Part shown: positions 1 to 64,000 of the stretch, piece by piece
How positions within the stretch are numbered: the first letter of the stretch is position 1
How the letters are laid out: each line of letters starts with the position of its first letter
Source: Bacteroidales bacterium
GTDB lineage: Bacteria > Bacteroidota > Bacteroidia > Bacteroidales > FEN-979
Length of the DNA stretch: 64,000 nucleotides
Reading direction: 5' to 3'
Assembly (NCBI GenBank): GCA_963662525.1
Contig: OY759717.1
Coordinates: 3,157,670-3,221,669, forward strand
Made by a program: the position numbers and the translations under genes
Notes under the pieces: model-generated
Seen by the model: the letters and a program-made list of their open reading frames with translations, nothing else
Told to the model about the DNA's origin: nothing
Database searches by the model: none

Positions 1-1
1 T

Positions 2-1357
2 AATGCCTCCGACACTTCTTTTGACCCGGGAAAATATATAGAATTCATTTATACCCTGAAAGGGGATGAGTATATGATCGGGTATTCTGTCAATTTCGCC
101 GGAATGGCAGAGGTGATGGATCCATCTACCAAATACCTCATCCTGAACTGGAATGATAATCTTAAAAGACAGGAAAAGTCAGTTAAGATGGAGCGTATGA
201 ATTCTACCCTTTATTATAAATATTTTGAAGATAAAGTGGATTATCTGTCAGAAACAAAGGATGAAGAGAAATACCTGAAAAATGAGCGAATCCAATGGCT
301 TTCCTTTAAACAGCAATTTTTTACCAGCAGCCTGATTGCAGAGAATTTTTTCAGCGAACCCAGGTTGCGGACCCTGACATTGCCCGGAGGTAATCATTAC
401 CTGAAATCCATGTCGGCAGAAGTTGGAATTCCATTTATTCCCAAGGAGAATAAGCAGGTTTCTATGAGGTTGTATTTTGGCCCGAATAAATTCTATACCC
501 TGAAAAAATACAACCTTGACCTGGAAAAGCAGATCCCGCTTGGCTGGGGATTTTTCCTGATGGCCTGGATCAATATTTATGCAGTCATCCCTGTATTTAC
601 CTTCTTCGGCAACTTTGGCTGGAATTATGGGATCATTATCCTGATCCTGACAATTCTGCTGAAAATCGTGTTGTTTCCGATTGCTTTTAAGACCTATAAG
701 TCCTCTGCCAAGATGCGCGTGCTGAAACCCGATATTGATGAACTGACCAAAAAGTTTACCAAAAAGGAAGATGCCCTGAAAAAGCAGCAGGCTACCATGG
801 AACTCTATAAAAAAGCCGGGGTTAACCCCATGGCTGGTTGCATACCGCTATTGCTTCAAATGCCTATTTTGATTGCCTTGTTCAGGTTCTTCCCTTCATC
901 CATCGAACTGCGGCAGCAAAGTTTTCTCTGGGCCACCGACCTTTCTTCCTATGATTCTATCTGGACATTCCCTGGTGGTTTTACCATTCCATGGTATGGA
1001 GATCATGTCAGTTTGTTCGCCTTGCTGATGACCATCTCAAGCGTTTTCTATACCCGCATTAACGACCAGATGATGGGTTCTTCCCAGCAACAGATGCCGG
1101 GTATGAAAACCATGATGTATATGATGCCGGTCATGTTCCTGTTCTGGTTCAATGATTATTCCTCTGGTTTGAGCTATTATTACCTGCTTGCCAACCTGCT
1201 GACTTTTGCCCAGATCTATATTATCCGATCGACGATTGACGAGAAAAAACTGCATGCCCAGATCGAAGCCAACAAGAAAAAAACGGTGAAGAAATCAGGC
1301 TTTCAGAAACGCCTGGAAGATATGGCCAAGAAACGCGGATACCCCGTCAAGAAATAA
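2..1357 (+). CDS. yidC: Membrane protein insertase YidC (5'-truncated by window edge)
   Basis: The frame is open from base 2. The C-terminal 60 kDa-insertase core has multiple TM helices (AGCIPLLLQMPILIALF, YYYLLANLLTFAQ) and a basic tail. Confidence 0.85.
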   Translation, partial: NASDTSFDPGKYIEFIYTLKGDEYMIGYSVNFAGMAEVMDPSTKYLILNWNDNLKRQEKSVKMERMNSTLYYKYFEDKVDYLSETKDEEKYLKNERIQWLSFKQQFFTSSLIAENFFSEPRLRTLTLPGGNHYLKSMSAEVGIPFIPKENKQVSMRLYFGPNKFYTLKKYNLDLEKQIPLGWGFFLMAWINIYAVIPVFTFFGNFGWNYGIIILILTILLKIVLFPIAFKTYKSSAKMRVLKPDIDELTKKFTKKEDALKKQQATMELYKKAGVNPMAGCIPLLLQMPILIALFRFFPSSIELRQQSFLWATDLSSYDSIWTFPGGFTIPWYGDHVSLFALLMTISSVFYTRINDQMMGSSQQQMPGMKTMMYMMPVMFLFWFNDYSSGLSYYYLLANLLTFAQIYIIRSTIDEKKLHAQIEANKKKTVKKSGFQKRLEDMAKKRGYPVKK

Positions 1358-2102
1358 TTTGCTTCATGTATTTCAGGAATAACGCAAGTCCCTGCTGTTT
1401 CTTTGCATCAAGTTGGTAGGAAATATTTTTTTCCAGGTATGCCAGGCAATCCTCACAGGCAGGAAGTTTGTCCCTGAAAAACTCGAGGCTCTCTGCTTTG
1501 TGTCCAACTCCCCAGGCAAGCGATTCACGGAATGGGGAAATTACTTTTTCAGGTAACTTTTCGCGAGAAATCCATACCGCGAAAACAAAGGGTAATCCTG
1601 TATATTTCATCCATTCCTCTGCAAGATCATACACAAAGGGATAGTGATGCCGTAATTCAAATGTTTTATCACCAATAGCAACCAATGCCTCCATCGGATT
1701 CCCTGAGATCGCTTGTCCCTGTTGGAGATTGGTCCAGGAAGGATGAATATCCCAGTATTTTTCGGCCAGGACCTTCACAAGTTGAACCGAAGTGCGGGAA
1801 TCAAAATCAAGATGGATCTGTTTAATTTGTTTTAAGGGAACCTGGGATAAAAGCAGAACCGTTTTAACCTGGCCTGTTGCACCGATACAGTAATCAGATA
1901 TGAAATGGAGCTTTTTGAAATCAGTCAGTGCTCCCACGGGTACAAGGGAAATATCAACCATTCCTTTGCTGAGTTTTTCCGCACAAACAGATGGAATGTC
2001 AAGATCCAGCCTGAAGTCCTTCAGAAACCCGGATTTCATCAATCCATATACAAAAGGAAAAGTATTGAGATAAGAAACGGCGGATATTTTCAGTTCATCC
2101 AT
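1347..2102 (-). CDS. mqnA: Chorismate dehydratase MqnA (futalosine menaquinone pathway, VitK2_biosynth family)
   Basis: The N-terminus LKISAVSYLNTFPFVYGL..DISLVPVGAL and a length of about 250 aa are typical of MqnA. Confidence 0.7.
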   Translation of the reverse strand: MDELKISAVSYLNTFPFVYGLMKSGFLKDFRLDLDIPSVCAEKLSKGMVDISLVPVGALTDFKKLHFISDYCIGATGQVKTVLLLSQVPLKQIKQIHLDFDSRTSVQLVKVLAEKYWDIHPSWTNLQQGQAISGNPMEALVAIGDKTFELRHHYPFVYDLAEEWMKYTGLPFVFAVWISREKLPEKVISPFRESLAWGVGHKAESLEFFRDKLPACEDCLAYLEKNISYQLDAKKQQGLALFLKYMKQIIS

Positions 2103-2164
2103 GGCTGGTTTTTCCGTGCAAAATTAATGGAAAATGCATTCTTTCCGATAGAAGTAAATTTCTT

Positions 2165-2172
2165 TATCTTTG
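2165..2172 (+). promoter_or_regulatory. Bacteroidota -7 promoter box TATCTTTG (TAnnTTTG)
   Basis: Exact match to the consensus, 23 nt upstream of the TTG start at 2195. Confidence 0.4.
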
Positions 2173-2194
2173 CTACTTTCAACTTTGAGATTTA

Positions 2195-2686
2195 TTGAAC
2201 AGAGTTTTAACCATCGTGATTCTCTCTTTATTCCTGTTTAATTCAATGGGGTATTATATTGTTTTTGAATTGAATAAATACCTCGTAAAAAAAGAGATGC
2301 AATCCTTTCTGCAATCAAACAAGGATCCTTTAGTCGTATTGAAAATTTCCGATCCGGAATCTGATCCGGATTTTTCCAGGCCTGATGCACGGGAAATCAT
2401 TTACCAGGGCAAATTATATGATGTAGTCAAAGAAATTAGAACAGCAAAGACGACCTGTTTCTACTGTCAACATGATGCCCGGGAAGAAATGCTGATCGCT
2501 GGATTTAAACGCATGGTAAAAAGTAAATTCAATCAGCATTTACTTGACCATGTTATTAAAATCGCCCTTGCCGGGACTGTATTGCATCTTCACCAATTGT
2601 TTGTACAGAAAGTTCATTATCCTGATTTTCTTATGGCACTCAGCTCTTCTGATTTTCCTCCTTTCAGTCCGCCGCCGGAAAGTTAA
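2195..2686 (+). CDS. Hypothetical membrane-anchored protein
   Basis: 163-aa ORF with one N-terminal TM helix, preceded by a promoter box. I recognise no family. The start is TTG. Confidence 0.45.
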   Translation: MNRVLTIVILSLFLFNSMGYYIVFELNKYLVKKEMQSFLQSNKDPLVVLKISDPESDPDFSRPDAREIIYQGKLYDVVKEIRTAKTTCFYCQHDAREEMLIAGFKRMVKSKFNQHLLDHVIKIALAGTVLHLHQLFVQKVHYPDFLMALSSSDFPPFSPPPES

Positions 2687-2777
2687 TGAATTCATATCTG
2701 CTCCGGATGCCCGGGACTATCCCTTTTCTTTGAAAGAGAGGCAGAGCAGTATGCCCGTGAATGAAATTTACTTATTT

Positions 2778-2785
2778 TAAATTTG
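2778..2785 (+). promoter_or_regulatory. Bacteroidota -7 promoter box TAAATTTG
   Basis: Exact TAnnTTTG match 22 nt upstream of ATG 2807. It overlaps the TTG at 2783 used by the ORF track, which argues for the ATG start. Confidence 0.45.
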
Positions 2786-2806
2786 TTAATCCAAAAAAAT
2801 AGTATC

Positions 2807-5227
2807 ATGAAATATTGTTTATATACCACCTTTTTGATATTTTTCACTGCCTTTTCGGGTTATGGCCAGCAGGTCAAAGTTCTCGATAAATCAGACCTGC
2901 AGCCCATCGGGCAGGTGACAATTTCCAATGTGCAGAAAACCATCATGGCCGTTACAGATGCCAATGGAATGGCTGATCTTTCTGCCTTTTCCGATTCCGC
3001 TTTACTCCTTTTTTCTCATGTGGCTTTTCAGTCAGTGAACTTGAAAAAAGCAGCATTATCAGAAAAATCAATGAAGGTTTATTTAACTGAGAATATTATT
3101 AAGCTTGATGAGTTTGTTTTTTCTGCCAACCGCACTGAGGAAAAGAAGTCAGACCTTCCTTATAAAATTGAGGTTATCCAGGCTAAGGATATTCAGTTTG
3201 GCAATCCCCAAACTGCAGCTACCATGCTTGAACAAACCGGTAACGTTTTTGTTCAGCAAAGCCAGATGGGAGGTGGAAGTCCTGTATTGCGGGGCTATGA
3301 AGCCAATAAAGTACTCCTGGTTGTTGACGGAATACGTATGAATAATGCTATTTACCGTGCAGGCCACCTTCAGAGTGCCATAACAGTTGATCCTTTCGGA
3401 CTTTCATCAACAGAAATCCTCTACGGGCCGGGGTCGACCATCTATGGCAGTGATGCATTGGGAGGGGTGATCAACTTCAGAACAAAAGACCCTGAACTTT
3501 CGACGAATGGAAAGTTTCAGGTCCACGGAAACCTGCTGGGCAGGTTTGCATCTGCCAACCTGGAAAAAACAGGTGGGATAAATCTTAATCTTGGCTGGAA
3601 GAAACTGGGGGTATTATTGAACTTTTCTTATAGCGATTTTGATGATCTTCGGGAGGGAAAAGTCCGTAACCCGGCTTATGGAACTTTTGGTGAGCGCTTG
3701 TATTATGCAGAACGGATCGATGGTAAAGATTCCACCCTGGCCAATGATAAGCCATGGATACAGAAACAATCAGGCTATTCTCAATATAATTTCCTGGGAA
3801 AAATACTCTTTCAGCCGGGAGTGCACAGTAAATATATGCTGAATTTCCAATATTCCAATTCAAGTAATATTCCACGTTACGACAGGCTTACGGAAATGAA
3901 AAATGACAGTACCATGAAATTTGCTGAATGGTATTATGGTCCGCAAACCCGGTTGCTGGCCTCACTGAAGGCTGAATATAACCTTAATGCGGTGATCTTT
4001 GACCATGCATCCATTATCCTGGCCTACCAGAATTCACATGAAGATCGCATACAGCGCGATTTTGGAAGCAAAAAAAAGAAATATAATCTGGAAACCATCG
4101 GGGTGATTTCGGTCAATGCGGATTTCGATAAGAAACTGGGCAGTAAGGACAATCTCAGGTATGGTTTAGAATTTCAATATAATGATGTCAGTTCCAAAGC
4201 ACACAATGAAAATATTATAACCGGCGTAAATACCGATGACCGTGCTACGAGGTATCCTGATCAGAAGGCAAACATGATGTATATCTCTGCATACCTGTCG
4301 AATACCTGGAATATCAATAAGGTTCTTGCCTTTTCCCAGGGCGCCCGTTTTAACTATGTAACCCTCAATGCAGCCTATTCCGATACCATGGTGAAGATCA
4401 TGAAAATTCCTTTTGACCCCAATATCAGCCAGAGAAATGCCGCGGTTAATGGTTATCTTGGTCTGGTTGCTACTCCCGGTTATGACTGGAAGTTTGCGCT
4501 TGTCGGTTCTACCGGATTCAGGGCTCCGAATATTGATGACCTGACGAAGCTGAATGTCGTGAACGGGCAGACCATTGTTGTCCCGAATCCGGACCTTAAG
4601 CCGGAATATGCTTATAATCTTGAAATCTCCGTGGCAAAAACCATCCTTGGGAAAGTTAGGCTGGAAGGTAGCGCCTTCTATAACTGGCTTCAGAATGCGA
4701 TGGTGATAGAACCTTTTAAATACAATGGCATGGATTCTATAGAGATTGATGGAGAGAAATACCAGACCATGGCTCCAACCAATGCCGGAAGAGCATACAT
4801 ATGCGGAGTACAGGGTAGTTTGCTGGCCCAGGTTACCCGTTCATTCTCTATCGTCAGCAATCTGACTTATACCTATGGCTATAATGAAAGTGAAGGGGCC
4901 CCTCTCGATCATATTCCTCCGTTTTTTGGAATGACTTCTTTCCGTCTTGAACTTAAAAAATTCAAAGGTGATTTTTACGTGATGTATAATGGCTGGAAAC
5001 GGATCAGTCAGTATAGTCCTGGAGGAGAGGATAATGAAGTTTATGCCACTCCTTATGGCATGCCTTCCTGGTACACCCTGAACCTGAAATTAAGCTACCA
5101 GATCGAAAGACATATCAACATTGAACTGGGGATGGAAAACATACTGGATGAGAATTATCGCAAATTTGCATCAGGAATCAGCAGCCCCGGTCGCAACATT
5201 ATTGTTGCGCTCCGAGCTAATCTTTAA
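2807..5227 (+). CDS. TonB-dependent receptor with N-terminal carboxypeptidase-regulatory-like domain
   Basis: Signal peptide MKYCLYTTFLIFFTAFSGYGQQ, plug-domain motifs (VLRGYEANKVLLVVDGIRMNN, YGSDALGGVINF), a long beta-barrel and a terminal aromatic-rich strand. Confidence 0.85.
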   Translation: MKYCLYTTFLIFFTAFSGYGQQVKVLDKSDLQPIGQVTISNVQKTIMAVTDANGMADLSAFSDSALLLFSHVAFQSVNLKKAALSEKSMKVYLTENIIKLDEFVFSANRTEEKKSDLPYKIEVIQAKDIQFGNPQTAATMLEQTGNVFVQQSQMGGGSPVLRGYEANKVLLVVDGIRMNNAIYRAGHLQSAITVDPFGLSSTEILYGPGSTIYGSDALGGVINFRTKDPELSTNGKFQVHGNLLGRFASANLEKTGGINLNLGWKKLGVLLNFSYSDFDDLREGKVRNPAYGTFGERLYYAERIDGKDSTLANDKPWIQKQSGYSQYNFLGKILFQPGVHSKYMLNFQYSNSSNIPRYDRLTEMKNDSTMKFAEWYYGPQTRLLASLKAEYNLNAVIFDHASIILAYQNSHEDRIQRDFGSKKKKYNLETIGVISVNADFDKKLGSKDNLRYGLEFQYNDVSSKAHNENIITGVNTDDRATRYPDQKANMMYISAYLSNTWNINKVLAFSQGARFNYVTLNAAYSDTMVKIMKIPFDPNISQRNAAVNGYLGLVATPGYDWKFALVGSTGFRAPNIDDLTKLNVVNGQTIVVPNPDLKPEYAYNLEISVAKTILGKVRLEGSAFYNWLQNAMVIEPFKYNGMDSIEIDGEKYQTMAPTNAGRAYICGVQGSLLAQVTRSFSIVSNLTYTYGYNESEGAPLDHIPPFFGMTSFRLELKKFKGDFYVMYNGWKRISQYSPGGEDNEVYATPYGMPSWYTLNLKLSYQIERHINIELGMENILDENYRKFASGISSPGRNIIVALRANL

Positions 5228-5800
5228 TAAGTGCTTGTGGATGGATAGAACCTGTGGAATGACAAGCTGGGCTCCGTCATTGATGATTACAAAGTCGGCA
5301 AGCTCAGCTTTCACTGAATCATCCATCTGAAAATTCATTCGTTTTATTACGGAATTGCCATCAATCTGGTCGCGTTTTATAACCCTTTTGATGGCAATTT
5401 CTTTTGGACAGGAAACATGGATGATAAAATCATATTCCGCTGCCAATCCACTTTCAAACAGGATGGCTGCCTCCTGGATAAGATAAGGTTCTGATTTAAA
5501 TCCCGTTACCCACTTAAGGAAATCTTGTCTGACCAAGGGATGCAGAACGGAATTCAATAGCTGCAGAGATTCTTCATTCGTAAAAACAATAGAAGCCAGC
5601 GATCTGCGGTTAATCTTGCCATCATTCGATAAAATGCTGTATCCGAAAATCTTGGTAAGTTTCTGAATCACTTTCTCTGAATCCAGAAATTTTTTTGACT
5701 CATCGTCAGCAGGGTATATTTTAATGCCCAGGGTCGAGAAAATACCTGCAATGGTACTTTTCCCACTTCCTATATTCCCGGTAAGTCCAACTTTCAACAT
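5171..5800 (-). CDS. coaE: Dephospho-CoA kinase
   Basis: P-loop GLTGNIGSGKST and the CoaE layout. The last ~15 codons run antisense into the receptor 3' end. Confidence 0.85.
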   Translation of the reverse strand: MLKVGLTGNIGSGKSTIAGIFSTLGIKIYPADDESKKFLDSEKVIQKLTKIFGYSILSNDGKINRRSLASIVFTNEESLQLLNSVLHPLVRQDFLKWVTGFKSEPYLIQEAAILFESGLAAEYDFIIHVSCPKEIAIKRVIKRDQIDGNSVIKRMNFQMDDSVKAELADFVIINDGAQLVIPQVLSIHKHLLKISSERNNNVATGAADS

Positions 5801-5803
5801 GAA

Positions 5804-6286
5804 TCAGTAAATGGTAGAGTTTCTTGGACGACGCCGGGTGAACTCGAAGAAAAGAGTATCAGGGGTGACAAAAAAAACTTCACTTGGGAAATTTGTCTCC
5901 GCGGCAATCTCTTTTCCGATAGGGTGTGTCAGCAATATTCCAACAATATGTGAATCGCGATATTTCACTTTAATATTTTGCAGGCTGACATCATGGTAAC
6001 GTTTGGAAGGAAAAAGAAACTGCTCGGAGAAAAAGTCAAATCCCTGCAATTTAATTTTGATGGTAAGCGTACTATCGGAAGCACTCAAAATCTGGTAATT
6101 TGCAGGGACCTGAGTATAGTTTAACTGATAATCCAGGGTATAGTAATAATCTCTGGAAAGTCTTACCAAAGCCCAGATGAAACAGGATATTACCAGGCAG
6201 ATGATAAATATGTAAAGCTGATGTCGGAATTTATCGCTTTTTCTCTTCCTGGCATTACCGATGAATTCAATGAATTCGGGCTTCAC
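5804..6286 (-). CDS. Hypothetical single-pass membrane protein (possibly YbbR-like)
   Basis: 160-aa ORF with an N-terminal TM helix, tightly packed between yajC and coaE. The start is GTG. Confidence 0.5.
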   Translation of the reverse strand: MKPEFIEFIGNARKRKSDKFRHQLYIFIICLVISCFIWALVRLSRDYYYTLDYQLNYTQVPANYQILSASDSTLTIKIKLQGFDFFSEQFLFPSKRYHDVSLQNIKVKYRDSHIVGILLTHPIGKEIAAETNFPSEVFFVTPDTLFFEFTRRRPRNSTIY

Positions 6287-6306
6287 GGTAATGGTAATTG
6301 GTCAGT

Positions 6307-6636
6307 TTATTTGTTTTCGATGGTCTGGTTGCTGTCGAGAGCAATGGCCGATTTTTCAACGCGTAGTCTGACCTGGTTTTCAACTTCAATGGTCACAGTC
6401 GTTTCCTGGATTTCAACAATGCGTCCATGAATGCCACCAATGGTGATTACTTTCTGACCCTTCTCCAGCGACTCCCTGAATTTTTTTTGATCTTTCGACC
6501 GTTTCATCTGGGGACGGATAAAGAAGAAATAAAACACAACGATGATCAATAATAAAGGAAGGAAAGACCACCAGCCATTTTGCTGTCCACCCTGGCCCTG
6601 AGGAGCCATAAGCAGGATATTCAATAGATTTGTCAT
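6307..6636 (-). CDS. yajC: Preprotein translocase subunit YajC
   Basis: FFFIRPQMKRSKDQKKF..GQKVITIGGIHGRIVEI is the YajC signature. Confidence 0.85.
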   Translation of the reverse strand: MTNLLNILLMAPQGQGGQQNGWWSFLPLLLIIVVFYFFFIRPQMKRSKDQKKFRESLEKGQKVITIGGIHGRIVEIQETTVTIEVENQVRLRVEKSAIALDSNQTIENK

Positions 6637-6640
6637 AATA

Positions 6641-6717
6641 ATTTACGATTTACGATTAATAATTTAACTCACAAACTCACCAGCTCACCAACTCACCAGC
6701 TCACCAGCTCACCAACT
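6641..6717. repeat. Intercistronic tandem repeats: ATTTACG x2.4 (6641-6657), then an 8-nt unit RCTCACMA x6 (6667-6717)
   Basis: Read directly: atttacgatttacgatt ... actcacaa actcacca gctcacca actcacca gctcacca gctcacca act. Confidence 0.9.
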
Positions 6718-7195
6718 ATTTATTCCCTCCAGGTGCCGTAACCTGTGCCTTAATATTGAGTAAGGTAGTATTGGGCTGAGTATTGGCAACGACCAGGATA
6801 TTTTTTGATTGAAAGCCCCTTTTACCCTGGCTGTTAAAGGCAATGCGGATCACACCTTCTTCGCCTGGCCGGATCGGTGTTTTCGGATAGGAGGGAACCG
6901 TACATCCGCAGGAAGTACTTACTTCCGCGATGATCATATCAGACTTTCCGGTATTTTTAAATTTAAAATTAAAAGCAACAGTTTCTCCTTCCAGAATTTT
7001 TCCAAAATCATGCTCCGTTTCTTCAAATTGAAAAACCGGGAGCAGGGTCTGATCTGTTTTTCCGTCAGCTGTATTCGGGTTATTGACAACATCGGTAGAA
7101 ATATTTCCCTGTTCGCTGCCTGAACCGGAATGACAGGAATGTAATAGCATTCCGGCAAATATGGTGAGGAAAAGAAAAAATGATTTGACCCGCAT
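6716..7195 (-). CDS. DUF1573 domain-containing lipoprotein
   Basis: Signal/lipobox LLHSC plus the DUF1573 core FKFKNTG..STSCGCTVP. Confidence 0.8.
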   Translation of the reverse strand: MRVKSFFLFLTIFAGMLLHSCHSGSGSEQGNISTDVVNNPNTADGKTDQTLLPVFQFEETEHDFGKILEGETVAFNFKFKNTGKSDMIIAEVSTSCGCTVPSYPKTPIRPGEEGVIRIAFNSQGKRGFQSKNILVVANTQPNTTLLNIKAQVTAPGGNK

Positions 7196-7267
7196 TAATT
7201 GATTTCTTTTTTTACTGGGTACAAAAGTACGAAATTCCGATTAAATAAAATCCTAATTTTACAAGCT

Positions 7268-7795
7268 ATGAGGATATATCTTGTCGGATATATGGCTTCC
7301 GGTAAATCAAGACTGGGTCAGGACCTGGCGGCTGGTCTTGAATATGAGTTTCTGGATCTGGATGATATATTTGAAGAGAGATTCCATATCAGTATTCTGG
7401 ATTTTTTCGATAAATACGGTGAAACCCACTTCAGACAAATAGAACAGCGGTTATTGTTTGAAACGGTAAGTTTGAAAAATACAGTCATTGCCACAGGTGG
7501 CGGAACGCCTTGTTTTCTGGACAATATGTCCTTTATCAGGGATCACGGACTATCTGTTTATTTGTACTGGCCTGCGGAAGCCCTTGCAGAACGATTGATC
7601 CAGGTCAGAAAAAAGCGTCCCCTGATCAAAAACCTGGCCCCGGGTGAAATGGATGAATTTATTCAGAAACATTTAAAAGAGAGGGAGGTTTTCTATCGGC
7701 AGGCCGATATTCTCTTTGATATGAAGCAGAAAGATTTATTCAGCCTGATCAACCGGATAAGAATTCAGGAAAGTATCGACGACTCTTCTTTTTAG
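7268..7795 (+). CDS. aroK: Shikimate kinase
   Basis: MRIYLVGYMASGKSRLG P-loop, ATGGG motif, about 175 aa. The upstream extension in the ORF track is not supported. Confidence 0.8.
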   Translation: MRIYLVGYMASGKSRLGQDLAAGLEYEFLDLDDIFEERFHISILDFFDKYGETHFRQIEQRLLFETVSLKNTVIATGGGTPCFLDNMSFIRDHGLSVYLYWPAEALAERLIQVRKKRPLIKNLAPGEMDEFIQKHLKEREVFYRQADILFDMKQKDLFSLINRIRIQESIDDSSF

Positions 7796-9211
7796 CAGTA
7801 CAATATTTTCTACATGCTGGGTATGTGGAAACATGTCGACGGGCTGCGACAGTATCAATTCAAATTTTTCTGATAGGATAGACAGATCACGTGCCTGGGT
7901 TGCGGGATTACAACTGATATAAACAATTTTTTCCGGATATATTTCCAGCAAAGCCCTGATCACTTTTTCGTGCATCCCGGAGCGAGGTGGATCTGTAATT
8001 ATAGTTTCAGGATGGCCGTTCCTGCTAACAAAATCAGGAGTCAGCAATTTCTCTGTCTCACCGGCAAAAAAACGGGTGTTGGTAATTCCGTTCAGTATAG
8101 CATTGGCTTGTGCATCTTCGATGGCCGAAGGCACCGACTCCAGTCCGATAACCTTTCCGACAATTGGAGCAATGTAATTGGCAATGGTTCCTGTGCCGGT
8201 ATAGAGATCGTAAACCGTTTCTTTTCCTTGAAATCCGGCAAGTTCAGCCACTTTGCGGTAAAGATTCATCGCCTGGGTAGAATTTGTCTGGAAAAATGAT
8301 AAGGGACCTATGCGAAATAGCAGATCTTTCCCACCTTCTTTAAATGCCGGTATTCTTTCTGTGATAAATGCCTGTCCTTTGAAAAGTACCGGCTGTAAAT
8401 CACTGATTACATCATTTTTCTTGGGATTGATGACATAAAAGAGGGAAGTGATGGAAGGGAAGGCGGTAGCCAGTGCGGTCATTAAATCAGCAATAATTTT
8501 TTCATCATTCTCACGAAAAACCATGATCACCATCCATTCCCCCAATGTTGTGTTCCGAATGATCAGGTTACGCAGGAGTCCGGTCCAGTTGCGGACATCG
8601 TAGAAACTAAGCTGATGAAGTACCGCGTATTCCCTGATGAATAAGCGAATGGTATTGGTTGGTTCAGGCTGTAAAAAACATTGCTGAATATCGAGTACAC
8701 GATCGAACAGGGTAGGGATGTGAAAACCCAGTGCATTCCGGTCTTCCTGTGAATCTTCTCCATCTTTCAGGGCTTCTGTAAACCAGCGGCGGTTGGAAAA
8801 AGTGTATTCAAGTTTGTTCCGGTATTCCTGTTGAAAAGGGGATGGAAGAATGGGTAATACCACGGCATCCTTGAATTTTCCGATCCGTTTCAGGCTTTCA
8901 GCGACCTGCTTGTGTTTGAAATATAACTGTTCATCATATTTCAGGTTTTGCCAACGGCATCCTCCGCAGATTCCAAAATGAAGGCAAAATGGCTTGCTGC
9001 GTTGATCAGAATAGGTATGAAATCTGATGACTTTTCCTTCACGGTAGGATCGTTTTCTTTTAACGACCTGAATATCCACTACATCTCCCGGAATAACATA
9101 AGGAAGGAAGATCACCAGTTCACCGACACGGGCAACGGCTTTTCCATCCGAGGCAATGTCAATGATCTCCACTTTTTCATAGACTGGAAGAGGCATATTT
9201 TTTCTGCTCAT
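7736..9211 (-). CDS. rlmD: 23S rRNA (uracil-5-)-methyltransferase RlmD/RumA
   Basis: N-terminal TRAM domain, Fe-S cysteines (CLHFGICGGCRWQ), SAM-binding DLYTGTGTI and catalytic YISCNPAT. Confidence 0.85.
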   Translation of the reverse strand: MSRKNMPLPVYEKVEIIDIASDGKAVARVGELVIFLPYVIPGDVVDIQVVKRKRSYREGKVIRFHTYSDQRSKPFCLHFGICGGCRWQNLKYDEQLYFKHKQVAESLKRIGKFKDAVVLPILPSPFQQEYRNKLEYTFSNRRWFTEALKDGEDSQEDRNALGFHIPTLFDRVLDIQQCFLQPEPTNTIRLFIREYAVLHQLSFYDVRNWTGLLRNLIIRNTTLGEWMVIMVFRENDEKIIADLMTALATAFPSITSLFYVINPKKNDVISDLQPVLFKGQAFITERIPAFKEGGKDLLFRIGPLSFFQTNSTQAMNLYRKVAELAGFQGKETVYDLYTGTGTIANYIAPIVGKVIGLESVPSAIEDAQANAILNGITNTRFFAGETEKLLTPDFVSRNGHPETIITDPPRSGMHEKVIRALLEIYPEKIVYISCNPATQARDLSILSEKFELILSQPVDMFPHTQHVENIVLLKRRVVDTFLNSYPVDQAE

Positions 9212-10311
9212 GATTTTTCAGGGTATTCAAGGGTTCTTTTCCTGAAATGATGGGAATCGCCCCATTCACCATATCCAATTTCATCTCCGGCCATGGCAAT
9301 CCTGGCTTCCAGGCAATTCCTGCATTCGGAAGCTTCTTCATCAATACAGGGTTTGTTTTCGTATAACAGGTAGTTATTCCTGTATTTGACCGGTGTAAGG
9401 TTGGGCATAATGACATTGGCCCCTACCATCAGGGCTTTTTCCCTGCCCTGGGGGTCGATCGTTTGCATGGCCGTAGTGGCGGCAATGTTGATATCTTTCA
9501 TCATAATCCTCAGGATGGCCACCATTTTCAATGAAAGTCGGAATCTTTCCTGAAGGGGCATAAGCAGATCTTTGAATTTGTATAAGGGGGTATCCTCATG
9601 TTCGATATATGGCCCCATGCCAACCATGTCAACATCAAAATCCTTAAAAAAAAGCAAATCATCGGCCATGTCAGCAATTGTCTGGAAAGGCAATCCGATC
9701 ATCACACCGGTTCCAACCTGGAATCCCGTTTTTCTTAATGTATAAAGGGCTTCAACCCTTTTTCTGTAATCATGTTTCAGATTAACCGGATGCAGTTTTT
9801 TATATAATTCAGGATTGGATACTTCAATTCTGAGAAGATAACGGTGGGCACCGGCCTCGTACCAGCGGCGGTAGGTTTCTTCGGATTGTTCACCAAGAGA
9901 AAGTGTGACATGTAAATTTCCATTCGTGAATCGGTGAATTTCTTTTAATTGGCGTTCTATATCAGCGATAAACTTTTTTGTCGTCCGTTCCCCAGATTGA
10001 ATTACAATGGAAGCATAATTGTTTTCAAAAGCAAATTTTGCTGCTTCATATACTTCTTCATCCGTAAGCTCATAACGGATATACCGCTTATTTCCTGCCC
10101 GTATTCCGCAGTAGTAGCAATTTTTTTTGCAATAATTGGAATATTCAATGAGCCCCCTGAAGTATACCTTTCTGCCAACGAATTTTGCCTTTGTTTCCTG
10201 GGCGGATTTAAATATATGGAGTGTATCTTCAGCATTTGCTTCAAGTAAAGCAAGGATATCGCGATGAGAAAAAAAATCTTTTTGTAAAATATTTTCAACA
10301 GACGTACTCAT
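9208..10311 (-). CDS. hydE: [FeFe] hydrogenase H-cluster radical SAM maturase HydE
   Basis: Collinear with Thermotoga HydE as I recall it: RGLIEYSNYCKKNCYYCGIR (CX3CX2C), IVIQSGE, VTLSLGE, RYLLR, DMVGMGPYI, ATTAM, GANVIMPN. Its stop overlaps the rlmD start (ATGA). Confidence 0.8.
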   Translation of the reverse strand: MSTSVENILQKDFFSHRDILALLEANAEDTLHIFKSAQETKAKFVGRKVYFRGLIEYSNYCKKNCYYCGIRAGNKRYIRYELTDEEVYEAAKFAFENNYASIVIQSGERTTKKFIADIERQLKEIHRFTNGNLHVTLSLGEQSEETYRRWYEAGAHRYLLRIEVSNPELYKKLHPVNLKHDYRKRVEALYTLRKTGFQVGTGVMIGLPFQTIADMADDLLFFKDFDVDMVGMGPYIEHEDTPLYKFKDLLMPLQERFRLSLKMVAILRIMMKDINIAATTAMQTIDPQGREKALMVGANVIMPNLTPVKYRNNYLLYENKPCIDEEASECRNCLEARIAMAGDEIGYGEWGDSHHFRKRTLEYPEKS

Positions 10312-10384
10312 TTCAAAATAAAAGTTAATATATTAGCTAAAATAAACGTAACGACATTATAACACGGCAAAATTAGAAAAATAC

Positions 10385-11143
10385 ATGGAAGAATTCATTA
10401 AAACTGTTTTGATCGATGATGATAAATCCAGTATCCTAGCTTTAAAAACATTATTGGAGGGGCACTTCCCGAAAGTCAGAATACTGGGCAGTGGTAATAC
10501 TGTCGCAGAAGGTGTTACCCTGATTGATGCGGTACGCCCTGAACTTGTTTTTTTAGACATCAATATGCCAGATGGCGAAGGGTTTGATGTAATCGAAAAG
10601 GTTGTTTTTCATAATTTTCAGGTAATCTTTATCACTGCCTTCGACAAATATGCCGTCAGGGCATTTGAATTTTCTGCCCTGCATTACCTCGTTAAACCAG
10701 TTACCCTGGATGGCATTAAATCCGCTATCGAAAGGTATAAGGAAACGAAAGATGAAAACATTGATAATAAACTGAGTATACTTAAAGATACCCTAAAAAA
10801 TAAAAACGAGAAGATCATTATACCTTCCACTGACGGACTAAATATTGTTAAACTTGGTGACATCCTGAGACTTGAAGCAGATGATGTTTATACCATGTTT
10901 TATATGACTGATGGTAAGCGTTTCGTCGCATCCAAACCCCTGAATAATTATGAAAAAATTTTGGAGGACTTACCGTTTTCAAGGATTCACAGCAAGCACC
11001 TGATCAACCTCATGTATATCAAGCGTTATATCAAAGGTAAAGGGGGATCGGTAATCATGGAAGACAATACTGAAGTTGAGGTTTCTGTGCGTAAGAAAGC
11101 TGACTTTATTGAAAAGTTGAAAAATTTTGCCCGTTTTGTTTAA
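10385..11143 (+). CDS. LytTR-family response regulator (REC + LytTR DNA-binding domain)
   Basis: REC domain (VLIDDD..VFLDINMPDG) followed by a LytTR-type C-terminus. No cognate kinase is adjacent. Confidence 0.85.
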   Translation: MEEFIKTVLIDDDKSSILALKTLLEGHFPKVRILGSGNTVAEGVTLIDAVRPELVFLDINMPDGEGFDVIEKVVFHNFQVIFITAFDKYAVRAFEFSALHYLVKPVTLDGIKSAIERYKETKDENIDNKLSILKDTLKNKNEKIIIPSTDGLNIVKLGDILRLEADDVYTMFYMTDGKRFVASKPLNNYEKILEDLPFSRIHSKHLINLMYIKRYIKGKGGSVIMEDNTEVEVSVRKKADFIEKLKNFARFV

Positions 11144-12231
11144 ACATTAAACCGGATATGGAGGATATCTCCGTCTTCCACAATATAATTCTTTCCTTCT
11201 ATTGCTAATTTACCGGCTTCCCGGCAGGCATGTTCGCTTTTTAAACGGATAAAATCATCATATTTCATCACTTCCGCCCGGATGAATCCTCTTTCCAGAT
11301 CGCTGTGAATGACCCCTGCAGCCTGGGGTGCCGTCATGCCTTTCCGGATCGTCCATGCCCTGACCTCCTTAGGACCTGCAGTAAAGAAATTCTCCAGATC
11401 AAGCAGACGGAAAGCAGAACGCACGAGACGGTTTACCCCTGGTTCTTCCAATCCTGCATCGGAAAGAAAAGCCACGCGGTCGTCGGCAGATTCCAGTTCA
11501 GCTATATCAGATTCCAGTTTTCCTGCAATAACCAGCATTTCGGCGTCTTCAGCTTGAAGGATATCGGCCAAACGATTGCTGTATCCGTTTCCGCTTATGG
11601 CCGAGGGTTCATCCACATTACACACGTACATGACTGGCTTATCAGTGAGCAGGAAAAGATCTTCCACATGACGGCGGTCATCTGTTGTTACTGGAGCTGT
11701 TCGGGCCGACTGAAAAGATTCAAAATGATTTTTAAAGATGTGTAATACTTCAATGCACCTTTTGGCCTCTTTATCACCGGCTTTAAGTTGTTTTTCAGCC
11801 CTGATCAGTTTCTTCTCCACCGATTCCAGGTCTTTGATCTGCAATTCCAGATCCACGATTTCTTTATCTCTGACCGGATCAACAGAACCTTCTAAATGAG
11901 GCAACAAGGGGTCATCAAAGCAACGGATCACATGGATCAGGGCATCAACATTCCGGATATCCGAGAGGAATTTGTTTCCTTCCGTATGGCTTCCTCCCTT
12001 CGATAGTCCCGGAATATCTACCATTTCAATGGTGGTGGGTACAATCCTGGCTGATTTGATCAGCGCATCAATTTCATATAAGCGTGGATCGGGTACATTC
12101 ATAATCCCCAGATTCGATTTTGAACTGGTATAGGCAGCCTGATGAACTTCCGCCCGGTTATTGGATATACAATTGAACAGGGTTGTCTTTCCTGAACCTG
12201 AAAGACCGATAATTCCGCATTTTAATGGCAT
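11140..12231 (-). CDS. ychF: Redox-regulated ATPase YchF
   Basis: GIIGLSGSGKTTLFN G1 motif, TGS-like C-terminus with DGDILHIRFNV. Confidence 0.9.
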   Translation of the reverse strand: MPLKCGIIGLSGSGKTTLFNCISNNRAEVHQAAYTSSKSNLGIMNVPDPRLYEIDALIKSARIVPTTIEMVDIPGLSKGGSHTEGNKFLSDIRNVDALIHVIRCFDDPLLPHLEGSVDPVRDKEIVDLELQIKDLESVEKKLIRAEKQLKAGDKEAKRCIEVLHIFKNHFESFQSARTAPVTTDDRRHVEDLFLLTDKPVMYVCNVDEPSAISGNGYSNRLADILQAEDAEMLVIAGKLESDIAELESADDRVAFLSDAGLEEPGVNRLVRSAFRLLDLENFFTAGPKEVRAWTIRKGMTAPQAAGVIHSDLERGFIRAEVMKYDDFIRLKSEHACREAGKLAIEGKNYIVEDGDILHIRFNV

Positions 12232-12297
12232 ATTGATTTTTTTAACAAAAGTTAACCAGGATGCGAAATTACATCATCCGGCTTTAATTTATTTATG

Positions 12298-12305
12298 TAA
12301 ATTTG
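12298..12305 (+). promoter_or_regulatory. Bacteroidota -7 promoter box TAAATTTG
   Basis: Exact TAnnTTTG match 19 nt upstream of ATG 12324. It overlaps the TTG start at 12303 used by the ORF track. Confidence 0.4.
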
Positions 12306-12323
12306 ATAAAACAAAAATTATTT

Positions 12324-13334
12324 ATGAAAACAAAAAATTTAAAAGGATTTTTCCTGATGGTTGTACTGGTCACCATGGTGATATCTGCCATTCAGGCCCA
12401 GCAGCTTGCCGCAGTGAAAAGTGGTAAACTATGGGGTTACATCGATCATTCCGGCAAATGGGTCGTGCAGCCTCAGTATTCTTCTGCTGATGTTTTCGCT
12501 GAGGGTTATGCAGCCGTGGAATCAAACAGTCTGTGGGGTTATATCGATAAAAAAGGGGATTGGTTCGTCAGTCCTCAATATAAACGGGCAGAACCATACA
12601 GTGAAGGCCTGTGCAGGGTAATTACTTCCGATGATAAAGCGGGAAAATGGATATATCTTGATAAATCAGGGAAACAGGCTTTTGCGGCTCATTTTGATAA
12701 TTGTATGGACTTCAGTAACGGTCGCGCTGCTGCCCGCCAGGGTCCGATGTGGGGTTACATCGATCAGTCGGGTAAATTCGTCATTGAAAATAAATTTGAA
12801 CATGCAGAAACATTCAGTGACGGCATTGCAAGGGTAAAGCTCGATAAAATCTATGGATTTATTGATGTGAATGGCAACTGGGTGCTTAAAACTGATTTTG
12901 AAAATATCCGTGACATGAAGGATGGCATTGCCCCTTGTAAAGGAAATAAAGGATGGGGATATTGTGATCGCAAAGGAAACATTGTTGTACCTGCCATCAA
13001 TGAACATGCAGAAGCATTCTCTGAAGGGATGGGCAGAACCAGAAACCATGGTTTCTGGAGTTATTTTGATCAAGAAGGGAAACAGCTGATAGCATTTATG
13101 TACGATAACAGTAAGGATTTTTCTGAAGGTCTTGCTGCTGTTAAATCGGGTAAACGCTGGGGCTATATTGATAAAAGCGGCCATACGGTCATTGCAGAGC
13201 AGTTCGATGATGCCTTGTCATTCAGCCATGGCCTGGCTGCCGTAAAATCCGGATCATTATGGGGATATATTGATAAGACCGGAAAGACGGTAATTCCTTT
13301 TCAGTTTACTGATGCCCTGGGATTTTCAGAATAG
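12324..13334 (+). CDS. WG-repeat (KWG-type) secreted protein
   Basis: Signal peptide followed by about 9 copies of a ~37-aa unit with a G(K)WGYID..G..V..P.Y core. Confidence 0.75.
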   Translation: MKTKNLKGFFLMVVLVTMVISAIQAQQLAAVKSGKLWGYIDHSGKWVVQPQYSSADVFAEGYAAVESNSLWGYIDKKGDWFVSPQYKRAEPYSEGLCRVITSDDKAGKWIYLDKSGKQAFAAHFDNCMDFSNGRAAARQGPMWGYIDQSGKFVIENKFEHAETFSDGIARVKLDKIYGFIDVNGNWVLKTDFENIRDMKDGIAPCKGNKGWGYCDRKGNIVVPAINEHAEAFSEGMGRTRNHGFWSYFDQEGKQLIAFMYDNSKDFSEGLAAVKSGKRWGYIDKSGHTVIAEQFDDALSFSHGLAAVKSGSLWGYIDKTGKTVIPFQFTDALGFSE

Positions 13335-13371
13335 ACAGGGTTTTACCTTTGGCAATTAAAATTTTATTTTC

Positions 13372-13379
13372 TACCTTTG
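13372..13379 (+). promoter_or_regulatory. Bacteroidota -7 promoter box TACCTTTG (a second copy lies at 13344-13351)
   Basis: Two exact TAnnTTTG matches upstream of rpsA, implying a leader of roughly 110-140 nt. Confidence 0.45.
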
Positions 13380-13498
13380 CACCCCATTTTCAAGGGGAGT
13401 GAAGATGGTAAGTACGTTCTTTATCAGGTTCTCCCGTAAAATAAACCCAATGTTAAACCCGGATGTGCTTTTTTGGCGCCTCCACAAAAAAAAAATGA

Positions 13499-15532
13499 AT
13501 GACTCCTGAAGAAATTAATGTTAACAATGAATTGGAGCAGAGTGCCGAATTGAATGTTGAAAACACCCCTGCTGATCCTGAGGAAACCATTGCTGAACAA
13601 GCTGTAGCTGCTGATGTAACAGCTGATGCAACAGCTGATGTTGTTGCTGAAGTTGCTGCTGAAGAGCCGGTTGCTGAAGAGCCCATAGAAGAAAAAACAG
13701 TTGAAAAATCAAAAAGAGAAAAACCCAGCAGAGAAAGCCTGAAGGATTTTGATTGGGATTCTATCGGAAAAAAACATGAATTGTATTCCCAGGATGAAAG
13801 ACGCAAACTGGAAGATGCCTACGACCAGACCTTGCGTGCCATCCAGGACCATGAGGTGATTGAAGGAACTGTTGTTACCATGACCAACCGTGAAGTTGTT
13901 GTAAATATCGGATTCAAATCCGATGGTGTTATCATGCTGAACGAATTCCGCTACAATCCTGACCTGAAAATCGGTGATAAAGTTGAAGTTTACGTGGAAA
14001 ATCAGGAGGATACCACCGGACAATTACTTCTTTCCCATAAAAAAGCCCGGATCCTTAAATCATGGGAACGTATCAATGATGCATTTGAAAAACAGGAGAT
14101 CATCAAAGGTTATGTAAAATCCCGCACAAAAGGTGGTCTGATCGTTGATATCTTTGGCATCGAGGCTTTCCTCCCGGGTTCACAGATAGATGTTAAACCC
14201 ATCCGTGATTATGATGTATTTGTCGATAAAGTCATGGAATTCAAAGTGGTAAAGATAAATCACGAATATAAGAATGTGGTTGTTTCCCATAAAGCCCTGA
14301 TTGAAGACGAACTTGAAGCCCAAAAGGCAGAAATTATCAAGAAACTTGAAAAGGGCCAAATCCTTGAAGGTACCGTTAAAAACATTACCAGCTATGGCGT
14401 GTTTGTTGACCTTGGCGGTGTTGACGGATTGATCCATATTACTGATCTTAGCTGGGGACGTATTAATCACCCGGAAGAAATCGTTAAACTGGATCAGAAA
14501 ATCAAAGTGGTTATCCTCGATTTCGATGATAACAAGAAACGTATTGCTCTTGGTCTGAAACAACTTACCCCTCATCCATGGGATTCATTGGATCAGAATC
14601 TTAAGATTGGTGATAAAGTAAAAGGGAAAGTGGTAGTTATTGCCGATTACGGTGCATTCGTTGAGATCGCAACCGGAGTTGAAGGACTTATCCACGTTTC
14701 AGAAATGTCGTGGTCACAGCATCTCCGCACTGCACATGATTTCCTGAAGGTAGGACAGGAAGTGGAAGCCGTTATCCTTACCCTCGACCGTGAAGAACGT
14801 AAAATGTCGATGGGTATCAAACAACTCATTCCTGATCCATGGGCAAACATTAAAGAAAAATATCCTTTAAAATCCAAACATAACGCCATCGTACGCAACT
14901 TTACCAACTTTGGTATTTTCGTGGAATTGGAAGAAGGGGTTGATGGATTGATCCATATTTCCGATCTCAGCTGGTCGAAGAAAATCAAGCATCCTGCTGA
15001 ATTTACGAAGATTGGGGAAAGTATTGAAGTTATGGTACTGGATGTGGATGTGGATAACCGTCGTCTCAGCCTGGGACATAAACAACTCGAAGAAAATCCA
15101 TGGGATGTATTCGAAAGTTTGTTCTCTGTTGGTTCAGTGCATAAAGGAACCATCGTAAGCCTGAGTGATAAAGGCGCAATTGTTGCACTGCCATATGGTG
15201 TGGAAGGATTTGCTCCTCTGCGTCACATGACCAAGGAAGACGGAACCCAATGCAAGGAAGAGGAAGCATTGGATGTCAAGGTGATCGAATTTTCAAAGGA
15301 GAATAAAAAGATAATTCTTTCTCACAGTAAGATTTATCAGGATGTGCAGAATACAGAAAAGAACAAGGATTCCAAGCTCAGTCTGAAAAAAGAGAATGAT
15401 ACAAAGAAAGCCGTTAAGAAAATTAAGGATAACCTTGAAAAAACGACCTTAGGCGACATTGAGTCACTGGCCAATCTGAAAGCAGATATGGTGAAAGCTG
15501 AAGAAGAAGCAAAAAGTCCCAAGGAGGAATAG
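13499..15532 (+). CDS. rpsA: 30S ribosomal protein S1 with an acidic Ala/Glu-rich N-terminal extension
   Basis: Six S1 domains (G.V..I..YGAFVD/GLIH.S type repeats). It is preceded by about 90 aa of low-complexity acidic sequence. Confidence 0.9.
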   Translation: MTPEEINVNNELEQSAELNVENTPADPEETIAEQAVAADVTADATADVVAEVAAEEPVAEEPIEEKTVEKSKREKPSRESLKDFDWDSIGKKHELYSQDERRKLEDAYDQTLRAIQDHEVIEGTVVTMTNREVVVNIGFKSDGVIMLNEFRYNPDLKIGDKVEVYVENQEDTTGQLLLSHKKARILKSWERINDAFEKQEIIKGYVKSRTKGGLIVDIFGIEAFLPGSQIDVKPIRDYDVFVDKVMEFKVVKINHEYKNVVVSHKALIEDELEAQKAEIIKKLEKGQILEGTVKNITSYGVFVDLGGVDGLIHITDLSWGRINHPEEIVKLDQKIKVVILDFDDNKKRIALGLKQLTPHPWDSLDQNLKIGDKVKGKVVVIADYGAFVEIATGVEGLIHVSEMSWSQHLRTAHDFLKVGQEVEAVILTLDREERKMSMGIKQLIPDPWANIKEKYPLKSKHNAIVRNFTNFGIFVELEEGVDGLIHISDLSWSKKIKHPAEFTKIGESIEVMVLDVDVDNRRLSLGHKQLEENPWDVFESLFSVGSVHKGTIVSLSDKGAIVALPYGVEGFAPLRHMTKEDGTQCKEEEALDVKVIEFSKENKKIILSHSKIYQDVQNTEKNKDSKLSLKKENDTKKAVKKIKDNLEKTTLGDIESLANLKADMVKAEEEAKSPKEE

Positions 15533-15537
15533 TCCCT

Positions 15538-16350
15538 ATGACATTTTCTCTGACGGTGCTGGGTAGCAGTGCTGCAATCCCGGCCTATAACCGGAATCTG
15601 AGCGCTCATTTACTGAATGTAAATGAGCGCTTCTTTTTATTTGATTGCGGGGAAGGTACCCAGTTCCAGTTAAGGAAATATCATTATTCTTACCGCAAAA
15701 TAAGCCATATACTGATCAGCCATCTTCATGGTGATCATTTCTTTGGCCTTATCGGATTACTGAATTCCATGCATCTGCTGGGCCGAAAAGAAGAGCTTCA
15801 CCTGTATGCGGATGCCAGACTTCAGGAAATTCTCGACAATCAGATGGAGGCCTCAATGACCTGTTTGAATTTTCAGCTTATATTTCATTCACTGGTCATG
15901 GGTAAATATCAACTGTTGCTGGATGATGTGAAATTTTCCATTCACAGCTTCCCATTACGTCACAGTATTCCATGTTGCGGATTTGTGGTAAGAGAGAAGA
16001 AGCCACCAAGGAGGACCAAGACAGTTCGATCGTATGCCTATTGTAGCGATACAGTTTTTGATGAATCCATCGTGCAATATATCCAGCATGTTAGCCTGCT
16101 CTATCATGAAGCAACTTTCATGCAGAATATGGCGAATGCTGCAGCAGAGAAATTTCATTCCACAGCTATGGAAGCGGCTCTTATAGCTAAAAAGGCAGTT
16201 GCCGGAAAATTACTGCTTGGCCATTTCTCAGCCCGGTATGAGGATCTGACAGCTCTTCTTCAAGAAGCACGCAGTGTTTTTCCTGCAAGCTTTTTACCTG
16301 TGGAAGGAACCAAAATTGAGATAGGGATAATTGATAACGAAATAAATTGA
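15538..16350 (+). CDS. rnz: Ribonuclease Z, short form
   Basis: MBL fold with LFDCGEGTQ and SHLHGDH. At 270 aa it lacks the segment that forms the flexible arm in the ~305-aa enzymes. Confidence 0.8.
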   Translation: MTFSLTVLGSSAAIPAYNRNLSAHLLNVNERFFLFDCGEGTQFQLRKYHYSYRKISHILISHLHGDHFFGLIGLLNSMHLLGRKEELHLYADARLQEILDNQMEASMTCLNFQLIFHSLVMGKYQLLLDDVKFSIHSFPLRHSIPCCGFVVREKKPPRRTKTVRSYAYCSDTVFDESIVQYIQHVSLLYHEATFMQNMANAAAEKFHSTAMEAALIAKKAVAGKLLLGHFSARYEDLTALLQEARSVFPASFLPVEGTKIEIGIIDNEIN

Positions 16351-16363
16351 TAAACTTATTATT

Positions 16364-18532
16364 ATGAAGAAAATATTTTTATTCATGTTGCTTACGGGTA
16401 TTTTTATGGAAAGTTCATTGGCTCAGAATCCTTTTTTTACTGATTGGAATACCCCATTTCAGGTACCCCCCTTCGGAGAGATAACCAATGAGCATTATAT
16501 GCCGGCATTTGCTGAGGCAATGAAACAACAGAAAGCAGAGATCGATGCTATTGTTGGACAAACTGCACTACCCACTTTTGAAAATACAGTTCTGCCTCTC
16601 GACCAGAGCGGATCCCTGCTGGAAAAGGTCAGCAGTGTTTTCTATGCTTTGAATTCTGCCAATACGAATGTTGAGATGCAGCGTATTGCCCGTGAAATTT
16701 CTCCACTCATGTCGCAACATATGGACGATATTAACCTGAATTCCGAATTGTTCAGGAAGATAAAGGCAGTATATGAACAGAAAGAAAAAATGAATCTGAA
16801 TCCTGAACAGAAAAGACTTGTTGAGGAAACTTATAAGGGCTTTGTCAGGGGAGGTGCAAACCTGAATCCGGAACAACAGGCAAAACTACGGGAATTGAAC
16901 AAGGAAATCGGTTTGCTGCAGCTTACCTTCGGACAGAATCTCCTTGCAGAGAACAACAGCTATAAACTCGTTATCGATAATCAAGCGGATCTGGCCGGAT
17001 TACCCGATGGCGTTATTGCAACAGCAGCTGAAGTGGCTGACAACGACTCTGCCACAAAAGGTAAATGGGTATTTACACTGCATAACCCGAGCGTTATACC
17101 TTTTCTCCAATTTTCCGAGAAAAGAGTCCTGAGAGAAAAGATCTTCACAGCCTACATCAACCGCTGTAACCATGGCGATGATAAAGACAATAAAACACTG
17201 ATCTCAAAGTTGGTTTCACTCAGGAAGGATAAGGCTAATCTTATGGGTTATCCTGATTATGCCAGTTTTGCATTGGAAGAGCGAATGGCAAAAAAGCCTG
17301 AAAATGTTTATCGCCTTCTCGACCAGATATGGACACCGGCACTTCAGATGGCTAAGAAAGAAGCTGCTGATATGCAGGACATGATGGATAAAGAAGGAGG
17401 TAAATTCAATCTCGAAGGCTGGGACTGGCGTTTTTACAGTGAGAAAATGATGAAGCATCGCTTTCAGCTTGATGAAGAATCTTTACGTCCCTATTTTAAA
17501 CTTGAAAATGTCAGGGATGGGATCTTTTACGTTTCGAATAAATTATATGGTATTACTTTCACCGAGGTCAAGGATGCCCCAAAATATCATGGCGATGTGA
17601 CCTTATACGAATGTAAGGATGCCGATGGTTCTCATTTAGGCGTACTATATCTCGATTTTTTCCCCAGAGAAAGTAAACGAGGAGGAGCATGGTGTGGTAG
17701 TTTTCGTTCCCAATCATACAAGGATGGCAAAAGGGTTCCGCCGGTCGTTACCATTGTCTGTAATTTTTCCATGCCCGGTGATGGCAAGCCCGCTTTGCTG
17801 ACTCCGGATGAAGCTGAAACTTTCTTCCATGAATTCGGTCATGCGTTGAATGGCTTGTTCAGTAATGTTAAATACACCGGACTTGACCGCGTCCCCCGTG
17901 ATTTTGTCGAACTTCCATCCCAGATTATGGAACATTGGGCTTTTCAACCGGAAGTGTTAAAGATTTATGCAAAGCATTACCAGACAGGCCTCGTTATACC
18001 TCAGTCCCTGGTGGATAAAATCGTGAAGAGCGGTAAATTCGGTCAGGGATTTAAAACGACAGAATACCTCGCTGCATCATACCTTGATATGGACTACCAT
18101 ACCGAAAAAAAACAGGAAAAGGAGGTTTCTGCCGCTGCTACTTTAACCGGAGTCGTGACCGCAATCGATATGCAATCTGCTTCACAACCGGGATTAAATA
18201 TGGATGTTCCTGCATTTGAAGCAGCTTCCATGCAAAGGATAGGACTCATTCATCAGATACCTCCACGTTACCGTTCCACTTATTTTCAACATACGATGAC
18301 AGGTGGTTATACCGCCGGGTATTACAGCTATATCTGGGCCGAAGTGCTTGATGCCGATGCATTTCAGGCCTTTAAAGAAAAGAAGAATATTTTTGATAAA
18401 GCAACAGCCGGCAAATTCCGCACTTGTATTCTGGAAAAAGGAAATACCAAGGATGCCATGGAATTGTATATTGATTTTCGAGGACATGAACCAGGCATCG
18501 AAGCTTTGCTGGAAAACAGGGGATTAAAATGA
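16364..18532 (+). CDS. dcp: M3-family peptidyl-dipeptidase (Dcp-like)
   Basis: Signal peptide, HEFGHALNG zinc motif, downstream E in DFVELPSQ. Confidence 0.85.
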   Translation: MKKIFLFMLLTGIFMESSLAQNPFFTDWNTPFQVPPFGEITNEHYMPAFAEAMKQQKAEIDAIVGQTALPTFENTVLPLDQSGSLLEKVSSVFYALNSANTNVEMQRIAREISPLMSQHMDDINLNSELFRKIKAVYEQKEKMNLNPEQKRLVEETYKGFVRGGANLNPEQQAKLRELNKEIGLLQLTFGQNLLAENNSYKLVIDNQADLAGLPDGVIATAAEVADNDSATKGKWVFTLHNPSVIPFLQFSEKRVLREKIFTAYINRCNHGDDKDNKTLISKLVSLRKDKANLMGYPDYASFALEERMAKKPENVYRLLDQIWTPALQMAKKEAADMQDMMDKEGGKFNLEGWDWRFYSEKMMKHRFQLDEESLRPYFKLENVRDGIFYVSNKLYGITFTEVKDAPKYHGDVTLYECKDADGSHLGVLYLDFFPRESKRGGAWCGSFRSQSYKDGKRVPPVVTIVCNFSMPGDGKPALLTPDEAETFFHEFGHALNGLFSNVKYTGLDRVPRDFVELPSQIMEHWAFQPEVLKIYAKHYQTGLVIPQSLVDKIVKSGKFGQGFKTTEYLAASYLDMDYHTEKKQEKEVSAAATLTGVVTAIDMQSASQPGLNMDVPAFEAASMQRIGLIHQIPPRYRSTYFQHTMTGGYTAGYYSYIWAEVLDADAFQAFKEKKNIFDKATAGKFRTCILEKGNTKDAMELYIDFRGHEPGIEALLENRGLK

Positions 18533-18537
18533 AAAAG

Positions 18538-18610
18538 GTAACAGAGTGACAAAGTGACAAAGTAACAAAGTAGAAATCTCACCTTATCACTCTGTCGCTC
18601 TGTCACTCTG

Positions 18611-18622
<12 letters not shown>
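18538..18622. repeat. Inverted arrays of the 8-nt unit GTRACARA (18538-18573) and its complement (18587-18622); possible bidirectional terminator
   Basis: gtaacaga gtgacaaa gtgacaaa gtaacaaa gtag / tcactctg tcgctctg tcactctg ttactctg tcac. By my count 26 of 36 positions are complementary across a 13-nt loop. It lies between convergent genes. Confidence 0.8.
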
Positions 18623-21552
<2,930 letters not shown>

Positions 21553-21556
<4 letters not shown>

Positions 21557-22797
21557 TTCATTTTTTGCAGGAGATCAAAAAATATTTTATTTGATTGCTG
21601 GTCTTCAAATTCGCGTTGTTGCAATGCCCGGGATTTATCTTTAAACCCTTTGCCGATCGCAATTTCTAATTGAAACATCGCTGTCGTGGTATCATTATTC
21701 CGCATGCAAAGCATAGCCTGTAAATAATTCGGCTCAGGGTTTTGAGGATCCGACATTTCATAAATCCGGATCACTTTTTCTGCCATCTCGCGGTTGTCCT
21801 GATTCAGTGCAGCATTTGCATTGGAATAACAAAACAAGCTAAGGAAACCCAGCAGGCGTTGGTCTCTCCATACAACTTCCGGATCTTTTCCTTTTTTTAT
21901 TTCTGTTACATAGGTCGATATTCTTGCTTTCCACCAGGCGATATCTTTCGAAAATAAAGCTCCCATTAACATTTGCTGCTCCGCTTCTTCGCTTTTAAGA
22001 ATTTGTTCACGGTATTTCTGCTGCTTGATATAACCCGGATCATTCTTCAGCCCTGCTGCTTTTTTTTCAGGAAGGCTCAACTCGGGTTTACCTTCCTGGT
22101 TGAACCAAAGGATGGCATCATTGATATACGCTACAGGTGGCCATTCATGCAAACCTTCGAATGTGATCAGAAAATGTCTTACTGCTGACTGATCCAATGC
22201 CTGATTGAGTTGCAGCATCTCATTCAGGTTAAAATCACCCAGACCTGCAATTCCAAAAAACTCAAATTTGATCTCTGGCATGGGATTCAATCCGGGTAAT
22301 CCTGCACCACAGGCTATCACACCCCGGATACCCGGATGCAGCATAGCCATCATACCGGCAACCCTGGCCCCGCCTGAAAATCCCATCAGATATATCCGGT
22401 TGGTGTCGATGGGATAAGTTGTACGGATGTCAGTCATCAGTGCCTGAAAGATTTTTTCGGTCATATCCCTGGTCTGCCCGTTCTTTGAGTCATTGGAAGC
22501 AGCAAGAATAAATCCAAATTGTTCTGACAATTCTTTGTAACGATTGACAGGGATTAATCCGGAAGAATGCGGGTCAAATGCCAGGATCAGGGGATACCGT
22601 TTCCCTGGATTAAAACCTTTGGGAATGTATATTGCATAGGTAATGGAGGGGTCAGAAGTACAGGTAACAGAACCATGTACCTGTCCGGGAATCTGGATTT
22701 CTCTGTGTTTGTCACGCTGCTTTCCCGTATTTAACTGACAGGACAGGATAAGTATTGTGAAAAGACAGAATAGTAGGATCTTTCCTGTTGCTTTCAC
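21553..22797 (-). CDS. Alpha/beta-hydrolase (esterase-type) lipoprotein with a helical TPR-like C-terminal half
   Basis: Lipobox ILILSC and nucleophile elbow GFSGGARVAG. GTG start overlapping the upstream stop; its own stop overlaps the downstream start. Confidence 0.6.
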
Positions 22798-23600
22798 TTT
22801 TTATAGAAATTGGTGGAATCGAAAATTTTATCGGCCGACTTAGCAATAAACCCGTTATACAGGTTCCCCTCTGCATCAGGATATCGTTTTGCAAATTCAT
22901 AATAACAACCTGGAATCTCATAGTTGCCTTCGATGAATTCAACCCTTACCATACCTGCCTTGATGCTCGATTGTTCAAGTAATTCTTCCGGTGAACCCTG
23001 GATTTCACCGCCCGTGTCGTTGAGCATGAACCCATTGGCCTTTAAAAAAGTATTAACCTTCTGAACAGAATCGTATTTTTTCAGGTGGTTGACGCTTACA
23101 GTGAAATGATTCGCACAAAACCCGTTTACATAAAGCCATGCGGCGTATTCCGATTCCTGGCGGAGCTTTTCAAATACTTTATAAGAGGGGGTCCCGGACA
23201 GGTTCCCGGCGAAAATAAGCTCATCTGACCAGACAGAATCATTGGGAATGGAATTAACCCATCCTTTTACAATTTGCTGCAGATAATAACTGAATGACTC
23301 TACTAATAATTCGCTGATGAAAACCCTGGGGGCGTTTTTATCGGTTTTATGCTCAAAATGTTTGGCAAATAGTTTCTTTTGCTCAAAACGGTATTCGCCC
23401 ATCAGTTTATAATTGTTTTTCAAAAAAACCAGGGATAACTGATCGATGCCAATGGCTGGATGCTGAAAGGTGCGAAAAGCAATATGGTCGTTCACAACAG
23501 TTTCACCTTCAGAGATAAACAGATCATAAACTTTTTTTGATAAGGGATTTTGGGTGGTATAATTGATCCAGAGTCTGTTAAAAATATTTTGAAGTTGCAT
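22794..23600 (-). CDS. DUF1338 (HglS/YdcJ-like 2-oxoadipate dioxygenase/decarboxylase family) protein
   Basis: LWINYTTQNP...VNDHIAFRTF N-terminal signature. Start chosen at MQLQNIF; the ORF is open up to 23645. Confidence 0.7.
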   Translation of the reverse strand: MQLQNIFNRLWINYTTQNPLSKKVYDLFISEGETVVNDHIAFRTFQHPAIGIDQLSLVFLKNNYKLMGEYRFEQKKLFAKHFEHKTDKNAPRVFISELLVESFSYYLQQIVKGWVNSIPNDSVWSDELIFAGNLSGTPSYKVFEKLRQESEYAAWLYVNGFCANHFTVSVNHLKKYDSVQKVNTFLKANGFMLNDTGGEIQGSPEELLEQSSIKAGMVRVEFIEGNYEIPGCYYEFAKRYPDAEGNLYNGFIAKSADKIFDSTNFYKK

Positions 23601-23679
23601 TGTGTGGGTTTTGCTGTCAAAAATAAGGAAAAGATTATTCTGCATTTATATTAATTGTGCTTCAATTCAATGAAATGAA

Positions 23680-23687
23680 TATCTTTG
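23680..23687 (+). promoter_or_regulatory. Bacteroidota -7 promoter box TATCTTTG
   Basis: Exact TAnnTTTG match 41 nt upstream of the GTG at 23728. Confidence 0.4.
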
Positions 23688-23727
23688 ACATGAGTTTCTC
23701 AGGATTCAGCCTGAAAATTCTGATTTT

Positions 23728-26700
23728 GTGAAATCATTCTCTCCTTTTATATTTCCTTTAAAGCTGATGCTGATCGGAATAATCATTATGATTTCCACGG
23801 AAGATGCAGCGTCCCAGCATTACCTTACACGGACCTATACGGAAGCTGATGGTCTGCAGTCTTCCATGATATTTGATATAGTTCAGGATTCTTCGGGTTT
23901 AATCTGGATTGCCCGCAGATCCGGGATTTCTTCATACAACGGTCAGACATTCACCAACTATACTATCAGCGATGGCTTGAAGCCGGCGTCATACGTTCTG
24001 CTGAAAATTGATGAAAAGGGAGTTTTATGGGCAATGAATGATGCAGGGGATCTGGATATCTCAAAATATACCGGTAAAGAATGGAAGATCTTCTCTTATC
24101 GACAGGACTTTAAAATCCGTTATGGAATTAACTACCTGAGTTTCGATGTATGTTATTCAGATAATAAGCCGGTTTTTATTTTGGGATCTGAATTGGATGG
24201 GGTTTTCATCGGTAAAAATGGCGTCTGGAAACAGTTTAAAACGAATCAGGGACTCATGAATAATAGAATACACTCGGTAAGATGTTTAAATGGAGTGTTC
24301 TATATTGCCACTGACCAGGGACTGTCGCTTATCAGAGATCAGAAGATTGAAAATAATCCGCCAGTGTCAAAACAATTGCCCCGGGGGGCTATACTCGGGA
24401 TGACGAGTAAAAAGGACAAGTTATGGTTGCTCGGAAGCAATTGGTTGGGTTATATCTCAGAAGGACAGTTTTATCCTGTTTCTGACCGGTTTAATCTCCC
24501 GGTTAATAGTTCCTGGAATCGATGCTTTTTATACGCCGATGATGAGGACAATGTTTTTTTTGGCAACCCTTATTATGTATTTTGTTATTCAGGACAAACA
24601 AAAAAAGTTGAATCCATTGAAAGCTCAAATGGATTGATTTCTAAAGGAGGTACTGCTGCCTTGGTGGATAGGGAGAAGAATATCTGGATTACCGGTTACA
24701 GGGGAATCACCAAGATCAGTTCCAGGAGATTTGCAAATTATGCCAAGGCAGATGGATTGCTTAGCAATGAAGTGACCTCGGCGCTGGAAATGAGTCCGGG
24801 ACATTATGTTTTTGGTCATGATTGTGCCCTTTCATTTTTTGATGGGATCCGTTTTACCGGGCTTATTCTTGATCCCGGGAAGTTTACAGGAAATTATGAT
24901 ACCCGGATACTTGACCTGGATAAGGATATTTCGGGCAACCTCTGGTGCGCATCAAGTGGGCTGGGGTTGGCCAGACTTGACCAAAACAGAAAAGTAACCT
25001 GGTATAATGATAAAAATGGTCTGAAAGGGATTGCCAATACGGTTTTACAATTATCCAACGGAAAAATATTTGCAGGAACCTCTGCAGGTTTGTTTGAATT
25101 TTCCGGTAATGCGTTTCTTCCGGTAATACTGCCAAATCTTTCTCAGGTCGGTATCCGGAAAATATTTCCGGGTCCCGGAAATTCCATGTACCTGGCTACA
25201 CTGGGACATGGATTGGTATTTTATAAAGAGGGCAGGGTATCAGTTTTCAAGCCAGTTGATAATGTCCTGGCATTAAATACCTACTCCTTTCTTACAGATA
25301 GCAGGAACCGTATATGGGTTGGCACTTCCGGGGGCTTATTCACAATTTCCGATACGGTATTGACCAAGGTCAGCGACAAAGGATTATGCATCAGCAGACC
25401 GGTATATAATATCCTTGAAGATCATTCCGGTTTGCTATGGTTTGGAACAGATAATGGTATTTTTCGCTGGGATGGCTCAAACCTTGATCATTTTACAACA
25501 AGAGATGGCTTATCCGGTCAGGAAATAAACCGGGATGCCTGTTTCCTGGATCATAATAACCATATATGGTGCGGAACCAATAATGGATTGACCGTTTATC
25601 GTCAGGAATTTGATTATGATCCGGAGAAAGTTCCCCCACCCAAAGTCAGGCTTCTCTCTGTGGTTGCAGGGTTGGATACCCTCGAACCTTCCCGGGATAT
25701 CTTTCTTTCAAACGATCAGAATAACCTGACCTTTACTTTTAGTATAATCTCTTTCATTGACGAAAATCAGGTTTATTACAAATTTAAACTGGAGAATTTT
25801 GATACATCATGGTCTGATAATATCCATTATATCGATCATGAACTTCGTTTTAATAATCTTAGACCCGGGACGTACCGCCTTCAGTTTAAAGCCTGTAATG
25901 CACTCGGGATATGGAGCAATACCCTTCATTCCGGCACCATTAAAATCCTCCAGCCAATTTGGCTTCGATGGTGGTTTCTGCTGCTTTCTTTCGCTTTTTT
26001 GGCTGTCATTGCCGGATTTACCGGACGTTTCATCTTTATGGCAAGATATAATTCAAAACTGGAAAAGATGGTGGCAGTTCGTACGGCAGAACTTACTGAA
26101 AGCAATGCAGCCAAGGATAATTTCTTCTCCATTATTGCTCACGATCTGAAAAGCCCGTTTAATGTCATTCTGGGGATGCTTGATTTGCTGACAAGCGATT
26201 ATAATGATTATTCAGAAGATGAACGAAAGAACATTCTTCTTAAACTGAAAAGTGCTTCTGTAAGAACCATCAACCTGCTTGAAAACCTGCTGACCTGGGC
26301 TCGTTCACAGAAAGGTCTGTTGCCTGTTATTCCTGAGGAGATCAAAGTCGTAGACCTGATCGACGAAAATCTGACCCTGATGGAATCTGCTGCACACGGT
26401 AAAAAGATTAACATGGTAAAAACCGGTGATGAGAACCTTACGGTCAGGGCTGACAGAAATATGATGAACACCATCATTCGTAACCTGATTTCGAATGCCA
26501 TTAAATTTACTTATCCGGGAGGTAAGGTGGAGATTCACACGGCCAGGAAAGGGCCGGCAATTGTAGAAATATCAATTAAAGATGATGGATGCGGAATGTC
26601 GGCCAGGTCCCTGGGCAAGTTGTTTAAAATTGATACCAGGCTTGCAACCAAAGGAACAAGGGATGAAGTTGGGACAGGTCTCGGATTAATTCTATGCAAG

Positions 26701-26799
26701 GATTTCATTGAAAAAAATATGGGGACCATTCAGGTAATCAGTGAAGAAGGGAAGGGCAGTACCTTTACTTTTACACTTCCTTCGGAGAACAGTTTATAG
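23728..26799 (+). CDS. Sensor histidine kinase with two-component-regulator propeller and Y_Y_Y domains
   Basis: Repeated LW(I/F)GT..GL propeller motifs, one TM helix (WWFLLLSFAFLAVIAGF), HisKA (IIAHDLKSP) and HATPase (GTGLGLILC). No REC or AraC domain. Confidence 0.85.
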   Translation: MKSFSPFIFPLKLMLIGIIIMISTEDAASQHYLTRTYTEADGLQSSMIFDIVQDSSGLIWIARRSGISSYNGQTFTNYTISDGLKPASYVLLKIDEKGVLWAMNDAGDLDISKYTGKEWKIFSYRQDFKIRYGINYLSFDVCYSDNKPVFILGSELDGVFIGKNGVWKQFKTNQGLMNNRIHSVRCLNGVFYIATDQGLSLIRDQKIENNPPVSKQLPRGAILGMTSKKDKLWLLGSNWLGYISEGQFYPVSDRFNLPVNSSWNRCFLYADDEDNVFFGNPYYVFCYSGQTKKVESIESSNGLISKGGTAALVDREKNIWITGYRGITKISSRRFANYAKADGLLSNEVTSALEMSPGHYVFGHDCALSFFDGIRFTGLILDPGKFTGNYDTRILDLDKDISGNLWCASSGLGLARLDQNRKVTWYNDKNGLKGIANTVLQLSNGKIFAGTSAGLFEFSGNAFLPVILPNLSQVGIRKIFPGPGNSMYLATLGHGLVFYKEGRVSVFKPVDNVLALNTYSFLTDSRNRIWVGTSGGLFTISDTVLTKVSDKGLCISRPVYNILEDHSGLLWFGTDNGIFRWDGSNLDHFTTRDGLSGQEINRDACFLDHNNHIWCGTNNGLTVYRQEFDYDPEKVPPPKVRLLSVVAGLDTLEPSRDIFLSNDQNNLTFTFSIISFIDENQVYYKFKLENFDTSWSDNIHYIDHELRFNNLRPGTYRLQFKACNALGIWSNTLHSGTIKILQPIWLRWWFLLLSFAFLAVIAGFTGRFIFMARYNSKLEKMVAVRTAELTESNAAKDNFFSIIAHDLKSPFNVILGMLDLLTSDYNDYSEDERKNILLKLKSASVRTINLLENLLTWARSQKGLLPVIPEEIKVVDLIDENLTLMESAAHGKKINMVKTGDENLTVRADRNMMNTIIRNLISNAIKFTYPGGKVEIHTARKGPAIVEISIKDDGCGMSARSLGKLFKIDTRLATKGTRDEVGTGLGLILCKDFIEKNMGTIQVISEEGKGSTFTFTLPSENSL

Positions 26800-26802
26800 G
26801 AT

Positions 26803-27786
26803 TTAGAAAAGCCCTGTAATCATTTCCCCGAGACTGAGATTGGTAAAGTAGTCACTGATTATAAAAGGTTTCAGGACTTCTCTGATGGCATTTTCCTCGT
26901 GGCTGACTCCAGTCAGTGCATTTTCGATATCTTCAGTATCATACAGATTGAAATAATCACCGAAAATCCGGGCATGTAATATTATCCCGTTTTGCACATC
27001 TAGATCAAATTCAATGGTTCCGCTTTTCTCAGTTCGTAGGATTTTCTTGAAATTGTAATTGGGGGAATAACCGAAATTCCACTCCCAGGTACTGTACTTT
27101 TTTCTGACCAGTTCATTGATTTTCTCATGGTCTTCGCCAGATAGCTCGTAAAATCTGGCATCCGGATATTTTTCAACAATATGCTGCTGTATCGCTTCGG
27201 CAAATTGTAATACATCCATCCGGGTTTTCAGATGTTCACTGATATTAGTAACTCTGCTTCTTACTGATTTTACGGCTTTGTCGGTGAATTTTACCGGATC
27301 AACATTCAATGCTTTACTCAGGTCGGCCATTTGCGCTGAAAAAAGCAATGTGCCATGATGAAGTACTCTGTTTTTCCAAATGTGCTCTGCATTACCGGAA
27401 AATTTCTTACCATCTATTGTCAGGTCATTGCGGCCTTCAAACCGGGCATCAATACCCAGTTTTAGTAAAACCTCAAGAATGGGTTCCGTATATTTTCTAA
27501 AATCAATCAGACTTTCAGTTTTACCTGTCTGGATAAAAGTGAAATTCAGATTCCCCAGATCATGAAAGACGGCTCCTCCACCTGACAGACGACGGACAAC
27601 CCTGATGTTCTGTTGCTTGATATAATCCACATTAATTTCTGCCAGAGTGTTCTGATGCTTTCCGACAATAATCGAAGGGGAATTTCGCCAAAGCATGAAG
27701 GAGTTTTCACTGAAATTTTTCAGAATGTATTCTTCCGTGGCAAGATTGAAATAGGGGTCAGTATTGTTTCTTTTGATAATCAGCAT
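26803..27786 (-). CDS. lplA: Lipoate--protein ligase
   Basis: NPYFNLATEEYIL, RRLSGGGAVFHDLGN, GKKFSGNA motifs. Confidence 0.85.
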   Translation of the reverse strand: MLIIKRNNTDPYFNLATEEYILKNFSENSFMLWRNSPSIIVGKHQNTLAEINVDYIKQQNIRVVRRLSGGGAVFHDLGNLNFTFIQTGKTESLIDFRKYTEPILEVLLKLGIDARFEGRNDLTIDGKKFSGNAEHIWKNRVLHHGTLLFSAQMADLSKALNVDPVKFTDKAVKSVRSRVTNISEHLKTRMDVLQFAEAIQQHIVEKYPDARFYELSGEDHEKINELVRKKYSTWEWNFGYSPNYNFKKILRTEKSGTIEFDLDVQNGIILHARIFGDYFNLYDTEDIENALTGVSHEENAIREVLKPFIISDYFTNLSLGEMITGLF

Positions 27787-27842
27787 CCTTCACTTTTTTA
27801 TGCAAAAATAGAGCATTCCTGCAAAAAAAAATGGAATAAATG

Positions 27843-27850
27843 TATCTTTG
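27843..27850 (+). promoter_or_regulatory. Bacteroidota -7 promoter box TATCTTTG
   Basis: Exact match 10 nt upstream of ATG 27860. It overlaps the TTG start at 27848 used by the ORF track. Confidence 0.35.
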
Positions 27851-27859
27851 TTCCCCTCT

Positions 27860-28738
27860 ATGGAAAGACTAGTCTACTATATTTTTCGGTTCTTTGTCTG
27901 GTTATTCTCACTGTTTTCATTCAGGCAACTATATGTTTTTTCAGATATTCTTTGTTTCTTTTTCTATAGAATTGTGCAGTACCGGAAGAAAGTTGTCATT
28001 GATAATCTGAGAAATTCATTTCCTGACAAAACAGAAGCTGAGATCAGTATTATTGCCACAGGTTTTTATAAACATCTCTTCGATGTGATTACGGAAAGCC
28101 TGAAAGCTTTCAGCATGACTGAAAAATCGGTGATCGACAGGTATCAGTTTATTAAATCTGATGAGCTGGAAGCATTATTTCTTAAAAATCAGTCTGCCAT
28201 ATGTGTTGCAGGACATTTCAACAATTGGGAATGGGCTGGAATTGCTGCCGGGAGCCAGCTTCAGCATAAACCAGTCGGATTCTATAAACCACTGACCAAC
28301 AAGTTGACCGATGCCTATATCCAGAGAGTTAGGGCTCAGGGCAGGGCTGCCCTGGTTTCCATCACAAAAACGTCAGAAGCGTTTAAAGCCGATTATGGGG
28401 AACCTACTTTATTCTATATGGTTGCTGATCAAAGTCCGTCAAGTCCACGATTGGCTTACTGGATTAATTTTCTTAACCAGGACACAGCAGCGTTGCATGG
28501 ACCTGAAAAATATGCCAGATTATATAATTATCCGGTATTTTATACTGATGTTCAGAAAATTAAAAGAGGATATTATACTGTTTCCTTCATCCCGCTGGAA
28601 CTTGATCCATTGAAAACGAAAACAAGCGAAATTACAACCAGGTTCATGAACCTTCTGGAGGAAAAGATAAGGGAAAACCCTACTTCATATCTTTGGTCAC
28701 ACCGCCGCTGGAAACTCAAACGCCCAAACCCCCGCTAA
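27860..28738 (+). CDS. Lysophospholipid / lipid A biosynthesis acyltransferase (LpxL/HtrB family)
   Basis: N-terminal TM helix, HFNNWEW (HX4-type acyltransferase motif), about 290 aa. Confidence 0.75.
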   Translation: MERLVYYIFRFFVWLFSLFSFRQLYVFSDILCFFFYRIVQYRKKVVIDNLRNSFPDKTEAEISIIATGFYKHLFDVITESLKAFSMTEKSVIDRYQFIKSDELEALFLKNQSAICVAGHFNNWEWAGIAAGSQLQHKPVGFYKPLTNKLTDAYIQRVRAQGRAALVSITKTSEAFKADYGEPTLFYMVADQSPSSPRLAYWINFLNQDTAALHGPEKYARLYNYPVFYTDVQKIKRGYYTVSFIPLELDPLKTKTSEITTRFMNLLEEKIRENPTSYLWSHRRWKLKRPNPR

Positions 28739-28744
28739 CTTCCC

Positions 28745-28800
28745 AGCTCACCAGCTCACCACCTCACCACCTCACCAACTCACCAACTCACCAACTCACA
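28745..28800. repeat. 8-nt tandem repeat, 7 units, CTCACC family
   Basis: agctcacc agctcacc acctcacc acctcacc aactcacc aactcacc aactcaca. It lies between convergent 3' ends and overlaps the stop of the aconitase-like gene. Confidence 0.9.
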
Positions 28801-30595
28801 ATAGTCCCCCGTTCCTGTAAATGGCCATCTGGGCATCATAGAATTTTTCGATGCTGGTTTTCATGTTATTCCTGAGGTTTGTCAATTCCCCGGATTCAAA
28901 ATCAACCCTGACAACATCTCCATCCTGCAATTCAACTCGGGAGATCATTTCAGGTTTATAGGTCAGAATTGGCATGGCAGCATTGATGGCATTGCGCTCA
29001 TAAATGGCGCCATAAGATTCGGCCAGGATACAGCTGATCCCTAAGGAAAGGAAGCAATCCACGGCCTGCTGTCGTGAACTGCCGGCTCCGAAATTTTTCT
29101 GGGTAATTACAATATCTCCGGCTTTGGCTTTTTTGGCAAAGTCTTCAAATCCTTTCAGGTTGTCGAAGGTATATTGTCCCATTTCCTTAATATCCGTAAT
29201 GGTAAGATATCGATTGTGAAATATCATATCAGTGTCAATATCATCTTTTGGGATGATCCAAACGCTACCTTCCACAACGCTAGGTTTCTCCGATTTAACT
29301 TTTTCTTTGATGCTGGCTTTAAGTGCACCTGTTTTTCCGAATTCTGCCGGTGTTGCCGGAATATTTTCCGGTGTAGTAATCACTCCGGCAATGGCAGAAG
29401 CGGCAACAGTTGCAGGAGAAGCAAGGTAAACGAAACCTTTTCCTTGTTTACCCTCGAAGTTCCTGTTTCCGGTACTGATGGTCACCTCTCCGGGACCGTT
29501 CTGCCCAACCTGTCCCGCTGCACAACCGGCACAACCGGCATTGGAAACCATGGCTCCGGCATCCTTAAAAATTTTGATAAGACCCTCATTCATGGCCTGG
29601 TTCCAGATATCATCAGTGGCAGGAACTATTTTCAGGACAACACCCGGAGCAATTTTCTTTCCTTGCAATATGGTAGCTGCAATCCTGAGATCTTCAATGC
29701 GGCCATTGGTGCAACTTCCAATGAACCCTGAATCGATTTTCTGAGTTCTGACCTGCTCAATGGCAATATCATCATGCGGATGACCAGGTTTTGCAACCAT
29801 GGGAACAAATTTTCCGAGGTCGATATCGAAGGTTTTTTCATAGTTGGCATCAGTATCGGCAATCATCTCAGGATAGTCCTTGCCTGATAATGATTTTAGC
29901 TCAGCAAGGAGAGAAGGAGAGGTGGGGAAAAGCAAAATGATAACACCCATTTCAGTACCCATGGATGCAATGGTAATGCGTTCTGCAAGGCTGAGTTTTT
30001 CTACTGCAGGACCATAGAATTCCACGGCATAGCCCAGCAGTTTGTTGGCGCCAAAAATAGAAAGCAGGTTCAGCACGATATCCTTGGCAGAAACGTGGGC
30101 TGGCCTGTCGCCGGTAAGGTTGATCCTGACGGAAGCCGGAACCTTGAACCAGACATATCCCTTGGCCCAGGCTGCAGCAATATCCTGGTCGCCCATACCC
30201 TGTCCGAACGAGGAAATCGCCCCCATGATGTTGGCATGCGAATCGGTCGAAACAAAAGTACTTCCGGGCCAGACAAGTCCGTTATCTATGGCAAGATGGG
30301 TCCCGATTCCGGAATCTACATCATAAACCCGGATATTGTTTTCACGGGCAAACAGACGGCAGTAATGCTGGTTAGCGGCATATTTCTGGTCTGATCCGCC
30401 GGGATTGCAATCAAAAGTGAAAATTGTTTTTGCGGGATCATCCACGCTGAGTCCGTTATCGAGCAGGTTTTTAACTACATTGGCGCCTCCGAAGTCACGG
30501 GCAGCGCGGGTATCAATGATCACATCCACGATATCACCCGGCTTGATGCTGGTTTGATTGCTATGCGCTGCAATTATTTTTTCAATGATATTCAT
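28796..30595 (-). CDS. Aconitase-family hydro-lyase, fused large (LeuC/HacA-like) and small (LeuD/HacB-like) subunits
   Basis: TDSHA, GSCTNGR and GCAGCAAGQ cluster motifs in the N-terminal ~420 aa. A swivel-domain LeuD-like C-terminus follows (NFGAGSSRQQA). Confidence 0.8.
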   Translation of the reverse strand: MNIIEKIIAAHSNQTSIKPGDIVDVIIDTRAARDFGGANVVKNLLDNGLSVDDPAKTIFTFDCNPGGSDQKYAANQHYCRLFARENNIRVYDVDSGIGTHLAIDNGLVWPGSTFVSTDSHANIMGAISSFGQGMGDQDIAAAWAKGYVWFKVPASVRINLTGDRPAHVSAKDIVLNLLSIFGANKLLGYAVEFYGPAVEKLSLAERITIASMGTEMGVIILLFPTSPSLLAELKSLSGKDYPEMIADTDANYEKTFDIDLGKFVPMVAKPGHPHDDIAIEQVRTQKIDSGFIGSCTNGRIEDLRIAATILQGKKIAPGVVLKIVPATDDIWNQAMNEGLIKIFKDAGAMVSNAGCAGCAAGQVGQNGPGEVTISTGNRNFEGKQGKGFVYLASPATVAASAIAGVITTPENIPATPAEFGKTGALKASIKEKVKSEKPSVVEGSVWIIPKDDIDTDMIFHNRYLTITDIKEMGQYTFDNLKGFEDFAKKAKAGDIVITQKNFGAGSSRQQAVDCFLSLGISCILAESYGAIYERNAINAAMPILTYKPEMISRVELQDGDVVRVDFESGELTNLRNNMKTSIEKFYDAQMAIYRNGGLL

Positions 30596-30615
30596 TTGGT
30601 TATGTTTTAATTAGT

Positions 30616-30715
30616 GAATGCAGTCAATGCAAAAATATTTTAAATATATCATTTTTTTGCATTCTTTTCATTCCTTGCATTCCTGCATTCCTGCATTCTT
30701 GCATTCCTTGCATTT
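30616..30715. repeat. 8-nt tandem repeat GCATTCYT (about 7 units, 30659-30715) with a short inverted partner (30616-30635)
   Basis: gcattctt ttcattcctt gcattcct gcattcct gcattctt gcattcctt gcattt. Upstream lies gaatgcagtcaatgcaaaaa. Confidence 0.9.
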
Positions 30716-31259
30716 ATTTCAATCTTTCCCTGAATGGTTCAAAGGTCATAAAATCAGCATGGTGAACGATATATGCTTCCACCGTCCGTTTCACCATATC
30801 TCCTTCGCCGGCATGGGTCGCAATGATATGGCATACGGCAGCAGGGACGCCGCATTGCTCAGCGAGCGAAACACCGGAAAATGGATGACGGAGATATTTA
30901 CCGTACATTCCCTGTACCGACTTCCCGTCTTTCATTTCATATTCCAGCAATTTACCGACATCGGCAAGGATAGCACCGGCGATCAGGATATTCATGTTCA
31001 CAGGCAAATCGTCTTTGAAAAATTCGTTCATTTTATTGCCTGCGTCCCGGGCTACATGCACCACGCACCTTTTATGCGACATAAACGAAACTTTCAGGTC
31101 GGGTCCGGCTAGCAGTGTAAAAGGGATTTTATTTAAATCATCTGCTGTAAGGACACTCCTTTCCAGTGCCAGTTCCCAGGTTCTGGCAGTTTTTTCCCGG
31201 AGATCAGGATCCACGATCCACATCAACTCCGGCCACAGGGCTTTAATTTCTTCGGTCAT
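30714..31259 (-). CDS. HD-superfamily-like protein with a degenerate HD dyad
   Basis: The layout resembles small HD phosphohydrolases (SHKRCVVHVA...AILADVGK...ATHAGEGD...HHADF), but the canonical LHDIGK position reads LADVGK. Its start overlaps the IDH-like stop (ATGA). Confidence 0.55.
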   Translation of the reverse strand: MTEEIKALWPELMWIVDPDLREKTARTWELALERSVLTADDLNKIPFTLLAGPDLKVSFMSHKRCVVHVARDAGNKMNEFFKDDLPVNMNILIAGAILADVGKLLEYEMKDGKSVQGMYGKYLRHPFSGVSLAEQCGVPAAVCHIIATHAGEGDMVKRTVEAYIVHHADFMTFEPFRERLK

Positions 31260-32461
31260 AAAACAGAGTTTGTGAGTTTGCTGATAATTGCATCACCCAT
31301 TTGCTGGGTAGTGGCAGCTCCCTTGCTGAAAACCTCAGGAGTACCCGACAGTTTCATCATATCGTAAGTCTTGACCTTTCCTTCTTCAATCACATCGGCA
31401 ACTGCTTTACTTATTTTGGCTGCAATGTCGTTTTCTCCCAGGTGTTCAAGCATCAGGACAGCAGAAAGGACCATCGCTGTAGGATTCACAATCGAAGGAT
31501 TAAATTCTGCATATTTGGGTGCAGATCCATGGGTAGGCTCAAAAACGGCAATTTCCGGCCCGATGTTGGCGCTGCAGGCGAAACCCAGTCCGCCGATCAA
31601 TCCGGCAAAACCATCTGAAACGATATCACCGAACATATTGCCGGCAACGATGACATTATAGATTTCTGGGTTTTTGGTGAGCCACATCATCTGGGCATCA
31701 ATGTTGGTATCCTGTACTTTGATTCCGGGATATTCGTTCCTGGCCATTTCCTGGGCAACTTTAAGCATCATACCAGAAGTTTCACGGATAACATTGGGTT
31801 TTTCACAAACCGTTATAGCCCCGAAACCTTTAGTCTTGGCATATTCCAAAGCTGCTCTGACGATGCGGGAAGTATATTTTTTTGTAAAAATCCTTGTGGA
31901 TACGGCAAGTTCCGGGCGAGGACACCAGGCAAAATTGTCTCTGAATTTTTTATGGGTCATAAGGGCATCATAAACCTGATCGGGAGGATTGGTCCACTCG
32001 ACACCACCATATAAGCCTTCAGTATTCTGACGGAAGATCATGGTATCGATAATAGGCTCTTCGATCACACCTCCAAAACCGCGCCGGATAAAGTTCAGCG
32101 GATTGCCTTTAAATGTCTTGCAGGGACGCATGCAAATATCAAGGTCGTATTTTTGACGCATGGTAACAATAGGACTGTAATAGGTAAATCCTTTCCCTTT
32201 GAGTTCTGGAGTTAATTCTGCTTCGGTTTTATCCTTGGGTTTTGATGTGATGGCACCGAAAAGGCCAATTTTATGTTCTTCCAGCAGCTTTTGTGTTCGG
32301 ACTGGAAAAGGATCACCTTCCTTACACCAGAATTCCCAGCCAATATCGCCGTGAACATAATCTGCCTTGAAACCTGCTGCATCCAGAACTCGGATAGCTT
32401 CATTCAGTACTACTTTCCCGATGCCATCTCCCGGCATCGTTACAATGGTTCTCTTTGCCAT
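31256..32461 (-). CDS. Isocitrate / isopropylmalate / homoisocitrate dehydrogenase family protein
   Basis: MPGDGIGKVV N-terminus, FRQNTEGLYGG, NMFGDIVSD, GSAPKYA motifs of beta-decarboxylating dehydrogenases. Confidence 0.8.
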   Translation of the reverse strand: MAKRTIVTMPGDGIGKVVLNEAIRVLDAAGFKADYVHGDIGWEFWCKEGDPFPVRTQKLLEEHKIGLFGAITSKPKDKTEAELTPELKGKGFTYYSPIVTMRQKYDLDICMRPCKTFKGNPLNFIRRGFGGVIEEPIIDTMIFRQNTEGLYGGVEWTNPPDQVYDALMTHKKFRDNFAWCPRPELAVSTRIFTKKYTSRIVRAALEYAKTKGFGAITVCEKPNVIRETSGMMLKVAQEMARNEYPGIKVQDTNIDAQMMWLTKNPEIYNVIVAGNMFGDIVSDGFAGLIGGLGFACSANIGPEIAVFEPTHGSAPKYAEFNPSIVNPTAMVLSAVLMLEHLGENDIAAKISKAVADVIEEGKVKTYDMMKLSGTPEVFSKGAATTQQMGDAIISKLTNSVL

Positions 32462-32506
32462 AAATTTGGATTTTATTTGAAGTTATTTTATCCACAATCG
32501 GGGCGT

Positions 32507-32514
32507 CAAAGATA
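32507..32514 (-). promoter_or_regulatory. Bacteroidota -7 promoter box TATCTTTG (minus strand)
   Basis: The plus strand reads caaagata, 46 nt upstream of the IDH-like start. Confidence 0.4.
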
Positions 32515-32581
32515 CAATACCTGCAGATATCCCCAAAACATGAGATGCAAATTTTTAAACGAATTTTCTCCTTCTATTCCT

Positions 32582-32589
32582 TACTTTTG
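32582..32589 (+). promoter_or_regulatory. Bacteroidota -7 promoter box TACTTTTG
   Basis: Exact TAnnTTTG match. It lies inside the ATG-extended ORF of the track, which favours the in-frame TTG at 32629 as start. Confidence 0.45.
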
Positions 32590-32628
32590 CAAAAAAAAAT
32601 ATCGTTTACTTTGTTACTTTGTCGCCAA

Positions 32629-34044
32629 TTGAAAAAGCATTTAACCCATCCCATCTTCAATCTTGTTTCTGAAGTCAGCAATGAACTTGGTGTACAGGCT
32701 TTTGTAATTGGTGGTTTTGTCCGCGATTTATTTCTGGACCGCGACAATAAACAGGATATCGATATCGTCGTGTTAGGCAGCGGAATTGATTTTGCCCATG
32801 AGGTTGCCCGTAAAACAGGCGTGGATACGCCGGTTAAATTTTTTCAGAATTTCGGCACTGCCATGCTTTCATATCATGGTTATAAAATTGAATTTGTTGG
32901 TGCCCGCAAGGAATCTTACCGCAGGAACTCCCGGAAACCCATTGTGGAAAACGGCTCACTTGAGGATGATCAGAATCGTCGCGATTTCACCATCAATGCC
33001 TTGGCTATTGATCTGAGCCCGGCAGGTTTCGGCACCTTGCTTGATCCTTTCCGGGGGCTTGCCGATCTGGAGAAGAAAATCATCCGGACTCCGCTTGAAC
33101 CCGGGATCACCTTCTCAGATGATCCCCTGAGAATGATGCGGGCCATACGGTTTGCTTCACAATTGAACTTTTCCATTGAGTCTGGTTGTTATCAGGCGAT
33201 ACGCGATAATGCTGAAAGGATCACGATCGTTTCCCCGGAACGCATCGTGGATGAACTTAACCTGATCATTCTGTCATCAATTCCTTCCAGAGGTTTTATC
33301 ATGCTGGATGAAACAGGTCTTCTTCCATTGATTTTTCCTGAATTCATGGAACTGAAGGGATCGGAAGTGATCGATGGTAAAGGACATAAGGATAATTTTT
33401 ACCATACCCTGGCTGTACTTGATAATGTCGCCGCAAAAAGTGATAACCTCTGGCTCCGCTGGTCGGCAATTCTTCATGATATTGCGAAACCTCAGACCAA
33501 AAAATTTATCCCGGGTATTGGCTGGACTTTCCATACCCATGAATTCAAAGGATATAAAATGGTTCCGACCATTTTTAAAAAATTGAAACTTCCTTTGAAT
33601 GAGAAGATGAAATTTGTTGCCAAAATGGTATTGCTTCATCTTCGCCCTATTGTTCTTTCTGAAGATGTGGTCACCGACTCGGCAGTCAGAAGGCTGCTTT
33701 TTGAAGCAGGAGATGATATTGATGACCTGATGCTGTTATGTGAAGCAGATATCACCTCAAAGAATCAGAATAAAGTGAAAAGGTTTCTTGAGAATTTTGA
33801 AATAGTCCGCCAAAAGCTTAAGGAAATTGAAGCAAAGGACCGTCTCAGAAACTGGCAACCTCCGGTGACCGGGGAGGTTATCATGAAGGCGTTCAGAATA
33901 AATCCGTCAAAGGAAGTCGGACTTATTAAAGACGCTATTACCGAAGCCATTCTGGAAGGCGAAATTCCCAATGAGTACGAAGCAGCCTACCAGCGAATGC
34001 TTCTGGAAGGGAAAAAATTGGGATTAGAACCTGCCCTTTCATAA
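32629..34044 (+). CDS. cca: CCA tRNA nucleotidyltransferase / poly(A) polymerase family protein with HD domain
   Basis: GGFVRDLFL..DIDIVV nucleotidyltransferase head, RDFTINAL, HD domain ILHDIAKP. The start is uncertain (TTG 32629 versus ATG 32545). Confidence 0.75.
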   Translation: MKKHLTHPIFNLVSEVSNELGVQAFVIGGFVRDLFLDRDNKQDIDIVVLGSGIDFAHEVARKTGVDTPVKFFQNFGTAMLSYHGYKIEFVGARKESYRRNSRKPIVENGSLEDDQNRRDFTINALAIDLSPAGFGTLLDPFRGLADLEKKIIRTPLEPGITFSDDPLRMMRAIRFASQLNFSIESGCYQAIRDNAERITIVSPERIVDELNLIILSSIPSRGFIMLDETGLLPLIFPEFMELKGSEVIDGKGHKDNFYHTLAVLDNVAAKSDNLWLRWSAILHDIAKPQTKKFIPGIGWTFHTHEFKGYKMVPTIFKKLKLPLNEKMKFVAKMVLLHLRPIVLSEDVVTDSAVRRLLFEAGDDIDDLMLLCEADITSKNQNKVKRFLENFEIVRQKLKEIEAKDRLRNWQPPVTGEVIMKAFRINPSKEVGLIKDAITEAILEGEIPNEYEAAYQRMLLEGKKLGLEPALS

Positions 34045-34051
34045 TTTTTTT

Positions 34052-34059
34052 TACTTTTG
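34052..34059 (+). promoter_or_regulatory. Bacteroidota -7 promoter box TACTTTTG
   Basis: Exact match 25 nt upstream of ATG 34084. It overlaps the TTG start at 34057 used by the ORF track. Confidence 0.4.
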
Positions 34060-34083
34060 AATTCTTTAATAGCCCACACAAGC

Positions 34084-34857
34084 ATGTTAGTTTACCGTTT
34101 TAGAATGACATCGGAAGATCATGAAAGTTTCATCAGGGAAATAGAAATTTTGCCGGGTCAGACTTTTCTTGATTTTCATACTATCATCATGGAATCTGCA
34201 GAATTGATTCATTGCCAGCGTGCTTCTTTTTTTCTGACCGATAAAATTTACAAAAAGCATCAGGAGATCACCCTGAAAACAGAAAAGCGGCAAATCAGGC
34301 AATATGATGACGATCTTGACCAGATCGTTAACGTGTCAGTGACTTTACCTTTGATGAAAGCTTCAAAGCTTAAAAACTATATTGAAGATCCCCATCAGAA
34401 GATGATTTATGAATTCCATGGTAAAGAGTTCTTTTCATTTCACATTGAATTATTTAAAATCGTTCAGTCCGATGGTTCCTTTAGCTTTCCACGGTGCAAT
34501 AAACGGAATGGTGAACTACCCAGAAAAGCGGAAGTACCTGCCGTGTCGGTGGAAGAACCGGTGGTGGCGAAAGTTGTAATTCCTAAGATTATTATCCCAA
34601 AACCTGAATCACTGGCCAAATTGGATCATATCCAGGAAGATGAATCTGAAATTTTAGCGATAGAAAGCCAGTTAAGTGAATTGCAGGAGGAAGAAGAATC
34701 TCCCATTTTTGAAGCTCAGGAAGTATACGCGGAAAACGAGTCCGAAGGCCATTCCTATGAAGAGGAGGAACAGATGGAACATATCGAGGATTATGATGAT
34801 ATGGATAAGCTTGAAAGAAAATATTCAGGCTTCGATCATGATTCCGATGATTACTGA
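34084..34857 (+). CDS. Hypothetical protein with an acidic C-terminal tail (N-terminus faintly resembles the pRiA4b ORF-3 / MM3350-like fold)
   Basis: YRFRM...FIREIEILPGQTFLDFHTIIMES loosely echoes the Y.F.V...IWRRI.V....TL.DLH..I pattern. The C-terminal third is Glu/Asp-rich. Confidence 0.45.
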   Translation: MLVYRFRMTSEDHESFIREIEILPGQTFLDFHTIIMESAELIHCQRASFFLTDKIYKKHQEITLKTEKRQIRQYDDDLDQIVNVSVTLPLMKASKLKNYIEDPHQKMIYEFHGKEFFSFHIELFKIVQSDGSFSFPRCNKRNGELPRKAEVPAVSVEEPVVAKVVIPKIIIPKPESLAKLDHIQEDESEILAIESQLSELQEEEESPIFEAQEVYAENESEGHSYEEEEQMEHIEDYDDMDKLERKYSGFDHDSDDY

Positions 34858-35755
34858 TTTACCCTTATTGGTCGTTTTATCCGGCCCTACTGCTGTTGGT
34901 AAAACATCTGTGGCCATTCAACTGGCAAAGGCTCTTTCCGCAGAGATCATTTCTGCCGATTCCCGGCAATTTTTCAGGGAAATGACTATCGGAACAGCAT
35001 GTCCATCTTTGGAACAATTATCTTCCGTTCCCCACCATTTCATTCAGCAACTTTCCATTCACGATAACTACAACATCGGTTTGTATGAAAAAGAAGTTCT
35101 GGCGAAACTTGATGTGATTTTTCAGAAGTCTAGATATGCTTTAATAGTTGGAGGATCAGGTTTATACATCAGGGCCGTATGCCATGGAACAGATCTGATG
35201 CCCGACAATGACCCGACGATCAGAACGGAACTTAAATTGCTTTTTGGGAAAGAAGGCATTCAGGCATTACAAAAAAAATTAAAGGTGCTTGATCCTGAAT
35301 ATTATGAAAAAGTTGACCGGGATAATCCGGTCCGGCTTATCCGGGCACTGGAAGTATGTATATCTTCAGGCTCAGCATATTCTTCACTGCGAAAAAACAA
35401 ACCTGCTGCAAGAAAATTCAGGATCATCAAACTGGGATTAACATTACCCAGGGAGGAACTTTATCGCAGGATCAACTTCAGAACAGAAGAAATGATGGAG
35501 GCTGGCCTGCTTGATGAAGCCCGGGGACTTTATCCGCTTCGTCATTTAAATGCATTGAATACAGTAGGATATAAAGAATTATTCCAGTATTTTGATGGGG
35601 AAATATCCTTGCCTGCTGCGATTGAAATGATAAAACAGAATACCCGTCATTATGCCAAGAGACAGATGACCTGGATGAGAAAAGACCCTCAGATTAAATG
35701 GTTTTCGCCTGAACAGAAAGCGGACATATTTAAACTAATTAAGAATGAGGAATGA
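34847..35755 (+). CDS. miaA: tRNA dimethylallyltransferase
   Basis: LLVVLSGPTAVGKTS P-loop, SADSRQFFREM, GGSGLY, AKRQMTW. The start is ATG 34847 or 34838 and overlaps the upstream gene end. Confidence 0.85.
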   Translation: MITDLPLLVVLSGPTAVGKTSVAIQLAKALSAEIISADSRQFFREMTIGTACPSLEQLSSVPHHFIQQLSIHDNYNIGLYEKEVLAKLDVIFQKSRYALIVGGSGLYIRAVCHGTDLMPDNDPTIRTELKLLFGKEGIQALQKKLKVLDPEYYEKVDRDNPVRLIRALEVCISSGSAYSSLRKNKPAARKFRIIKLGLTLPREELYRRINFRTEEMMEAGLLDEARGLYPLRHLNALNTVGYKELFQYFDGEISLPAAIEMIKQNTRHYAKRQMTWMRKDPQIKWFSPEQKADIFKLIKNEE

Positions 35756-36602
35756 GGAATCTGGAATTGTTATGGAAAGAGATCAACCCGTCGATGGGGG
35801 ATTTGTGGATTATCCCAGCTTTAATTCCTTTTGATTCTGCTGCTTCAACCAAAATACTCTTGTAATAATAAGCAATAGAACCTACAAAGCCGACTTTAAG
35901 CTCCCGGTAATTTTTATAGTGCTTTATCTGGGCATTAAAGAAGGCAAGAAAGGAATTTCTTACCAACTGGTAAATAAACGGATGCTGCTGCCTGGGGGCA
36001 AGAAACTCACTGAATCCGGCCAGAAACCTGTTGGGAGAAGGGCGGTTATAAAGCGAGTTCAGGATATCCTCCAGGGTTAACTGATATTTTTCTACGAATG
36101 CTTTTTCCAGATCTGAAGGCAATTCTTTCTTTAGATAATTTCCCAAAAATATTTTTCCCAGGTAGGAGCCAGCCCCCTCATCTCCGTATAGATAGCCAAG
36201 CGAATCCACTTTTGAATGACAGCTGATTCCATCATAATAACAAGCGTTGCATCCGGTGCCCAGAATACCGGCAATTCCCTGCGTTTGCCCGAACAATGAT
36301 CTAGCGGCTCCGAGAATATCGTGACAGACTTGGATATCTGCTTTTCTGAAATAGATGGCCAGGGCATCACGAATAATGGAATTATTATTTTCTGTTGAAC
36401 AGCCTGCTCCATAAAAATGAATTTCCCGGATATGGTCAGGGACAAGGAATGGCAGCAATTCAGCAATCAATATGGATTCGATGCTTTCGGAAGTATGGAA
36501 ATATGGATTCAGACCAACAGTTTTAATCCTTTTTTTTTCATTGCCGTCTTCTGTCAACACCCAGGTGGTTTTAGTAGATCCGCTGTCTGCAATCAATTTC
36601 AT
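35739..36602 (-). CDS. BadF/BadG/BcrA/BcrD-type ATPase (N-acetylglucosamine kinase-like)
   Basis: MKLIADSGSTKTTW, GILGTGCNA, YGDEGAGSYLG are ASKHA-fold motifs. Confidence 0.7.
   Translation of the reverse strand: MKLIADSGSTKTTWVLTEDGNEKKRIKTVGLNPYFHTSESIESILIAELLPFLVPDHIREIHFYGAGCSTENNNSIIRDALAIYFRKADIQVCHDILGAARSLFGQTQGIAGILGTGCNACYYDGISCHSKVDSLGYLYGDEGAGSYLGKIFLGNYLKKELPSDLEKAFVEKYQLTLEDILNSLYNRPSPNRFLAGFSEFLAPRQQHPFIYQLVRNSFLAFFNAQIKHYKNYRELKVGFVGSIAYYYKSILVEAAESKGIKAGIIHKSPIDGLISFHNNSRFLIPHS
35743..35770. repeat. 7-nt tandem repeat GAATGAG-like x4
   Basis: gaatgag gaatgag gaatctg gaattgt. It supplies the last codons of miaA (plus strand) and of the convergent BadF-type gene (minus strand). 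Confidence 0.75.
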
Positions 36603-36639
36603 AATCCTATTATTATATTAACTCTTCATTCCTGACTCC

Positions 36640-37446
36640 TTATTTAATTAATGCCGTCTCTTTGTTTTTCAGTCCCTTTGCTTCTTTCAGGTAAGCTTTT
36701 ACAGTTCCGACAATGATCTTTGCTTCAATGTAGATAGGCACCTTGTTGGCATCATCAGTTACCCATACCAGCACATCTTCATCACCCCGGAAAATGGTAC
36801 CTTCCACCATTTTTGCAGCAAATTTCGTACAGCGGTATTTCTTTCCATCTATGTTTTCAATGACTTCTTTCCCCAATGGACGGATATAGATGTTGTAGTA
36901 ACCGTCATCGATAAGCACAGGGATCTGTTTTTTGAAATCTTTGGTAATATTAGGTAAATCAAGGGTACGGGTATAATAAACGGCTGAAAGCATGTCAAAA
37001 CTGCAGGGTTTTATTCTGAGTGTATCCGATCTCTGAGGATTGCCGTTGGTTTTGGTATTGGAATAAACAACCTGAAGAGGTCTGTCGAATTTCATCGTAT
37101 TCAGCAAGGTATATCCCCCTTCATAGATATAACGACGAAATTCAATGGAATGGAAAGTGTCAGGATCTACCCATGAATCATAATAGTCTCTGACTTTAAA
37201 TAAAAAATCATAGGATTTAAATGTTTTCCCGGTACTTTTCAGGTGCCAGGTAGGCTTCCCAAGAAATATCTCTTTGGTGGCAGAAAAGGTTACCAGGCCG
37301 GCATCAACCCAAACCGGTCCCCAGTTGTATGAAACAGTATAGGAGATCTCCTCCCCGTCACCAAAGGCATCATTGGCAGTAAAGCATTGTGCATTTAAAG
37401 TTAAGGCAGGGATTAAGGCTGTAAATATCAGAAAATATCGAATCAT
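36640..37446 (-). CDS. DUF3108 domain-containing protein
   Basis: Signal peptide MIRYFLIFTALIPALTLNAQ and GEEISYTVSYNWGPVWVDAG. Start chosen at ATG 37446. Confidence 0.65.
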   Translation of the reverse strand: MIRYFLIFTALIPALTLNAQCFTANDAFGDGEEISYTVSYNWGPVWVDAGLVTFSATKEIFLGKPTWHLKSTGKTFKSYDFLFKVRDYYDSWVDPDTFHSIEFRRYIYEGGYTLLNTMKFDRPLQVVYSNTKTNGNPQRSDTLRIKPCSFDMLSAVYYTRTLDLPNITKDFKKQIPVLIDDGYYNIYIRPLGKEVIENIDGKKYRCTKFAAKMVEGTIFRGDEDVLVWVTDDANKVPIYIEAKIIVGTVKAYLKEAKGLKNKETALIK

Positions 37447-37462
37447 GTATAGTGATTTCAGA

Positions 37463-38911
37463 TCATGCCGTGCAATCCGGCTTGTTTTTATTCCATAGAA
37501 AGTATACCGGTATGCCAAGGATAACGATAAGAAACCCTGGCCAGGTATAAATCGGTTTAAAAATTAACAGGATCATCATGATCAGGGAAGCAAGAACAAT
37601 ATAAACTGCAGGAATGAATGGATACCCAAAGGCTTTGTAAGGCCTTTCCAGTTCAGGTTTATTTTTTCTCAGAACAAATATCCCGGAAATGGTTAGTACA
37701 TAGAAGATCAGTACAGCAAAAACAACATAATCCAGCAATTGACCATACGTTCCGGAAAGGCATAATAAGCCGGCCCAGATGGCCTGAACAAAGAGCCCGT
37801 AAGCCGGAACTCCTTTGGAATTCAAATGCCCTGCTTTTTTGAAAAACAATCCGTCAACAGCCATGGAATAATAGACTCTGGCACCGGATAAAATCAGCCC
37901 ATTGTTGCACCCGAAAGTTGAAATAACGATGAATACAGCCATGATGATGACGGCATAATTTCCGAACAGACCTGAAATGGCAGCAGTTCCGAGTCTGTCG
38001 TTCAGCGCGTATTGCATGCCGCGTGCCGTGATATCTCCACCCGTGGGTTCTCCCCTGAGCGGAAGTACGGTAAGGTAAACTACGTTGGCCAGTATATAAA
38101 GTAAAGTAACAAGAATGGTCCCGAAAGCCAGGCTCAGTGGAATATTTTTTCTTGGATTGATCACCTCGCCTGCAGTGAAAGTGATATTGTTCCAGGCATC
38201 CGAGGAAAACAAGGTCCCTACCATGGCCATACCCAAAGCCGCAATCAGTGCGAAACCGGAGATCGGGATGTCTTGTCCGCCCGGACCTTCTTGCATGGGT
38301 TGCCAGAATATTTTTTCATTGATGTTGATGGCGCCGGAATTGGTAGCAAAGCCAAGCCCGACAACAATGAACCCGACGACCAGTAAAACTTTTCCGGTGG
38401 TAAAGGCATTCTGAACCCGCTTCCCTTCCTGGATTCCCCTGGAGTTGATCCAGGTAAGGATGGCAATGGAGGCAATGGCCACGATCTGCACTGGCCCGAA
38501 TTTGAAAAAGCCTGCTTTGAACCAGATCACATCCTCCGAAACCCAGGGCACCAATACCCCGAAAAATTTGGCAAAAGCCATGCCCACAGCGGCAATGGTG
38601 CCGGTCTGTATTACCAGGAACATGGTCCAGCCGAAAAGAAAGCCGATAAGCGGGTTATACGCTTCCTTAAGATATACATATTGTCCGCCGGCTTTCGGGA
38701 ACATGGCAGCCAGTTCTCCATAGCTTAGCGCCGCACAGATGGTCAGAAACCCTGCAAGCAGCCAGGCAATCATCAGCCAGCCCGGGGAGCCCAGCTGACG
38801 GGAAACATCAGCACTGACAATGAAAATCCCCGAACCGATCATCGATCCGGCCACAATCGCCGTGGAATCGAATAAATTCAAACTTTTTTTAAAGGTTTGT
38901 TCCCTGTTCAT
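37463..38911 (-). CDS. APC-family amino acid permease
   Basis: About 12 predicted TM helices, GSGIF and GELAAMFPKAGGQYVY motifs. Confidence 0.85.
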   Translation of the reverse strand: MNREQTFKKSLNLFDSTAIVAGSMIGSGIFIVSADVSRQLGSPGWLMIAWLLAGFLTICAALSYGELAAMFPKAGGQYVYLKEAYNPLIGFLFGWTMFLVIQTGTIAAVGMAFAKFFGVLVPWVSEDVIWFKAGFFKFGPVQIVAIASIAILTWINSRGIQEGKRVQNAFTTGKVLLVVGFIVVGLGFATNSGAININEKIFWQPMQEGPGGQDIPISGFALIAALGMAMVGTLFSSDAWNNITFTAGEVINPRKNIPLSLAFGTILVTLLYILANVVYLTVLPLRGEPTGGDITARGMQYALNDRLGTAAISGLFGNYAVIIMAVFIVISTFGCNNGLILSGARVYYSMAVDGLFFKKAGHLNSKGVPAYGLFVQAIWAGLLCLSGTYGQLLDYVVFAVLIFYVLTISGIFVLRKNKPELERPYKAFGYPFIPAVYIVLASLIMMILLIFKPIYTWPGFLIVILGIPVYFLWNKNKPDCTA

Positions 38912-38917
38912 GAAGCT

Positions 38918-38966
38918 CAGATTACAGATTACTGATCGCCCATCGCCTATCGCTATCGCCTATCGC
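38918..38966. repeat. Mixed 7-nt tandem repeats (CAGATTA x2, then YATCGCC x5)
   Basis: cagatta cagatta ctgatcgcc catcgcc tatcgc tatcgcc tatcgc, immediately upstream of the permease start. Confidence 0.8.
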
Positions 38967-39160
38967 TTTCCGACCCTGCAAGTTAAAAATATTTTTCAAA
39001 TCAGTTTGGTAAGGTAATTAGGTAAAGTAAACGGGTCATCACACTCTTGTTCACTTTGAAGGCAGAAACAGTTTGCATATCCAGAACCAATATCTGTATG
39101 GCAATTTACTCCCCACGGGAAATACCGAGGAGTTGCAGGAATTTAAGGGGCAAAGTGTTC

Positions 39161-39237
39161 TGGTAGCGGGATCGAGATTTGAACTCGAGACCTCCGGGTT
39201 ATGAATCCGACGCTCTAACCAACTGAGCTACCCCGCC
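39161..39237 (-). tRNA. tRNA with CAU anticodon (Met, or Ile2 if lysidinylated), CCA-encoded
   Basis: The reverse complement folds by eye into a cloverleaf: GGCGGGG TA GCTC AGTTGGTTA GAGC G TCGGA TTCATAA CCCGG AGGTC TCGAG TTCAAAT CTCGA TCCCGCT A CCA. Confidence 0.8.
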
Positions 39238-39251
39238 AGGTTTGAAGGGTG

Positions 39252-39259
39252 CAAAGATA
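39252..39259 (-). promoter_or_regulatory. Bacteroidota -7 promoter box TATCTTTG (minus strand)
   Basis: The plus strand reads caaagata, 15 nt upstream of the tRNA 5' end. Confidence 0.5.
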
Positions 39260-39409
39260 TAAAAATTCCTATTCAGGAAGAATGCTGAAATACTACTTTT
39301 TTTATTCGTATTTTTTTTTATTTCTATGTTCATTCACAGTTTTATAAATTTTATTGTATATTTATCGAAAGTTCCAAATACAGAATCAGGTAATTAAAAA
39401 AAATACCTC

Positions 39410-41239
39410 ATGAAAACATATACTTTAATATGGTTTTTGGTGTTGGGAATAGGTTTTCAGTTAATTCCCCATCGTATCATTCAGGCACAGGGATATGATT
39501 CCCTCTATCTGAATAATATCAATGCCTGTGTGAATGCCTCAGGGATTTTGTTTTTTAACTTTGAACGGGGTGAAGCAGGATTTGAGGTTCCTAAATTCAG
39601 CGGGAAGCATACAATCTTTAACTCCACGTTATGGATAGGAGGAGTGGATCAGTCCTCCAACCTGCATTTAGCTGCTGCAAGGTATGGACAAGGTCCGGTA
39701 ATAGGTCCTGCTTTTACAAAATTTGATTTCTGGACGGGCCCGGTGATGGATTCATCAGCTTATTCCACGGTTCAGGATTCGGTTTGGAATTATATCTGGA
39801 ATATTAAGAAAACAGAGATTGAATATCATAAAACACATTGGAATGATGCTGGGTACCAACCCATTCATGATATTCTGACCTGGCCAGGGAACGGGAATGT
39901 AAGCCTGGGACAATCCGCTCAGCTGGCACCTTATTTTGACAGGTCAAATGATGGGATCTATCAACCAATGGATGGGGATTACCCATTGATCAAGGGAGAT
40001 CAGTCCCTGTTCTTTATTTTTAATGATGACCGGAATTTTCATGCAGAGACCGAAGGAGCCAGGATGAGAGTGGAAATTCACGGGATGTTATACGCATTTG
40101 ACATTCCGGGAGATTCAGCTTTCAGAAATACAATTTTTTTGAATTATAAAATTTTCAATCGCTCGGAAAATAATTATACGAATTCCTATATTGGTATTTT
40201 CACTGATCTGGATATCGGATACGCGAATGATGATTATATAGGATGCGACGTTGAAAGAAGTATGTTCTATGGATACAATGGCACAGCAGTGGATGGTTCA
40301 GGACAACCGGGAGCTTATGGAGAAAATCCTCCTGTACAATCCGTCTCATTCATTGGCGGTCCGTTAAAGGATGCTGATGGCATTGACAATCCCAGATATG
40401 ACGGGTATGGTAATCAATTATGTAATGAGAGTGTGAACGGGATTAATTTCGGAGATAGCATCATCGATAATGAACGCCTTGGTATGTCAAAATTCGTTTA
40501 TTGCAACAATTCAAATGCAGGAGTTCCGAACTATATGACTGATCCGTTGTATGCTCCGGATTATTATAAATTTTTGCAGGGAATTTGGAAAGATGATACA
40601 CAAATGATTTATGGAGGTAACGGACATTTATCTGCCGGCGGATATGGACCTGCCTGCAGCTTTATGTTCCCCGGAGAGTCGGATACCCTGAACTGGGGGA
40701 CTGGCTGCGTTCTACCGAACGGGGATATCAACTGGACAGAGATCACTGCCGGAAATAATCCTTCTGATCGTCGTGGTGTAGGTTCAACCGGACCCTTCAC
40801 TTTTCAGGCCGGCACAGCGCAGGAACTCGACCTGGCCTTTATCTTCGCACGTGATTACGGAAAGCAAAGCAATGCAGTTTCAATGGATAAGCTCAGAACT
40901 TTTTCAGATGAGGTGAGTCAGTCTTTTATTTCCAATATCCTCCCGAATGGGGGTTCATTCAGTGGTCTCAACAGAAAAACGGGACATCAGCAACTACCCT
41001 TGAAATTGTTCCCGAACCCGGCTTCAGATTTGGTCCATCTGCAGTTCGACCGCATCATGAATGAGCCTGTGAACCTCCGGATCTACAACGAAACCGGCTT
41101 ACTGTTGCGCACAGAAACGCACAACCCCGGGGGACAGTCCATCACTTTGAATATAGCCGGGTTACCTTCCGGCTTGTACCTGATCCTCCTGGAAACCAAA
41201 GCCCAATCAGTAACGAAAAAAGTGTCGGTGATCAGATAA
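39410..41239 (+). CDS. Secreted protein with T9SS (Por) C-terminal sorting domain
   Basis: Signal peptide plus C-terminal LKLFPNPASDLVHLQF...GLYLILLETKAQSVTKKVSVIR. The body matches no family I recognise. Confidence 0.75.
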   Translation: MKTYTLIWFLVLGIGFQLIPHRIIQAQGYDSLYLNNINACVNASGILFFNFERGEAGFEVPKFSGKHTIFNSTLWIGGVDQSSNLHLAAARYGQGPVIGPAFTKFDFWTGPVMDSSAYSTVQDSVWNYIWNIKKTEIEYHKTHWNDAGYQPIHDILTWPGNGNVSLGQSAQLAPYFDRSNDGIYQPMDGDYPLIKGDQSLFFIFNDDRNFHAETEGARMRVEIHGMLYAFDIPGDSAFRNTIFLNYKIFNRSENNYTNSYIGIFTDLDIGYANDDYIGCDVERSMFYGYNGTAVDGSGQPGAYGENPPVQSVSFIGGPLKDADGIDNPRYDGYGNQLCNESVNGINFGDSIIDNERLGMSKFVYCNNSNAGVPNYMTDPLYAPDYYKFLQGIWKDDTQMIYGGNGHLSAGGYGPACSFMFPGESDTLNWGTGCVLPNGDINWTEITAGNNPSDRRGVGSTGPFTFQAGTAQELDLAFIFARDYGKQSNAVSMDKLRTFSDEVSQSFISNILPNGGSFSGLNRKTGHQQLPLKLFPNPASDLVHLQFDRIMNEPVNLRIYNETGLLLRTETHNPGGQSITLNIAGLPSGLYLILLETKAQSVTKKVSVIR

Positions 41240-41266
41240 AGTCAGGTCGACTGAAATCAGGATTTC

Positions 41267-42478
41267 TTAATCCAGTTCATCCTCATCATGGGATGATCTT
41301 GGATACCTGGGTTTGTATTCACGGATGATATCGCAGTAACGATGATAAACATCATCCGCAATGGTCTCCCAATGACGGTATATTGATTTTCGCGCTCCCA
41401 AGCCGGCAAGTCTGATTATTTCAGGATATTTCATCAACTCCGAGATCAGATTTGCCAATGCTTCAGAAGAATTATCAACAAGAAAACCATTTACTTTATC
41501 GGTGATTCCTTCAGAAGCTGAACTCCTTTTCACCAGGATCGAGGGTACATCAAAGGCTGCAGCTTCCTGCATTACCAAAGGGGAATTGTCATAGATGGAA
41601 GGAAAAACAAATAAATCGGCTAATGCATATATATATCGGAGTTCATCACGGTTGCTGATCAGACCGAGAAATTTAACCTGATCCTTCAGTCCTGATTGCC
41701 GGACCATCTTTTTCATTTCCCTGGATGCATATCCCTCACCCACGAAAACCATTTTGAAGGATTCATTCTTGCTTTTCAGAAGTGGTAAGGCTTCCAGTAT
41801 CATTCTTACATTTTTCTCCCACCTGTGCTGCCCTACAAATAAAAGCACAAAGTCATTGGCATCAAACCCGGTTATTCCCAAACCCTTTTTTCTGAGTTTT
41901 ATTTTCTTTGGCATAGAAGGGATCTCCATATCCGTCCCGTTGGGGATGATCTCAAATTTCCCTTTATATCCATATTCCCGAAGAGTTTCACCGGTGGCCT
42001 TGTTCGGCACCCAAACAACATTGGCGGTCAGATAGAAATCAAGCGTCAGGTTCATCAGGAAATCGACGAATAGATCGTTATTCAGTACTTTTTTAAAATC
42101 CTCTTTATATTTTGAATGAAATGTCGCCACCAGCGGAACATCGAGGCTCCTGGCTAATTTTTGCGCAAGTTGCCCGCTGATAAAAGGACTGTGTGCATGG
42201 AGAATGTCGAACCTGGTTTTTTTAAGCTTCTTTTTAAATTTAATATCAATCAGGGGTAATCCCACCCGGTACGGATTCATTCCCGGGATCAGAACTGATT
42301 TGAAACGGTGAACCTTGTAATCTTCCTCATCTTCGGTATCACCTACTCTGGGAGCAACCAGGGCAGTTTTTCCATATTTCTCATTGAGCCAGTGTGCATA
42401 ATTATGTGCTGTCATCCCAACCCCATCCATAATGGGAAAGTAAGCATCTGTAAACTGACAAGTGGCAATTTTCATCAT
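41267..42478 (-). CDS. Glycosyltransferase family 4 (GT-B, group 1)
   Basis: N-terminal FPIMDGVG and the C-terminal E..G......EA..(G.P) region (FPSIYDNSPLVMQEAAAFDVP). Confidence 0.8.
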   Translation of the reverse strand: MMKIATCQFTDAYFPIMDGVGMTAHNYAHWLNEKYGKTALVAPRVGDTEDEEDYKVHRFKSVLIPGMNPYRVGLPLIDIKFKKKLKKTRFDILHAHSPFISGQLAQKLARSLDVPLVATFHSKYKEDFKKVLNNDLFVDFLMNLTLDFYLTANVVWVPNKATGETLREYGYKGKFEIIPNGTDMEIPSMPKKIKLRKKGLGITGFDANDFVLLFVGQHRWEKNVRMILEALPLLKSKNESFKMVFVGEGYASREMKKMVRQSGLKDQVKFLGLISNRDELRYIYALADLFVFPSIYDNSPLVMQEAAAFDVPSILVKRSSASEGITDKVNGFLVDNSSEALANLISELMKYPEIIRLAGLGARKSIYRHWETIADDVYHRYCDIIREYKPRYPRSSHDEDELD

Positions 42479-42563
42479 ACCGTATTTTTATGCAAATATC
42501 GGTATCAGTATTTGAAAATTCCCGGAAGCAATGATTTGTTAATGAAGATTTAATACGGGAGAA

Positions 42564-43922
42564 TCAGCCTATCCAAATGGTCTTCATATTGACGAACTCT
42601 CGGATGCCATAAAGTCCAAGCTCCCGGCCATAACCAGATTTATTGATACCGCCAAAGGGAAGTCGGGGATCGGATTTCGTCATTCCATTGACAAACATGG
42701 CCCCGGTATTGATCTTCCGGGCAATGGCCTCGCCACGATCCAGGTCGCGGGTCCAGACACAGCCTCCTAACCCGAATTCCGTATCATTGGCCACGGCAAT
42801 GGCTTCCTCTTCACTGGCTACCCGGATCACTGCTACAACTGGCCCGAAGGTTTCCTGGCTGTATACGGCCATCCTTTTGGAAACATGATCCAGGATGGTG
42901 GGTTCAAAATAACAACCGGGGCGATCAGGACGCCGGCCACCTAAAATCAGCATTGCACCGGAAGCAATAGATTCCTTGACCTGCCTTTCAATATCATCAA
43001 CCAGATCGGGACGTGCCAGCGGACTTACCTGGGTTAACGGATCCATAGGATCGCCGGTATTCAAGGCTTCCATCTTGCTTTTTAAACGATTGACAAATTC
43101 ATCAGCCACTTGCTCCACGACAATGAATCTTTTAGCCGCTATACAGCTTTGGCCCTGGTTGATCATCCTGGCAGTAACGGCAGTATTGACAGCAGCTTCA
43201 AGATTTGCGTCTTCCAGCACGATGAAAGGATCTGACCCACCAAGTTCAAGCAAACTCTTTTTAATATGCTTACCAGCCAGAGAAGCCACCTGACTGCCGG
43301 CATATTCACTGCCGGTTAATGATACGGCTTTAACCAAAGGATGGGTGATTACCGGTTCAACCTGCGATGACGGGATCATCAGGGTACGGAACAGATTGGA
43401 TGGAAATCCTGCTTCAATAAAAATATTTTCGATTGCCAGGGCACAGCCGGGGACATTGGAAGCATGTTTCAGTACTGCCGCATTGCCGGCCATCAGCGTG
43501 GGTGCGGCAAAGCGGAAAACTTGCCAGAAAGGAAAATTCCATGGCATTACAGCAAGGATTACTCCAATTGGCTGAAATGTAACAAAACTCTTACTTGCAT
43601 CTGAAGGTATGATCTCTTCAGCCAGCATGCCGGCAGCCTTTTCTGCGTAGAAGTCGCATACCAGGGCACTTTTTTCAATCTCTGCCTGAGATTCTCTGAG
43701 GATCTTCCCCATTTCCATCGTCATCAGCTTCGCCCATTCATCCTTCCGGCTACGCAGTATTTGTGCCGCTTTCTGGAATAAATTTCCACGATATTCAAAG
43801 GAAGTCTCCTTCCATGAAAGCCAGGTCTGATGAACAGATTCAATGATCTGCCTGATTTCGTCACCAGAGTGCTCCGTATATTCACGGATCACCTGATTAT
43901 TCAACGGATTAATGCTTCTCAT
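42564..43922 (-). CDS. NAD(P)-dependent aldehyde dehydrogenase (succinate-semialdehyde dehydrogenase-like)
   Basis: PWNFPFWQ, ELGGSDP and catalytic GQSCIAAKR motifs. Confidence 0.8.
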   Translation of the reverse strand: MRSINPLNNQVIREYTEHSGDEIRQIIESVHQTWLSWKETSFEYRGNLFQKAAQILRSRKDEWAKLMTMEMGKILRESQAEIEKSALVCDFYAEKAAGMLAEEIIPSDASKSFVTFQPIGVILAVMPWNFPFWQVFRFAAPTLMAGNAAVLKHASNVPGCALAIENIFIEAGFPSNLFRTLMIPSSQVEPVITHPLVKAVSLTGSEYAGSQVASLAGKHIKKSLLELGGSDPFIVLEDANLEAAVNTAVTARMINQGQSCIAAKRFIVVEQVADEFVNRLKSKMEALNTGDPMDPLTQVSPLARPDLVDDIERQVKESIASGAMLILGGRRPDRPGCYFEPTILDHVSKRMAVYSQETFGPVVAVIRVASEEEAIAVANDTEFGLGGCVWTRDLDRGEAIARKINTGAMFVNGMTKSDPRLPFGGINKSGYGRELGLYGIREFVNMKTIWIG

Positions 43923-43953
43923 AAAACATAGGATTAAGTCTATATTCTCATTT

Positions 43954-43988
43954 TTAACTCCTAATTCCTAACTCTTAATTCCTAATTT
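43954..43988. repeat. 7-nt tandem repeat YTAAYTC x5
   Basis: ttaactc ctaattc ctaactc ttaattc ctaattt. It spans the uvrA stop and encodes the uvrA C-terminal residues LGIKS. Confidence 0.85.
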
Positions 43989-46793
43989 TTCTTTCAGGAA
44001 ATATCCCGTATATGATCCCTTATCTTTTGCCAGTTCTTCCGGAGTACCTTCATAAACAAGGTTTCCTCCTGTATCTCCGCCTTCCTTTCCCAGGTCGATG
44101 ACCCAGTCGGCACATTTGATGACTTCCGGATTATGCTCAATCACCAGGATTGTATGCCCATGAACAATCAGAGAATCAAAAGCTATCAGGAGTTTGTGTA
44201 TGTCGTGAAAATGAAGTCCGGTAGTTGGTTCGTCAAAAATAAACAGGGTCGGTTTTTCACTGTTTCCCTTGGAAAGGAAGAAAGCCAGCTTGATACGCTG
44301 CGCTTCACCGCCTGAAAGGGTGGAGGATGACTGTCCCAGCCTGAGATATCCTAATCCCACATCCTGCAATGGTTTTAATTTCGCCAGTATGCGTTTTTCA
44401 GGTGCACTGGGTTTGAATTCAGGATTGAAAAATTCCATGGCTTCATCCACGGTCATATTCAGGATATCCACGATGTTTTTCTCCCGGTATTTTACATCCA
44501 GCACTTCTTCCTTAAAGCGGTGTCCTTTGCAGCTTTCACAGGGAAGAAAGAGATCAGCCATGAATTGCATTTCAATTTTTACTACTCCTTCGCCTTCACA
44601 ATCTTCACAACGCCCGCCTTCAATATTGAAGGAAAAATACCCGGGCTTGTAACCCCTTACTTTGGCTAATTGTTGCTCGGAATAGAGATTTCTTATTTCA
44701 TCGAAAGCCTTGATATAAGTAGCAGGATTCGACCTGGAAGAACGTCCGATCGGGTTCTGGTCAACCATTTCCACGGCTCCGATACGGTTGATATCGCCAT
44801 CAAGCCGATCGAATTTACCTGTCTTTTCCCCATATCCACCGTACATCTTCTTCAGGGCAGGGTAGAGGATGCGTTTCACCAGGGAAGTCTTTCCCGATCC
44901 GCTTACACCGGTGATCACCGTAAAAACATGCAAAGGAATTTTTACTGTAATATTTTTCAGGTTGTTTTCCCTGGCCCCTTTGATTTCAATGAATTCCTTC
45001 CATTGGCGCCTGCTGGCGGGCAACTCAATTTTCAGGTGATGGTTCAGGTACTGACCGGTCAGGCTAACCTTATCCTGCATCAGGGCTTCAAAATTCCCCT
45101 GGAACATGATTTCACCTCCGTGGCTGCCTGCCAGCGGACCGATATCAATCACCTGGTCGGCTGCCTTGATGATCTCCTCTTCATGCTCTACCACGATAAC
45201 GGTGTTCCCTACATCACGAAGTCGCAGCAGAACCTTGATGAGCCGCTGGGTATCGCGGGGATGAAGTCCGATGCTGGGTTCATCCAGGATATACATGGAT
45301 CCGACCAGGCTGCTGCCAAGGGCGGTGGAAAGGTTGATGCGCTGTGATTCCCCTCCTGAAAGCGAGGATGATAAGCGGTTCAGGTTCAGATACCCGAGTC
45401 CAACATCATTCAACACTTCCAGGCGGTTATTGATCTCGATCAGCAGTCTGCGGCTTAAAATCTTTTCGTACTCATTCAGTTCAAGCCGGCTGAAAAATGA
45501 GGTCAGTTCAGTTACCGGCATCAGGACCAGTTCGCTGATGGACCTGCCATTGATCCTTACATAATTCGCATCCTTGCGTAAACGGGTTCCCTTGCATTCC
45601 GGGCAAACGGTCTTTCCCCTGTACCGAGACATCATTACCCGGTACTGGATCTTGTAATTCTGGGTTTCAATATATTCGAAAAACTTGTTCAGGCCTTTGA
45701 AATATTTGTTTCCTGTCCAAAGCAAGTCTTTCTGTAACTGGGTGAGTTCAAAGAATGGTTTGTGTATAGGGAAATCAAATTTATAGGCATTGAGCAGCAG
45801 TTCCTGCTTCCATTCTCCCATCTTTTCACCTTTCCAGCAGGCAACGGCTTCATCATAAACGGAAAGGCTTTTATTGGGGATCACCAGGTCTTCGTCGATG
45901 CCAATCACACTACCGAATCCTTCACAGGCTTTACAAGCTCCGTAAGGGTTGTTGAAGCTGAACAGGTTTTCTGATGGTTCTTCAAAAATGATACCGTCTG
46001 CTTCAAATTTATTGGAAAATGTCCTTCTGATTTTTGCTCCTGAAACCATCTCCACCATGCAACTGCCATGACTTTCAAAGAATGCTGTTTGAACAGAATC
46101 GGCAATCCTTCCGGGGAGATCTTCATCGGCATGCTGAACCGCAAAACGGTCAACAAGGATAAAAAACTGACTGAATGCCGGAAGCTTTTCATGTTCCAGA
46201 TCCTCAAGCTGAAGCAATTGCTCGTCCATCATCACCCGCGAAAACCCCTGCTGCAGCAATACCTGGCATTTCTGCTCCAGGTTACCGTTCATCAGTTTCA
46301 GATCAAGGGGAGCAAAAATGCTGACCCGGGAATCTTCAGCCAGTTCCATAATGGCATCCACGACATCGGTTACGCTGTCGCGCCTGACCTGGTCGCCGGA
46401 AACCGGTGAAATGGTTTTCCCGATACGGGCAAAAAGCAGCTTCAGGTACTCATATATTTCTGTGGATGTTCCCACCGTGGATCTTGGGTTCAGGGTGTTG
46501 ACCCGCTGTTCTATGGCAATGGCAGGGGCAATCCCTGAGATGCTGTCAACTTCCGGTTTGCTCATCCTTCCCAGGAATTGCCGGGCATAAGCGCTCAGGC
46601 TTTCCACATAGCGCCGTTGTCCTTCGGCATACAAGGTATCGAAAGCCAGGGATGATTTTCCTGAACCTGACAAACCGGTAATGACCACGAATTTGTTGCG
46701 TGGTATAGACAGGTTTATATTTTTAAGATTATTGACCCGGGCGCCTTTGATGATGATGAAATCCCTCGGATCCGGCGTATTTACATTCGTCAT
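43968..46793 (-). CDS. uvrA: Excinuclease ABC subunit A
   Basis: Two ABC ATPase modules ([23 protein letters not shown]) and zinc-finger cysteines. Confidence 0.95.
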
Positions 46794-46859
46794 ATGCTTT
46801 GTGAGACCTGCAAAAACAGCAAAATTATAAAGAAAACTTGCTTTTTTGTTTTTTTTATT

Positions 46860-46867
46860 TACATTTG
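46860..46867 (+). promoter_or_regulatory. Bacteroidota -7 promoter box TACATTTG
   Basis: Exact TAnnTTTG match about 130 nt upstream of the sigma-factor ATG, implying a long leader. Confidence 0.4.
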
Positions 46868-46996
46868 TGCAACCAAAGTGGGGTAAAAACGTACTAATCT
46901 ATTAACAGCGCAACATTTTTTATTCCTTGCGCATAACACATAGGAGGGACACTATAGGCTGATATCTACTCTTTTTGACTAAAAAAAGGAGACCCA

Positions 46997-47581
46997 ATGC
47001 AAGCCCAAGTCATGACAGACCAGGAGCTGATTGGCAGGTATCTAGCCGGTCATCAATCCGCCCTCGAGAAACTCATTCATCGTCACAAGAACCGTGTTTT
47101 CGCCTATATCCTTATGGTTGTTAAGGATAAAGATCTCGCAGAAGACCTGTTCCAGGACACTTTCATCAAGGTGATCAATACTTTCCGATCCGGCCAGTAT
47201 AAGGAAGAAGGGAAATTCATACAATGGGTCATGCGGATTGCCCATAACCTGATCATCGATTATTTCCGCAAGGCAAAAAGAATTCCCATCATCGACAATC
47301 ACGACGATTACGATATCTTCGATAAAGTCAGGATCCCGGTGGAATCGGTCGAGGAAATGCTGATCACGGAACAGATCCACAAGGATGTGAAAAAGCTCAT
47401 CGAATATCTTCCCGAAGAACAGAAGGAAGTTTTGGTGATGCGTCATTATGGTGACATGAGTTTTAAAGACATCGCCGAAGTGACCAATGTGAGCATCAAT
47501 ACTGCCTTGGGCCGAATGCGCTATGCCCTCATCAATCTTCGCAAACTGGTCAAGGAGAATAATGTGATCCTGTCGGTGTAG
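46997..47581 (+). CDS. RNA polymerase sigma-70 family (ECF-type) sigma factor
   Basis: Region 2 (DLFQDTFIKV, FIQWVMRIAHNLIIDYFR) and region 4 (MSFKDIAEVTNVSINTALGRMRYA). Confidence 0.85.
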   Translation: MQAQVMTDQELIGRYLAGHQSALEKLIHRHKNRVFAYILMVVKDKDLAEDLFQDTFIKVINTFRSGQYKEEGKFIQWVMRIAHNLIIDYFRKAKRIPIIDNHDDYDIFDKVRIPVESVEEMLITEQIHKDVKKLIEYLPEEQKEVLVMRHYGDMSFKDIAEVTNVSINTALGRMRYALINLRKLVKENNVILSV

Positions 47582-47680
47582 GTAGCAAATCAGCTAAACA
47601 GCGAAATTATTTTTCAACTGTTAAAATATTGGGAAATATATCCCGTTTCATAAGTATGAATAATATTTCAAACCAATATT

Positions 47681-47872
47681 ATGCCTATGAAGCGAGCTGC
47701 TACTATTTATTCTTTGATTTCAAAGGAAAATGTAAATTCTTCTGATAACAGGAGGAAAAGAAATGAAACCGGTCCCAGTGCATCGGTAATAAGGAACATC
47801 CTGAATTATTCAAAAGCACTCTCTGTGCTGCACACAAAAGATGCCGGAATTATTCACCTGGTGATGAACTAA
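47681..47872 (+). CDS. Small hypothetical protein downstream of the sigma factor
   Basis: 63-aa ATG ORF between the sigma factor and a strong terminator. I recognise no family, so coding status is uncertain. Confidence 0.35.
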   Translation: MPMKRAATIYSLISKENVNSSDNRRKRNETGPSASVIRNILNYSKALSVLHTKDAGIIHLVMN

Positions 47873-47903
47873 AAAAAGGCGGCCGAGAGGCTGCCTTTTT
47901 ATT
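47873..47903. terminator. Bidirectional intrinsic terminator hairpin
   Basis: aaaaaa-AAGGCGGCC-gaga-GGCTGCCTT-ttttatttt: a 9-bp stem (one G-U pair) flanked by A- and T-runs, between convergent genes. Confidence 0.65.
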
Positions 47904-48260
47904 TTACTTTCTTTCTTCCTTGATGCGGGCTTTCTTACCCTGTAATCCACGGAGGTAGAAAATACGGGCCCTTCTTACAACGCCATGTTTGTTGACTTCG
48001 ATCTTTTCAATAAAGGGAGAAGTAATGGGGAATATTCTTTCTACACCGATATTGCCGGAAATTTTCCTGACGGTGAAAGTTTCATTCATTCCTTTTCCGG
48101 AACGCTGTAAAACAACACCCTGGAAAGTCTGAATACGCTCTTTGTTCCCTTCCTTGATTTTATAATGGATGGTCACGGTATCTCCTGCTTTGAACTGAGG
48201 AAATTCATTCTTAACGATCAGGGTTTCCTCAACAAAGTTGATAATCTCTCCTTTATTCAT
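47904..48260 (-). CDS. rplS: 50S ribosomal protein L19
   Basis: FKAGDTV..H.KI.EG.KERIQ.F.G and RRA(R/K)IFYLR signatures. ATG 48260 is preferred over the TTG at 48269. Confidence 0.93.
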   Translation of the reverse strand: MNKGEIINFVEETLIVKNEFPQFKAGDTVTIHYKIKEGNKERIQTFQGVVLQRSGKGMNETFTVRKISGNIGVERIFPITSPFIEKIEVNKHGVVRRARIFYLRGLQGKKARIKEERK

Positions 48261-48299
48261 GGCTTTCAATAATTAAACGGGTTTGCACTAAAAAGGCTG

Positions 48300-48307
48300 C
48301 AAATTTA
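48300..48307 (-). promoter_or_regulatory. Bacteroidota -7 promoter box TAAATTTG (minus strand)
   Basis: The plus strand reads caaattta, about 40 nt upstream of the rplS ATG. Confidence 0.45.
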
Positions 48308-48366
48308 CAAATTATTTAAACAAAATAAAACTTTCCGGGAAAATTTATCTAATCGGCCCGGCAGGC

Positions 48367-49041
48367 TTATTTCAGAAGATCAGGCCGGCGTTCACGGGTG
48401 CGCTCGAGGGATTGCTCCAGTCTCCATTTCGCAATTTCCTTGTCATTCCCCGACAGGAGGACATCCGGAACCTTATAACCCCTGAAATCAGCCGGACGGG
48501 TGTAAGCTGGTGGCGATAATAAACCATCCTGGTATGAATCCGACAGCGCTGAGGTTTCATCGTTCAGCACACCGGGGATCAGACGCACGATCGTATCAGT
48601 AAGCACAACAGCAGCCATTTCGCCACCTGAAAGAACATAATTGCCAATGGAAATTTCCCTGGTGATAAAATGTTTCCGGATCCGTTCATCAATGCCTTTG
48701 TAATGCCCGCAGAGAAAGATCATATTCTGATTTAACGAAAGCTGGTTGGCCAAATGCTGATCCAGTAATTCCCCGTCAGGGCTCAGATAAATGATCTCAT
48801 TATAAACGGATTTTGATTGCAGGTCTTCGATACAATTGACCACCGGTTCAGGCATCATCACCATCCCGGCTCCTCCGCCATAGGGATAATCGTCCACATT
48901 TTTATGCTTTCCCTTCGACCAGTTACGGATATTCAACAGATTGATCTGAACCAGTCCCTTTTCGGCAGCCCTTTTTATAATGGAATGACGGAAAGGCCCA
49001 TCAAACATCTCCGGAAACAAGGTTAAAATATCAATCTGCAT
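48367..49041 (-). CDS. trmD: tRNA (guanine37-N1)-methyltransferase
   Basis: MQIDILTLFPEMF, YPYGGGAGMVM, GHYKGIDER, LSGGE. Confidence 0.95.
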   Translation of the reverse strand: MQIDILTLFPEMFDGPFRHSIIKRAAEKGLVQINLLNIRNWSKGKHKNVDDYPYGGGAGMVMMPEPVVNCIEDLQSKSVYNEIIYLSPDGELLDQHLANQLSLNQNMIFLCGHYKGIDERIRKHFITREISIGNYVLSGGEMAAVVLTDTIVRLIPGVLNDETSALSDSYQDGLLSPPAYTRPADFRGYKVPDVLLSGNDKEIAKWRLEQSLERTRERRPDLLK

Positions 49042-49061
49042 CTTTTAACGTTTAATTGATT

Positions 49062-49085
49062 AATGCAAGAATGCAGGAATGCATC
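49062..49085. repeat. 8-nt tandem repeat AATGCARG x3 (reverse orientation of the GCATTCYT family)
   Basis: aatgcaag aatgcagg aatgcatc, between the MBL-hydrolase stop and the trmD start. Confidence 0.85.
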
Positions 49086-49869
49086 AAATTAAAATTTCAA
49101 GTCCGTCATAGGCCAGCTGGATGAAATCCGGCAGTTTTAGGTTAACTTCTTCATGTAAACCGACAAAATGGCTCAGATGTGTCAGGTAAGCTGCTTCTGG
49201 TCTTAGTTCTGACAGAATCTGCACAGCCTCGCTCACGGAGAAATGGGATACATGCTTGGAATTTCTCAGGGCATTCAGAACAATCACCCTGGAACCCCTG
49301 ATCTTTTCCATTTCTTCCGGAGGGATATAACTGGCATCGGTAATATAGGTAAAGTCGCCTATCCTGAAGCCCATGACGGGCAGCTTTTCATGCATCACTA
49401 GGATGGGTATGAATTCAACTCCCTGTATACTGAAAGGAGCTTCCGTAATGGGATGGATGGTTAGCTGTGGTGCACCAAAATAGCGGCTTTCCGAGAAAAT
49501 GTAGGGAAATTCAATGCGTATGGCTTCCATTACCCTTTCTGTGCCGTAAATATCAATTTTTTTGTTCAGAACATAATTAAAGGCACGCACATCATCAAGT
49601 CCGGCAATATGATCGCGGTGCTCATGGGTGAATATGACCGCATCGAGGTTGGCCACATTTTCCCGCAGCATCTGTATCCTGAAATCCGGACCGCAGTCAA
49701 TGACGAATGTCTTTCCATTCACCTCGATCATAATGGAGGTGCGTAATCTTTTGTCGTGTTGGTCTGTGGAAGTACATACCGGGCAATCACAGGTGATCAC
49801 CGGTACGCCGATGGAGGTGCCTGTGCCGAGAAAAGTAATGCGAAGCTGGTTATGGATAAATTCTTTCAT
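49084..49869 (-). CDS. MBL-fold metallo-hydrolase (PhnP/GPMB-like)
   Basis: FLGTGTS, CxCxxC Zn ribbon (CDCPVC), HEHRDH motif. Confidence 0.75.
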   Translation of the reverse strand: MKEFIHNQLRITFLGTGTSIGVPVITCDCPVCTSTDQHDKRLRTSIMIEVNGKTFVIDCGPDFRIQMLRENVANLDAVIFTHEHRDHIAGLDDVRAFNYVLNKKIDIYGTERVMEAIRIEFPYIFSESRYFGAPQLTIHPITEAPFSIQGVEFIPILVMHEKLPVMGFRIGDFTYITDASYIPPEEMEKIRGSRVIVLNALRNSKHVSHFSVSEAVQILSELRPEAAYLTHLSHFVGLHEEVNLKLPDFIQLAYDGLEILI

Positions 49870-50798
49870 CAGAAAATCAGCTCGTCAACCTGTGCTTTAT
49901 CCGCCATGAGTTGCTTTTTTAATTCTTCTATTGTCCCGAGTACTTTCTCTTCCCGGATTCTCTTATGAAAAAGAATAGTCACTACCTGTCCTTCAATATT
50001 TCCGTAGTTTTCGAACAAATGCGTTTCAACCAGGGTGTCCAGTGGATTCGTTTCGTTTTTACGGATGAAACACATTCCTCTTGAAAAGCTGTCTTCTCCT
50101 ATCACGGTAACTGCATATACTCCGTTTGGAGGTACCAGTTTGCAATCTTCCTCGATTTTTACCGAGTAGCAGGGAAATCCTATTTCCTCAAGGATGGGAG
50201 GACTTTTTGATACCGGTCCTTTGATGATATACTGATGATCGAGATAAGCATTAGCTTTCTGGATATTCCCATCCTGTAAGGCTTTCCTGATCTTTGTGGA
50301 ACTGACCGATTCATTCTGGATATCCTGTTCGGGAATCTCTTCCACTTCAAATCCGTATTCATAGCCCAGCTTTCTGAGGGCATCATAATCCCCTTCGCGG
50401 TTGTGGCCAAAATGGTGGTTGAATCCGATGACTATTTTTTTCGCATGGAGCTTGCTAATCAGGATATTTCGGATAAAATCGACTGAAGTGATCTTGGAAA
50501 ATTCAAGGGTAAAGGTCACAATGATGAGGTTATCCAGGCCGGCTTTTTCGAGCAGCTCAATTTTTTCCCGCTGGGAATTGATCAGAAAAAGGCCTTTGCC
50601 TGCAGTTTCAGGATATAAAACTTTTCTGGGATGGGGATGAAACGTGATCAAGACAGTTTCTCCATCGATTTCATTGGCGATTTTTTTTAATCTTTGCAGG
50701 ATGACCTTATGGCCGATATGAACTCCGTCGAATGATCCAGTGGTGATCACTGCATTCCGGATTTCACCTGCCTGGTCGAAATCATGAAATATTTTCAC
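49869..50798 (-). CDS. ribF: Bifunctional riboflavin kinase / FMN adenylyltransferase
   Basis: GSFDGVHIGH, FHPHPR and a C-terminal riboflavin kinase barrel. GTG start; its stop overlaps the next start (ATGA). Confidence 0.9.
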   Translation of the reverse strand: MKIFHDFDQAGEIRNAVITTGSFDGVHIGHKVILQRLKKIANEIDGETVLITFHPHPRKVLYPETAGKGLFLINSQREKIELLEKAGLDNLIIVTFTLEFSKITSVDFIRNILISKLHAKKIVIGFNHHFGHNREGDYDALRKLGYEYGFEVEEIPEQDIQNESVSSTKIRKALQDGNIQKANAYLDHQYIIKGPVSKSPPILEEIGFPCYSVKIEEDCKLVPPNGVYAVTVIGEDSFSRGMCFIRKNETNPLDTLVETHLFENYGNIEGQVVTILFHKRIREEKVLGTIEELKKQLMADKAQVDELIF

Positions 50799-50810
50799 AG
50801 TATTAACTTT

Positions 50811-51452
50811 CTACTTAAATCGTTCGTCGTTTTTCTTGGCAAAAAATGCCACTTTCTCCAGGGAAGTTATCATATCATATTCTTCCAGGTAAACATAAGG
50901 AGGAACATTGAGTGGTTTTGGGGTATAATTCAGAATTCCTTTAATACCAGACAACACCATGGTTTCAGCGATTTCCGGGGCCTGTTCAGTGGGAACAGTG
51001 ATAATTCCGATGGAAATATTGTTTTGTCTGATGATATCAGCCATCTGGTTCATATGATAACAGGGTACTCCATCATAAACCCGGTTGATTTTTTCAGGGT
51101 TAATATCGAAAGCAGCAATGATGCTGAGTTTCGATCTTTTTCCTTTGAAATAGCTGATCATGGCCTTCCCCAGGTTCCCCAAGCCGACAACAGCTACCCT
51201 TTGTCCTTTTTCTGAATCAATGATCTTACCGATGAGTTCTATCAGTTCCTTGATATCATAACCCTTTCGCAGGTTTCCGGAGTACCCGATCAGCATCAGG
51301 TCCCTTCTCACTTGAACCGGAGTAATATGAAGCATCTGCGCAATTTCATGGGAAAATACATGGGTTTTTTCCTTGGAAAGGATCATTAGCAATGCACGAC
51401 GGTACTGGCTTAACCTTTCAACGGTCTTATGCGGTAAATTCTTTATGAACAT
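50811..51452 (-). CDS. rex: Redox-sensing transcriptional repressor Rex
   Basis: Collinear with B. subtilis Rex as I recall it: winged-helix N-terminus (VERLSQYRR, RRDL..IG..G..GKGY) and Rossmann motif VVGLGNLGKA, GILNYTP. Confidence 0.85.
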   Translation of the reverse strand: MFIKNLPHKTVERLSQYRRALLMILSKEKTHVFSHEIAQMLHITPVQVRRDLMLIGYSGNLRKGYDIKELIELIGKIIDSEKGQRVAVVGLGNLGKAMISYFKGKRSKLSIIAAFDINPEKINRVYDGVPCYHMNQMADIIRQNNISIGIITVPTEQAPEIAETMVLSGIKGILNYTPKPLNVPPYVYLEEYDMITSLEKVAFFAKKNDERFK

Positions 51453-52576
51453 GGTTTGTCGATTGGAAGTCTGAGTTTAAATGTGCTGCCCTGATCCGGA
51501 ATACTGGTCACTTCAATAATTCCTGAATAATTATCGATTAATTTCTTTACGATGGAAAGACCTAATCCGGTTCCGGTTATATTTTTAGTTTTTTCATTTT
51601 TTATTCTGACAAAATCATCGAAAATCTTTTCAAGATCAGCCGCACTCATTCCGATTCCGGAATCGACAACAGTAATTTCGATGCAACCTTCATTTTCCTG
51701 AGCAGTGCAATCCACGGTTCCACCATCCTTATTATATTTAATGGCATTGGAAATAAGATTGTTGAAGATAATTTCCAGTTCATCTGCATCAGCTTTGATC
51801 ATCAACTGTTCAGGTCCATGAAGAGTCATTTTCACTTCCCGTTGAATGGAGTAGGGACGCATGGTGTCCATGGCGGTTCTGATTACCTGGATCAATTCAA
51901 CGTCCGTGATATTTCTTTTATTTTTTCCGGATTCAACTTTTGTGAGGTCTAGGAGATCGAGGATAAGTGTACGCATCCCTTTAATCCTGTCAAGGGAACG
52001 GTCGATCATGACATCATAATCATCCAGGTTGTTTCCCTGCTGTCTTTCCCTGATCATTTTAAGGTAACCTTCGATAGCATTAAGAGGGGCTTTTAACTCA
52101 TGGCTGAGAACCGATAAAAAGGTAAAGCGGATCTGTTTCCCGGTATCCTGCAACTTGGTGGTCATCTTTTTCAGAAAGACCCGTTTGGTGATATTTTCGA
52201 TAGAGGATTTTAATTCCTGGGGAGTAAAGGGTTTCGGGATGAAATCATAGGCTCCATCACTGGTGGCTTTTACTGCCAGTTCCAGGGATGCATAGGAAGT
52301 AATCATGACAACTATAATGTTTTTTTGCTTCTTCTTAATATATTCTAGGACTTCTACTCCCTGGATTCCGGGGAGTTTATTGTCAAGAAGAAGAATATCC
52401 GGAATATCATTTTCAATGATTTCTATCCCGGCTTCACCGGTAGAAGCTTCAAGAACTTCAAAATCGAAGGCTTCATCCATGAAAGGATAATCGACTCTGA
52501 AGTTTCTTAAAATACGGCTTACTCCGCTTCGGATGCCGGGTTCATCATCAACGACGAGTATTTTCAGTGTTGGCAT
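51443..52576 (-). CDS. Receiver-histidine kinase (REC + HisKA + HATPase_c, no other sensor domain)
   Basis: REC (ILVVDDE..LLLDNKLPG..KPF), H-box SHELKAPL, N/G boxes (ISNAIKY, GTGLGLSIV). The last 10 nt overlap the rex start. Confidence 0.85.
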   Translation of the reverse strand: MPTLKILVVDDEPGIRSGVSRILRNFRVDYPFMDEAFDFEVLEASTGEAGIEIIENDIPDILLLDNKLPGIQGVEVLEYIKKKQKNIIVVMITSYASLELAVKATSDGAYDFIPKPFTPQELKSSIENITKRVFLKKMTTKLQDTGKQIRFTFLSVLSHELKAPLNAIEGYLKMIRERQQGNNLDDYDVMIDRSLDRIKGMRTLILDLLDLTKVESGKNKRNITDVELIQVIRTAMDTMRPYSIQREVKMTLHGPEQLMIKADADELEIIFNNLISNAIKYNKDGGTVDCTAQENEGCIEITVVDSGIGMSAADLEKIFDDFVRIKNEKTKNITGTGLGLSIVKKLIDNYSGIIEVTSIPDQGSTFKLRLPIDKPCS

Positions 52577-52597
52577 GGTCAGTATTTCACCCCAAAT

Positions 52598-52996
52598 TTA
52601 GTGGAAAATAAGCAATTTATCAATTTCCGCCTTCAATAGTTCAGAACGTATTCCTTTATCAAGGAAACAATCGGCTTTGATCCATTTCCGGTTGTTCTCA
52701 TCGTTGATATCGAAACTGATACCGGTTTCGGCAGCCACTCCCGTCGCAATAATGATGGGAACATCGGGATATTTCTTTTTCATTTTATAGCATAAGATGA
52801 AGCCGCTGTCCTCATTTTCCATCATCAGGTCAAGAATAGCAAGATCTGGTTTTGTTTTCTCAATCAGTGCTTCTGCCTCTTTCTGACCTTCAGCAGTAAT
52901 GGTTTTAAATCCGAACTTTTCCACTTTCAACTTCAATTGAAAAAGATAATCCTGATCGTCATCCACGATCAGAATAGTTATGTTCCCAGGCTTCAT
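52598..52996 (-). CDS. Stand-alone response-regulator receiver domain protein
   Basis: ILIVDDD..LAILDLMM..PIIIATG; 132 aa with no output domain. Confidence 0.8.
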   Translation of the reverse strand: MKPGNITILIVDDDQDYLFQLKLKVEKFGFKTITAEGQKEAEALIEKTKPDLAILDLMMENEDSGFILCYKMKKKYPDVPIIIATGVAAETGISFDINDENNRKWIKADCFLDKGIRSELLKAEIDKLLIFH

Positions 52997-53003
52997 ATTC
53001 GAT

Positions 53004-53071
53004 TAATAATTAATAATTAATAATTTCTTTTACCAACTCACCAACTCACTAACTCACCAACTCACCAACTC
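53004..53071. repeat. Intercistronic tandem repeats: TAATAAT x3 (53004-53024), then the 8-nt unit ACCAACTC x5 (53032-53071)
   Basis: taataat taataat taataat ... accaactc accaactc actaactc accaactc accaactc. This forms most of the 76-nt spacer between the HydS-kinase stop and the REC start. Confidence 0.9.
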
Positions 53072-53072
53072 T

Positions 53073-55055
53073 TTACTTCCCTCTCGGAATGGTAACCCTG
53101 AACGTTGTTCCTGTTGTTCCTGCAGTTGGATCATTATTGGAGTCAACATGGATCTTGCCTTTGTGCATTTTAACAATTCCATAGATCAAAGCCAATCCAA
53201 GTCCGGTTCCCTTTCCCATTTCTTTCGTTGTAAAAAACGGAGTAAAAATTCTATCCATATTTGCTTTAGATATTCCCGTTCCTGTATCTGTAACCAAAAA
53301 GATTATTTCGCTTTCATTACCCTCTACACTCACTTTCAGGTTTCCGCCTGCAGGCATAGCCTCGATGGCATTTTTTTCCAGGTTAGTCATAACCTGCATC
53401 ATCTGATCAATATCGAGGCATGCCATAGGATCCGCAATATTCGGCTCAAATGTAAAGCTGACATTTTCAGGTTTTATAATAGAATTGAGGCTGTGTGCGG
53501 CAAATTTGACCACATCCGTTTCCGACAGGTTGACCTGGTTTTTTCTGGCAAAGTTCAATAATCCGCTGACGATTTTCTTACAACGGTCAGCTTGCTCCAC
53601 GATGAGTTTGAGATCCTCTTTAACTGCATCGTCTTCCTTTGCCTCGTCCATCAGAATATTACTGTACATAGTGATAACGCCAAGCGGATTATTCAGTTCA
53701 TGGGCAATACCGGCAGAAAGTTGACCCATATGGGCTAGTTTTTCGGACTGTTTCAAGGCGGCTTTTGCTTTGGCCAGCTTCTCATTGGAAATATTCAGGC
53801 TGCTGATGGAATCATGAAGTTTCTCAATGGCGAAAGGAAGACACATTTCTGTTTCAGCAAGACCATTCACGATGGCACTGGCATGATCGACACATGTATC
53901 GTATCCGCAGGCACCACAATTCAGATGATCCTTTGCGGTAAACTTTCCCATGGCATGAAGTGCTTCCAGGACTTCCTCGTTGGTGGGTGGTGCCAGCCGT
54001 CGGTCTTCAGGTGTGAAATGCTGGGATAAGTCAATGTCACTGAATTCATTCATTTCCTTATCCCACAATTCCTTATTGATATTCCTGAGTTTATTATATG
54101 CATATTTTCCAATAGCAGCGCTCCGTGAGAACCTTTTCCCTCCGGGGGATGTTCCGGGTCCCATGATGCAACCTTCACAGCATAATAACATCAGGTTCTT
54201 ATCTTTGATCAACCCGTCTTCATATTCTTTAATAGCTTCTTTGTAATTGATCCGTCCTTCAGCAACAATGACATGTTCTTCAGGGATGGTTTCTGCTCCA
54301 TTGGCGGTATGATATAAACCCCTGCTGATTGGGAAGATCGCTCCTTTTCCTGAATATGGAGGATCAAAATCAGAGGGTTCAACCTCATTAGGATGAATGT
54401 TCATATCCTGGAACATCTCACGAAGTTCAACAAAGGTAAGTACTTCATCAACCTCAAGGGTTTCGGCTTTTTTTGCAAAACATGGGCCAACGAAAACTAT
54501 TTTAGTCTCTTTGCCATATTTTTTACGCAGTATTCTTGTCATGGCAACCATGGGAGATGCAATCGGGGCAAGATTTTCGACGAGTTCGGAGTGGTAATGC
54601 CGGATAAAATAAACAATGGCTGGACAATCAGATGAGATTATCCCAACCCCATCATTTGATTTGATTTTTTTTTCATATTCCCTGGCAACGACATCCGCAC
54701 CAAATGAGACTTCGGTGACAAAATCAAAGCCAAGTCGACGCAGCATCCCGACTAAAACCCGGTGATTTTCTATTTCCGTGAACTCAGCAGGAAAACTTGG
54801 GGCTATACAAACGGCAATTTTTTTATCCGACTGTAAAAGAATTTTAACCTCTTCCGTTGAACGTAATGGATATTTTGCGCCCTGGCTGCAGACTTTAACA
54901 CAATTTCCACAACCAATACAGCGGTCGTTGATAACCTCAGCCTGGCCATTGATAATTTTTATGGCTTTAACCGGACATTCCCTGAGACAGGTATAGCAAA
55001 CCCGGCACCTGTCCTTCAGTGTAAAAACCAATTGCCTGTGATAAGAATGACTCAT
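53073..55055 (-). CDS. HydS-like sensory [FeFe]-hydrogenase domain fused to a histidine kinase
   Basis: N-terminal 2x[4Fe-4S] ferredoxin motifs. H-domain motifs are altered from the catalytic form (SSDCPA, GPCFAKKAE, LCCEGCIMGPG). A Cx2Cx4Cx16C motif follows (CGACGYDTC...EMC), then a coiled coil, H-box AHELNNPL and HATPase GTGLGLALI. The start overlaps the hydA stop (TAATG). Confidence 0.8.
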   Translation of the reverse strand: MSHSYHRQLVFTLKDRCRVCYTCLRECPVKAIKIINGQAEVINDRCIGCGNCVKVCSQGAKYPLRSTEEVKILLQSDKKIAVCIAPSFPAEFTEIENHRVLVGMLRRLGFDFVTEVSFGADVVAREYEKKIKSNDGVGIISSDCPAIVYFIRHYHSELVENLAPIASPMVAMTRILRKKYGKETKIVFVGPCFAKKAETLEVDEVLTFVELREMFQDMNIHPNEVEPSDFDPPYSGKGAIFPISRGLYHTANGAETIPEEHVIVAEGRINYKEAIKEYEDGLIKDKNLMLLCCEGCIMGPGTSPGGKRFSRSAAIGKYAYNKLRNINKELWDKEMNEFSDIDLSQHFTPEDRRLAPPTNEEVLEALHAMGKFTAKDHLNCGACGYDTCVDHASAIVNGLAETEMCLPFAIEKLHDSISSLNISNEKLAKAKAALKQSEKLAHMGQLSAGIAHELNNPLGVITMYSNILMDEAKEDDAVKEDLKLIVEQADRCKKIVSGLLNFARKNQVNLSETDVVKFAAHSLNSIIKPENVSFTFEPNIADPMACLDIDQMMQVMTNLEKNAIEAMPAGGNLKVSVEGNESEIIFLVTDTGTGISKANMDRIFTPFFTTKEMGKGTGLGLALIYGIVKMHKGKIHVDSNNDPTAGTTGTTFRVTIPRGK

Positions 55056-56773
55056 TAACTTGTTTGTTTTATGCGCGAAATATGCAGAAGTTCATGGTTC
55101 CGTTCACTTCCCTGCTTTCCAAGGAATTTTTCATAGATATCAGCCAAAACAGGATTTTTATGAGCAACCTTAATCATTTCTTCTTCATCCATGTCATAAA
55201 GTGCTTTCATGCGACTTTTTAGACTTTTCTCATCGCTTCCGATACGCTGACCGCCACCATTTATACAACCAAAAGGACAAGCCATCACTTCGATCAGATG
55301 AATATCATCTCTTCCTGACTCAATTTCGGAAAGCAAGCTTTTAATATTTGCAAGGCCGCTGACAGCCACGACATTGATAAGCTGTTTCCCGATTTTTATT
55401 TTAGCTTCTTTTTTTGTTTTTAATCCCCGCAAATCCTGAATTTTCAAAGGGCTGAGTTCCTGGCCAGTCATCATGAAATGAAGAGTGCGGAGAATCCCTT
55501 CCGAGGCTCCGCCCGAGATGCCAAAGAGTTTTCCTGCAGAACTGCACATGCTGAAAGCAGTATCGGTGGGTTCCGGCTCTATATTATTGAAATCAATACC
55601 AAGTAAATGAAAAAGTTTGACCAGTTCGCGGGTAGTCAGAACAGCATCCACCGCATGTGTTTTGTCATCTTTCAACAAGCCAATGGAGGCTTCATGTTTT
55701 TTTGCTGTACAGGGCATAACGGAAACGACAAAAACATTTTCAGGAGCATGACCTGCCGAACGGGAAATATAGTTTTTAATCATATTGCCCATCATTTGTT
55801 GAGGCGATCTTGCAGTGGAAAGGTGAGGTAGAAGTTCAGGACGAAGATCTTCAATATATTTCACCCATGAAGGACAACAAGCTGTGAAAAGCGGAAGTTT
55901 TCCATTTTTGTTTAAACGTTCCATAAGTTCAGTAGCCATCTCATTGATGTTTATATCAGCGGAGAAAGCAGTATCAAAGACCTGACGGAAACCAATTTTT
56001 TTCAAGGCTGTCCTGAGCAGGTTGATAATATCTTTGTTAGCCCTGATGCCAAGGTCTTCAGCCATAGAAGCCGGAACTGTCGGGGAAAACTGGATGACAT
56101 TGTGTAAGGATGGATTGTTCAGCGCTTCTATCACTGTATGAATGCTTGATCTCTCGGTAAGTGCGGCAGTTGGACAAACCATAATGCATTGTCCGCATTT
56201 TACGCAGGTCAGCGAATTCAAACCTTTATTATAAGTAGTCCCGATTCTGCTGTTGCTTCCTCTTCCCATAACATCAATGGCGGAGACACCGATCAATTCA
56301 TCACAGACTCTCATACACCGGCCGCATAAAATACACTTTGCGGGATCCCTCTCAATGCTGGTACAGGCTTTATCGATTTTTACCGTTGGGGGTTTAGCAT
56401 GATATTTTCTTTCCCTGATATTGAGTTCAACAGCCAATGACTGGAGTTCACAATTTCCGCTTCTTTCACAATAAAGACAATCATCAGGATGATTGGCCAG
56501 CAATAATTCCACGATGGTTTTACGGGCTTTCATGACCCGTGGAGAATGAGTGCGGATTTTCATCCATTCTTCTACATTATGTGAACAGGCAGGTACAAGT
56601 CCGGGTAAACCATCTACTTCCACAATACACATCCGGCATGCACCGGTAGGAGTAAAGCTGCTCATATTGCATAATGTGGGGACTTTGATTCCGTTACGCT
56701 GTAAAACTGTCAGAATGGTCTCCCCGCGTTTGGCAGATAAAGTTTGATCGTTAATTTCAATATTGAAGAGCAT
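55055..56773 (-). CDS. hydA: [FeFe] hydrogenase catalytic subunit HydA (HydABC type)
   Basis: N-terminal 2Fe-2S and NuoG-like clusters, 2x[4Fe-4S], and H-cluster motifs FTACCPSW, VMPCTAKKHE, EVMACPFGCINGGGQ. Confidence 0.9.
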   Translation of the reverse strand: MLFNIEINDQTLSAKRGETILTVLQRNGIKVPTLCNMSSFTPTGACRMCIVEVDGLPGLVPACSHNVEEWMKIRTHSPRVMKARKTIVELLLANHPDDCLYCERSGNCELQSLAVELNIRERKYHAKPPTVKIDKACTSIERDPAKCILCGRCMRVCDELIGVSAIDVMGRGSNSRIGTTYNKGLNSLTCVKCGQCIMVCPTAALTERSSIHTVIEALNNPSLHNVIQFSPTVPASMAEDLGIRANKDIINLLRTALKKIGFRQVFDTAFSADININEMATELMERLNKNGKLPLFTACCPSWVKYIEDLRPELLPHLSTARSPQQMMGNMIKNYISRSAGHAPENVFVVSVMPCTAKKHEASIGLLKDDKTHAVDAVLTTRELVKLFHLLGIDFNNIEPEPTDTAFSMCSSAGKLFGISGGASEGILRTLHFMMTGQELSPLKIQDLRGLKTKKEAKIKIGKQLINVVAVSGLANIKSLLSEIESGRDDIHLIEVMACPFGCINGGGQRIGSDEKSLKSRMKALYDMDEEEMIKVAHKNPVLADIYEKFLGKQGSERNHELLHISRIKQTS

Positions 56774-56781
56774 GCTGGTGT

Positions 56782-58731
56782 TTATTTGATATATATAGCA
56801 TTGAATTTACACAGGTCGAAACAGATGCCGCAGCCTGTACACTTTGCCTCCACAATAAAATGAGGCATCTTAATGCTTCCGATGATGGCATTTTCCGGAC
56901 ACTTTTTCTGACAGACATTACATCCGTTACAGGCATCCGGTTCGATATAGAAGGTTCTCAGGTCATGGCAGACACCTGCTACACAACGGCGATCGAAAAT
57001 ATGCTCTTCAAATTCTTCCCGAAACCATTTTAATGAACTAAGGACCGGGTTAGGGGCGTTTTGTCCAAGTCCACATAAGGAAGTATCCCGGATAACTTCA
57101 GCTAGATTCTCTAGCTGTACGACTCCTTTGAAACGTTCCAGCGTTTCGTGGGTGAATTCTTCTTTTGGTCGGCGGGTAATGGCATCGAGAATATCCAGCA
57201 TACGCTTTGTCCCTTCTCGGCATGGGATGCACTTGCCACAACTTTCTTTCTGTAAAAATTCCATAAAATATTTTGACAGGCTAACCATGCAGACTGATTC
57301 ATCAAGAACAATTAAGCCTCCAGGGCCAATGGTTGCACCTATTTCCTGAAGTGATTCGTACCCCATCTCTGTTTCCATATCCTTAGCGGGAATACAAACA
57401 CCCGATGGACCGCCCAGCTGAACTGCTTTTAATGGCTTGCCATTCCGGATACCTCCGGCAATTTTAAAAACGATATCTGAGAGGGTGATCCCCATGGATA
57501 TTTCAATAAATCCGGAATGAACAGCCATCCCTGAGACTGATAAAATTTTCGTTCCTTTACTTTCTTTGTTTCCAATCGCTTTAAACCATGATGGTCCATT
57601 CTCCAGGATTAACGGGATATTGGCAAGTGTTTCAACATTGTTGACAATGGTTGGCTGACCCATGAATCCGGATTCTGCCGGGTAAGGCGGTTTTGATTTG
57701 GGTATGCCGCGCCTGCCTTCCAGGCTGGCAATCAGGGCTGTTTCTTCACCGCAAACAAAGGCACCTGCCCCTTGACGGAGTTGGATCGAAAGATTAAATC
57801 CACTTCCGAATATATTCTCTCCCAGAAATCCATAATCCTTTGCCTGAAGAATGGCTCTTTCTAGGATCCCTAGTGGGTGGGTGTGAATGGATCGAACATA
57901 AATAAAGGCTGTACTTGCACCTATTGCATATGCGGCAATTGCAATTCCTTCCAATACCCGGTGAGGATCAGATTCAATGATTGCCCGGTCCATAAAGGCT
58001 CCGGGATCACTTTCATCGGCATTGCAAATCAAATATTTCTTGTCACTGGCAGTACCGAGGGCTACCTTCCATTTCCTGCCGGTATTGTACCCTCCACCTG
58101 CTCTTCCCCGGAGCTCACTCTGCTCAACTATCTCGCAGACCTTGTCGGCAGTGTAATTCAAGACTGTTTTGTACAGGGAACGATAACCTCCCCAGGCCAG
58201 ATAATCATTAATATTATCGGGCGAAATAATACCCGCATACCTCAGAATATTCCTATGTTGCAAGGCAAAGTAGGGGAGCTGGTCTATATAAGGGAGGTTG
58301 GCCCAATCCTCATGATGTTTGCATCTGTATTGTCCGAGTACGGAATCTTCCGGAATAGCCCGGTGAAATATGGAATGAAGCAGGTCTTCCACTTTATCAG
58401 CGGTTGCATGATGAAATGAAACCCTTGACTTTCCTGGTAGTTGCACATCAAGTAATGGCTCAGCTGAACAGAATCCGGTACATCCGACCGATATCAGTTC
58501 GGCCTCAATTTTATTATCCGACAGAAAATTTTCAACGGCTTCCCGGGTCTGTAATGCGCCAGATATTACACCACATGTAGCGGTTCCGATATAAATGATC
58601 GGCCGCTCAATCTTCTCTCGACGTAATAACATCAAACGGTCTTCAGTGTGTTTATCTAAAATGCCTGAGTAATTCTTCAGAACTTTATCTGTCAGAAATC
58701 CTTTGATATCAGAGGTGCTATTTGAGGGCAT
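56782..58731 (-). CDS. hydB: NuoF-like NAD(P)H-binding flavoprotein subunit HydB
   Basis: Thioredoxin-like N-terminus, GRAGGGYNTGRKW FMN/NADH site, CGKCIPCREG cluster, C-terminal 2x[4Fe-4S] ferredoxin. Confidence 0.9.
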   Translation of the reverse strand: MPSNSTSDIKGFLTDKVLKNYSGILDKHTEDRLMLLRREKIERPIIYIGTATCGVISGALQTREAVENFLSDNKIEAELISVGCTGFCSAEPLLDVQLPGKSRVSFHHATADKVEDLLHSIFHRAIPEDSVLGQYRCKHHEDWANLPYIDQLPYFALQHRNILRYAGIISPDNINDYLAWGGYRSLYKTVLNYTADKVCEIVEQSELRGRAGGGYNTGRKWKVALGTASDKKYLICNADESDPGAFMDRAIIESDPHRVLEGIAIAAYAIGASTAFIYVRSIHTHPLGILERAILQAKDYGFLGENIFGSGFNLSIQLRQGAGAFVCGEETALIASLEGRRGIPKSKPPYPAESGFMGQPTIVNNVETLANIPLILENGPSWFKAIGNKESKGTKILSVSGMAVHSGFIEISMGITLSDIVFKIAGGIRNGKPLKAVQLGGPSGVCIPAKDMETEMGYESLQEIGATIGPGGLIVLDESVCMVSLSKYFMEFLQKESCGKCIPCREGTKRMLDILDAITRRPKEEFTHETLERFKGVVQLENLAEVIRDTSLCGLGQNAPNPVLSSLKWFREEFEEHIFDRRCVAGVCHDLRTFYIEPDACNGCNVCQKKCPENAIIGSIKMPHFIVEAKCTGCGICFDLCKFNAIYIK

Positions 58732-58732
58732 G

Positions 58733-59197
58733 TTATACCGTTTTTTCTTTGATTGACCGGATGATTTTTGTGAGTTTTTCGGTATTCACCCGTGTATAAT
58801 ATTGTTCATTTACCTTGATAACAGGCCCGTGATCACAGGCTCCCATACAACTCACCACCTCGATGCTAAACTTTTTGTCACGGCTTGTATTCCCAGCTTT
58901 TACCTTTAAATGTTTTTCAAGTTCCTTCAGTAATGCAGTTGAGCCATGCAAATGACAGGCTGTCCCTTGGCAAACCTGGACATGATATCGCCCGGGCCGT
59001 CCATGGCGGAATTGATCATAAAAAGCAGCTACGGAATAAATTTTATTCAAAGGAAGACCCAGGTAAGCAGATACCATTTCCAAGGTGTCATCCGTCAAAA
59101 ACCCTTGTTCCTTCTGTATGTCCTGTAATATCGGTAGCAAACCCTCATGTTTGTTCGGGGGATACTTTTCCAGGATCTGGCTAGTTGTTATCTCCAT
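58733..59197 (-). CDS. hydC: NuoE-like [2Fe-2S] subunit HydC
   Basis: VCQGTACHLHG ... VSCMGACDHGPV are thioredoxin-like 2Fe-2S ligands. Confidence 0.85.
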   Translation of the reverse strand: MEITTSQILEKYPPNKHEGLLPILQDIQKEQGFLTDDTLEMVSAYLGLPLNKIYSVAAFYDQFRHGRPGRYHVQVCQGTACHLHGSTALLKELEKHLKVKAGNTSRDKKFSIEVVSCMGACDHGPVIKVNEQYYTRVNTEKLTKIIRSIKEKTV

Positions 59198-59223
59198 AAT
59201 ATCTAAGGAATCAATTATTCTTA

Positions 59224-59231
59224 CAAATATA
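59224..59231 (-). promoter_or_regulatory. Bacteroidota -7 promoter box TATATTTG (minus strand) for hydCBA
   Basis: The plus strand reads caaatata, 27 nt upstream of the hydC ATG. Confidence 0.45.
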
Positions 59232-59278
59232 CTAAAAGAATTTTTATTTTGAATGTTTTACCTGTGAAAAAATTAGCA

Positions 59279-59306
59279 TTGTGAATAAATAAACAAATAT
59301 TTGTTT
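59279..59306. promoter_or_regulatory. Candidate operator: Rex-box-like TTGTGAATAAATAAACAA (59279-59296) overlapping the perfect 16-bp palindrome AAACAAATATTTGTTT (59291-59306)
   Basis: Read directly. The left half-site matches TTGTGAA exactly, and the right half matches TTCACAA at 5 of 7 positions. The palindrome is perfect. Confidence 0.35.
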
Positions 59307-59361
59307 GCATTTCTTTATGAAAAAATATTTCATTATCTATACAACTCTGCTTACTAATTAG

Positions 59362-59369
59362 TATTTTTG
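59362..59369 (+). promoter_or_regulatory. Bacteroidota -7 promoter box TATTTTTG for the PAS-linked hydS paralog
   Basis: Exact TAnnTTTG match 11 nt before ATG 59380. The second in-frame ATG at 59386 may therefore be the real start. Confidence 0.4.
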
Positions 59370-59379
59370 GCCCATAGCC

Positions 59380-61254
59380 ATGACTATGGAAAGCATACCC
59401 CTTCTCCGGATTACTCACGACCTCTGTATCAAATGCTATTCCTGTGTGCGCATATGTCCGGTAAAGGCCATCCGGGTAGATGTTAAAACAGAACTTCCTT
59501 CCATTATACCAGAACGATGTATCGGTTGCGGCAGTTGCTACAGAGCCTGTTCACCTTCAGCCATTTTCTATCGTAGCTCCATTGAAGATACCAAAGCATT
59601 ACTTGCTTCAGGAAAACCCATTGCAGCCATTTGTGATCCCACTATTTCCGGCGAATTTCGCGATATTACAGATTACCGCAAATTTGTTGAAATGATCAAA
59701 CAACTTGGTTTTGCTTATGTCAGTGAAGTTTCATTCGGCGTTGATCTTGTTGCAAGAAAGTACAAAGAGCTTTTCGATAATTTCAAAGGAAAATTCCATA
59801 TCAGTGCCAATTGTCCTGCATTAGTTTTCTTTATTGAAAAATTTTATCCTCACTTGATTCCCAACCTCGTTCCTGTCGTTTCCCCCATGGCCGCTACCGC
59901 AAAAGTGTTGCGACACAAGTATGGAGAGGATCTGGGAATTGTTTTTATCGGCCCTTGCATAGCGACAAAAAATGAAGCCCTGACCTATTCCGGTGATGCA
60001 AAAATAGATTCCGTCCTGACTTTTGTTGAACTTAGGGAATTATTTACTCAACTTAATATCCGGGAAAGCCAGGTTGAATTTGCCGAATTTGATCCTCCAC
60101 TTGGTTATAAAGGTTCCTTGTATCCGATTAGTAACGGGATTATTCAGTCGGTGGATATCAACGAAGATTTGCTCACAGGGAACGTTATTACTACGGAGGG
60201 AAAAAATAATATGGTCGATGCCGTGAAAGAATTTGATTCCCGTATCGACATGATCAAACGACATTTTAATATTTTTTATGATGAGGGCTGCCTGATGGGA
60301 CCAGGAACCTCTCCCGCAGGAGAGAAATTCCTGCGCATGACGCTTGTGACAGATTATGCCAATAAACGTCTTGGATCCTTTGATAAAAAAAACTGGAATG
60401 CCGATATTGCTTCTTTCGCTAGTCTCGATCTTTCACGGCAATTTATTCCTGACGACCAGAGGTTACAGGTACCCTCAGATGAAAAGATTGAGGAAGTTTT
60501 AAAGATGATCAACAGGGAAGGTCAACTTCACAATGAAATTGGTTGCGAAGCTTGTGGGTACACCAATTGCAGAGAACTGGCTGTTGCTATTGCCCAGGGA
60601 CTCGCAACTACCGAAATGTGTCATGTTTTCAGTGGCCGGAACCGGCAAGAGTATATTCAGACTTTGCGATCAACCAACGAAAAACTGGCCAAAACAAAAG
60701 CTGCCCTGAAAGAGTCGGAAGAAAAAGCGAAACAAGAGCAGGAAACTCAGAAAGAATCATCGGAAATCATCTCTTCGATGTTGCAGAAACTGGTTTCGGG
60801 AGTTGTCATCGTGGATGAACATCTGAGAATTATTCAGTCAAATAAAGCCTTTATCCGTATCCTAGGGGAGGAAGCTTCCCTGGTGGATGAAGTGATCCCC
60901 GGTTTGGTGGGAGCTAACCTGAAATCCTTACTTCCGGTTCCTTTTTATAAAATGTTCTCCTATGTGCTTTCTTCCGATGAAAATATTGAAAATAAAGATG
61001 TGAATTACCAGGAAAATAAATTAAGCGTTTCCATATTTCCTATCCGGAGTCAGAAATTTGTTGGTGCAATACTCAGGGATATGTATGTCCCTGAGGTCCG
61101 AAAGGAGCAAATTATCAACCGGCTTACTGAAGTGATTGATGAAAACTTCGATATGGTTCAGAAAATCGCTTACCTGCTTGGTGAAGGAGCTGCAAAAACT
61201 GAACAGATGCTCAATTCTATCATTGAATCTCACAGAAATCCTCAAAAAAAATAA
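59380..61254 (+). CDS. hydS: HydS-like sensory [FeFe]-hydrogenase paralog with C-terminal PAS domain
   Basis: Paralogous to 53073-55055: 2x[4Fe-4S] N-terminus, SANCPAL, GPCIATKNE, FYDEGCLMGPG, Cx2Cx4Cx16C (CEACGYTNC...EMC), coiled coil, and a PAS-like C-terminus (VVIVDEHLRIIQSNKAF...). Confidence 0.8.
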   Translation: MTMESIPLLRITHDLCIKCYSCVRICPVKAIRVDVKTELPSIIPERCIGCGSCYRACSPSAIFYRSSIEDTKALLASGKPIAAICDPTISGEFRDITDYRKFVEMIKQLGFAYVSEVSFGVDLVARKYKELFDNFKGKFHISANCPALVFFIEKFYPHLIPNLVPVVSPMAATAKVLRHKYGEDLGIVFIGPCIATKNEALTYSGDAKIDSVLTFVELRELFTQLNIRESQVEFAEFDPPLGYKGSLYPISNGIIQSVDINEDLLTGNVITTEGKNNMVDAVKEFDSRIDMIKRHFNIFYDEGCLMGPGTSPAGEKFLRMTLVTDYANKRLGSFDKKNWNADIASFASLDLSRQFIPDDQRLQVPSDEKIEEVLKMINREGQLHNEIGCEACGYTNCRELAVAIAQGLATTEMCHVFSGRNRQEYIQTLRSTNEKLAKTKAALKESEEKAKQEQETQKESSEIISSMLQKLVSGVVIVDEHLRIIQSNKAFIRILGEEASLVDEVIPGLVGANLKSLLPVPFYKMFSYVLSSDENIENKDVNYQENKLSVSIFPIRSQKFVGAILRDMYVPEVRKEQIINRLTEVIDENFDMVQKIAYLLGEGAAKTEQMLNSIIESHRNPQKK

Positions 61255-61272
61255 TTTACTGTTGAACCCCTG

Positions 61273-61310
61273 CCTGACGGCAGTCAGGATTTACGATTCT
61301 AGATTTTTTT
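61273..61310 (+). terminator. Weak hairpin followed by an ATTTACG-family repeat fragment and a T-run
   Basis: cctgac-ggca-gtcagg (6-bp stem), then gatttacgattctagattttttt. The T-run is not adjacent to the stem, so terminator function is doubtful. Confidence 0.25.
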
Positions 61311-61316
61311 GCTCCT

Positions 61317-62501
61317 ATGGATGAAAAGTTTTTTATCGAAGTGACCTGCCAACAGAAAAATCATGGTGAAGCAAGGATATGCGGCGATGTCTTTATTTCA
61401 CGTAGGATCAAGGAAGAAGGAAGGATCATTGTCGTTCTGTCAGATGGTATGGGGCATGGGATAAAAGCCAATATGCTGGGAACTCTTACGGCCACTCTGG
61501 CTGTTAATTTCACTCAGGAACATAAAAGTGTCCAGAAGATTACTGAGATAATCATGAATACTTTGCCGGTCGACAGTGTGAAACATATGAACTATTCCAC
61601 TTTTACTATTGTTGAGATAGATGTGGAAGGAGATGTACGTATTCTTGAATATGAGAATCCAAGAACACTTATTTTGAGCGGGGCCCGCCTGCATGAACCT
61701 CTTTGGAATTGCGTAGTTCTGGAAGGGGATAGACATGCCGGGAAGGAGGTTTTAACCTGTACATTCCGTCCCCAGAAGGAAGACCGCATCGTTTTTTGTT
61801 CTGATGGTGTTACTCAATCAGGTCTTGGAAGTGACAAATATCCTACCGGTTGGGGAATGATCAACCTGGAAAAATATGTTCTGGATACCATCCATGAAGA
61901 ACATGATATTTCTGCTGTAAAGCTGGCTACACAGGTTGTCAATAAAGCCAACCTGAATGATAATTTTCACCCCCTGGATGATATCAGCTGTGGGGTTATT
62001 TATTTCAGGGAACCTCGCAAATTGATGATATGTTCAGGTCCTCCCCAGAATCCGGAAAATGATATATTCTTTTGTGGTCTGTTGAAGCAATTCGAAGGAA
62101 AAAAAATAATTTCCGGGGCTACCACCGCAGATATGGTTGCGCGTGAATGGAATGAAACAATAAAGGATAGCAATGTGATACTTGACCCGGAATTGCCGCC
62201 TGTTTCGCATATGAATGGCATAGAGCTGATTACAGAAGGTATCCTTACCCTGAGCAAGGTCAGTGAATTATTGAAAAAATATAACCAGAATTACAAGCTG
62301 GGAAAAGGACCTGCTGATGAGATCGTTAAATTCATCTTGGAGTGTGATGAGATTCATTTTCTTGTCGGAACAAATATCAATACAGCGCATCAGGATCCAA
62401 CCTTGCCTGTCGAACTGGAACTCCGTCGCACCGTCGTCCACCGCATTACACGTACCCTGGAAGAAAAATTCCTGAAAGAAGTTACGATGAGGTTTTATTA
62501 A
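61317..62501 (+). CDS. PP2C/SpoIIE-family protein phosphatase with an uncharacterised C-terminal domain
   Basis: GDVF...VVLSDGMGHGIKANMLG...FCSDGVTQ are SpoIIE-type metal-binding motifs. I cannot assign the ~160-aa C-terminal extension to a family. Confidence 0.75.
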   Translation: MDEKFFIEVTCQQKNHGEARICGDVFISRRIKEEGRIIVVLSDGMGHGIKANMLGTLTATLAVNFTQEHKSVQKITEIIMNTLPVDSVKHMNYSTFTIVEIDVEGDVRILEYENPRTLILSGARLHEPLWNCVVLEGDRHAGKEVLTCTFRPQKEDRIVFCSDGVTQSGLGSDKYPTGWGMINLEKYVLDTIHEEHDISAVKLATQVVNKANLNDNFHPLDDISCGVIYFREPRKLMICSGPPQNPENDIFFCGLLKQFEGKKIISGATTADMVAREWNETIKDSNVILDPELPPVSHMNGIELITEGILTLSKVSELLKKYNQNYKLGKGPADEIVKFILECDEIHFLVGTNINTAHQDPTLPVELELRRTVVHRITRTLEEKFLKEVTMRFY

Positions 62502-62518
62502 TTAATAGTCAAGGATAT

Positions 62519-63583
62519 ATGCAAAAAAATAACATTCTTGTCGGCTTTTTTCTGCTGGGCATTATGGTATGCCATGGGCAGAACTATTTTAGAAGCGGTA
62601 TATTCCTGCATCATTCCACAGGAGCATGCATTTGGGGTCCAAATGGAAGCAGTACCAGTGTCCCCAATGAAATGGATGTCTATAATACGATCCATGGATA
62701 TACCGGTCCTCATGCAGTGACAATGAATGAGGAGTGGTGGGCACCCGGCGACAATGAATGGGCGACCCAGCATGCTTTCTTTGACGATCCCAGCCCGGTT
62801 TCAGGCATTGGATATTACCTGCCAGGGAATAAAATAATCGTTATTAAAACTTGTTTCCCGGCTTCAGCCATGAGTGGCGCAGGGCAGTCTTCCGATACGC
62901 TTAATCCTGGAATGAAAACTGTTTATAACTACAAGTGGCACTGGCGTCATATCGTCAGTGTAATGAACCAGCATCGTGAAAATTTCTTTGTCATCTGGAC
63001 AAATGCACCCCTGGAATCTGCTTCAACAAATGCTGCTGAAGCAGCGTTTTCTAAGTGGTTTTGCATTTGGGCCAAAGATACTCTTGCTACGGGCCTGGAT
63101 CCGGATTTTGGTGCTTTCCCTCCCAATGTTTACGTTTTTGATTTCTTCCGGAAGCTCACTGGCCCGGATGGGATAATGCGTTCAATATATGCAGCCGGAC
63201 CCGGCGATTCTCATCCGAATGCTGCGGCCACAGCACTGGTAGCTCCTCTGTTCGTTACTGAAATATTTAGTGCTTCAATTGCCTATGAAGCGACATCATC
63301 TATTCAACCTGGGGAAAATAACAAGGATAAAAAAATTTCCATATATCCTAATCCATGTCAGGATGAAACGTATATATGTTTTTCACTGCCTGATTTTCAA
63401 AAGGTGGATATATCCCTTTTCGACCAATCAGGGAAAATGCTTGCTAAGATTATCGATGGATATATCTCTAAAGGGACTCATATACATACAGTCGCTCTGG
63501 GAATGCTGAATCAAGGTGTTTACCGCCTTGTCTATACCCATGGTATGGTGGTTGAAACAGCTACTTTGGCCATTGTGAGGTAA
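62519..63583 (+). CDS. Secreted protein with T9SS C-terminal sorting domain
   Basis: Signal peptide plus C-terminal ISIYPNPCQDETYICFSL...GVYRLVYTHGMVVETATLAIVR. Confidence 0.7.
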   Translation: MQKNNILVGFFLLGIMVCHGQNYFRSGIFLHHSTGACIWGPNGSSTSVPNEMDVYNTIHGYTGPHAVTMNEEWWAPGDNEWATQHAFFDDPSPVSGIGYYLPGNKIIVIKTCFPASAMSGAGQSSDTLNPGMKTVYNYKWHWRHIVSVMNQHRENFFVIWTNAPLESASTNAAEAAFSKWFCIWAKDTLATGLDPDFGAFPPNVYVFDFFRKLTGPDGIMRSIYAAGPGDSHPNAAATALVAPLFVTEIFSASIAYEATSSIQPGENNKDKKISIYPNPCQDETYICFSLPDFQKVDISLFDQSGKMLAKIIDGYISKGTHIHTVALGMLNQGVYRLVYTHGMVVETATLAIVR

Positions 63584-63595
63584 TCCGGTAATCAT

Positions 63596-63632
63596 GAAAA
63601 AAGCCCGTAGGATTTTCACCCTACAGGCTTTG
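63596..63632. terminator. Probable bidirectional terminator hairpin
   Basis: aaaaaa-GCCCGTAGG-attttcac-CCTACAGGC-ttt: 8 of 9 positions pair, between convergent genes. Confidence 0.45.
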
Positions 63633-63659
63633 TCATTGAGTATTAACCAAAAAACAAAA

Positions 63660-64000
63660 CTAATTGCTGTACTCAGCAACAATATCCTGAACACCCTCTG
63701 GGGATACACGTCCATAAACTTTTTCGCCAACCAATACAACAGGTGCCAGGCCACAGGCACCAACACAACGAAGGCAGCTCAAGGAGAATTTTCCGTCAGA
63801 GGTAGTTTCGCCAACCTGGATCTTAAGCTGCCGCTTGAATTCTTCCAGTACCTTTTCAGCTCCCCGCACATAACAGGCCGTACCCAGGCAGATTGAAATG
63901 GGATGCTCTCCTTTTGGAGTCATGGTGAAAAATGAGTAAAAGGTAACCACCCCATAAACATGAGCAACAGAAACCTTTAATTCATTGGCGATAACTTCCT
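63660..64000 (-). CDS. Second NuoE/HydC-like [2Fe-2S] subunit (5'-truncated by window edge)
   Basis: The frame is open to base 64000 (..EVIANELKVSVAHVYGVVTFYSFF..). ICLGTACYVRG ... CLRCVGACGLAPV are 2Fe-2S ligands. Confidence 0.75.
   Translation of the reverse strand, partial: EVIANELKVSVAHVYGVVTFYSFFTMTPKGEHPISICLGTACYVRGAEKVLEEFKRQLKIQVGETTSDGKFSLSCLRCVGACGLAPVVLVGEKVYGRVSPEGVQDIVAEYSN

What the first reader, a model, noticed from the sequence alone, without database searches (positions are those of the whole stretch)
6667..6717. Recurrent CTCACCAA-type octamer arrays at gene junctions
The same 8-nt unit is tandemly repeated at four places: 6667-6717 (6 units), 28745-28800 (7 units), 53032-71 (5 units), and in reverse orientation inside a CDS at 20829-20848. 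The intergenic copies start within a few nucleotides of a stop codon and form much or most of the spacer to the next gene. Variant units occur in runs (AG,AG,AC,AC,AA,AA,AA at 28745-28800), as expected from local slippage or duplication. The unit is not self-complementary, so these arrays are not classical hairpin terminators. They have no spacers, so they are not CRISPR. I do not know of a described function for such arrays. Possibilities include protein or RNA-binding platforms, intercistronic processing sites, or hypermutable spacers.
Basis: seen in the sequence. Interest (0 to 1): 0.65.

Follow-up and report, generated by a model that had tools for sequence, protein, structure and literature searches.

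The report
Stop-codon-anchored octamer repeat arrays
Several genes in this uncultured Bacteroidales genome are followed immediately by short tandem arrays of an 8-base unit; these are real, fast-evolving simple-sequence spacers of a known but functionally unexplained kind, and they are almost always oriented so that the mRNA strand is G-rich and C-poor.

Summary
CTCACCAN octamer arrays lie at 6666-6717, 28743-28799 and 53032-53071, with a 2.6-unit in-frame copy at 20829-20849. They far exceed chance, and independent assemblies of two other sequencing runs end inside arrays 1 and 3 with identical unit variants. All three intergenic arrays abut the stop codon of a minus-strand gene, so the mRNA reads (UUGGUGAG)n.

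They belong to a wider phenomenon. About a third of this window's non-divergent spacers carry 7-9 nt arrays of various units, and none of eight divergent spacers does. At the orthologous DUF1573-yajC and aconitase junctions, relatives carry arrays of different units (GGTAGCGA, AAGGGAGC, TTGATGAG, GAATGAGT...) or none. In 25 of 26 unit families the sense strand has G>C.

The arrays are not hairpins, CRISPR or any Rfam family. Composition-matched control octamers form arrays about as often, so the CTCACC word itself is not special.

Best reading: these are slippage-generated long simple-sequence repeats of the kind described by Mrazek 2007, Rehm 2015 and MacGregor 2015. They fill the unconstrained zone after the stop codon, and a transcription-linked filter, probably Rho, fixes their polarity. 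Function is unproven.

Verdict: new member of a known kind, moderate interest.

The parts
6666..6717 (-). Array 1: (TTGGTGAG/CTGGTGAG) x6.5 on the sense (minus) strand, starting at the TAG stop of the DUF1573 gene (6716..7195)
   Evidence: independent assemblies
6637..6665 (-). AT-rich leader between array 1 and the yajC ATG (6634-6636), containing (AATCGTA) x2.4 at 6641-6657. No TAnnTTTG promoter motif is present.
   Evidence: the same heptamer array is conserved upstream of yajC in many relatives
28743..28799 (-). Array 2: (TTGGTGAG/GTGGTGAG/CTGGTGAG) x7.1. It is the only sequence between the convergent acyltransferase gene (stop 28736-28738, plus strand) and the aconitase-family gene (stop TGA 28796-28798, minus strand). 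That stop plus the last Leu codon form the first degenerate unit.
53032..53071 (-). Array 3: (TTGGTGAG, one TTAGTGAG) x5.0, 1 nt after the TAA stop (53073-53075) of the hydrogenase-like sensor histidine kinase gene
   Evidence: independent assembly
52997..53031 (-). AT-rich leader with (TATTAAT) x3.4 (53002-53025) between array 3 and the response-regulator ATG (52994-52996)
20829..20849 (+). In-CDS copy: GGTGAGTT x2.6 on the plus strand, so CTCACCAA lies on the sense (minus) strand of the FAD-oxidase/Fe-S gene 18611..21556. It is in frame and encodes ..HQLTNSP.. inside a roughly 65-residue stretch that does not align to solved homologs.
18538..18623 (.). Two inverted octamer arrays, GTRACAAA x4.4 (sense for the plus-strand peptidase gene) and TCACTCTG x4.6 (CAGAGTGA on the sense strand of the minus-strand FAD-oxidase gene). 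Together they form a long hairpin followed by CCUUUUU on the minus-strand RNA, which is an intrinsic terminator built from arrays.
   Evidence: MFE -47.5 kcal/mol, z -11 on the minus strand
30657..30714 (-). Array of a different family, (GGAATGCAR) x6.8 on the sense strand, starting at the stop (30714-30716) of a 181-aa gene. It pairs with inverted GAATGCA units at 30613-30631.
43955..43987 (-). Heptamer array (GGAATTA/GGAGTTA) x4.7 on the sense strand, overlapping the stop of gene 43968..46793
49062..49083 (-). Short array AATGCAAG x2.8 (plus strand) abutting the stop (49084-49086) of a metallo-beta-lactamase-fold gene. It is the one array in the window with C>G on the sense strand.
38935..38966 (-). 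Heptamer array ATCGCCT x4.7 (plus strand; G-rich on the minus sense strand), 23 nt upstream of the start of gene 37463..38911. It is the only start-proximal GC-containing array.

Best explanation
The arrays are long simple-sequence repeats with 7-8 nt units. They are generated and continually remodelled by replication slippage or local duplication. They sit in the only unconstrained part of a compact 3' UTR or intercistronic spacer, which lies between the stop codon and either the roughly 30-nt AT-rich initiation region of the next gene or the end of a convergent gene.

They are transcribed as part of the mRNA. Their exact sequence and length are not under strong selection, but their polarity is. 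Only arrays whose sense strand is G-rich and C-poor (and usually contains stop triplets in all three frames) persist.

The most likely filter is Rho. A C>G, unstructured, untranslated tract on the mRNA would load Rho and silence downstream genes. The same tract on the antisense strand is harmless or useful.

Shown: existence, position, polarity, unit turnover, absence of structure. Inferred: slippage as the generator, co-transcription, Rho as the filter.
For: Repeat class and periodicity:
- Periods 7 and 8 dominate tandem repeats in the window and 80 related loci (54 and 27 arrays, against 5 or fewer each for periods 6, 9 and 10).
- Variant units lie in runs, and array 1 has a 24-nt higher-order period.

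Position:
- G-rich arrays start -3 to +18 nt from the stop codon at the yajC junction and -14 to +13 nt elsewhere.
- Window spacers of at least 15 nt: arrays in 6 of 15 co-directional, 2 of 4 convergent and 0 of 8 divergent spacers (hypergeometric P about 0.03).
- Array-free orthologous spacers have a median of 29 nt against 109 nt with arrays, which fits an insertion between the stop and a constrained leader.

Turnover:
- Of 65 distinct DUF1573-yajC spacers, about 15 have stop-proximal arrays with at least 10 different units spanning 23-106 nt, and 35 have none.
- The aconitase junction shows the same pattern.

Polarity:
- G>C on the sense strand in 25 of 26 unit families.
- Adjacent arrays of convergent genes have opposite polarity, each matching its own gene. 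Polarity therefore follows transcription, not replication.
- In low-GC genomes from the cross-phylum scan, the G-rich strand is sense in 14 co-directional pairs against 3.
- The antisense RNA of arrays 1-3 is 46-54% C, 0-6% G and unstructured. This matches the rut definition of C>G bias, low structure and A/C preference, with about 30 nt sufficient.

Precedent: the same after-the-stop, G-rich-on-coding-strand, divergent-depleted pattern was reported for heptamer arrays in Xanthomonas.
Against: - Pure local slippage does not explain why one unit family occupies several unrelated junctions of one genome. Examples are TTGGTGAG at 3 junctions plus a CDS here, ATGAGTGA at 2 junctions in L277 and GGGTAWGA at 2 junctions in L191. 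The orthologous junction in sister genomes carries other units.
- The octamer is not over-represented as a singleton seed.
- Array-free spacers are G-poor (G 9%, C 17%), so the arrays are not amplified local sequence.
- Recurrence of arrays at one junction across a clade argues for some maintenance.
- The Rho filter is untested. It does not obviously explain G-rich polarity at the ends of transcription units.
- As far as I know (own knowledge, not checked here), cyanobacteria lack Rho, yet they are rich in such arrays.
- A GTGA core is enriched (9 families against 2.4 expected), which hints at sequence preference.
Confidence: 0.5

Rival explanations
1. Polar Rho-loading insulators. The arrays are selected because their antisense transcript (CUCACCAA)n is an ideal rut site. 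RNA polymerase entering a gene's 3' end from the wrong direction, either read-through from a convergent gene or spurious antisense initiation, is terminated by Rho. Sense transcription passes through.
For: - The antisense strand of arrays 1-3 is 46-54% C, 0-6% G and A/C-rich, with MFE -1 to -2 kcal/mol. Rut sites are C>G, unstructured and A/C-preferring, and suppression of antisense transcription is Rho's universal role.
- C>G on the antisense strand in 25 of 26 families.
- Array 2 is the only sequence between two convergent genes, and no hairpin terminator lies within the 1.5-kb region scanned around it (28000-29500).
- In L080 and L273 each convergent gene has its own array beyond the central hairpin, positioned to catch read-through.
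- Arrays are depleted from divergent spacers.
Against: - More than half of the orthologous junctions lack any array, so it is dispensable.
- Arrays of 23-57 nt are shorter than the 60-90 nt optimum.
- Many relatives' units are only weakly C-rich on the antisense strand, for example TTCGCTAT and CTTGTTAC.
- The 8-nt period differs from the 9-10 nt per Rho subunit reported for E. coli.
- There are no transcript data.
- Similar arrays abound in cyanobacteria, which as far as I know lack Rho (own knowledge).
Confidence: 0.2
2. Sequence-specific cis-element. Each genome's preferred unit is recognised by a trans-acting RNA- or DNA-binding factor, or is installed by an active process. The arrays act as binding platforms that set intercistronic expression, mRNA stability or processing.
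For: - Unit families are genome-specific rather than locus-specific.
- A GTGA core occurs in 9 of 26 families against 2.4 expected.
- Arrays persist at the same junction across a clade.
- The octamer occurs essentially only as arrays, not as scattered words.
Against: - Units at one junction differ completely between close relatives. At 94% YajC identity the unit is GTAACAAG rather than TTGGTGAG.
- Array lengths range from 23 to more than 300 nt with no preferred copy number.
- One genome uses several unrelated families.
- Control octamers form arrays as often as CTCACCAN.
- The families are not independent, which inflates the GTGA statistic.
- No candidate factor was identified.
Confidence: 0.1
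3. Terminator parts. The arrays are spacers between the stop codon and an intrinsic terminator, or the raw material of the terminator stem itself when two arrays lie in inverted orientation.
For: - Window 18530-18613: two inverted arrays fold into a hairpin (MFE -47.5 kcal/mol, z -11) followed by a U-run.
- 30596-30716 forms a hairpin from inverted GAATGCA units (z -5).
- In L080 the arrays flank a GC-rich hairpin plus TTTT.
- L273 and L277 have inverted arrays between convergent genes.
Against: The three CTCACCAN arrays of the finding are single-orientation with no partner, no hairpin and no U-run. Arrays 1 and 3 lie inside apparent operons, directly upstream of genes without a promoter motif.
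Confidence: 0.1
4. Unstructured or Shine-Dalgarno-like spacer. The arrays keep the intercistronic RNA single-stranded, or hold ribosomes through GGUGA pairing with the 16S 3' end, to aid initiation of the downstream gene in a Shine-Dalgarno-poor phylum.
For: - The unit is not self-complementary.
- GGUGA is complementary to the UCACC of the anti-Shine-Dalgarno region (own knowledge).
- Arrays 1 and 3 precede genes by about 30 nt.
Against: - The native orientation is no less paired than the reverse complement in mRNA context (10 of 20; medians 0.57 against 0.55). The window's arrays are more paired in native orientation (0.74-0.76 against 0.34).
- By inspection, only about 5 of 26 unit families have at least 5 nt of Shine-Dalgarno complementarity (units listed).
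- The arrays lie 30-36 nt from the ATG, too far for a Shine-Dalgarno role.
- Arrays also occur at convergent gene ends.
Confidence: 0.04
5. G-quadruplex-forming repeats like the GGGNATC arrays of Xanthomonas and Nostoc.
For: The strand and position pattern is the same as for those repeats, and the G-rich strand is on the sense side.
Against: The unit has only GG runs separated by 6 nt, and many sister units (ATAGCGAA, GTAACAAG, AGATCAG) have no G-run at all. There is no preference for four units.
Confidence: 0.03

Closest known systems
Long simple sequence repeats (LSSR) with 5-11 nt units (Mrazek et al. 2007, as summarised in PMC4679880)
   Same: Tandem, spacer-less repeats of a short unit, longer than chance allows. 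They are concentrated in non-coding DNA, sporadic across phyla, dominated by unit lengths that are not multiples of three, and attributed to polymerase slippage.
   Different: Here octamers are as prominent as heptamers. The host is an uncultured Bacteroidales clade that is not among the LSSR-rich taxa listed there. This work also shows stop-codon anchoring, sense-strand G>C polarity and unit turnover at orthologous junctions.
G-rich GGGNATC / GGGGA(C/T)T heptamer arrays of Xanthomonas and Nostoc (Rehm et al. 2015, PMC4692102)
   Same: - Located between co-oriented ORFs and depleted between divergent ORFs.
- Most lie within 0-50 bp after the stop with the G-rich strand on the coding strand.
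- Not tied to surface or virulence genes.
- Copy number and sequence vary between close species.
- Function unresolved.
   Different: Those units have GGG(G) tracts, form quadruplexes in vitro and prefer four copies. TTGGTGAG has only GG, its sister units often have no G-run, and no copy-number preference is seen.
TAACTGA heptamer arrays of Beggiatoaceae, Cyanobacteria and a few Bacteroidetes (MacGregor 2015, PMC4679880)
   Same: - Genome-specific unit families spread over many intergenic sites.
- Related units are rare as arrays.
- Close relatives lack arrays at the same junction.
- Short-read contigs end in the arrays.
- No spreading mechanism is known.
   Different: TAACTGA arrays sit mostly immediately upstream of start codons in forward orientation. 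The octamers here sit immediately downstream of stop codons. The AATCGTA/TAATTTT heptamers next to the yajC start codon resemble the TAACTGA situation more closely.
Cyanobacterial STRR heptamers (Mazel et al. 1990; own knowledge)
   Same: Families of short tandem repeats dispersed in intergenic DNA, with each genome having a few preferred units.
   Different: The phylum, unit length (7) and unit sequences all differ. STRR membership is defined by specific heptamers that are not present here.
Rho utilisation (rut) sites (review PMC12360218)
   Same: The antisense strand of the arrays is C>G, A/C-rich and unstructured, as rut sites are.
   Different: Rut sites are not tandem repeats and are defined functionally. 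No functional data exist for these arrays, and the sense strand is the opposite of a rut site.
REP/BIME-type extragenic repeats (own knowledge)
   Same: Found after stop codons in co-directional and convergent spacers, absent from promoter regions, and present in many copies per genome.
   Different: REP elements are imperfect palindromes mobilised by RAYT transposases. The arrays here are non-palindromic direct repeats, and hairpins arise only when two arrays happen to be inverted.

Membership tests
Long simple sequence repeats (5-11 nt unit class) | Head-to-tail repeats of a 1-11 nt unit without spacers | tested here: met
   Period 8 with 5.0-7.1 copies and 88-95% matches
Long simple sequence repeats (5-11 nt unit class) | Longer than expected by chance in that genome | tested here: met
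   16 two-unit matches against 0.02 expected in shuffles
Long simple sequence repeats (5-11 nt unit class) | Predominantly non-coding location | tested here: met
   Three of the four CTCACCAN sites are intergenic, and 66 of 85 clade arrays are intergenic. Many of the 'coding' calls are spurious ORFs that span arrays.
Long simple sequence repeats (5-11 nt unit class) | Copy number or sequence variable between related genomes | tested here: met
   Orthologous junctions carry different units, different lengths or no array. Variation within a strain could not be tested: the two other runs (three contigs) only reach into the arrays and agree with the window over the parts they cover.
G-quadruplex-forming GGGNATC-type repeats | Unit contains a G-tract of at least 3 G, so that four units can form a quadruplex | tested here: not met
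   The unit TTGGTGAG has only GG
G-quadruplex-forming GGGNATC-type repeats | G-rich strand on the coding strand within 50 bp after the stop; depleted between divergent ORFs | tested here: met
   compared
TAACTGA-type start-proximal heptamer arrays | Unit TAACTGA in forward orientation within a few nt upstream of a start codon | tested here: not met
   The unit differs, and the arrays lie 30-36 nt from the next ATG while abutting the previous stop
CRISPR array | Repeats of 23-50 nt separated by unique spacers of similar length | tested here: not met
   8-nt units with no spacers
Intrinsic (Rho-independent) terminator | GC-rich hairpin followed by a U-run | tested here: not met
   Arrays 1-3 have MFE -1 to -14.5 kcal/mol, not different from shuffles, and the scan found no terminator near array 2. 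The definition is met only by the inverted array pair at 18530-18613.
Rho utilisation (rut) site | C>G-biased, weakly structured RNA of about 30-90 nt | tested here: met
   This holds for the antisense strand only: C 46-54%, G 0-6%, 40-57 nt, MFE -1 to -2 kcal/mol
Rho utilisation (rut) site | Rho binding and Rho-dependent termination at the site | not testable with these tools
   Needs Term-seq with and without bicyclomycin, or Helicase-SELEX
Rfam RNA families | Match to a curated covariance model | tested here: not met
   No hit at gathering score on the whole window other than one tRNA, and none at E<=1 on the spacers of arrays 1 and 2
Phase-variation contingency SSR | Repeat in a promoter or the 5' coding region of a surface or virulence gene, so that copy-number change switches expression or reading frame | tested here: not met
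   The arrays follow the stop codons of housekeeping genes (DUF1573/yajC, aconitase family, sensor kinase)
REP/BIME palindromic elements | Imperfect palindrome forming a stem-loop as a single unit | tested here: not met
   The unit is not self-complementary and single arrays do not fold

The most novel reading that the evidence does not exclude
The arrays are not passive slippage products but polar genetic punctuation. They would be installed or maintained at gene 3' ends in a genome-specific unit 'dialect' and would act as one-way transcription gates: G-rich and Rho-proof on the mRNA, and an ideal C-rich Rho-loading site on the antisense strand. This would protect genes from read-through and antisense transcription. 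It would also imply an unknown mechanism that copies one unit family to many unrelated stop codons.
Probability: 0.15. Interest if true: 0.7.

Novelty: new member of a known kind. Interest (0 to 1): 0.4.

Why it matters
Short 7-8 nt tandem arrays in bacterial intergenic DNA have been known since about 1990 (cyanobacterial STRR; own knowledge) without an accepted function.

This case adds an uncultured Bacteroidales clade in which about a third of non-divergent spacers carry such arrays. It also gives unusually clean comparative evidence:
- The arrays are anchored at stop codons.
- Their polarity follows transcription, with the sense strand G>C in 25 of 26 families.
- The unit sequence turns over completely between orthologous junctions.
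- One genome reuses the same unit at unrelated junctions.

That combination narrows the possible explanations to a transcription-linked filter or function, with Rho or R-loops the obvious candidates. It can be tested in cultured carriers found in the scan, such as Anaerophaga, Leyella, Hymenobacter and Myroides.

There is also a practical point. These arrays break short-read assemblies, because contigs end inside them. They also create stop-free, start-free tracts on one strand that mislead ORF callers.

Tried and rejected
1. Chance or assembly artefact. Rejected by the shuffle expectation of 0.02 and by Logan contigs from two other sequencing runs that end in the arrays with identical variants.

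2. A conserved cross-phylum CTCACCAN element. The genome scan gave more than 116 loci in many phyla. However, control scans with composition-matched permuted octamers gave 29, 9 and 11 stretches against 10 for the target, and mixed G/C units gave 8 and 3. The flanks of those loci share nothing with the window. The recurrence therefore reflects a general class, not one element.

3. A seed word amplified from scattered copies. The octamer and its sub-words occur outside arrays at the Markov expectation.

4. Hairpin terminator. Rejected for arrays 1-3.

5. Unstructured spacer as the reason for polarity. Rejected because native and reverse-complemented arrays do not differ in pairing probability.

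6. Shine-Dalgarno-like standby sites. Only about 5 of 26 families have at least 5 nt of complementarity, and the distance to the ATG is 30-36 nt.

7. Known RNA family. No Rfam hit.

8. The aconitase gene reading into array 2. This was my first reading (..IVSW*) and it was wrong. All 120 homologs end ..NGG(L/I)(L/F), nearly all ..NGGLL, and the stop codon itself is the first degenerate unit.

9. Literature search for the unit sequence as a bacterial repeat. Nothing relevant was found.

10. Extending the census into the source contig. One look-up failed. The other added 10 kb of a tight operon with no further arrays.

11. My first ORF-based classification of the cross-phylum loci was unreliable in high-GC genomes. 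The C-rich strand has neither stops nor starts, and the G-rich strand has TGA in all frames. I repeated the analysis on low-GC loci only.
Full report
OBSERVATION

Reading the sequence and running Tandem Repeats Finder confirm period-8 arrays at four places:
- 6666-6717, 6.5 copies
- 28743-28799, 7.1 copies
- 53032-53071, 5.0 copies
- 20829-20849, a 2.6-copy stretch in the opposite orientation

A two-unit pattern with up to one mismatch occurs 16 times in the window against 0.02 expected from dinucleotide-preserving shuffles.

The window comes from an 838-kb metagenomic contig (ENA ERZ21878447). Three contigs assembled from two other sequencing runs (Logan, ERR12015701 and ERR12015700) stop inside array 1 from both sides and inside array 3. 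They carry exactly the same unit variants. The arrays are therefore real, and they break short-read assemblies.

GENE CONTEXT

The ORF map and Pfam show that the three intergenic arrays each abut the stop codon of a well-supported minus-strand gene:
- Array 1 follows a DUF1573 protein gene, and yajC lies 29 nt further on.
- Array 2 follows an aconitase-family protein gene that is convergent with a lipid-A acyltransferase gene.
- Array 3 follows a hydrogenase-like sensor histidine kinase gene, and a response-regulator gene lies 35 nt further on.

On the transcribed strand the unit therefore reads TTGGTGAG (variants CTGGTGAG, GTGGTGAG).

For array 2, all 120 homologs end ..NGG(L/I)(L/F), nearly all ..NGGLL. 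The window gene ends CTA TTG TGA G|TTGGTGAG, so the last codon plus the stop form the first, degenerate unit. My earlier reading that the protein runs into the array was wrong.

Spacers 1 and 3 continue with AT-rich heptamer repeats (AATCGTA x2.4, TATTAAT x3.4) up to the next ATG. They lack the TAnnTTTG promoter motif that is visible in this window's divergent spacers. I therefore infer that arrays 1 and 3 are intercistronic parts of an mRNA.

The in-CDS copy encodes ..HQLTNSP.. in frame. It lies inside a roughly 65-residue stretch of an FAD-oxidase/Fe-S protein that does not align to solved homologs. This is a tolerant linker.

A WIDER PHENOMENON

The CTCACCAN arrays are one family among several in the window:
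- GTRACAAA and its inverted partner TCACTCTG at 18538-18623
- GGAATGCAR at 30657-30714
- AATGCAAG at 49062-49083
- GGAATTA at 43955-43987
- ATCGCCT at 38935-38966

Among spacers of at least 15 nt, arrays occupy 6 of 15 co-directional, 2 of 4 convergent and 0 of 8 divergent spacers (hypergeometric P about 0.03). In the window plus 80 related loci, periods 7 (54 arrays) and 8 (27) dominate, and periods 6, 9 and 10 are rare.

ORTHOLOGOUS JUNCTIONS

A metagenome scan with YajC returned 80 loci at 74-94% protein identity. After removing duplicates there are 65 distinct DUF1573-yajC spacers:
- About 15 have a GC-containing array that starts -3 to +18 nt from the stop codon. The units are different: GTAACAAG, GGTAGCGA, AAGGGAGC, ATAGCGAA, TGGTAAGY, TTGATGAG, GGGTAAGA, GTGAGAC, GTAGGAM, AGATCAG and others. 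Array lengths span 23-106 nt.
- 23 have an AT-rich heptamer array next to the ATG.
- 35 have no array.

The median spacer is 109 nt with a G-rich array and 29 nt without any array. Some units are one substitution from the window's (TTGATGAG, TGGTAAGY). The closest relative, at 94% identity, has an unrelated unit.

The aconitase junction behaves the same way. L273 and L277 have (GAWTGAGT)n directly after the stop, plus an inverted array before the convergent gene. Other relatives have 30-44 nt without arrays, or overlapping genes.

Unit families are shared between unrelated junctions of one genome:
- TTGGTGAG at three junctions in this window
- ATGAGTGA at two junctions in L277
- GGGTAWGA at two junctions in L191

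GTAGCGAG appears at the yajC junction in some genomes and at the aconitase-upstream junction in L280. I could not explain this genome-specific rather than locus-specific distribution. The octamer is not over-represented as a scattered word. Array-free spacers are G-poor (G 9%, C 17%), so the arrays are not simply amplified local sequence.

POLARITY

Across 26 unit families written in the sense of the gene whose stop they follow:
- G exceeds C in 25.
- Mean purine content is 72%.
- 20 contain a stop triplet on the sense strand against 3 on the antisense strand (15.1 expected from composition, P about 0.02).
- A GTGA core occurs in 9 against 2.4 expected. The families are not independent, so I treat this only as a hint.

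Where two convergent genes each have an array, the two arrays have opposite polarity, each G-rich on its own gene's sense strand. This is seen at window 18538-18623, in L273 and L277, and at a Gemmatimonadaceae locus where inverted arrays flank a GC hairpin plus TTTT. Polarity therefore follows transcription, not replication.

In the cross-phylum set of CTCACCAN arrays, restricted to low-GC loci where ORF calls are reliable, the G-rich strand is the sense strand in 14 co-directional pairs against 3.

WHAT THE ARRAYS ARE NOT

- Hairpin terminators. Arrays 1-3 fold no better than shuffles, with MFE -1 to -2 kcal/mol on the C-rich strand and -8 to -14.5 kcal/mol (z -1 to -2) on the G-rich strand. 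No hairpin terminator lies within the 1.5-kb region scanned around array 2 (28000-29500). By contrast, the inverted pair at 18530-18613 folds at -47.5 kcal/mol (z -11) and is followed by a U-run, so arrays can supply terminator stems.
- CRISPR arrays.
- Any Rfam family.
- A single conserved element. The genome scan found the pattern in more than 116 loci from many phyla, but composition-matched permuted octamers are found as arrays just as often in a control collection (10 against 29, 9 and 11). Only the arrays, not the flanks, match the window.
- An unstructured spacer. Reversing the arrays in silico does not change their pairing probability in mRNA context (10 of 20).
- Shine-Dalgarno mimics in general. 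Few families have the complementarity, and the arrays are too far from the ATG.
- G-quadruplex formers. There are no G-tracts of three or more.

MOST LIKELY MECHANISM

I read the arrays as long simple-sequence repeats produced and remodelled by slippage or local duplication. The supporting evidence is the runs of variant units, the higher-order 24-nt period in array 1, the rapid turnover and the broad length range. This step is inferred.

They accumulate where extra DNA is tolerated. That zone lies between the stop codon and the roughly 30-nt AT-rich leader of the next gene, or between convergent gene ends. This accounts for the anchoring at stops and for the 29 nt against 109 nt spacer lengths, both of which are shown.

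The strong transcription-linked polarity needs a filter. The best candidate is Rho. According to the 2025 review, rut sites are C>G-biased, weakly structured and A/C-preferring. About 30 nt can suffice, Rho universally suppresses antisense transcription, and Bacteroidota Rho carries N-terminal insertions. The antisense RNA of arrays 1-3 is 46-54% C, 0-6% G and unstructured, while the sense RNA is the opposite. A C-rich array on an untranslated intercistronic mRNA segment would be expected to cause polarity and be purged. On the antisense strand it is harmless or protective. This step is also inferred.

A purely mutational alternative is R-loop-promoted expansion of tracts whose nascent RNA is G-rich, acting just after ribosome release. 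It would explain position and polarity equally well, and I could not separate the two.

COMPARISON WITH WHAT IS KNOWN

The class is described, in three places:
- Mrazek et al. 2007 (as summarised) defined long simple sequence repeats with 5-11 nt units. They are mostly non-coding, heptamers are commonest, and they are attributed to slippage.
- Rehm et al. 2015 found that G-rich heptamer arrays in Xanthomonas and Nostoc lie within 50 bp after the stop with the G-rich strand on the coding strand. They are depleted between divergent ORFs, are transcribed, and vary between species. Their function is unresolved.
- MacGregor 2015 described genome-specific TAACTGA arrays, including in five Bacteroidetes. 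Relatives lack them at the same junction and contigs end in the repeats.

The present arrays meet the LSSR definition. They fail the defining features of the quadruplex-forming repeats (G-tracts) and of the TAACTGA arrays (unit and start-proximal position), while sharing their positional or distributional behaviour.

No paper in the searchable library mentions the CTCACCAA/TTGGTGAG unit as a bacterial repeat.

VERDICT

This is a real, non-random, transcription-polar repeat class, and a new member of a known but functionally unexplained kind.

Interest is moderate. The comparative picture sharpens an old open question and suggests direct tests. That picture consists of stop anchoring, polarity, unit turnover and genome-specific families. 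No new mechanism is demonstrated.

Noticed in passing
window 6641-6657 and 53002-53025; L127, L144, L158, L159, L173, L175, L183, L190, L196, L197 upstream of yajC: A second repeat class, AT-rich heptamers (AATCGTA, TAATTCG, TAATTTT; up to about 10 copies in L173), lies 2-13 nt upstream of the yajC start codon in 23 of 65 distinct orthologous spacers. It is more conserved at this junction than the G-rich octamers. It resembles the start-proximal TAACTGA arrays of MacGregor 2015 and may be an A/U-rich translation leader in this Shine-Dalgarno-poor phylum.
   Followed up: partly
window 18530-18613: Two inverted octamer arrays between convergent genes form a roughly 35-bp hairpin (MFE -47.5 kcal/mol on the minus-strand RNA, z -11) followed by CCUUUUU. 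This is an intrinsic terminator assembled from simple-sequence arrays.
   Followed up: yes
window 30596-30716: GAATGCA-type units occur in both orientations within one 118-nt spacer and fold into a hairpin (z about -5) around an AT-rich loop. The same unit family recurs at 49062-49083 in the opposite orientation relative to its gene. That site is the only array in the window with C>G on the sense strand.
   Followed up: partly
L080 520-660 (Gemmatimonadaceae MAG DASVNI010000184.1); also L001, L008, L028, L074: In this soil Gemmatimonadaceae genome, CTCACCAA arrays flank a conserved GC-rich hairpin (ACGGCCTCGGGA...TCCCGAGGCCGT) plus TTTT. This is a repeated bidirectional-terminator cassette with inverted arrays on both sides.
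   Followed up: partly
L096 1460-1790 (Bacteroidales MAG chromosome OY820914.1): A 38-unit (304-nt) CTGGTGAG array whose first unit contains the upstream gene's TGA stop codon. It is followed directly by a second array of a different octamer (CAGTATCT x5).
   Followed up: no
L023, L029, L039, L062, L091, L103, L118, L271, L274, L278, L285: Many short-read contigs from different projects end inside these arrays. The arrays are therefore a systematic cause of MAG fragmentation, and their copy numbers in short-read assemblies are unreliable.
   Followed up: partly
L273 1072-1200: The spacer upstream of the aconitase gene in this relative carries TGACTGAT-type arrays and their inverted copies. The unit is one substitution from the TAACTGA heptamer described in Beggiatoaceae, Cyanobacteria and Bacteroidetes.
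   Followed up: no
window 52598-59197 and L270 11142-19540: A dense cluster of [FeFe]-hydrogenase-like genes. It includes two hydrogenase-domain sensor histidine kinases (53073..55055 and 59380..61254), NADH-dehydrogenase-like subunits and response regulators, which suggests H2/redox-sensing regulation of an electron-bifurcating hydrogenase.
   Followed up: no
window 34045-34675: My greedy ORF selection left a 631-nt 'spacer' here. An ORF at 34057..34857 (266 aa, TTG start) overlaps it, so this is probably a gene start-site ambiguity and not true intergenic DNA.
   Followed up: no
window 6287-6306: The 20-nt spacer after yajC reads GGTAAT GGTAAT TGGTCAGT. This is a two-copy hexamer that is G-rich on the sense... 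in fact on the plus strand, antisense to the minus-strand genes. It is too short to classify.
   Followed up: no

Follow-up and report, generated by a model that had tools for sequence, protein, structure and literature searches.

Sensory [FeFe] hydrogenases linked to histidine kinases are placed in group C1 of HydDB, 'histidine kinase-linked (putative)', a class set by sequence clustering in which no member has been characterised (PMC5037454). H2 signal transduction has so far been shown for no group C hydrogenase, and TmHydS and TamHydS are the sole characterised cases, as enzymes only (PMC11376134). A PAS-containing HydS followed by a Ser/Thr phosphatase is encoded in Ruminococcus albus (HydS-PP2C; Zheng 2014; Greening 2019, PMC6776011) and in Thermoanaerobacterium (hfsABCD; PMC5707799, PMC11837493). 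These clusters have been proposed to sense H2 and to regulate hydrogenase and fermentation genes (PMC6776011, PMC5707799, PMC11837493), and the regulatory role of hfsB has genetic evidence (PMC5707799, PMC11837493). An earlier proposal for R. albus and S. fructosivorans has Rex and HydS jointly controlling a bifurcating hydrogenase (PMC10084766).

The locus analysed here lies in a 64-kb stretch of DNA from a Bacteroidales bacterium (the window). It carries a HydABC operon, rex and two HydS-like proteins, one fused to a histidine kinase (HydS-HK) and one with a PAS domain (HydS-PAS). HydS-HK is similar to HydDB C1: an H-domain protein with a group C signature, in the HisKA/HATPase-fusion clade, is tied to a histidine kinase, with H2 as the presumed signal. 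It differs in that the kinase is fused directly without a PAS domain, Asp is invariant at the C299 position, and hydS-HK is translationally coupled to hydA. HydS-PAS and the phosphatase gene after it resemble the R. albus and hfsABCD clusters, whereas those occur in Firmicutes, not Bacteroidota, and their partner genes are adhE and a monomeric, ferredoxin-only hydrogenase (HydA2/HfsD) instead of HydABC. In the Bacteroidota PAS paralog, K358 is also missing, as is one cluster Cys in this genome, and at about 620 aa it falls in a clade separate from the main ~575-aa PAS-HydS clade.

T. maritima HydS (group C, M2f) and T. mathranii HydS (group D, M2e) have the same composition of 2x[4Fe-4S], H-domain and Cx2Cx4Cx16C, with or without PAS, and are often encoded close to group A enzymes (PMC10055695, PMC8163306). 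As in these proteins, C299, M353 and M497 are replaced here, and M353 is Gly as in TmHydS. Position 299 is Ala in TmHydS, Asp in HydS-HK and Asn in HydS-PAS; TmHydS keeps all four Cys as well as its H-bonding residues, unlike HydS-PAS. The regulatory [NiFe] hydrogenase HoxBC-HoxJ-HoxA of C. necator (PMC5707799) couples a low-activity hydrogenase module through a histidine kinase to hydrogenase expression, as proposed here. However, it belongs to an unrelated metalloenzyme family, its kinase is a separate subunit, and it comes with a gene for HoxA, the cognate DNA-binding response regulator, a counterpart of which the module here lacks. The predicted Rex site of S. fructosivorans hnd (PMC10084766) is likewise a TTGTGAA-N4-TTCACAA-type operator at the promoter of an [FeFe] hydrogenase that is multimeric and NADH-linked. 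In contrast, rex is here distal in the very operon that it apparently controls, the operators are tandem, and another hydrogenase operon shows the same arrangement.

With slightly better than even confidence, we read the locus as a regulatory module, conserved in Bacteroidota, that governs a trimeric NADH/ferredoxin-linked [FeFe] hydrogenase through Rex, HydS-HK and a diverged HydS-PAS. The module is a good candidate model for studying bacterial hydrogen sensing.

Gene order and conservation

The features are as follows.

49869..50798, minus strand: ribF, FAD synthetase / riboflavin kinase (PF06574, PF01687), kept with the module
50811..51452, minus strand: rex, NADH/NAD+-sensing repressor (NF003995 201.8 bits, cutoff 126)
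51443..52576, minus strand: REC-HisKA-HATPase_c hybrid kinase, 377 aa (PF00072, PF00512, PF02518), synteny kept
52598..52996, minus strand: stand-alone receiver (REC), 132 aa (PF00072), synteny kept
53073..55055, minus strand: hydS-HK, group-C-like sensory H-domain fused to HisKA-HATPase_c (Pfam)
55055..56773, minus strand: hydA1, group A [FeFe] hydrogenase catalytic subunit (TIGR02512 414 bits, cutoff 406)
56782..58731, minus strand: hydB1, NuoF-like FMN/NADH subunit (PF01512, PF10589 and Fer4 matches)
58733..59197, minus strand: hydC1, NuoE-like [2Fe-2S] subunit (PF01257 166 bits; TIGR01958 153.5 bits, cutoff 142.4)
59198..59379, no strand: divergent control region, 182 bp, 22.5% GC, with a conserved block in 15 aligned orthologous regions
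59224..59231, minus strand: putative Bacteroidetes-type -7 promoter element of hydC1, TATATTTG = TAnnTTTG
59263..59296, no strand: two tandem Rex-like operators (motif match, conserved blocks)
59362..59369, plus strand: putative -7 promoter element of hydS-PAS, TATTTTTG, read from the sequence and matching a conserved cAAAtTTA block
59380..61254, plus strand: hydS-PAS, HydS-like paralog with PAS domain (Pfam, site alignment, structure model)
61317..62501, plus strand: PP2C, RsbU/SpoIIE-type Ser/Thr phosphatase (PF07228; Foldseek)
63660..64000, minus strand: hydC2 3' end, last gene of a second HydABC-type operon running past the window

hydC-hydB-hydA-hydS/HK-REC-REC/HK-rex(-ribF) form a tightly packed co-directional string, divergent from hydS/PAS-PP2C. 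The gaps are 1 nt between hydC and hydB and 8 nt between hydB and hydA; the hydA stop and the hydS-HK start share 1 nt (TAATG); rex overlaps the preceding REC-HisKA-HATPase gene by 10 nt, and ribF follows rex after 12 nt. Judged by gene spacing, hydC through rex/ribF probably form one operon. All nine genes of the original prediction were confirmed with their positions and domains, as were the gap sizes of 1-8 nt, the overlap of 1 nt and the AT-rich character of the 182-bp region (22.5% GC at 59198-59379, 42.8% across the whole window). The genome was also described correctly as Bacteroidota-like, as supported by its named relatives.

HydA had the canonical motifs TACCPSW, MPCTAKKHE and EVMACPFGCINGGGQ; every H-cluster motif was present, yet the position of CpI-E279 was Met (E279M). 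Its score against NF040763 (A6) was 666 bits, under the cutoff of 765, and the closest PDB match was T. kivui HydA1 (8a6t, E 1e-143). HydB carries 2x[4Fe-4S] at its C-terminus and a degenerate thioredoxin-like domain at its N-terminus, where the first 170 aa match PF01257 weakly (E 0.2).

hydCBA-hydS/HK occurred in 24 Bacteroidota species representatives. The full order hydCBA-hydS/HK-REC-REC/HK-rex-ribF with divergent hydS/PAS-PP2C was found in about 15 species-level Bacteroidales genomes. In a metagenome scan centred on the PAS paralog, the eight upstream genes (ribF included) were complete in 32 of the 37 well-flanked loci (at least 9.3 kb of upstream flank), down to 52% identity. The layout is not unique to this genome and is widely conserved in Bacteroidota. 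The original prediction had allowed that the gene order might prove common and already characterised; it is common but not characterised, and the literature search found no experimental dissection of the combined circuit, as had been claimed.

The claim of a single HydABC operon holds within the window but not for the genome, where a second HydABC-type operon (operon 2) lies directly past the window end. With it is a third HydS-like gene (HydS3) that is group-D-like, with M353 as Thr and no PAS. HydS3 matches the group D pattern of T. mathranii HydS together with its DRTGG/PHP/HATPase neighbourhood.

Rex and the divergent control region

Tandem Rex-like operators sit just upstream of a putative Bacteroidetes-type hydC promoter. 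The proximal box is TGTGAAAAAATTAGCA (59263-59278) and the second is TTGTGAATAAATAAACAA (59279-59296). To our knowledge, the Rex motif of Bacteroidota has never been determined experimentally, and the boxes were scored against TTGTGAA-N4-TTCACAA. Neither box is a perfect match: of the 14 specified bases, they miss 2 and 4, and the surroundings are AT-rich. The second box was the sole match with at most 2 mismatches in the window, against a chance expectation of 0.55 per window, so that this window-level statistic is not significant by itself. Among related loci, the pattern was restricted to the same spot. Across 54 loci, Rex sites occurred at 4.2 per kb in the orthologous intergenic regions versus 0.19 per kb elsewhere, a 22-30 fold enrichment. 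In 15 genomes, the conserved block TGTTTAnTTATTCACAnTGnTAAnTnTTTCACAA was followed by an invariant TAtTTTTGT, some 25 nt downstream from the Rex boxes. The hydC1 element agrees with TAnnTTTG, which we take to be the -7 consensus of Bacteroides promoters.

The rex product has the Rossmann motif GLGNLG, and rex orthologs were 57-95% identical across syntenic loci. Control of hydCBA by Rex, and so by NADH/NAD+, was expected in the original prediction and is probable, in view of the conserved predicted tandem operators. At low NADH/NAD+, Rex would occupy the tandem operators and repress hydCBA, and NADH build-up would free it. Since rex is a distal gene, Rex would therefore also repress itself and the sensor genes. 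Tandem Rex boxes were also found upstream of operon 2, which is probably co-regulated.

HydS-PAS and the case for two H2 sensors

In both paralogs, 2x[4Fe-4S] at the N-terminus precedes an H-domain in which C299 and M353 are replaced, and Cx2Cx4Cx16C lies at the C-terminus; both fall outside group A in the NJ tree. The results agreed with the prediction that they are sensor-like and not catalytic. They are 37% identical over 537 aa and have a coiled coil in common. The domains of HydS-PAS were Fer4x2, Fe_hyd_lg_C, PF04060 (Cx2Cx4Cx16C), the coiled coil and a weak PAS_9 match; the PAS fold was backed by the structure model and Foldseek (Aer2, PYP, LOV and FixL PAS, E about 1e-6).

The site of HydS-PAS was non-canonical, with N299, T358 and Asp at the C499 equivalent. 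The K358 equivalent, which holds the di-iron subcluster, was Lys in 0 of 81 syntenic orthologs; the requirement for K358 is known to us from group A enzymes only. The C499-equivalent ligand was Asp/Asn in this genome's protein, in every relative with 70% identity or more and in 120/120 close homologs, and it was His or lost in some other relatives. Asp also replaces the A230 equivalent, adjoining the di-iron pocket. Two cluster representatives had lost all four cluster Cys. All four were kept in 56 of the 81 syntenic PAS-type orthologs, and 12/12 accessory-cluster Cys were conserved in HydS-PAS. Asp and His can ligate [4Fe-4S] clusters; Asn is an unusual FeS ligand. With four Cys kept in this share of orthologs and Asp/His ligation possible, HydS-PAS may hold a modified H-cluster. 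It departs from the norm of sensory HydS, because H-cluster Cys and H-bonding residues are conserved there (PMC10055695).

The original prediction saw two H2 channels converging with Rex on hydCBA. In this reading, both paralogs would be true H2 sensors with working H-clusters for different H2 ranges, one using His-Asp phosphotransfer and the other PP2C. Consistent with this, both paralogs show the complete HydS domain composition with conserved accessory clusters, both are strictly co-conserved with hydCBA, and most distant PAS-type orthologs keep four Cys; PAS and PP2C are also paired in the proposed R. albus sensor (PMC6776011). The surroundings of the H-cluster differ from one sensory enzyme to another, which may adjust their sensitivity (PMC10055695). 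Nevertheless, two true sensors seem unlikely: the K358 equivalent is missing in 81/81 PAS-type orthologs, Asp/Asn stands for the Cys ligand, Asp lies by the di-iron pocket, certain clade members are full length despite the loss of all four Cys, and neither branch is tied to a promoter by a transcription factor. The second H2 channel is doubtful because HydS-PAS lacks the di-iron Lys and has also lost one cluster Cys, and the pair is not clearly a double hydrogen sensor. Nor was a side-by-side placement of groups C1 and C3 established, as the PAS paralog belongs to its own clade with a kinase-fused basal member.

The module lacks genes for a DNA-binding response regulator, an Hpt, a STAS protein and a Ser/Thr kinase, so the final output of neither signalling branch is encoded in it. 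Convergent H2 control of hydCBA transcription, as originally claimed, would have to be inferred across a missing link, because the DNA-binding response regulator is absent. In the favoured reading of one module with a diverged HydS-PAS, this protein would be a diverged duplicate of the kinase-fused lineage that kept the accessory FeS clusters and the signalling helix around a non-canonical pocket. It would more likely report redox or electron pressure, or modulate its paralog, than bind H2 via a standard H-cluster.

HydS-HK, the phosphatase and operon 2

HydS-HK consists of Fer4x2, Fe_hyd_lg_C, PF04060 (Cx2Cx4Cx16C), HisKA and HATPase_c, and it grouped with kinase-fused group C proteins in the tree. 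Its site signature was DCGCKELCC, compared with ACGCKELCC typical of group C. Asp299, K358 and all Cys were invariant in 120 homologs, and Asp at the C299 position was found in 0/144 representative relatives. As judged from the alignment, the H-cluster site is complete, and its proton-relay position is invariably Asp. C299D is the sole substitution that retains 30-80% activity in CpI/HydA1 (PMC6226526).

In the favoured reading, HydS-HK would be made alongside the enzyme, and its intact site (four Cys, K358 equivalent, Asp for the proton-relay Cys) would react with H2. The redox state of the C-terminal [4Fe-4S] would set autokinase activity via the coiled coil, and phosphate may pass to the stand-alone REC, which has the residues DD...D56...T85...K113, and/or to the REC of the hybrid kinase. 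The two kinases would thus form a cascade with its final output outside the module.

HydS-HK could instead be an accessory module of HydABC that reads electron load or local H2, its kinase reporting HydABC flux and not ambient H2. The 1-nt overlap with hydA, the position of hydS-HK directly after hydA in Bacteroidota loci in every case, the turnover-compatible Asp at C299 and N-terminal 2x[4Fe-4S] that could exchange electrons with HydA or HydB would fit such a role. It is nonetheless quite improbable: the solved HydABC complexes 7p5h and 8a6t have no such subunit, HydS-HK does not keep the remainder of the proton pathway of group A, and co-transcription of sensor and target is common and no proof of a complex.

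PP2C matched SpoIIE/PP2C (Pfam PF07228), and its Foldseek kin were RsbU/RsbX/SpoIIE-type phosphatases (leading matches 3pu9, 5mqh, 3ke6 and 3w40; model pLDDT 82). A phosphatase substrate is not encoded in the module. The catalytic Asp/Gly motifs were invariant in 38 homologs, and the C-terminus is a conserved alpha/beta domain of about 160 aa. In the favoured reading, HydS-PAS would control this adjacent RsbU-type enzyme, which would act on some phospho-Ser/Thr substrate. That HydS-PAS/PP2C serves operon 2, its place beside hydCBA1 being incidental, is very unlikely. In its favour, PP2C is convergent with hydC2 in this and several other genomes, and operon 2 encodes a SpoIIAB/RsbW-like Ser kinase of 139 aa (TIGR01925, E 4e-19), a natural antagonist of RsbU/SpoIIE-type phosphatases. 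However, a STAS-type substrate is absent from both hydrogenase operons, and of the 38 loci flanked by 6 kb or more downstream, just 9 have operon 2 next to them. The divergent control region is also conserved, and hydS-PAS/PP2C is divergent from hydC1 in essentially every locus. PP2C lay after hydS-PAS in 61/61 loci.

Gene order, catalytic hydrogenase and conservation of the module

The ORF map and the Pfam and NCBIfam scans matched the gene and domain description of the original prediction exactly. A trimeric HydABC (group A3-like) gene set was present: HydA, a NuoF-like HydB with an FMN/NADH site, and a NuoE-like HydC. This hydC-hydB-hydA string (operon 1) was followed by a hydrogenase-like sensor fused to a histidine kinase (HydS-HK). 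A second hydrogenase-like paralog with a PAS domain (HydS-PAS) was encoded divergently.

Genes of the module (window coordinates, strand, description)
58733–59197, minus: hydC, NuoE-like (Pfam/NCBIfam)
56782–58731, minus: hydB, NuoF-like, C-terminal 2x[4Fe-4S] (Pfam/NCBIfam), 1 nt from hydC
55055–56773, minus: hydA, group A motifs, TIGR02512, 8 nt from hydB
53073–55055, minus: hydS-HK, 2x[4Fe-4S], H-domain, Cx2Cx4Cx16C, HisKA and HATPase_c
52598–52996, minus: receiver (REC) of 132 aa (Pfam)
51443–52576, minus: REC-HisKA-HATPase hybrid (Pfam)
50811–51452, minus: rex, NCBIfam NF003995
49869–50798, minus: ribF, FMN/FAD synthesis, 12 nt after rex
59380–61254, plus: hydS-PAS, FeS/H-domain/FeS architecture as in HydS-HK
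61317–62501, plus: PP2C phosphatase of 394 aa

The hydA stop and the hydS-HK start had one base in common (TAATG). The 182-bp region between the divergent hydC and hydS-PAS had a GC content of 22.5%.

The H-cluster motifs of the window HydA (HydA1) were canonical: TACCPSW, MPCTAKKHE, and EVMACPFGCINGGGQ, compared with TSCCPxW (L1), MPCxxKxxE (L2), and ExMxCxxGCxxGGGQ (L3). The TIGR02512 score of HydA1 was above the NCBIfam cutoff. With the NCBIfam A6 model (cutoff 765), HydA1 scored 666, below the cutoff, and HydA2, encoded outside the window, passed with 908. The group A proton pathway (C299, E279, S319, and E282; CpI numbering) was not intact in HydA1, where E279 was replaced by Met (ININEMATE versus MTIMEEATE in CpI). 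Glu was found at this position in most HydA1 orthologs, and a few others deviated (L012, L015, and L022). The E279A and E279Q variants of CpI retain less than 1% activity (PMC6226526), so HydA1 of this genome, with Met279, may be a slow enzyme or may route protons otherwise. The HydA ortholog of L022 had lost C299 as well. Residues 1–170 of HydB1 (56782–58731, minus strand) formed a degenerate thioredoxin-like [2Fe-2S] fold with a weak Pfam match (E 0.2) and the motif CGVIS in place of the expected CxxxxC; the corresponding domain of HydB2 was canonical.

Each sensor had thousands of homologs. The best 120 of each were full length, at least 72% identical, and from Bacteroidota/Bacteroidales assemblies, and those of HydS-HK and HydS-PAS often lay on common contigs. 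With HydS-HK as the query, species-representative genomes yielded 24 Bacteroidota loci. The order hydCBA-hydS/HK-REC-REC/HK was found in all sufficiently flanked loci, including one Saprospiraceae MAG, and the complete order with hydS/PAS-PP2C, rex, and ribF in about 15 of the 24. A scan of metagenome contigs centred on HydS-PAS covered identities as low as 52%. Of 37 loci with a flank of at least 9.3 kb, 32 had the full set of eight upstream genes, and PP2C was downstream of HydS-PAS in 61/61 loci. The two scans established that the ten-gene module is a conserved unit and not peculiar to this genome. The module was carried by many anaerobic Bacteroidota of sediment, lake, and digester origin, and relatives were annotated as Draconibacterium. 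The gene order proved recurrent in the clade, and the literature search found no published description or dissection of the ten-gene module. The module is common in its clade, anticipated in concept, and experimentally untouched.

FMN is the cofactor of HydB. The position of ribF after rex was kept in most loci, and co-expression of ribF with the hydrogenase may therefore be functional rather than incidental.

A second HydABC-type operon (operon 2) reached into the window end, where 63660–64000 (minus strand) was the tail of hydC2, and continued outside (11142–19540 in the own-genome context L034). Its order was DRTGG, a SpoIIAB-like kinase, HydS3 (465 aa), DRTGG, PHP, HATPase, a small 2Fe-2S-like protein, HydB2, HydA2, and HydC2. 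HydS3 lacked a PAS domain, had Thr in place of M353, and kept all four Cys, which is the group D/M2e pattern of Land et al. (PMC8163306). Assignment of hydS-PAS and PP2C to operon 2 was considered and rejected as the main reading. Operon 2 adjoined PP2C in only 9 of the 38 metagenome loci with enough flank, so the pair belongs with operon 1. A protein with a T9SS C-terminal sorting domain (62519–63583, plus strand) started 17 nt after PP2C. It was found at this position only here and in L005 and L037, and looks like an insertion between PP2C and hydC2.

Active sites of the two sensor paralogs

Both paralogs had the sensory group C architecture of an N-terminal 2x[4Fe-4S] region, an H-domain, and a C-terminal Cx2Cx4Cx16C motif. 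The Cys of the accessory motifs were kept in 119–120 of the best 120 homologs of each paralog, drawn from thousands. A crude NJ tree with HydA1/HydA2 as the root placed both within the HydS radiation and outside catalytic group A. This placement upheld the prediction that they are sensor-like rather than catalytic. HydS-HK grouped in this tree with HisKA/HATPase fusions of 650–680 aa. HydS-PAS belonged to a distinct clade of about 620 aa, apart from the main clade of about 575 aa, and the basal member of its clade (P0251) was kinase-fused. Over 537 residues the two window paralogs shared 37% identity, and this stretch took in the coiled coil NEKLAK(A/T)KAALK(Q/E)SE ahead of the kinase. These sequence relationships suggested that the PAS type was derived from a kinase-fused lineage. 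The linkage trait of group C1 (kinase) was found in HydS-HK as the fused kinase, and that of group C3 (Ser/Thr phosphatase) in HydS-PAS as the PP2C that followed it in every metagenome locus. By its grouping with HisKA/HATPase fusions, a proxy for HydDB clustering, HydS-HK fits the 'kinase-linked' HydDB class (PMC5037454), which is uncharacterised.

The H-domains of both paralogs were aligned with MAFFT to those of HydA1, HydA2, HydS3, and 144 representatives that an exhaustive search had yielded, since the PDB sequence alignments of both sensors end short of the L3 motif. The signature at positions 299, 300, 353, 355, 358, 361, 497, 499, and 503 was CCMCKEMCC in group A, ACGCKELCC in the dominant HydS type, DCGCKELCC in HydS-HK, and NCGCTEF-D-C in HydS-PAS. 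C299, M353, and M497 were replaced in both paralogs, by Asp, Gly, and Leu in HydS-HK and by Asn, Gly, and Phe in HydS-PAS.

HydS-HK had the ligand set of a sensory HydS, with C300, C355, C499, C503, and K358 invariant. Asp299, Lys358, and all Cys were conserved in 120/120 homologs (the best 120 of thousands). Among the 144 group C representatives, Asp at position 299 did not occur. In CpI/HydA1, C299D alone among substitutions leaves 30–80% activity (PMC6226526). Asp299, invariant at this proton-relay position of HydS-HK, is a natural experiment for H-cluster chemistry.

HydS-PAS lacked the sensory set of four Cys ligands plus the H-bonding Lys: position 358 was Thr and the C499 equivalent was Asp. 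Position 358 was Thr, Ala, Ser, or Asn among relatives, with Lys in 0 of 120 close homologs and 0/81 syntenic orthologs. At the C499 equivalent, all relatives with 70% identity or more had Asp or Asn. The 81 syntenic orthologs comprised 56 with Cys, 13 with Asn, 9 with Asp, 2 with His, and 1 with another residue there. All three accessory clusters kept their Cys, 12 in total, in HydS-PAS homologs. Group A enzymes need Lys358 for di-iron insertion, and this residue anchors the distal cyanide. The clade without K358 is a second natural experiment for H-cluster chemistry. HydS-PAS departs from the norm for sensory hydrogenases, which have conserved Cys ligands and H-bonding residues (PMC10055695).

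An ungapped reading placed Tyr at the C499 position of HydS-PAS. This was ruled out: L3 of group C has the form C-x-G-C and is shorter by one residue than L3 of group A, so that the substituted ligand is Asp. An extra invariant Cys85 was considered as a stand-in for the lost ligand. Clade members with an intact ligand Cys had Cys85 too, so it is not compensatory.

Two other members of the PAS-type clade, both 50%-cluster representatives, had lost more ligands. All four H-cluster Cys positions were replaced (D, D, G, and S) in P0242, a full-length protein of 621 aa. P0252, a 451-aa fragment without the L1 region, had Cys at 0/3 visible ligand positions. In sequence, these losses are consistent with an H-cluster-independent function in this clade.

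In the predicted structure of the HydS-PAS C-terminus, a PAS fold of five strands came after a long helix. The Foldseek matches of this fold were the PAS domains of Aer2, PYP, LOV, and FixL.

Rex operators and signalling partners

Rex scored 201.8 bits with NF003995 (cutoff 126) and contained PF06971 (winged helix), PF02629 (Rossmann NADH), and a GLGNLG motif. The operator consensus TTGTGAA-N4-TTCACAA was used for scanning. The only match with at most 2 mismatches in the 64-kb window was at 59279–59296 (2 mismatches), inside the 182-bp region; with a chance expectation of 0.55 matches, it was not significant alone. A second, weaker Rex-like box abutted it at 59263–59278. The two boxes were the best-conserved block in an alignment of 15 orthologous intergenic regions, and the pattern was confined to this one spot in each related locus of about 20 kb. 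Rex sites with at most 3 mismatches occurred at 4.2 per kb in 54 orthologous regions versus 0.19 per kb in the flanks, an enrichment of 22–30 fold. Tandem Rex-like boxes were also found upstream of operon 2 (L034 19625–19659).

The Bacteroidetes -7 promoter element is TAnnTTTG. About 25 nt past the Rex-like boxes, an invariant TAtTTTTGT fitted this element in the 15 orthologous regions. A sigma-70 promoter/terminator scan gave nothing above the shuffled expectation, with a sigma-70 model that is unsuited to Bacteroidota. From the boxes, we infer that Rex represses both hydrogenase operons, and autoregulation is suggested because rex is the distal gene of the operon. Joint control of bifurcating hydrogenases by Rex and HydS was suggested earlier for R. 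albus and S. fructosivorans (PMC10084766).

By Pfam, each kinase had HisKA and HATPase_c domains and each receiver a REC domain. Inspection of the sequences showed the H-box His and the receiver DD/D/T/K residues.

The best Foldseek matches of the predicted PP2C structure (pLDDT 82) were 3pu9, 5mqh, 3ke6, and 3w40, with E from 1e-10 to 1e-12, which are of the RsbU/RsbX/SpoIIE type. The metal-binding residues D24, D43, D163, D221, and D222 were invariant in 38 homologs. The C-terminal domain gave no Pfam match up to E 10 and only a weak methylglyoxal-synthase-like match with Foldseek. The module encoded no Ser kinase or STAS substrate for PP2C, and no STAS domain was found in about 30 kb of context. 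The position after PP2C held no conserved third gene (kinase or STAS); OsmC-like, Nudix, or T9SS genes were found there instead. A SpoIIAB-like kinase occurred near PP2C only in the neighbouring operon 2.

Proposed circuit and comparison with known systems

In the proposed mechanism, Rex would gate transcription by NADH/NAD+. HydS-HK, made together with the enzyme, would couple H2-dependent reduction of its clusters to kinase activity, with REC and the REC-kinase as recipients. With its altered pocket, HydS-PAS would more probably sense redox state or modulate HydS-HK, and it would control PP2C.

A more specific reading takes HydS-PAS as a 'pseudo-hydrogenase' that arose by duplication of the kinase-fused H2 sensor, with loss of the canonical di-iron site and retention of the FeS relay and the shared coiled-coil helix for signalling. 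It would heterodimerise or compete with HydS-HK, gate kinase output by redox state, and recruit PP2C. We consider this reading improbable. If it were true, one H2/redox circuit above Rex control would link a His-Asp phosphorelay to a Ser/Thr phosphatase, and HydS-PAS would be the first degenerate [FeFe]-hydrogenase domain serving as a regulatory adaptor.

In working, the module would resemble the HydS-phosphatase sensors of R. albus/hfs as proposed (PMC6776011, PMC5707799) and the [NiFe] sensor HoxBC-HoxJ. It differs from these systems and from the kinase-linked class of HydDB in being tied to HydABC and in occurring in Bacteroidota. It further differs in having both a fused kinase cascade and a divergent paralog without K358 plus PP2C, in carrying rex inside the operon that Rex apparently controls, and in the invariant Asp299 of HydS-HK.

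We know of no group C 'sensory' [FeFe] hydrogenase that has been shown to transmit an H2 signal, and to our knowledge TmHydS and TamHydS have no assayable output domain. These two are the only sensory enzymes characterised (PMC11376134). The fused kinase of HydS-HK makes H2 sensing directly assayable by autophosphorylation and phosphotransfer to the two adjacent receivers. The altered-site paralog HydS-PAS is a natural internal control, and the putative Rex operator would allow the H2 and NADH inputs to be separated. Understanding of the module would show how a major group of fermenters sets its H2 output, which governs syntrophy and methanogenesis.

The conserved module encoded no cognate output response regulator, either DNA-binding or enzymatic. 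Three candidates could supply the missing links: a NarL-type regulator of distant HK-type loci, a LytTR-type regulator by hydE, and the SpoIIAB-like kinase of operon 2. The NarL-type regulator was encoded 2–3 kb upstream in four distant Bacteroidota loci (L013, L016, L017, and L021), together with an extra receiver before hydC. These loci had no hydS-PAS, PP2C, or rex, and hydG-hydF-hydE came directly after the REC-kinase. In the window, the H-cluster maturase gene hydE was at 9208–10311 (minus strand; TIGR03956, 357 bits versus cutoff 255); hydG and hydF were not found there. The gene divergent from hydE (10385–11143, plus strand) encoded an orphan LytTR-type response regulator, 41 kb from the operon, a candidate output of the kinase cascade.

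Follow-up and report, generated by a model that had tools for sequence, protein, structure and literature searches.

Organization of the hydrogenase locus

The genes considered here lie in a window of 64,000 nucleotides, the whole stretch of DNA that was analysed, from a Bacteroidales bacterium, and follow the order hydC-hydB-hydA-sensor kinase-REC-REC-HK-rex on the minus strand throughout, which matches the coordinates given in the first-pass annotation. hydC (58733–59197) encodes a NuoE-like [2Fe-2S] subunit (Pfam 2Fe-2S_thioredx, E 4.5e-49), hydB (56782–58731) a NuoF-like FMN/NADH subunit (Pfam Complex1_51K, NADH_4Fe-4S and Fer4), and hydA (55055–56773) the catalytic [FeFe] hydrogenase subunit (Pfam Fer2_4, NADH-G_4Fe-4S_3, Fe_hyd_lg_C at 8e-81 and Fe_hyd_SSU). 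The hydA ORF overlaps by 1 nt that of the first kinase, the proposed H2 sensor, a 660-aa protein in which a HydS-like domain is joined to HisKA/HATPase (53073–55055; Pfam). A spacer of tandem repeats, with ACCAACTC present five times and ATTAATA 3.4 times (53002–53071; Tandem Repeats Finder), separates the sensor kinase from a 132-aa single-domain receiver (REC; 52598–52996), the proposed terminal acceptor, in which Pfam recognizes Response_reg only. Next comes a 377-aa REC-HisKA-HATPase protein (REC-HK; 51443–52576), a Rec-controlled histidine kinase according to Pfam, AlphaFold2 and Foldseek, and then rex (50811–51452), which encodes a predicted NADH/NAD+-sensing repressor of 213 aa (Pfam Put_DNA-bind_N and CoA_binding, NCBIfam). 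A housekeeping tail of ribF, an MBL-fold gene and trmD follows on the same minus strand (48367–50798; Pfam), with a 12-nt gap, a 1-nt overlap and a 42-nt gap at the successive junctions from rex to trmD; the order of these three genes behind rex is conserved within the family. Elsewhere in the window, positions 61317–62501 encode a PP2C protein.

The earlier reading of the DNA had described a REC-only protein of 132 aa beside a kinase whose sole input is a receiver, and had found an effector or HTH domain in neither; both descriptions agree with the Pfam domains, which include no output domain in either kinase or either receiver. It had also placed the REC-HK stop 10 nt inside the rex ORF, and the sequence confirms an overlap of 10 nt at 51443–51452 (..aaa cca tgt tca taa, with the rex start at ATG TTC ATA A), so that translational overlap is present in this lineage. 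The further claim that rex is co-expressed with the relay stands only in part: the overlap favours it, but a candidate internal promoter box of the Bacteroidota type, TAAATTTG, was found by motif scan 17 nt before the REC-HK ATG, overlapping the REC stop (52593–52600, minus strand), and would allow independent transcription. A box within 40 nt before REC-HK occurs in 28 of 56 rex-linked loci versus 1 of 22 rex-unlinked ones. Upstream of the operon, a putative Bacteroidota-type -7 box, TATATTTG, lies 27 nt from the hydC ATG (59224–59231, minus strand) as a consensus match in a motif scan, and a TAnnTTTG box is found no more than 100 nt from hydC in 39 of 62 related loci. A terminator scan, which is ill-suited to Bacteroidota and ran at background level, gave no terminator-like site on the minus strand from hydC to trmD, and a sigma-70 promoter scan, whose model does not fit Bacteroidota, also stayed at background level.

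Conservation of the sensor kinase, receiver and receiver-kinase triad

The arrangement of REC, REC-HK and rex behind the sensor kinase is not due to chance. REC lies behind the sensor kinase in all 73 related Bacteroidota loci with room for it, hydA stands immediately upstream of the sensor kinase in 66 of these 73, and REC-HK follows sensor kinase and REC in 70 of 70 Bacteroidota loci, while rex comes after the triad in 41 of 64 and the 10-nt overlap between rex and REC-HK is seen in 30 of 56 distinct rex-linked loci. Searches for related loci and homologous proteins gave close Bacteroidota relatives only, and more distant loci came from a search of representative genomes; 7179 homologues of the sensor were counted at E 1e-60 or better; triad order is kept in all six loci reached through an Armatimonadota query, three of which carry the source labels Armatimonadota, Candidatus 'Bro...' and Planctomycetota, the other three being unlabelled. 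The triad genes in the distant loci often overlap by 1–4 nt, and in some loci of other phyla a second small receiver is present or REC-HK is followed by an additional one. Across 84 distinct orthologous triads, neither the phospho-acceptor residues nor the catalytic ones vary, and a 400-genome sample of the phylum added one further REC-HK orthologue only. No DNA-binding response regulator adjoins the triad in the approximately 75 loci examined, several phyla included, in agreement with what had been claimed for the cluster of this one genome. Sensor kinase, receiver and REC-HK belong together as a single conserved module, which accompanies a HydABC hydrogenase of the electron-bifurcating type.

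Domain architecture and known counterparts

The sensor kinase contains Fer4, Fe_hyd_lg_C, FeS, HisKA (residues 443–506) and HATPase_c (548–658) domains by Pfam and carries no receiver domain; its H452 is invariant among orthologues, and the NCBIfam models nearest to its core are those of AtoS and ZraS. Kinase-linked sensory [FeFe] hydrogenases (HydDB C1, or BfuT of sub-type V) are recognized by an H-domain with an FeS motif at its C-terminal end, by fusion to a histidine kinase and by a neighbouring group A3 hydrogenase, and the protein has this whole set of features. In the portions of the literature available, HydDB group C1 [FeFe] hydrogenases are described as "histidine kinase-linked (putative)" (PMC5037454) and sub-type V BfuABC clusters as including a "BfuT" with a histidine-kinase domain (PMC11406978), which correspond to the HydS-like H-domain and FeS motif fused to HisKA/HATPase beside hydABC in the present locus. 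According to the available text of PMC11406978, clusters in Bacteroidota can hold another sensor gene ahead of bfuC, as is also seen here; Tenuifilum thalassicum, Perlabentimonas gracilis and Williamwhitmania taraxaci are named there as bearers of the two-sensor cluster. These accessible portions of PMC5037454 and PMC11406978 catalogue the sensor and make no mention of the receiver and receiver-kinase pair; they also indicate that no kinase-linked sensory [FeFe] hydrogenase has been tested biochemically.

The 132-aa receiver has the features of a CheY-like domain, namely the acidic pocket, the phospho-acceptor Asp, the Thr/Ser and the Lys; among 84 orthologues no change is seen at D12, D13, D14, D56 or K114, and position 85 holds T or S. 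Its AlphaFold2 model (pLDDT 84.4) has a (βα)5 fold of five strands and five helices, in which the loop 86–99 is disordered and α4 is short. Spo0F, MicA/YycF and RR468 are its top Foldseek matches (probability 1.0), and PhoB, YycF and RR468 its closest family matches.

REC-HK consists of Response_reg (6–126), HisKA (152–217) and HATPase_c (263–373) and nothing further by Pfam, and was modeled by AlphaFold2 as a receiver (3–114), a helix (119–143), a DHp domain (148–215) and a CA domain (224–371). D10, D11, D65, T93, K115 and H159 are invariant, as are the ATP-binding residues N272/N273/N277, D305-G307-G309 and G335-G337-G339, with the N, G1, F and G2 boxes kept. Its best Foldseek match is LvrB (PDB 8vc9), aligned over the full length at E 7.5e-24 with 19–20% identity. 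In the Lvr pathway of Leptospira, LvrA acts on LvrB (Rec-DHp-CA), which acts on LvrC, a receiver with an anti-sigma domain (PMC13269768; PDB 8vc9), and LvrB is a Rec-controlled kinase that autophosphorylates with ATP after phosphorylation of its receiver (PMC13269768). REC-HK resembles LvrB in domain order and has nearly the same length, although the two differ at the level of sequence; the N-terminal receiver, helical linker, DHp and CA are all present with no other sensor domain, and the H-box and ATP-binding boxes are intact. On these grounds of sequence and structural model REC-HK is a predicted ATP-dependent Rec-controlled kinase of the LvrB type.

Proposed direction of signal flow

The cluster had been described as a multi-step phosphorelay, a term that in its strict sense does not apply: an Hpt domain is absent from the cluster by Pfam, and the second kinase carries its receiver at the N terminus and has conserved ATP boxes. 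The genome's only two Hpt matches lie elsewhere (C1:3146687 and C1:190736), and the hybrid kinase with a C-terminal receiver that is expected of a His-Asp-His-Asp relay is absent from the cluster (Pfam). The succession of kinase, receiver, His domain and receiver formally permits a true relay, in which the DHp histidine of REC-HK would only take a phosphoryl group from its own receiver and pass it on in the manner of Spo0B or an Hpt protein. This is very improbable, as the ATP-binding domain of REC-HK is intact, with boxes N, G1, F and G2 invariant, and would be needless in a pure phosphotransferase, and as LvrB, a solved protein of homologous architecture, works by receiver-triggered autophosphorylation (PMC13269768). 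The best explanation of the whole, which is given an even chance of being correct, is a kinase cascade instead of a His-Asp-His-Asp relay, with Rex as a separate and parallel input.

In such a cascade, the HydS-like domain would sense H2 or the redox state and thereby set the autokinase activity of the fused HisKA/HATPase. The sensor kinase would then phosphorylate D65 in the N-terminal receiver of REC-HK, and the phosphorylated receiver would free the ATP-binding domain so that H159 could be autophosphorylated with ATP, as in LvrB. From REC-HK the phosphoryl group would pass to D56 of the 132-aa receiver, which would bind another protein as the output. The most likely flow is thus from HydS-kinase to REC-HK to small receiver to a protein contact, where the order, the H2 input and the output at the protein level are all inferred. 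As in the Lvr pathway, an upstream kinase would feed a receiver-input kinase that phosphorylates a further receiver protein; unlike in that pathway, the upstream kinase is hydrogenase-like and the adjoining downstream receiver has neither an anti-sigma nor any other output domain.

Matching of kinase and receiver families is a soft argument for this order. AtoS and ZraS, which are nearest to the core of the sensor kinase, have receivers of the NtrC type as partners; LuxO gives the highest score with the REC-HK receiver, then PhoB, followed by NtrX and AtoC, so that PhoB, on sequence scores, is second-best for this receiver as well. For the kinase core of REC-HK the nearest matches are PnpS, PhoR, WalK and HK853; this core and the 132-aa receiver each match a cognate pair of kinase and single-domain receiver, HK853-RR468 of Thermotoga maritima (PDB 3dge), in fold and family but no further, HK853 being without an N-terminal receiver. 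Covariation of DHp residues with receiver α1 residues gave no signal across the 84 orthologous triads because the specificity positions are almost invariant among orthologues, and the six distant triads are too few for such an analysis. The extra small receivers in some loci of other phyla fit a branched design equally.

A second argument for the order comes from L035, the sole genome to have lost the sensor kinase: of 47 positions in the REC-HK receiver that never vary elsewhere, 8 are altered, D11T among them, and all 55 such positions in DHp and CA and all 32 in the small receiver are kept; six orthologues that are equally distant show 0–3 changes. That the small receiver and the kinase core of REC-HK stay conserved despite this loss argues against a branched pathway, in which the sensor kinase would phosphorylate both receivers, with the 132-aa receiver serving as a phosphate sink or feedback element and REC-HK passing its signal to an unlinked regulator, as LvrB does to LvrC. 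Such branching is a tentative possibility. The partner of LvrB is not encoded beside LvrB and was found by phosphotransfer profiling (PMC13269768), some loci hold extra small receivers, and about 12 receiver proteins in this genome have no kinase within two genes, including an NtrC-like protein without HTH, LytTR, REC-PAS and PorX-like REC-PglZ proteins and several whose C-termini look LuxR-like by eye. However, REC-HK has the small receiver next to it in every locus, and the LytTR protein, the one unlinked candidate tested, does not match in distribution.

That LytTR response regulator, which is divergent from hydE (window positions 10385–11143), had been put forward as a possible terminal acceptor. 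It is an orphan, since of nine LytTR regulators the other eight all have a LytS-type kinase next to them, and it shares a 73-nt spacer with hydE, but its distribution differs from that of the relay: orthologues of at least 59% identity occur in G008 and G012, where the relay was not found, and none was found in eight relay-bearing relatives (G003, G006, G007, G010, G015, G017, G018 and G024). In eight loci where hydG, hydE and hydF come right after the relay, the flanking ORFs are not LytTR-like by eye. A role for this protein as acceptor is accordingly the least credible of the outputs considered here.

Relationship of Rex to the proposed cascade

Rex of this locus is a standard member of its family, with 213 aa and no extra domain. 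It scores 201.8 against a cut-off of 126 for NCBIfam NF003995, lies above the cut-off for NF003996 as well, has the N-terminal winged-helix and Rossmann domains (PF06971 and PF02629) and can be aligned over its whole length with Rex of B. subtilis (2vt2, E 4e-33); the GxGxxG motif reads GLGNLG and the RRD motif VRRD. The best Rex-like site in the window is a palindrome, TTGTGAATAAATAAACAA, in the divergent spacer between hydC and hydS-PAS (59279–59296), with 2 mismatches to TTGTGAA-N4-TTCACAA. The 3.55-Mb genome has 10 intergenic Rex-like sites with no more than 2 mismatches, 4 of which stand before three [FeFe]-hydrogenase operons; two of these operons lie just beyond the window, with sites at C1:3229812 and C1:3236954/3236998. 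The palindromic operators typical of the Rex family are thus present as predicted sites, and in rex-linked relatives a site with at most 3 mismatches is found 46–143 nt upstream of hydC in 28 of 36 loci.

Since three [FeFe]-hydrogenase operons have Rex-like boxes in front of them, the preferred reading makes Rex a parallel NADH input, and its most likely role, judging from sequence, is that of a separate regulator of the hydrogenase operon. It would bind the operator in the hydC region and those of the two nearby hydrogenase operons in answer to NADH/NAD+, and the position of rex after the cascade, translationally coupled and followed by ribF-trmD, would reflect co-expression and not signal transfer. 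The protein is like the known Rex of B. subtilis (2vt2) and T. thermophilus (3ikt) in its two domains and in the type of palindromic operator predicted before NADH-linked hydrogenase operons, and unlike them in that its gene shares an overlap with a kinase gene and has ribF-trmD behind it. Rex has also been reported beside kinase-fused group C hydrogenases in Elusimicrobia (bioRxiv 10.1101/765248).

Rex could instead be the output itself if the phosphorylated small receiver or REC-HK bound it and altered its binding to the operator, which would merge the H2 and NADH signals. The 10-nt overlap of rex with REC-HK, here and in 30 of 56 related loci, is in keeping with this, as are the long Rex-like gene that precedes the sensor kinase in two of the distant loci and the presence of Rex in all five genomes with an unlinked relay that were tested. 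Yet rex is missing nearby in 23 of 64 Bacteroidota loci and in 4 of 6 distant ones with the triad unchanged, Rex is of standard length and domain content, and Rex-like boxes also stand before two other hydrogenase operons of the genome. A location beside an operon under Rex control is sufficient reason for the linkage, and a rex gene beside the operon that it controls is common in other bacteria. Rex as the output is therefore considered quite improbable, and a relay ending in rex, as first proposed, is a lineage-specific arrangement (41 of 64 loci only) in which Rex resembles an ordinary operator-binding repressor of three hydrogenase operons.

The loci that lack a linked rex also favour a parallel input. 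Rex-like boxes occur within 2 kb upstream of hydC in 15 of 23 such loci, the one unlinked locus inspected by hand (L092) has two in the spacer before the first operon gene, and all five genomes of this kind that were tested encode Rex elsewhere. In 24 rex-unlinked loci, a paralogous receiver gene lies 23–382 nt upstream of hydC. The notion that unlinked loci lack Rex control, suggested by sites within 300 nt in 28 of 36 linked versus 0 of 23 unlinked loci, was dropped in view of those found within 2 kb; the 300-nt contrast is misleading because another receiver gene separates the promoter region from hydC in unlinked loci. The long Rex-like gene of the two distant loci (326–335 aa) lies directly before the sensor kinase, a different gene order. 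The occurrence of rex or a long Rex-like gene beside the triad in two gene orders could mean more than co-regulation.

Possible output at the protein level

Since the sensor is here fused to a histidine kinase, H2 sensing would read out directly as autophosphorylation, and the next two proteins of the chain are known and small; REC-HK itself is of a kinase class for which the mechanism of activation became known only in 2026, with LvrB. In the HoxBC-HoxJ-HoxA and HupUV-HupT-HupR systems, a [NiFe] sensor and the kinase are two distinct proteins, and an NtrC-type DNA-binding regulator stands at the end of the pathway. The logic would be the same by analogy, as a histidine kinase under the control of a hydrogenase-like sensor governs the expression of hydrogenase, but no NtrC-type DNA-binding regulator is present in cis in this locus. 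The HoxBC and HupUV sensors are placed in [NiFe] group 2b and called "histidine kinase-linked" in the available part of the HydDB paper (PMC5037454).

As Rex can be treated as a separate input and the LytTR candidate dropped, the problem narrows to the contact made by the small receiver, which, being without an output domain, would act by binding another protein. The cascade may have no transcriptional output at all, with the phosphorylated 132-aa receiver binding HydABC, a maturation protein or a partner-switching protein and Rex alone handling transcription. This is held to be unlikely, but if the small receiver does target the enzyme, H2 would feed back on hydrogenase activity at the protein level, adding a new level at which electron-bifurcating hydrogenases are controlled. 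Such feedback is suggested because no DNA-binding partner was found in the approximately 75 loci across several phyla and because of the paralogous receiver gene upstream of hydC in the 24 rex-unlinked loci. A fusion of a receiver with HydC was seen in none of the loci examined, and a 165-aa receiver and a NarL-type pair that stand beside hydC in rex-unlinked relatives have no close homologue in this genome. The reading also draws on the α4-β5 face of the 132-aa receiver, which is both unusual and conserved, W105-I106-x-A108-D109 being invariant.

Gene organization and conservation

The minus-strand run begins with hydC (58733-59197), hydB (56782-58731) and hydA (55055-56773), followed by a 660 aa HydS-like sensor kinase (53073-55055) in which Pfam recognizes an [FeFe]-hydrogenase H-domain, a C-terminal FeS motif, HisKA and HATPase_c. 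Next come a small receiver (REC) of 132 aa (52598-52996), a 377 aa REC-HisKA-HATPase protein (REC-HK; 51443-52576) and rex (50811-51452), with ribF, an MBL-fold gene, trmD and rplS downstream in that order; from hydC to rplS, genes overlap or are separated by gaps of 1-97 nt. The layout reported in the first-pass annotation is confirmed in every detail by Pfam and sequence: neither the small receiver nor REC-HK carries an HTH or other effector domain by Pfam, and the REC-HK stop codon lies 10 nt within rex. The 76 nt that separate REC from the sensor kinase (53002-53071) consist almost wholly of tandem repeats, the octamer ACCAACTC x5 and the heptamer ATTAATA x3.4, and a comparable short array is seen at 49062-49083, upstream of the MBL-fold gene. 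Divergent from hydC is the gene of a second, PAS-containing HydS sensor, and after it comes a PP2C (SpoIIE-family) phosphatase gene (61317-62501, plus strand); residues 230-394 of the phosphatase have no Pfam match, and its gene has no evident STAS or anti-sigma neighbour.

An REC-HK orthologue is present in 24 of 41 related genomes at 54-90% identity. Across the 23 loci compared, the arrangement hydCBA, sensor kinase, REC, REC-HK, rex, ribF, MBL, trmD is preserved, both within the family and in further families of its order. A scan of species-representative genomes returned more than 570 sensor kinase relatives; among the best 80 loci, scored only where the contig extends far enough, REC comes after the sensor kinase in 73/73, and REC-HK is next in 70/70. 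A relay "ending in rex" is specific to some lineages: rex comes next in only 41/64 of these loci. Six distant loci, reached by way of an Armatimonadota representative (source labels on three: Armatimonadota, Candidatus 'Bro...', an incomplete name, and Planctomycetota), all encode a sensor kinase, a 133-152 aa receiver and a REC-(PAS)-HisKA-HATPase protein, with frequent 1-4 nt overlaps between the genes; in none of the six does a DNA-binding regulator adjoin the triad. Conservation in Bacteroidota and in these distant loci thus marks the triad as an old, self-contained module, and the absent DNA-binding end is a property of that module, not an accident of one genome.

Residue conservation was scored over 84 distinct orthologous triads. 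H452 of the sensor kinase is invariant, as are D10, D11, D65, T93, K115, H159 and the N and G boxes of REC-HK, and D12, D13, D56 and K114 of the small receiver, in which T85 is T or S. The small receiver is modeled as a (beta-alpha)5 fold (pLDDT 84) with a disordered beta4-alpha4 loop and a short alpha4; W105-I106-x-A108-D109, just ahead of beta5, is invariant. As the alpha4-beta5 region forms the usual output face of receivers, the model predicts an unusual version of that face.

Proposed phosphotransfer within the triad

The triad had been taken for a multi-step phosphorelay, a reading that the domain content does not support. No Hpt domain occurs in the cluster, and the only two Hpt matches in the genome lie elsewhere. 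The REC-HK model runs from receiver through a long helix to the phospho-His domain (DHp) and ATP-binding domain (CA), and Leptospira LvrB is its best structural match, with similarity along the full protein. In LvrB, the prototype of Rec-controlled kinases, phosphorylation of the receiver by LvrA releases the catalytic domain; LvrB then phosphorylates itself with ATP, and the LvrC receiver takes over the phosphoryl group (PMC13269768). Conservation of the ATP-binding boxes in REC-HK argues for an LvrB-like mode, and we read the triad, by analogy, as a kinase cascade as opposed to a His-Asp-His-Asp phosphorelay. Receiver-first kinases are frequent in this genome, with 11 proteins having an N-terminal receiver and then kinase domains.

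Three soft lines agree on the order of flow. The sensor's kinase core is nearest to AtoS and ZraS, whose partners are NtrC-type receivers, and the REC-HK receiver scores highest with LuxO, then PhoB, NtrX and AtoC. The REC-HK kinase core is nearest to PnpS, PhoR, WalK and HK853, and the small receiver to PhoB, YycF and RR468, which are partners of kinases of those types. The third line rests on one genome (G032), in which locus L035 (1901-2471) has lost the sensor kinase gene between hydA and REC, with AT-rich repeats and a small ORF in its place, and has kept REC and REC-HK. The REC-HK receiver of this locus deviates at 8 of 47 positions that otherwise do not vary, one of the changes being D11T in the acidic pocket, compared to 0/55 in DHp and CA and 0/32 in the small receiver; six equally distant orthologues with a sensor kinase have 0-3 changes each. 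From these we infer that the sensor kinase would phosphorylate the receiver of REC-HK, whose core and the small receiver would form the retained pair.

Kinase-fused putative [FeFe] sensors have been catalogued (PMC5037454, PMC11406978, PMC7768429), and Rex beside such sensors was noted in Elusimicrobia (preprint 10.1101/765248); no description of the receiver and Rec-kinase pair behind the sensor was found in the literature. The arrangement is genuine, conserved and apparently functional, but of a known type: a Rec-controlled kinase cascade with a hydrogenase-type sensor, and with Rex alongside. The one point of interest is the cascade output.

Candidate acceptors elsewhere in the genome

A REC-LytTR regulator (10385-11143, plus strand), divergent from hydE (9208-10311, minus strand), is an orphan, the only LytTR protein that lacks a LytS-type kinase of its own. 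It had been proposed as terminal acceptor and was dropped because its distribution differs from that of the relay: orthologues occur in two relatives where the relay was not found and were not found in eight relay-bearing relatives. The maturase genes are scattered, with hydG at C1:220021 and hydF at C1:2898011 on the same genome's contig and hydE in the window. A genome census gives about 12 receiver proteins without a kinase nearby. An orphan NtrC-like regulator of 383 aa (C1:2473674-2474825), adjoining the mraZ-rsmH division genes, comprises a receiver and a sigma-54 AAA+ domain and ends there, without an HTH.

Rex and transcriptional control

Rex scores above the cut-offs of two NCBIfam Rex models, and its alignment with B. 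subtilis Rex covers the full length. The spacer between hydC and the PAS-type hydS contains a Rex-like palindrome with 2 mismatches; only 10 intergenic sites genome-wide are as good (2 mismatches or fewer), and 4 of these precede three [FeFe]-hydrogenase operons within 25 kb, namely the hydC operon, a DRTGG-headed operon and one headed by a further NuoE-like gene just past the window. The two best consensus matches in the genome (1 mismatch each; C1:1552715 and C1:3469482) precede paralogous Rrf2-family regulator genes and may be those proteins' own operators rather than Rex sites.

Among rex-linked relatives (rex directly after the triad), a site with at most 3 mismatches occurs 46-143 nt ahead of hydC in 28/36. 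An apparent contrast with rex-unlinked loci (0/23) was rejected, as a receiver gene is interposed there between the promoter region and hydC: a box occurs in the 2 kb preceding hydC in 15/23 (at most 2 mismatches in 6/23), and L092, inspected by hand, has two in the spacer ahead of that gene. Rex is encoded elsewhere in 5/5 rex-unlinked genomes tested. Rex control of the operon thus seems general, with only the location of the rex gene varying, which favours Rex as a parallel NADH input. Cross-talk between the triad and Rex is improbable, although two distant loci speak against purely accidental linkage, each having a long Rex-like gene (326-335 aa; L119:5993-7000, L121:6002-6982) immediately upstream of that for the sensor kinase; its product, with a Cys-rich N-terminal extension of ~125 aa weakly matching DUF3795 and a degenerate, unclear GxGxxG, may be a Rex relative sensing something besides NADH.

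The interposed receiver of rex-unlinked relatives (164-183 aa; L066:4689-5712, L092:4388-5729, L075:847-5747 and 21 further loci) has a long insertion after beta4, and in several loci tandem Rex-like boxes ~63 nt apart lie upstream of its gene. Frequent extras in these relatives are a NarL-like receiver lacking both the acidic pair and an HTH, and a Cache/PAS HisKA_3 kinase with a NarL-type regulator.

No terminator-like site was found on the minus strand from hydC to trmD. Bacteroidota-type TAnnTTTG boxes lie ahead of hydC, ahead of rplS and ahead of REC-HK (17 nt from its start), the last overlapping the REC stop codon and recurring at that position in 28/56 rex-linked vs 1/22 unlinked loci; this putative promoter may allow REC-HK, rex and the essential ribF-trmD tail to be expressed independently of the Rex-controlled hydC promoter.

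The DRTGG-headed and NuoE-headed [FeFe]-hydrogenase operons, each with Rex-like boxes upstream, lie just right of the window (63660-64000 and beyond; G000:C1:3221329-3236900). The first encodes DRTGG, an RsbW-like ATPase, a 465 aa HydS-like protein, DRTGG, PHP, ATPase, 2Fe-2S, NuoF, HydA and NuoE, and the second a NuoE-like protein, a short NuoF-like protein and HydA, with an OmpR-type two-component pair between the two operons.
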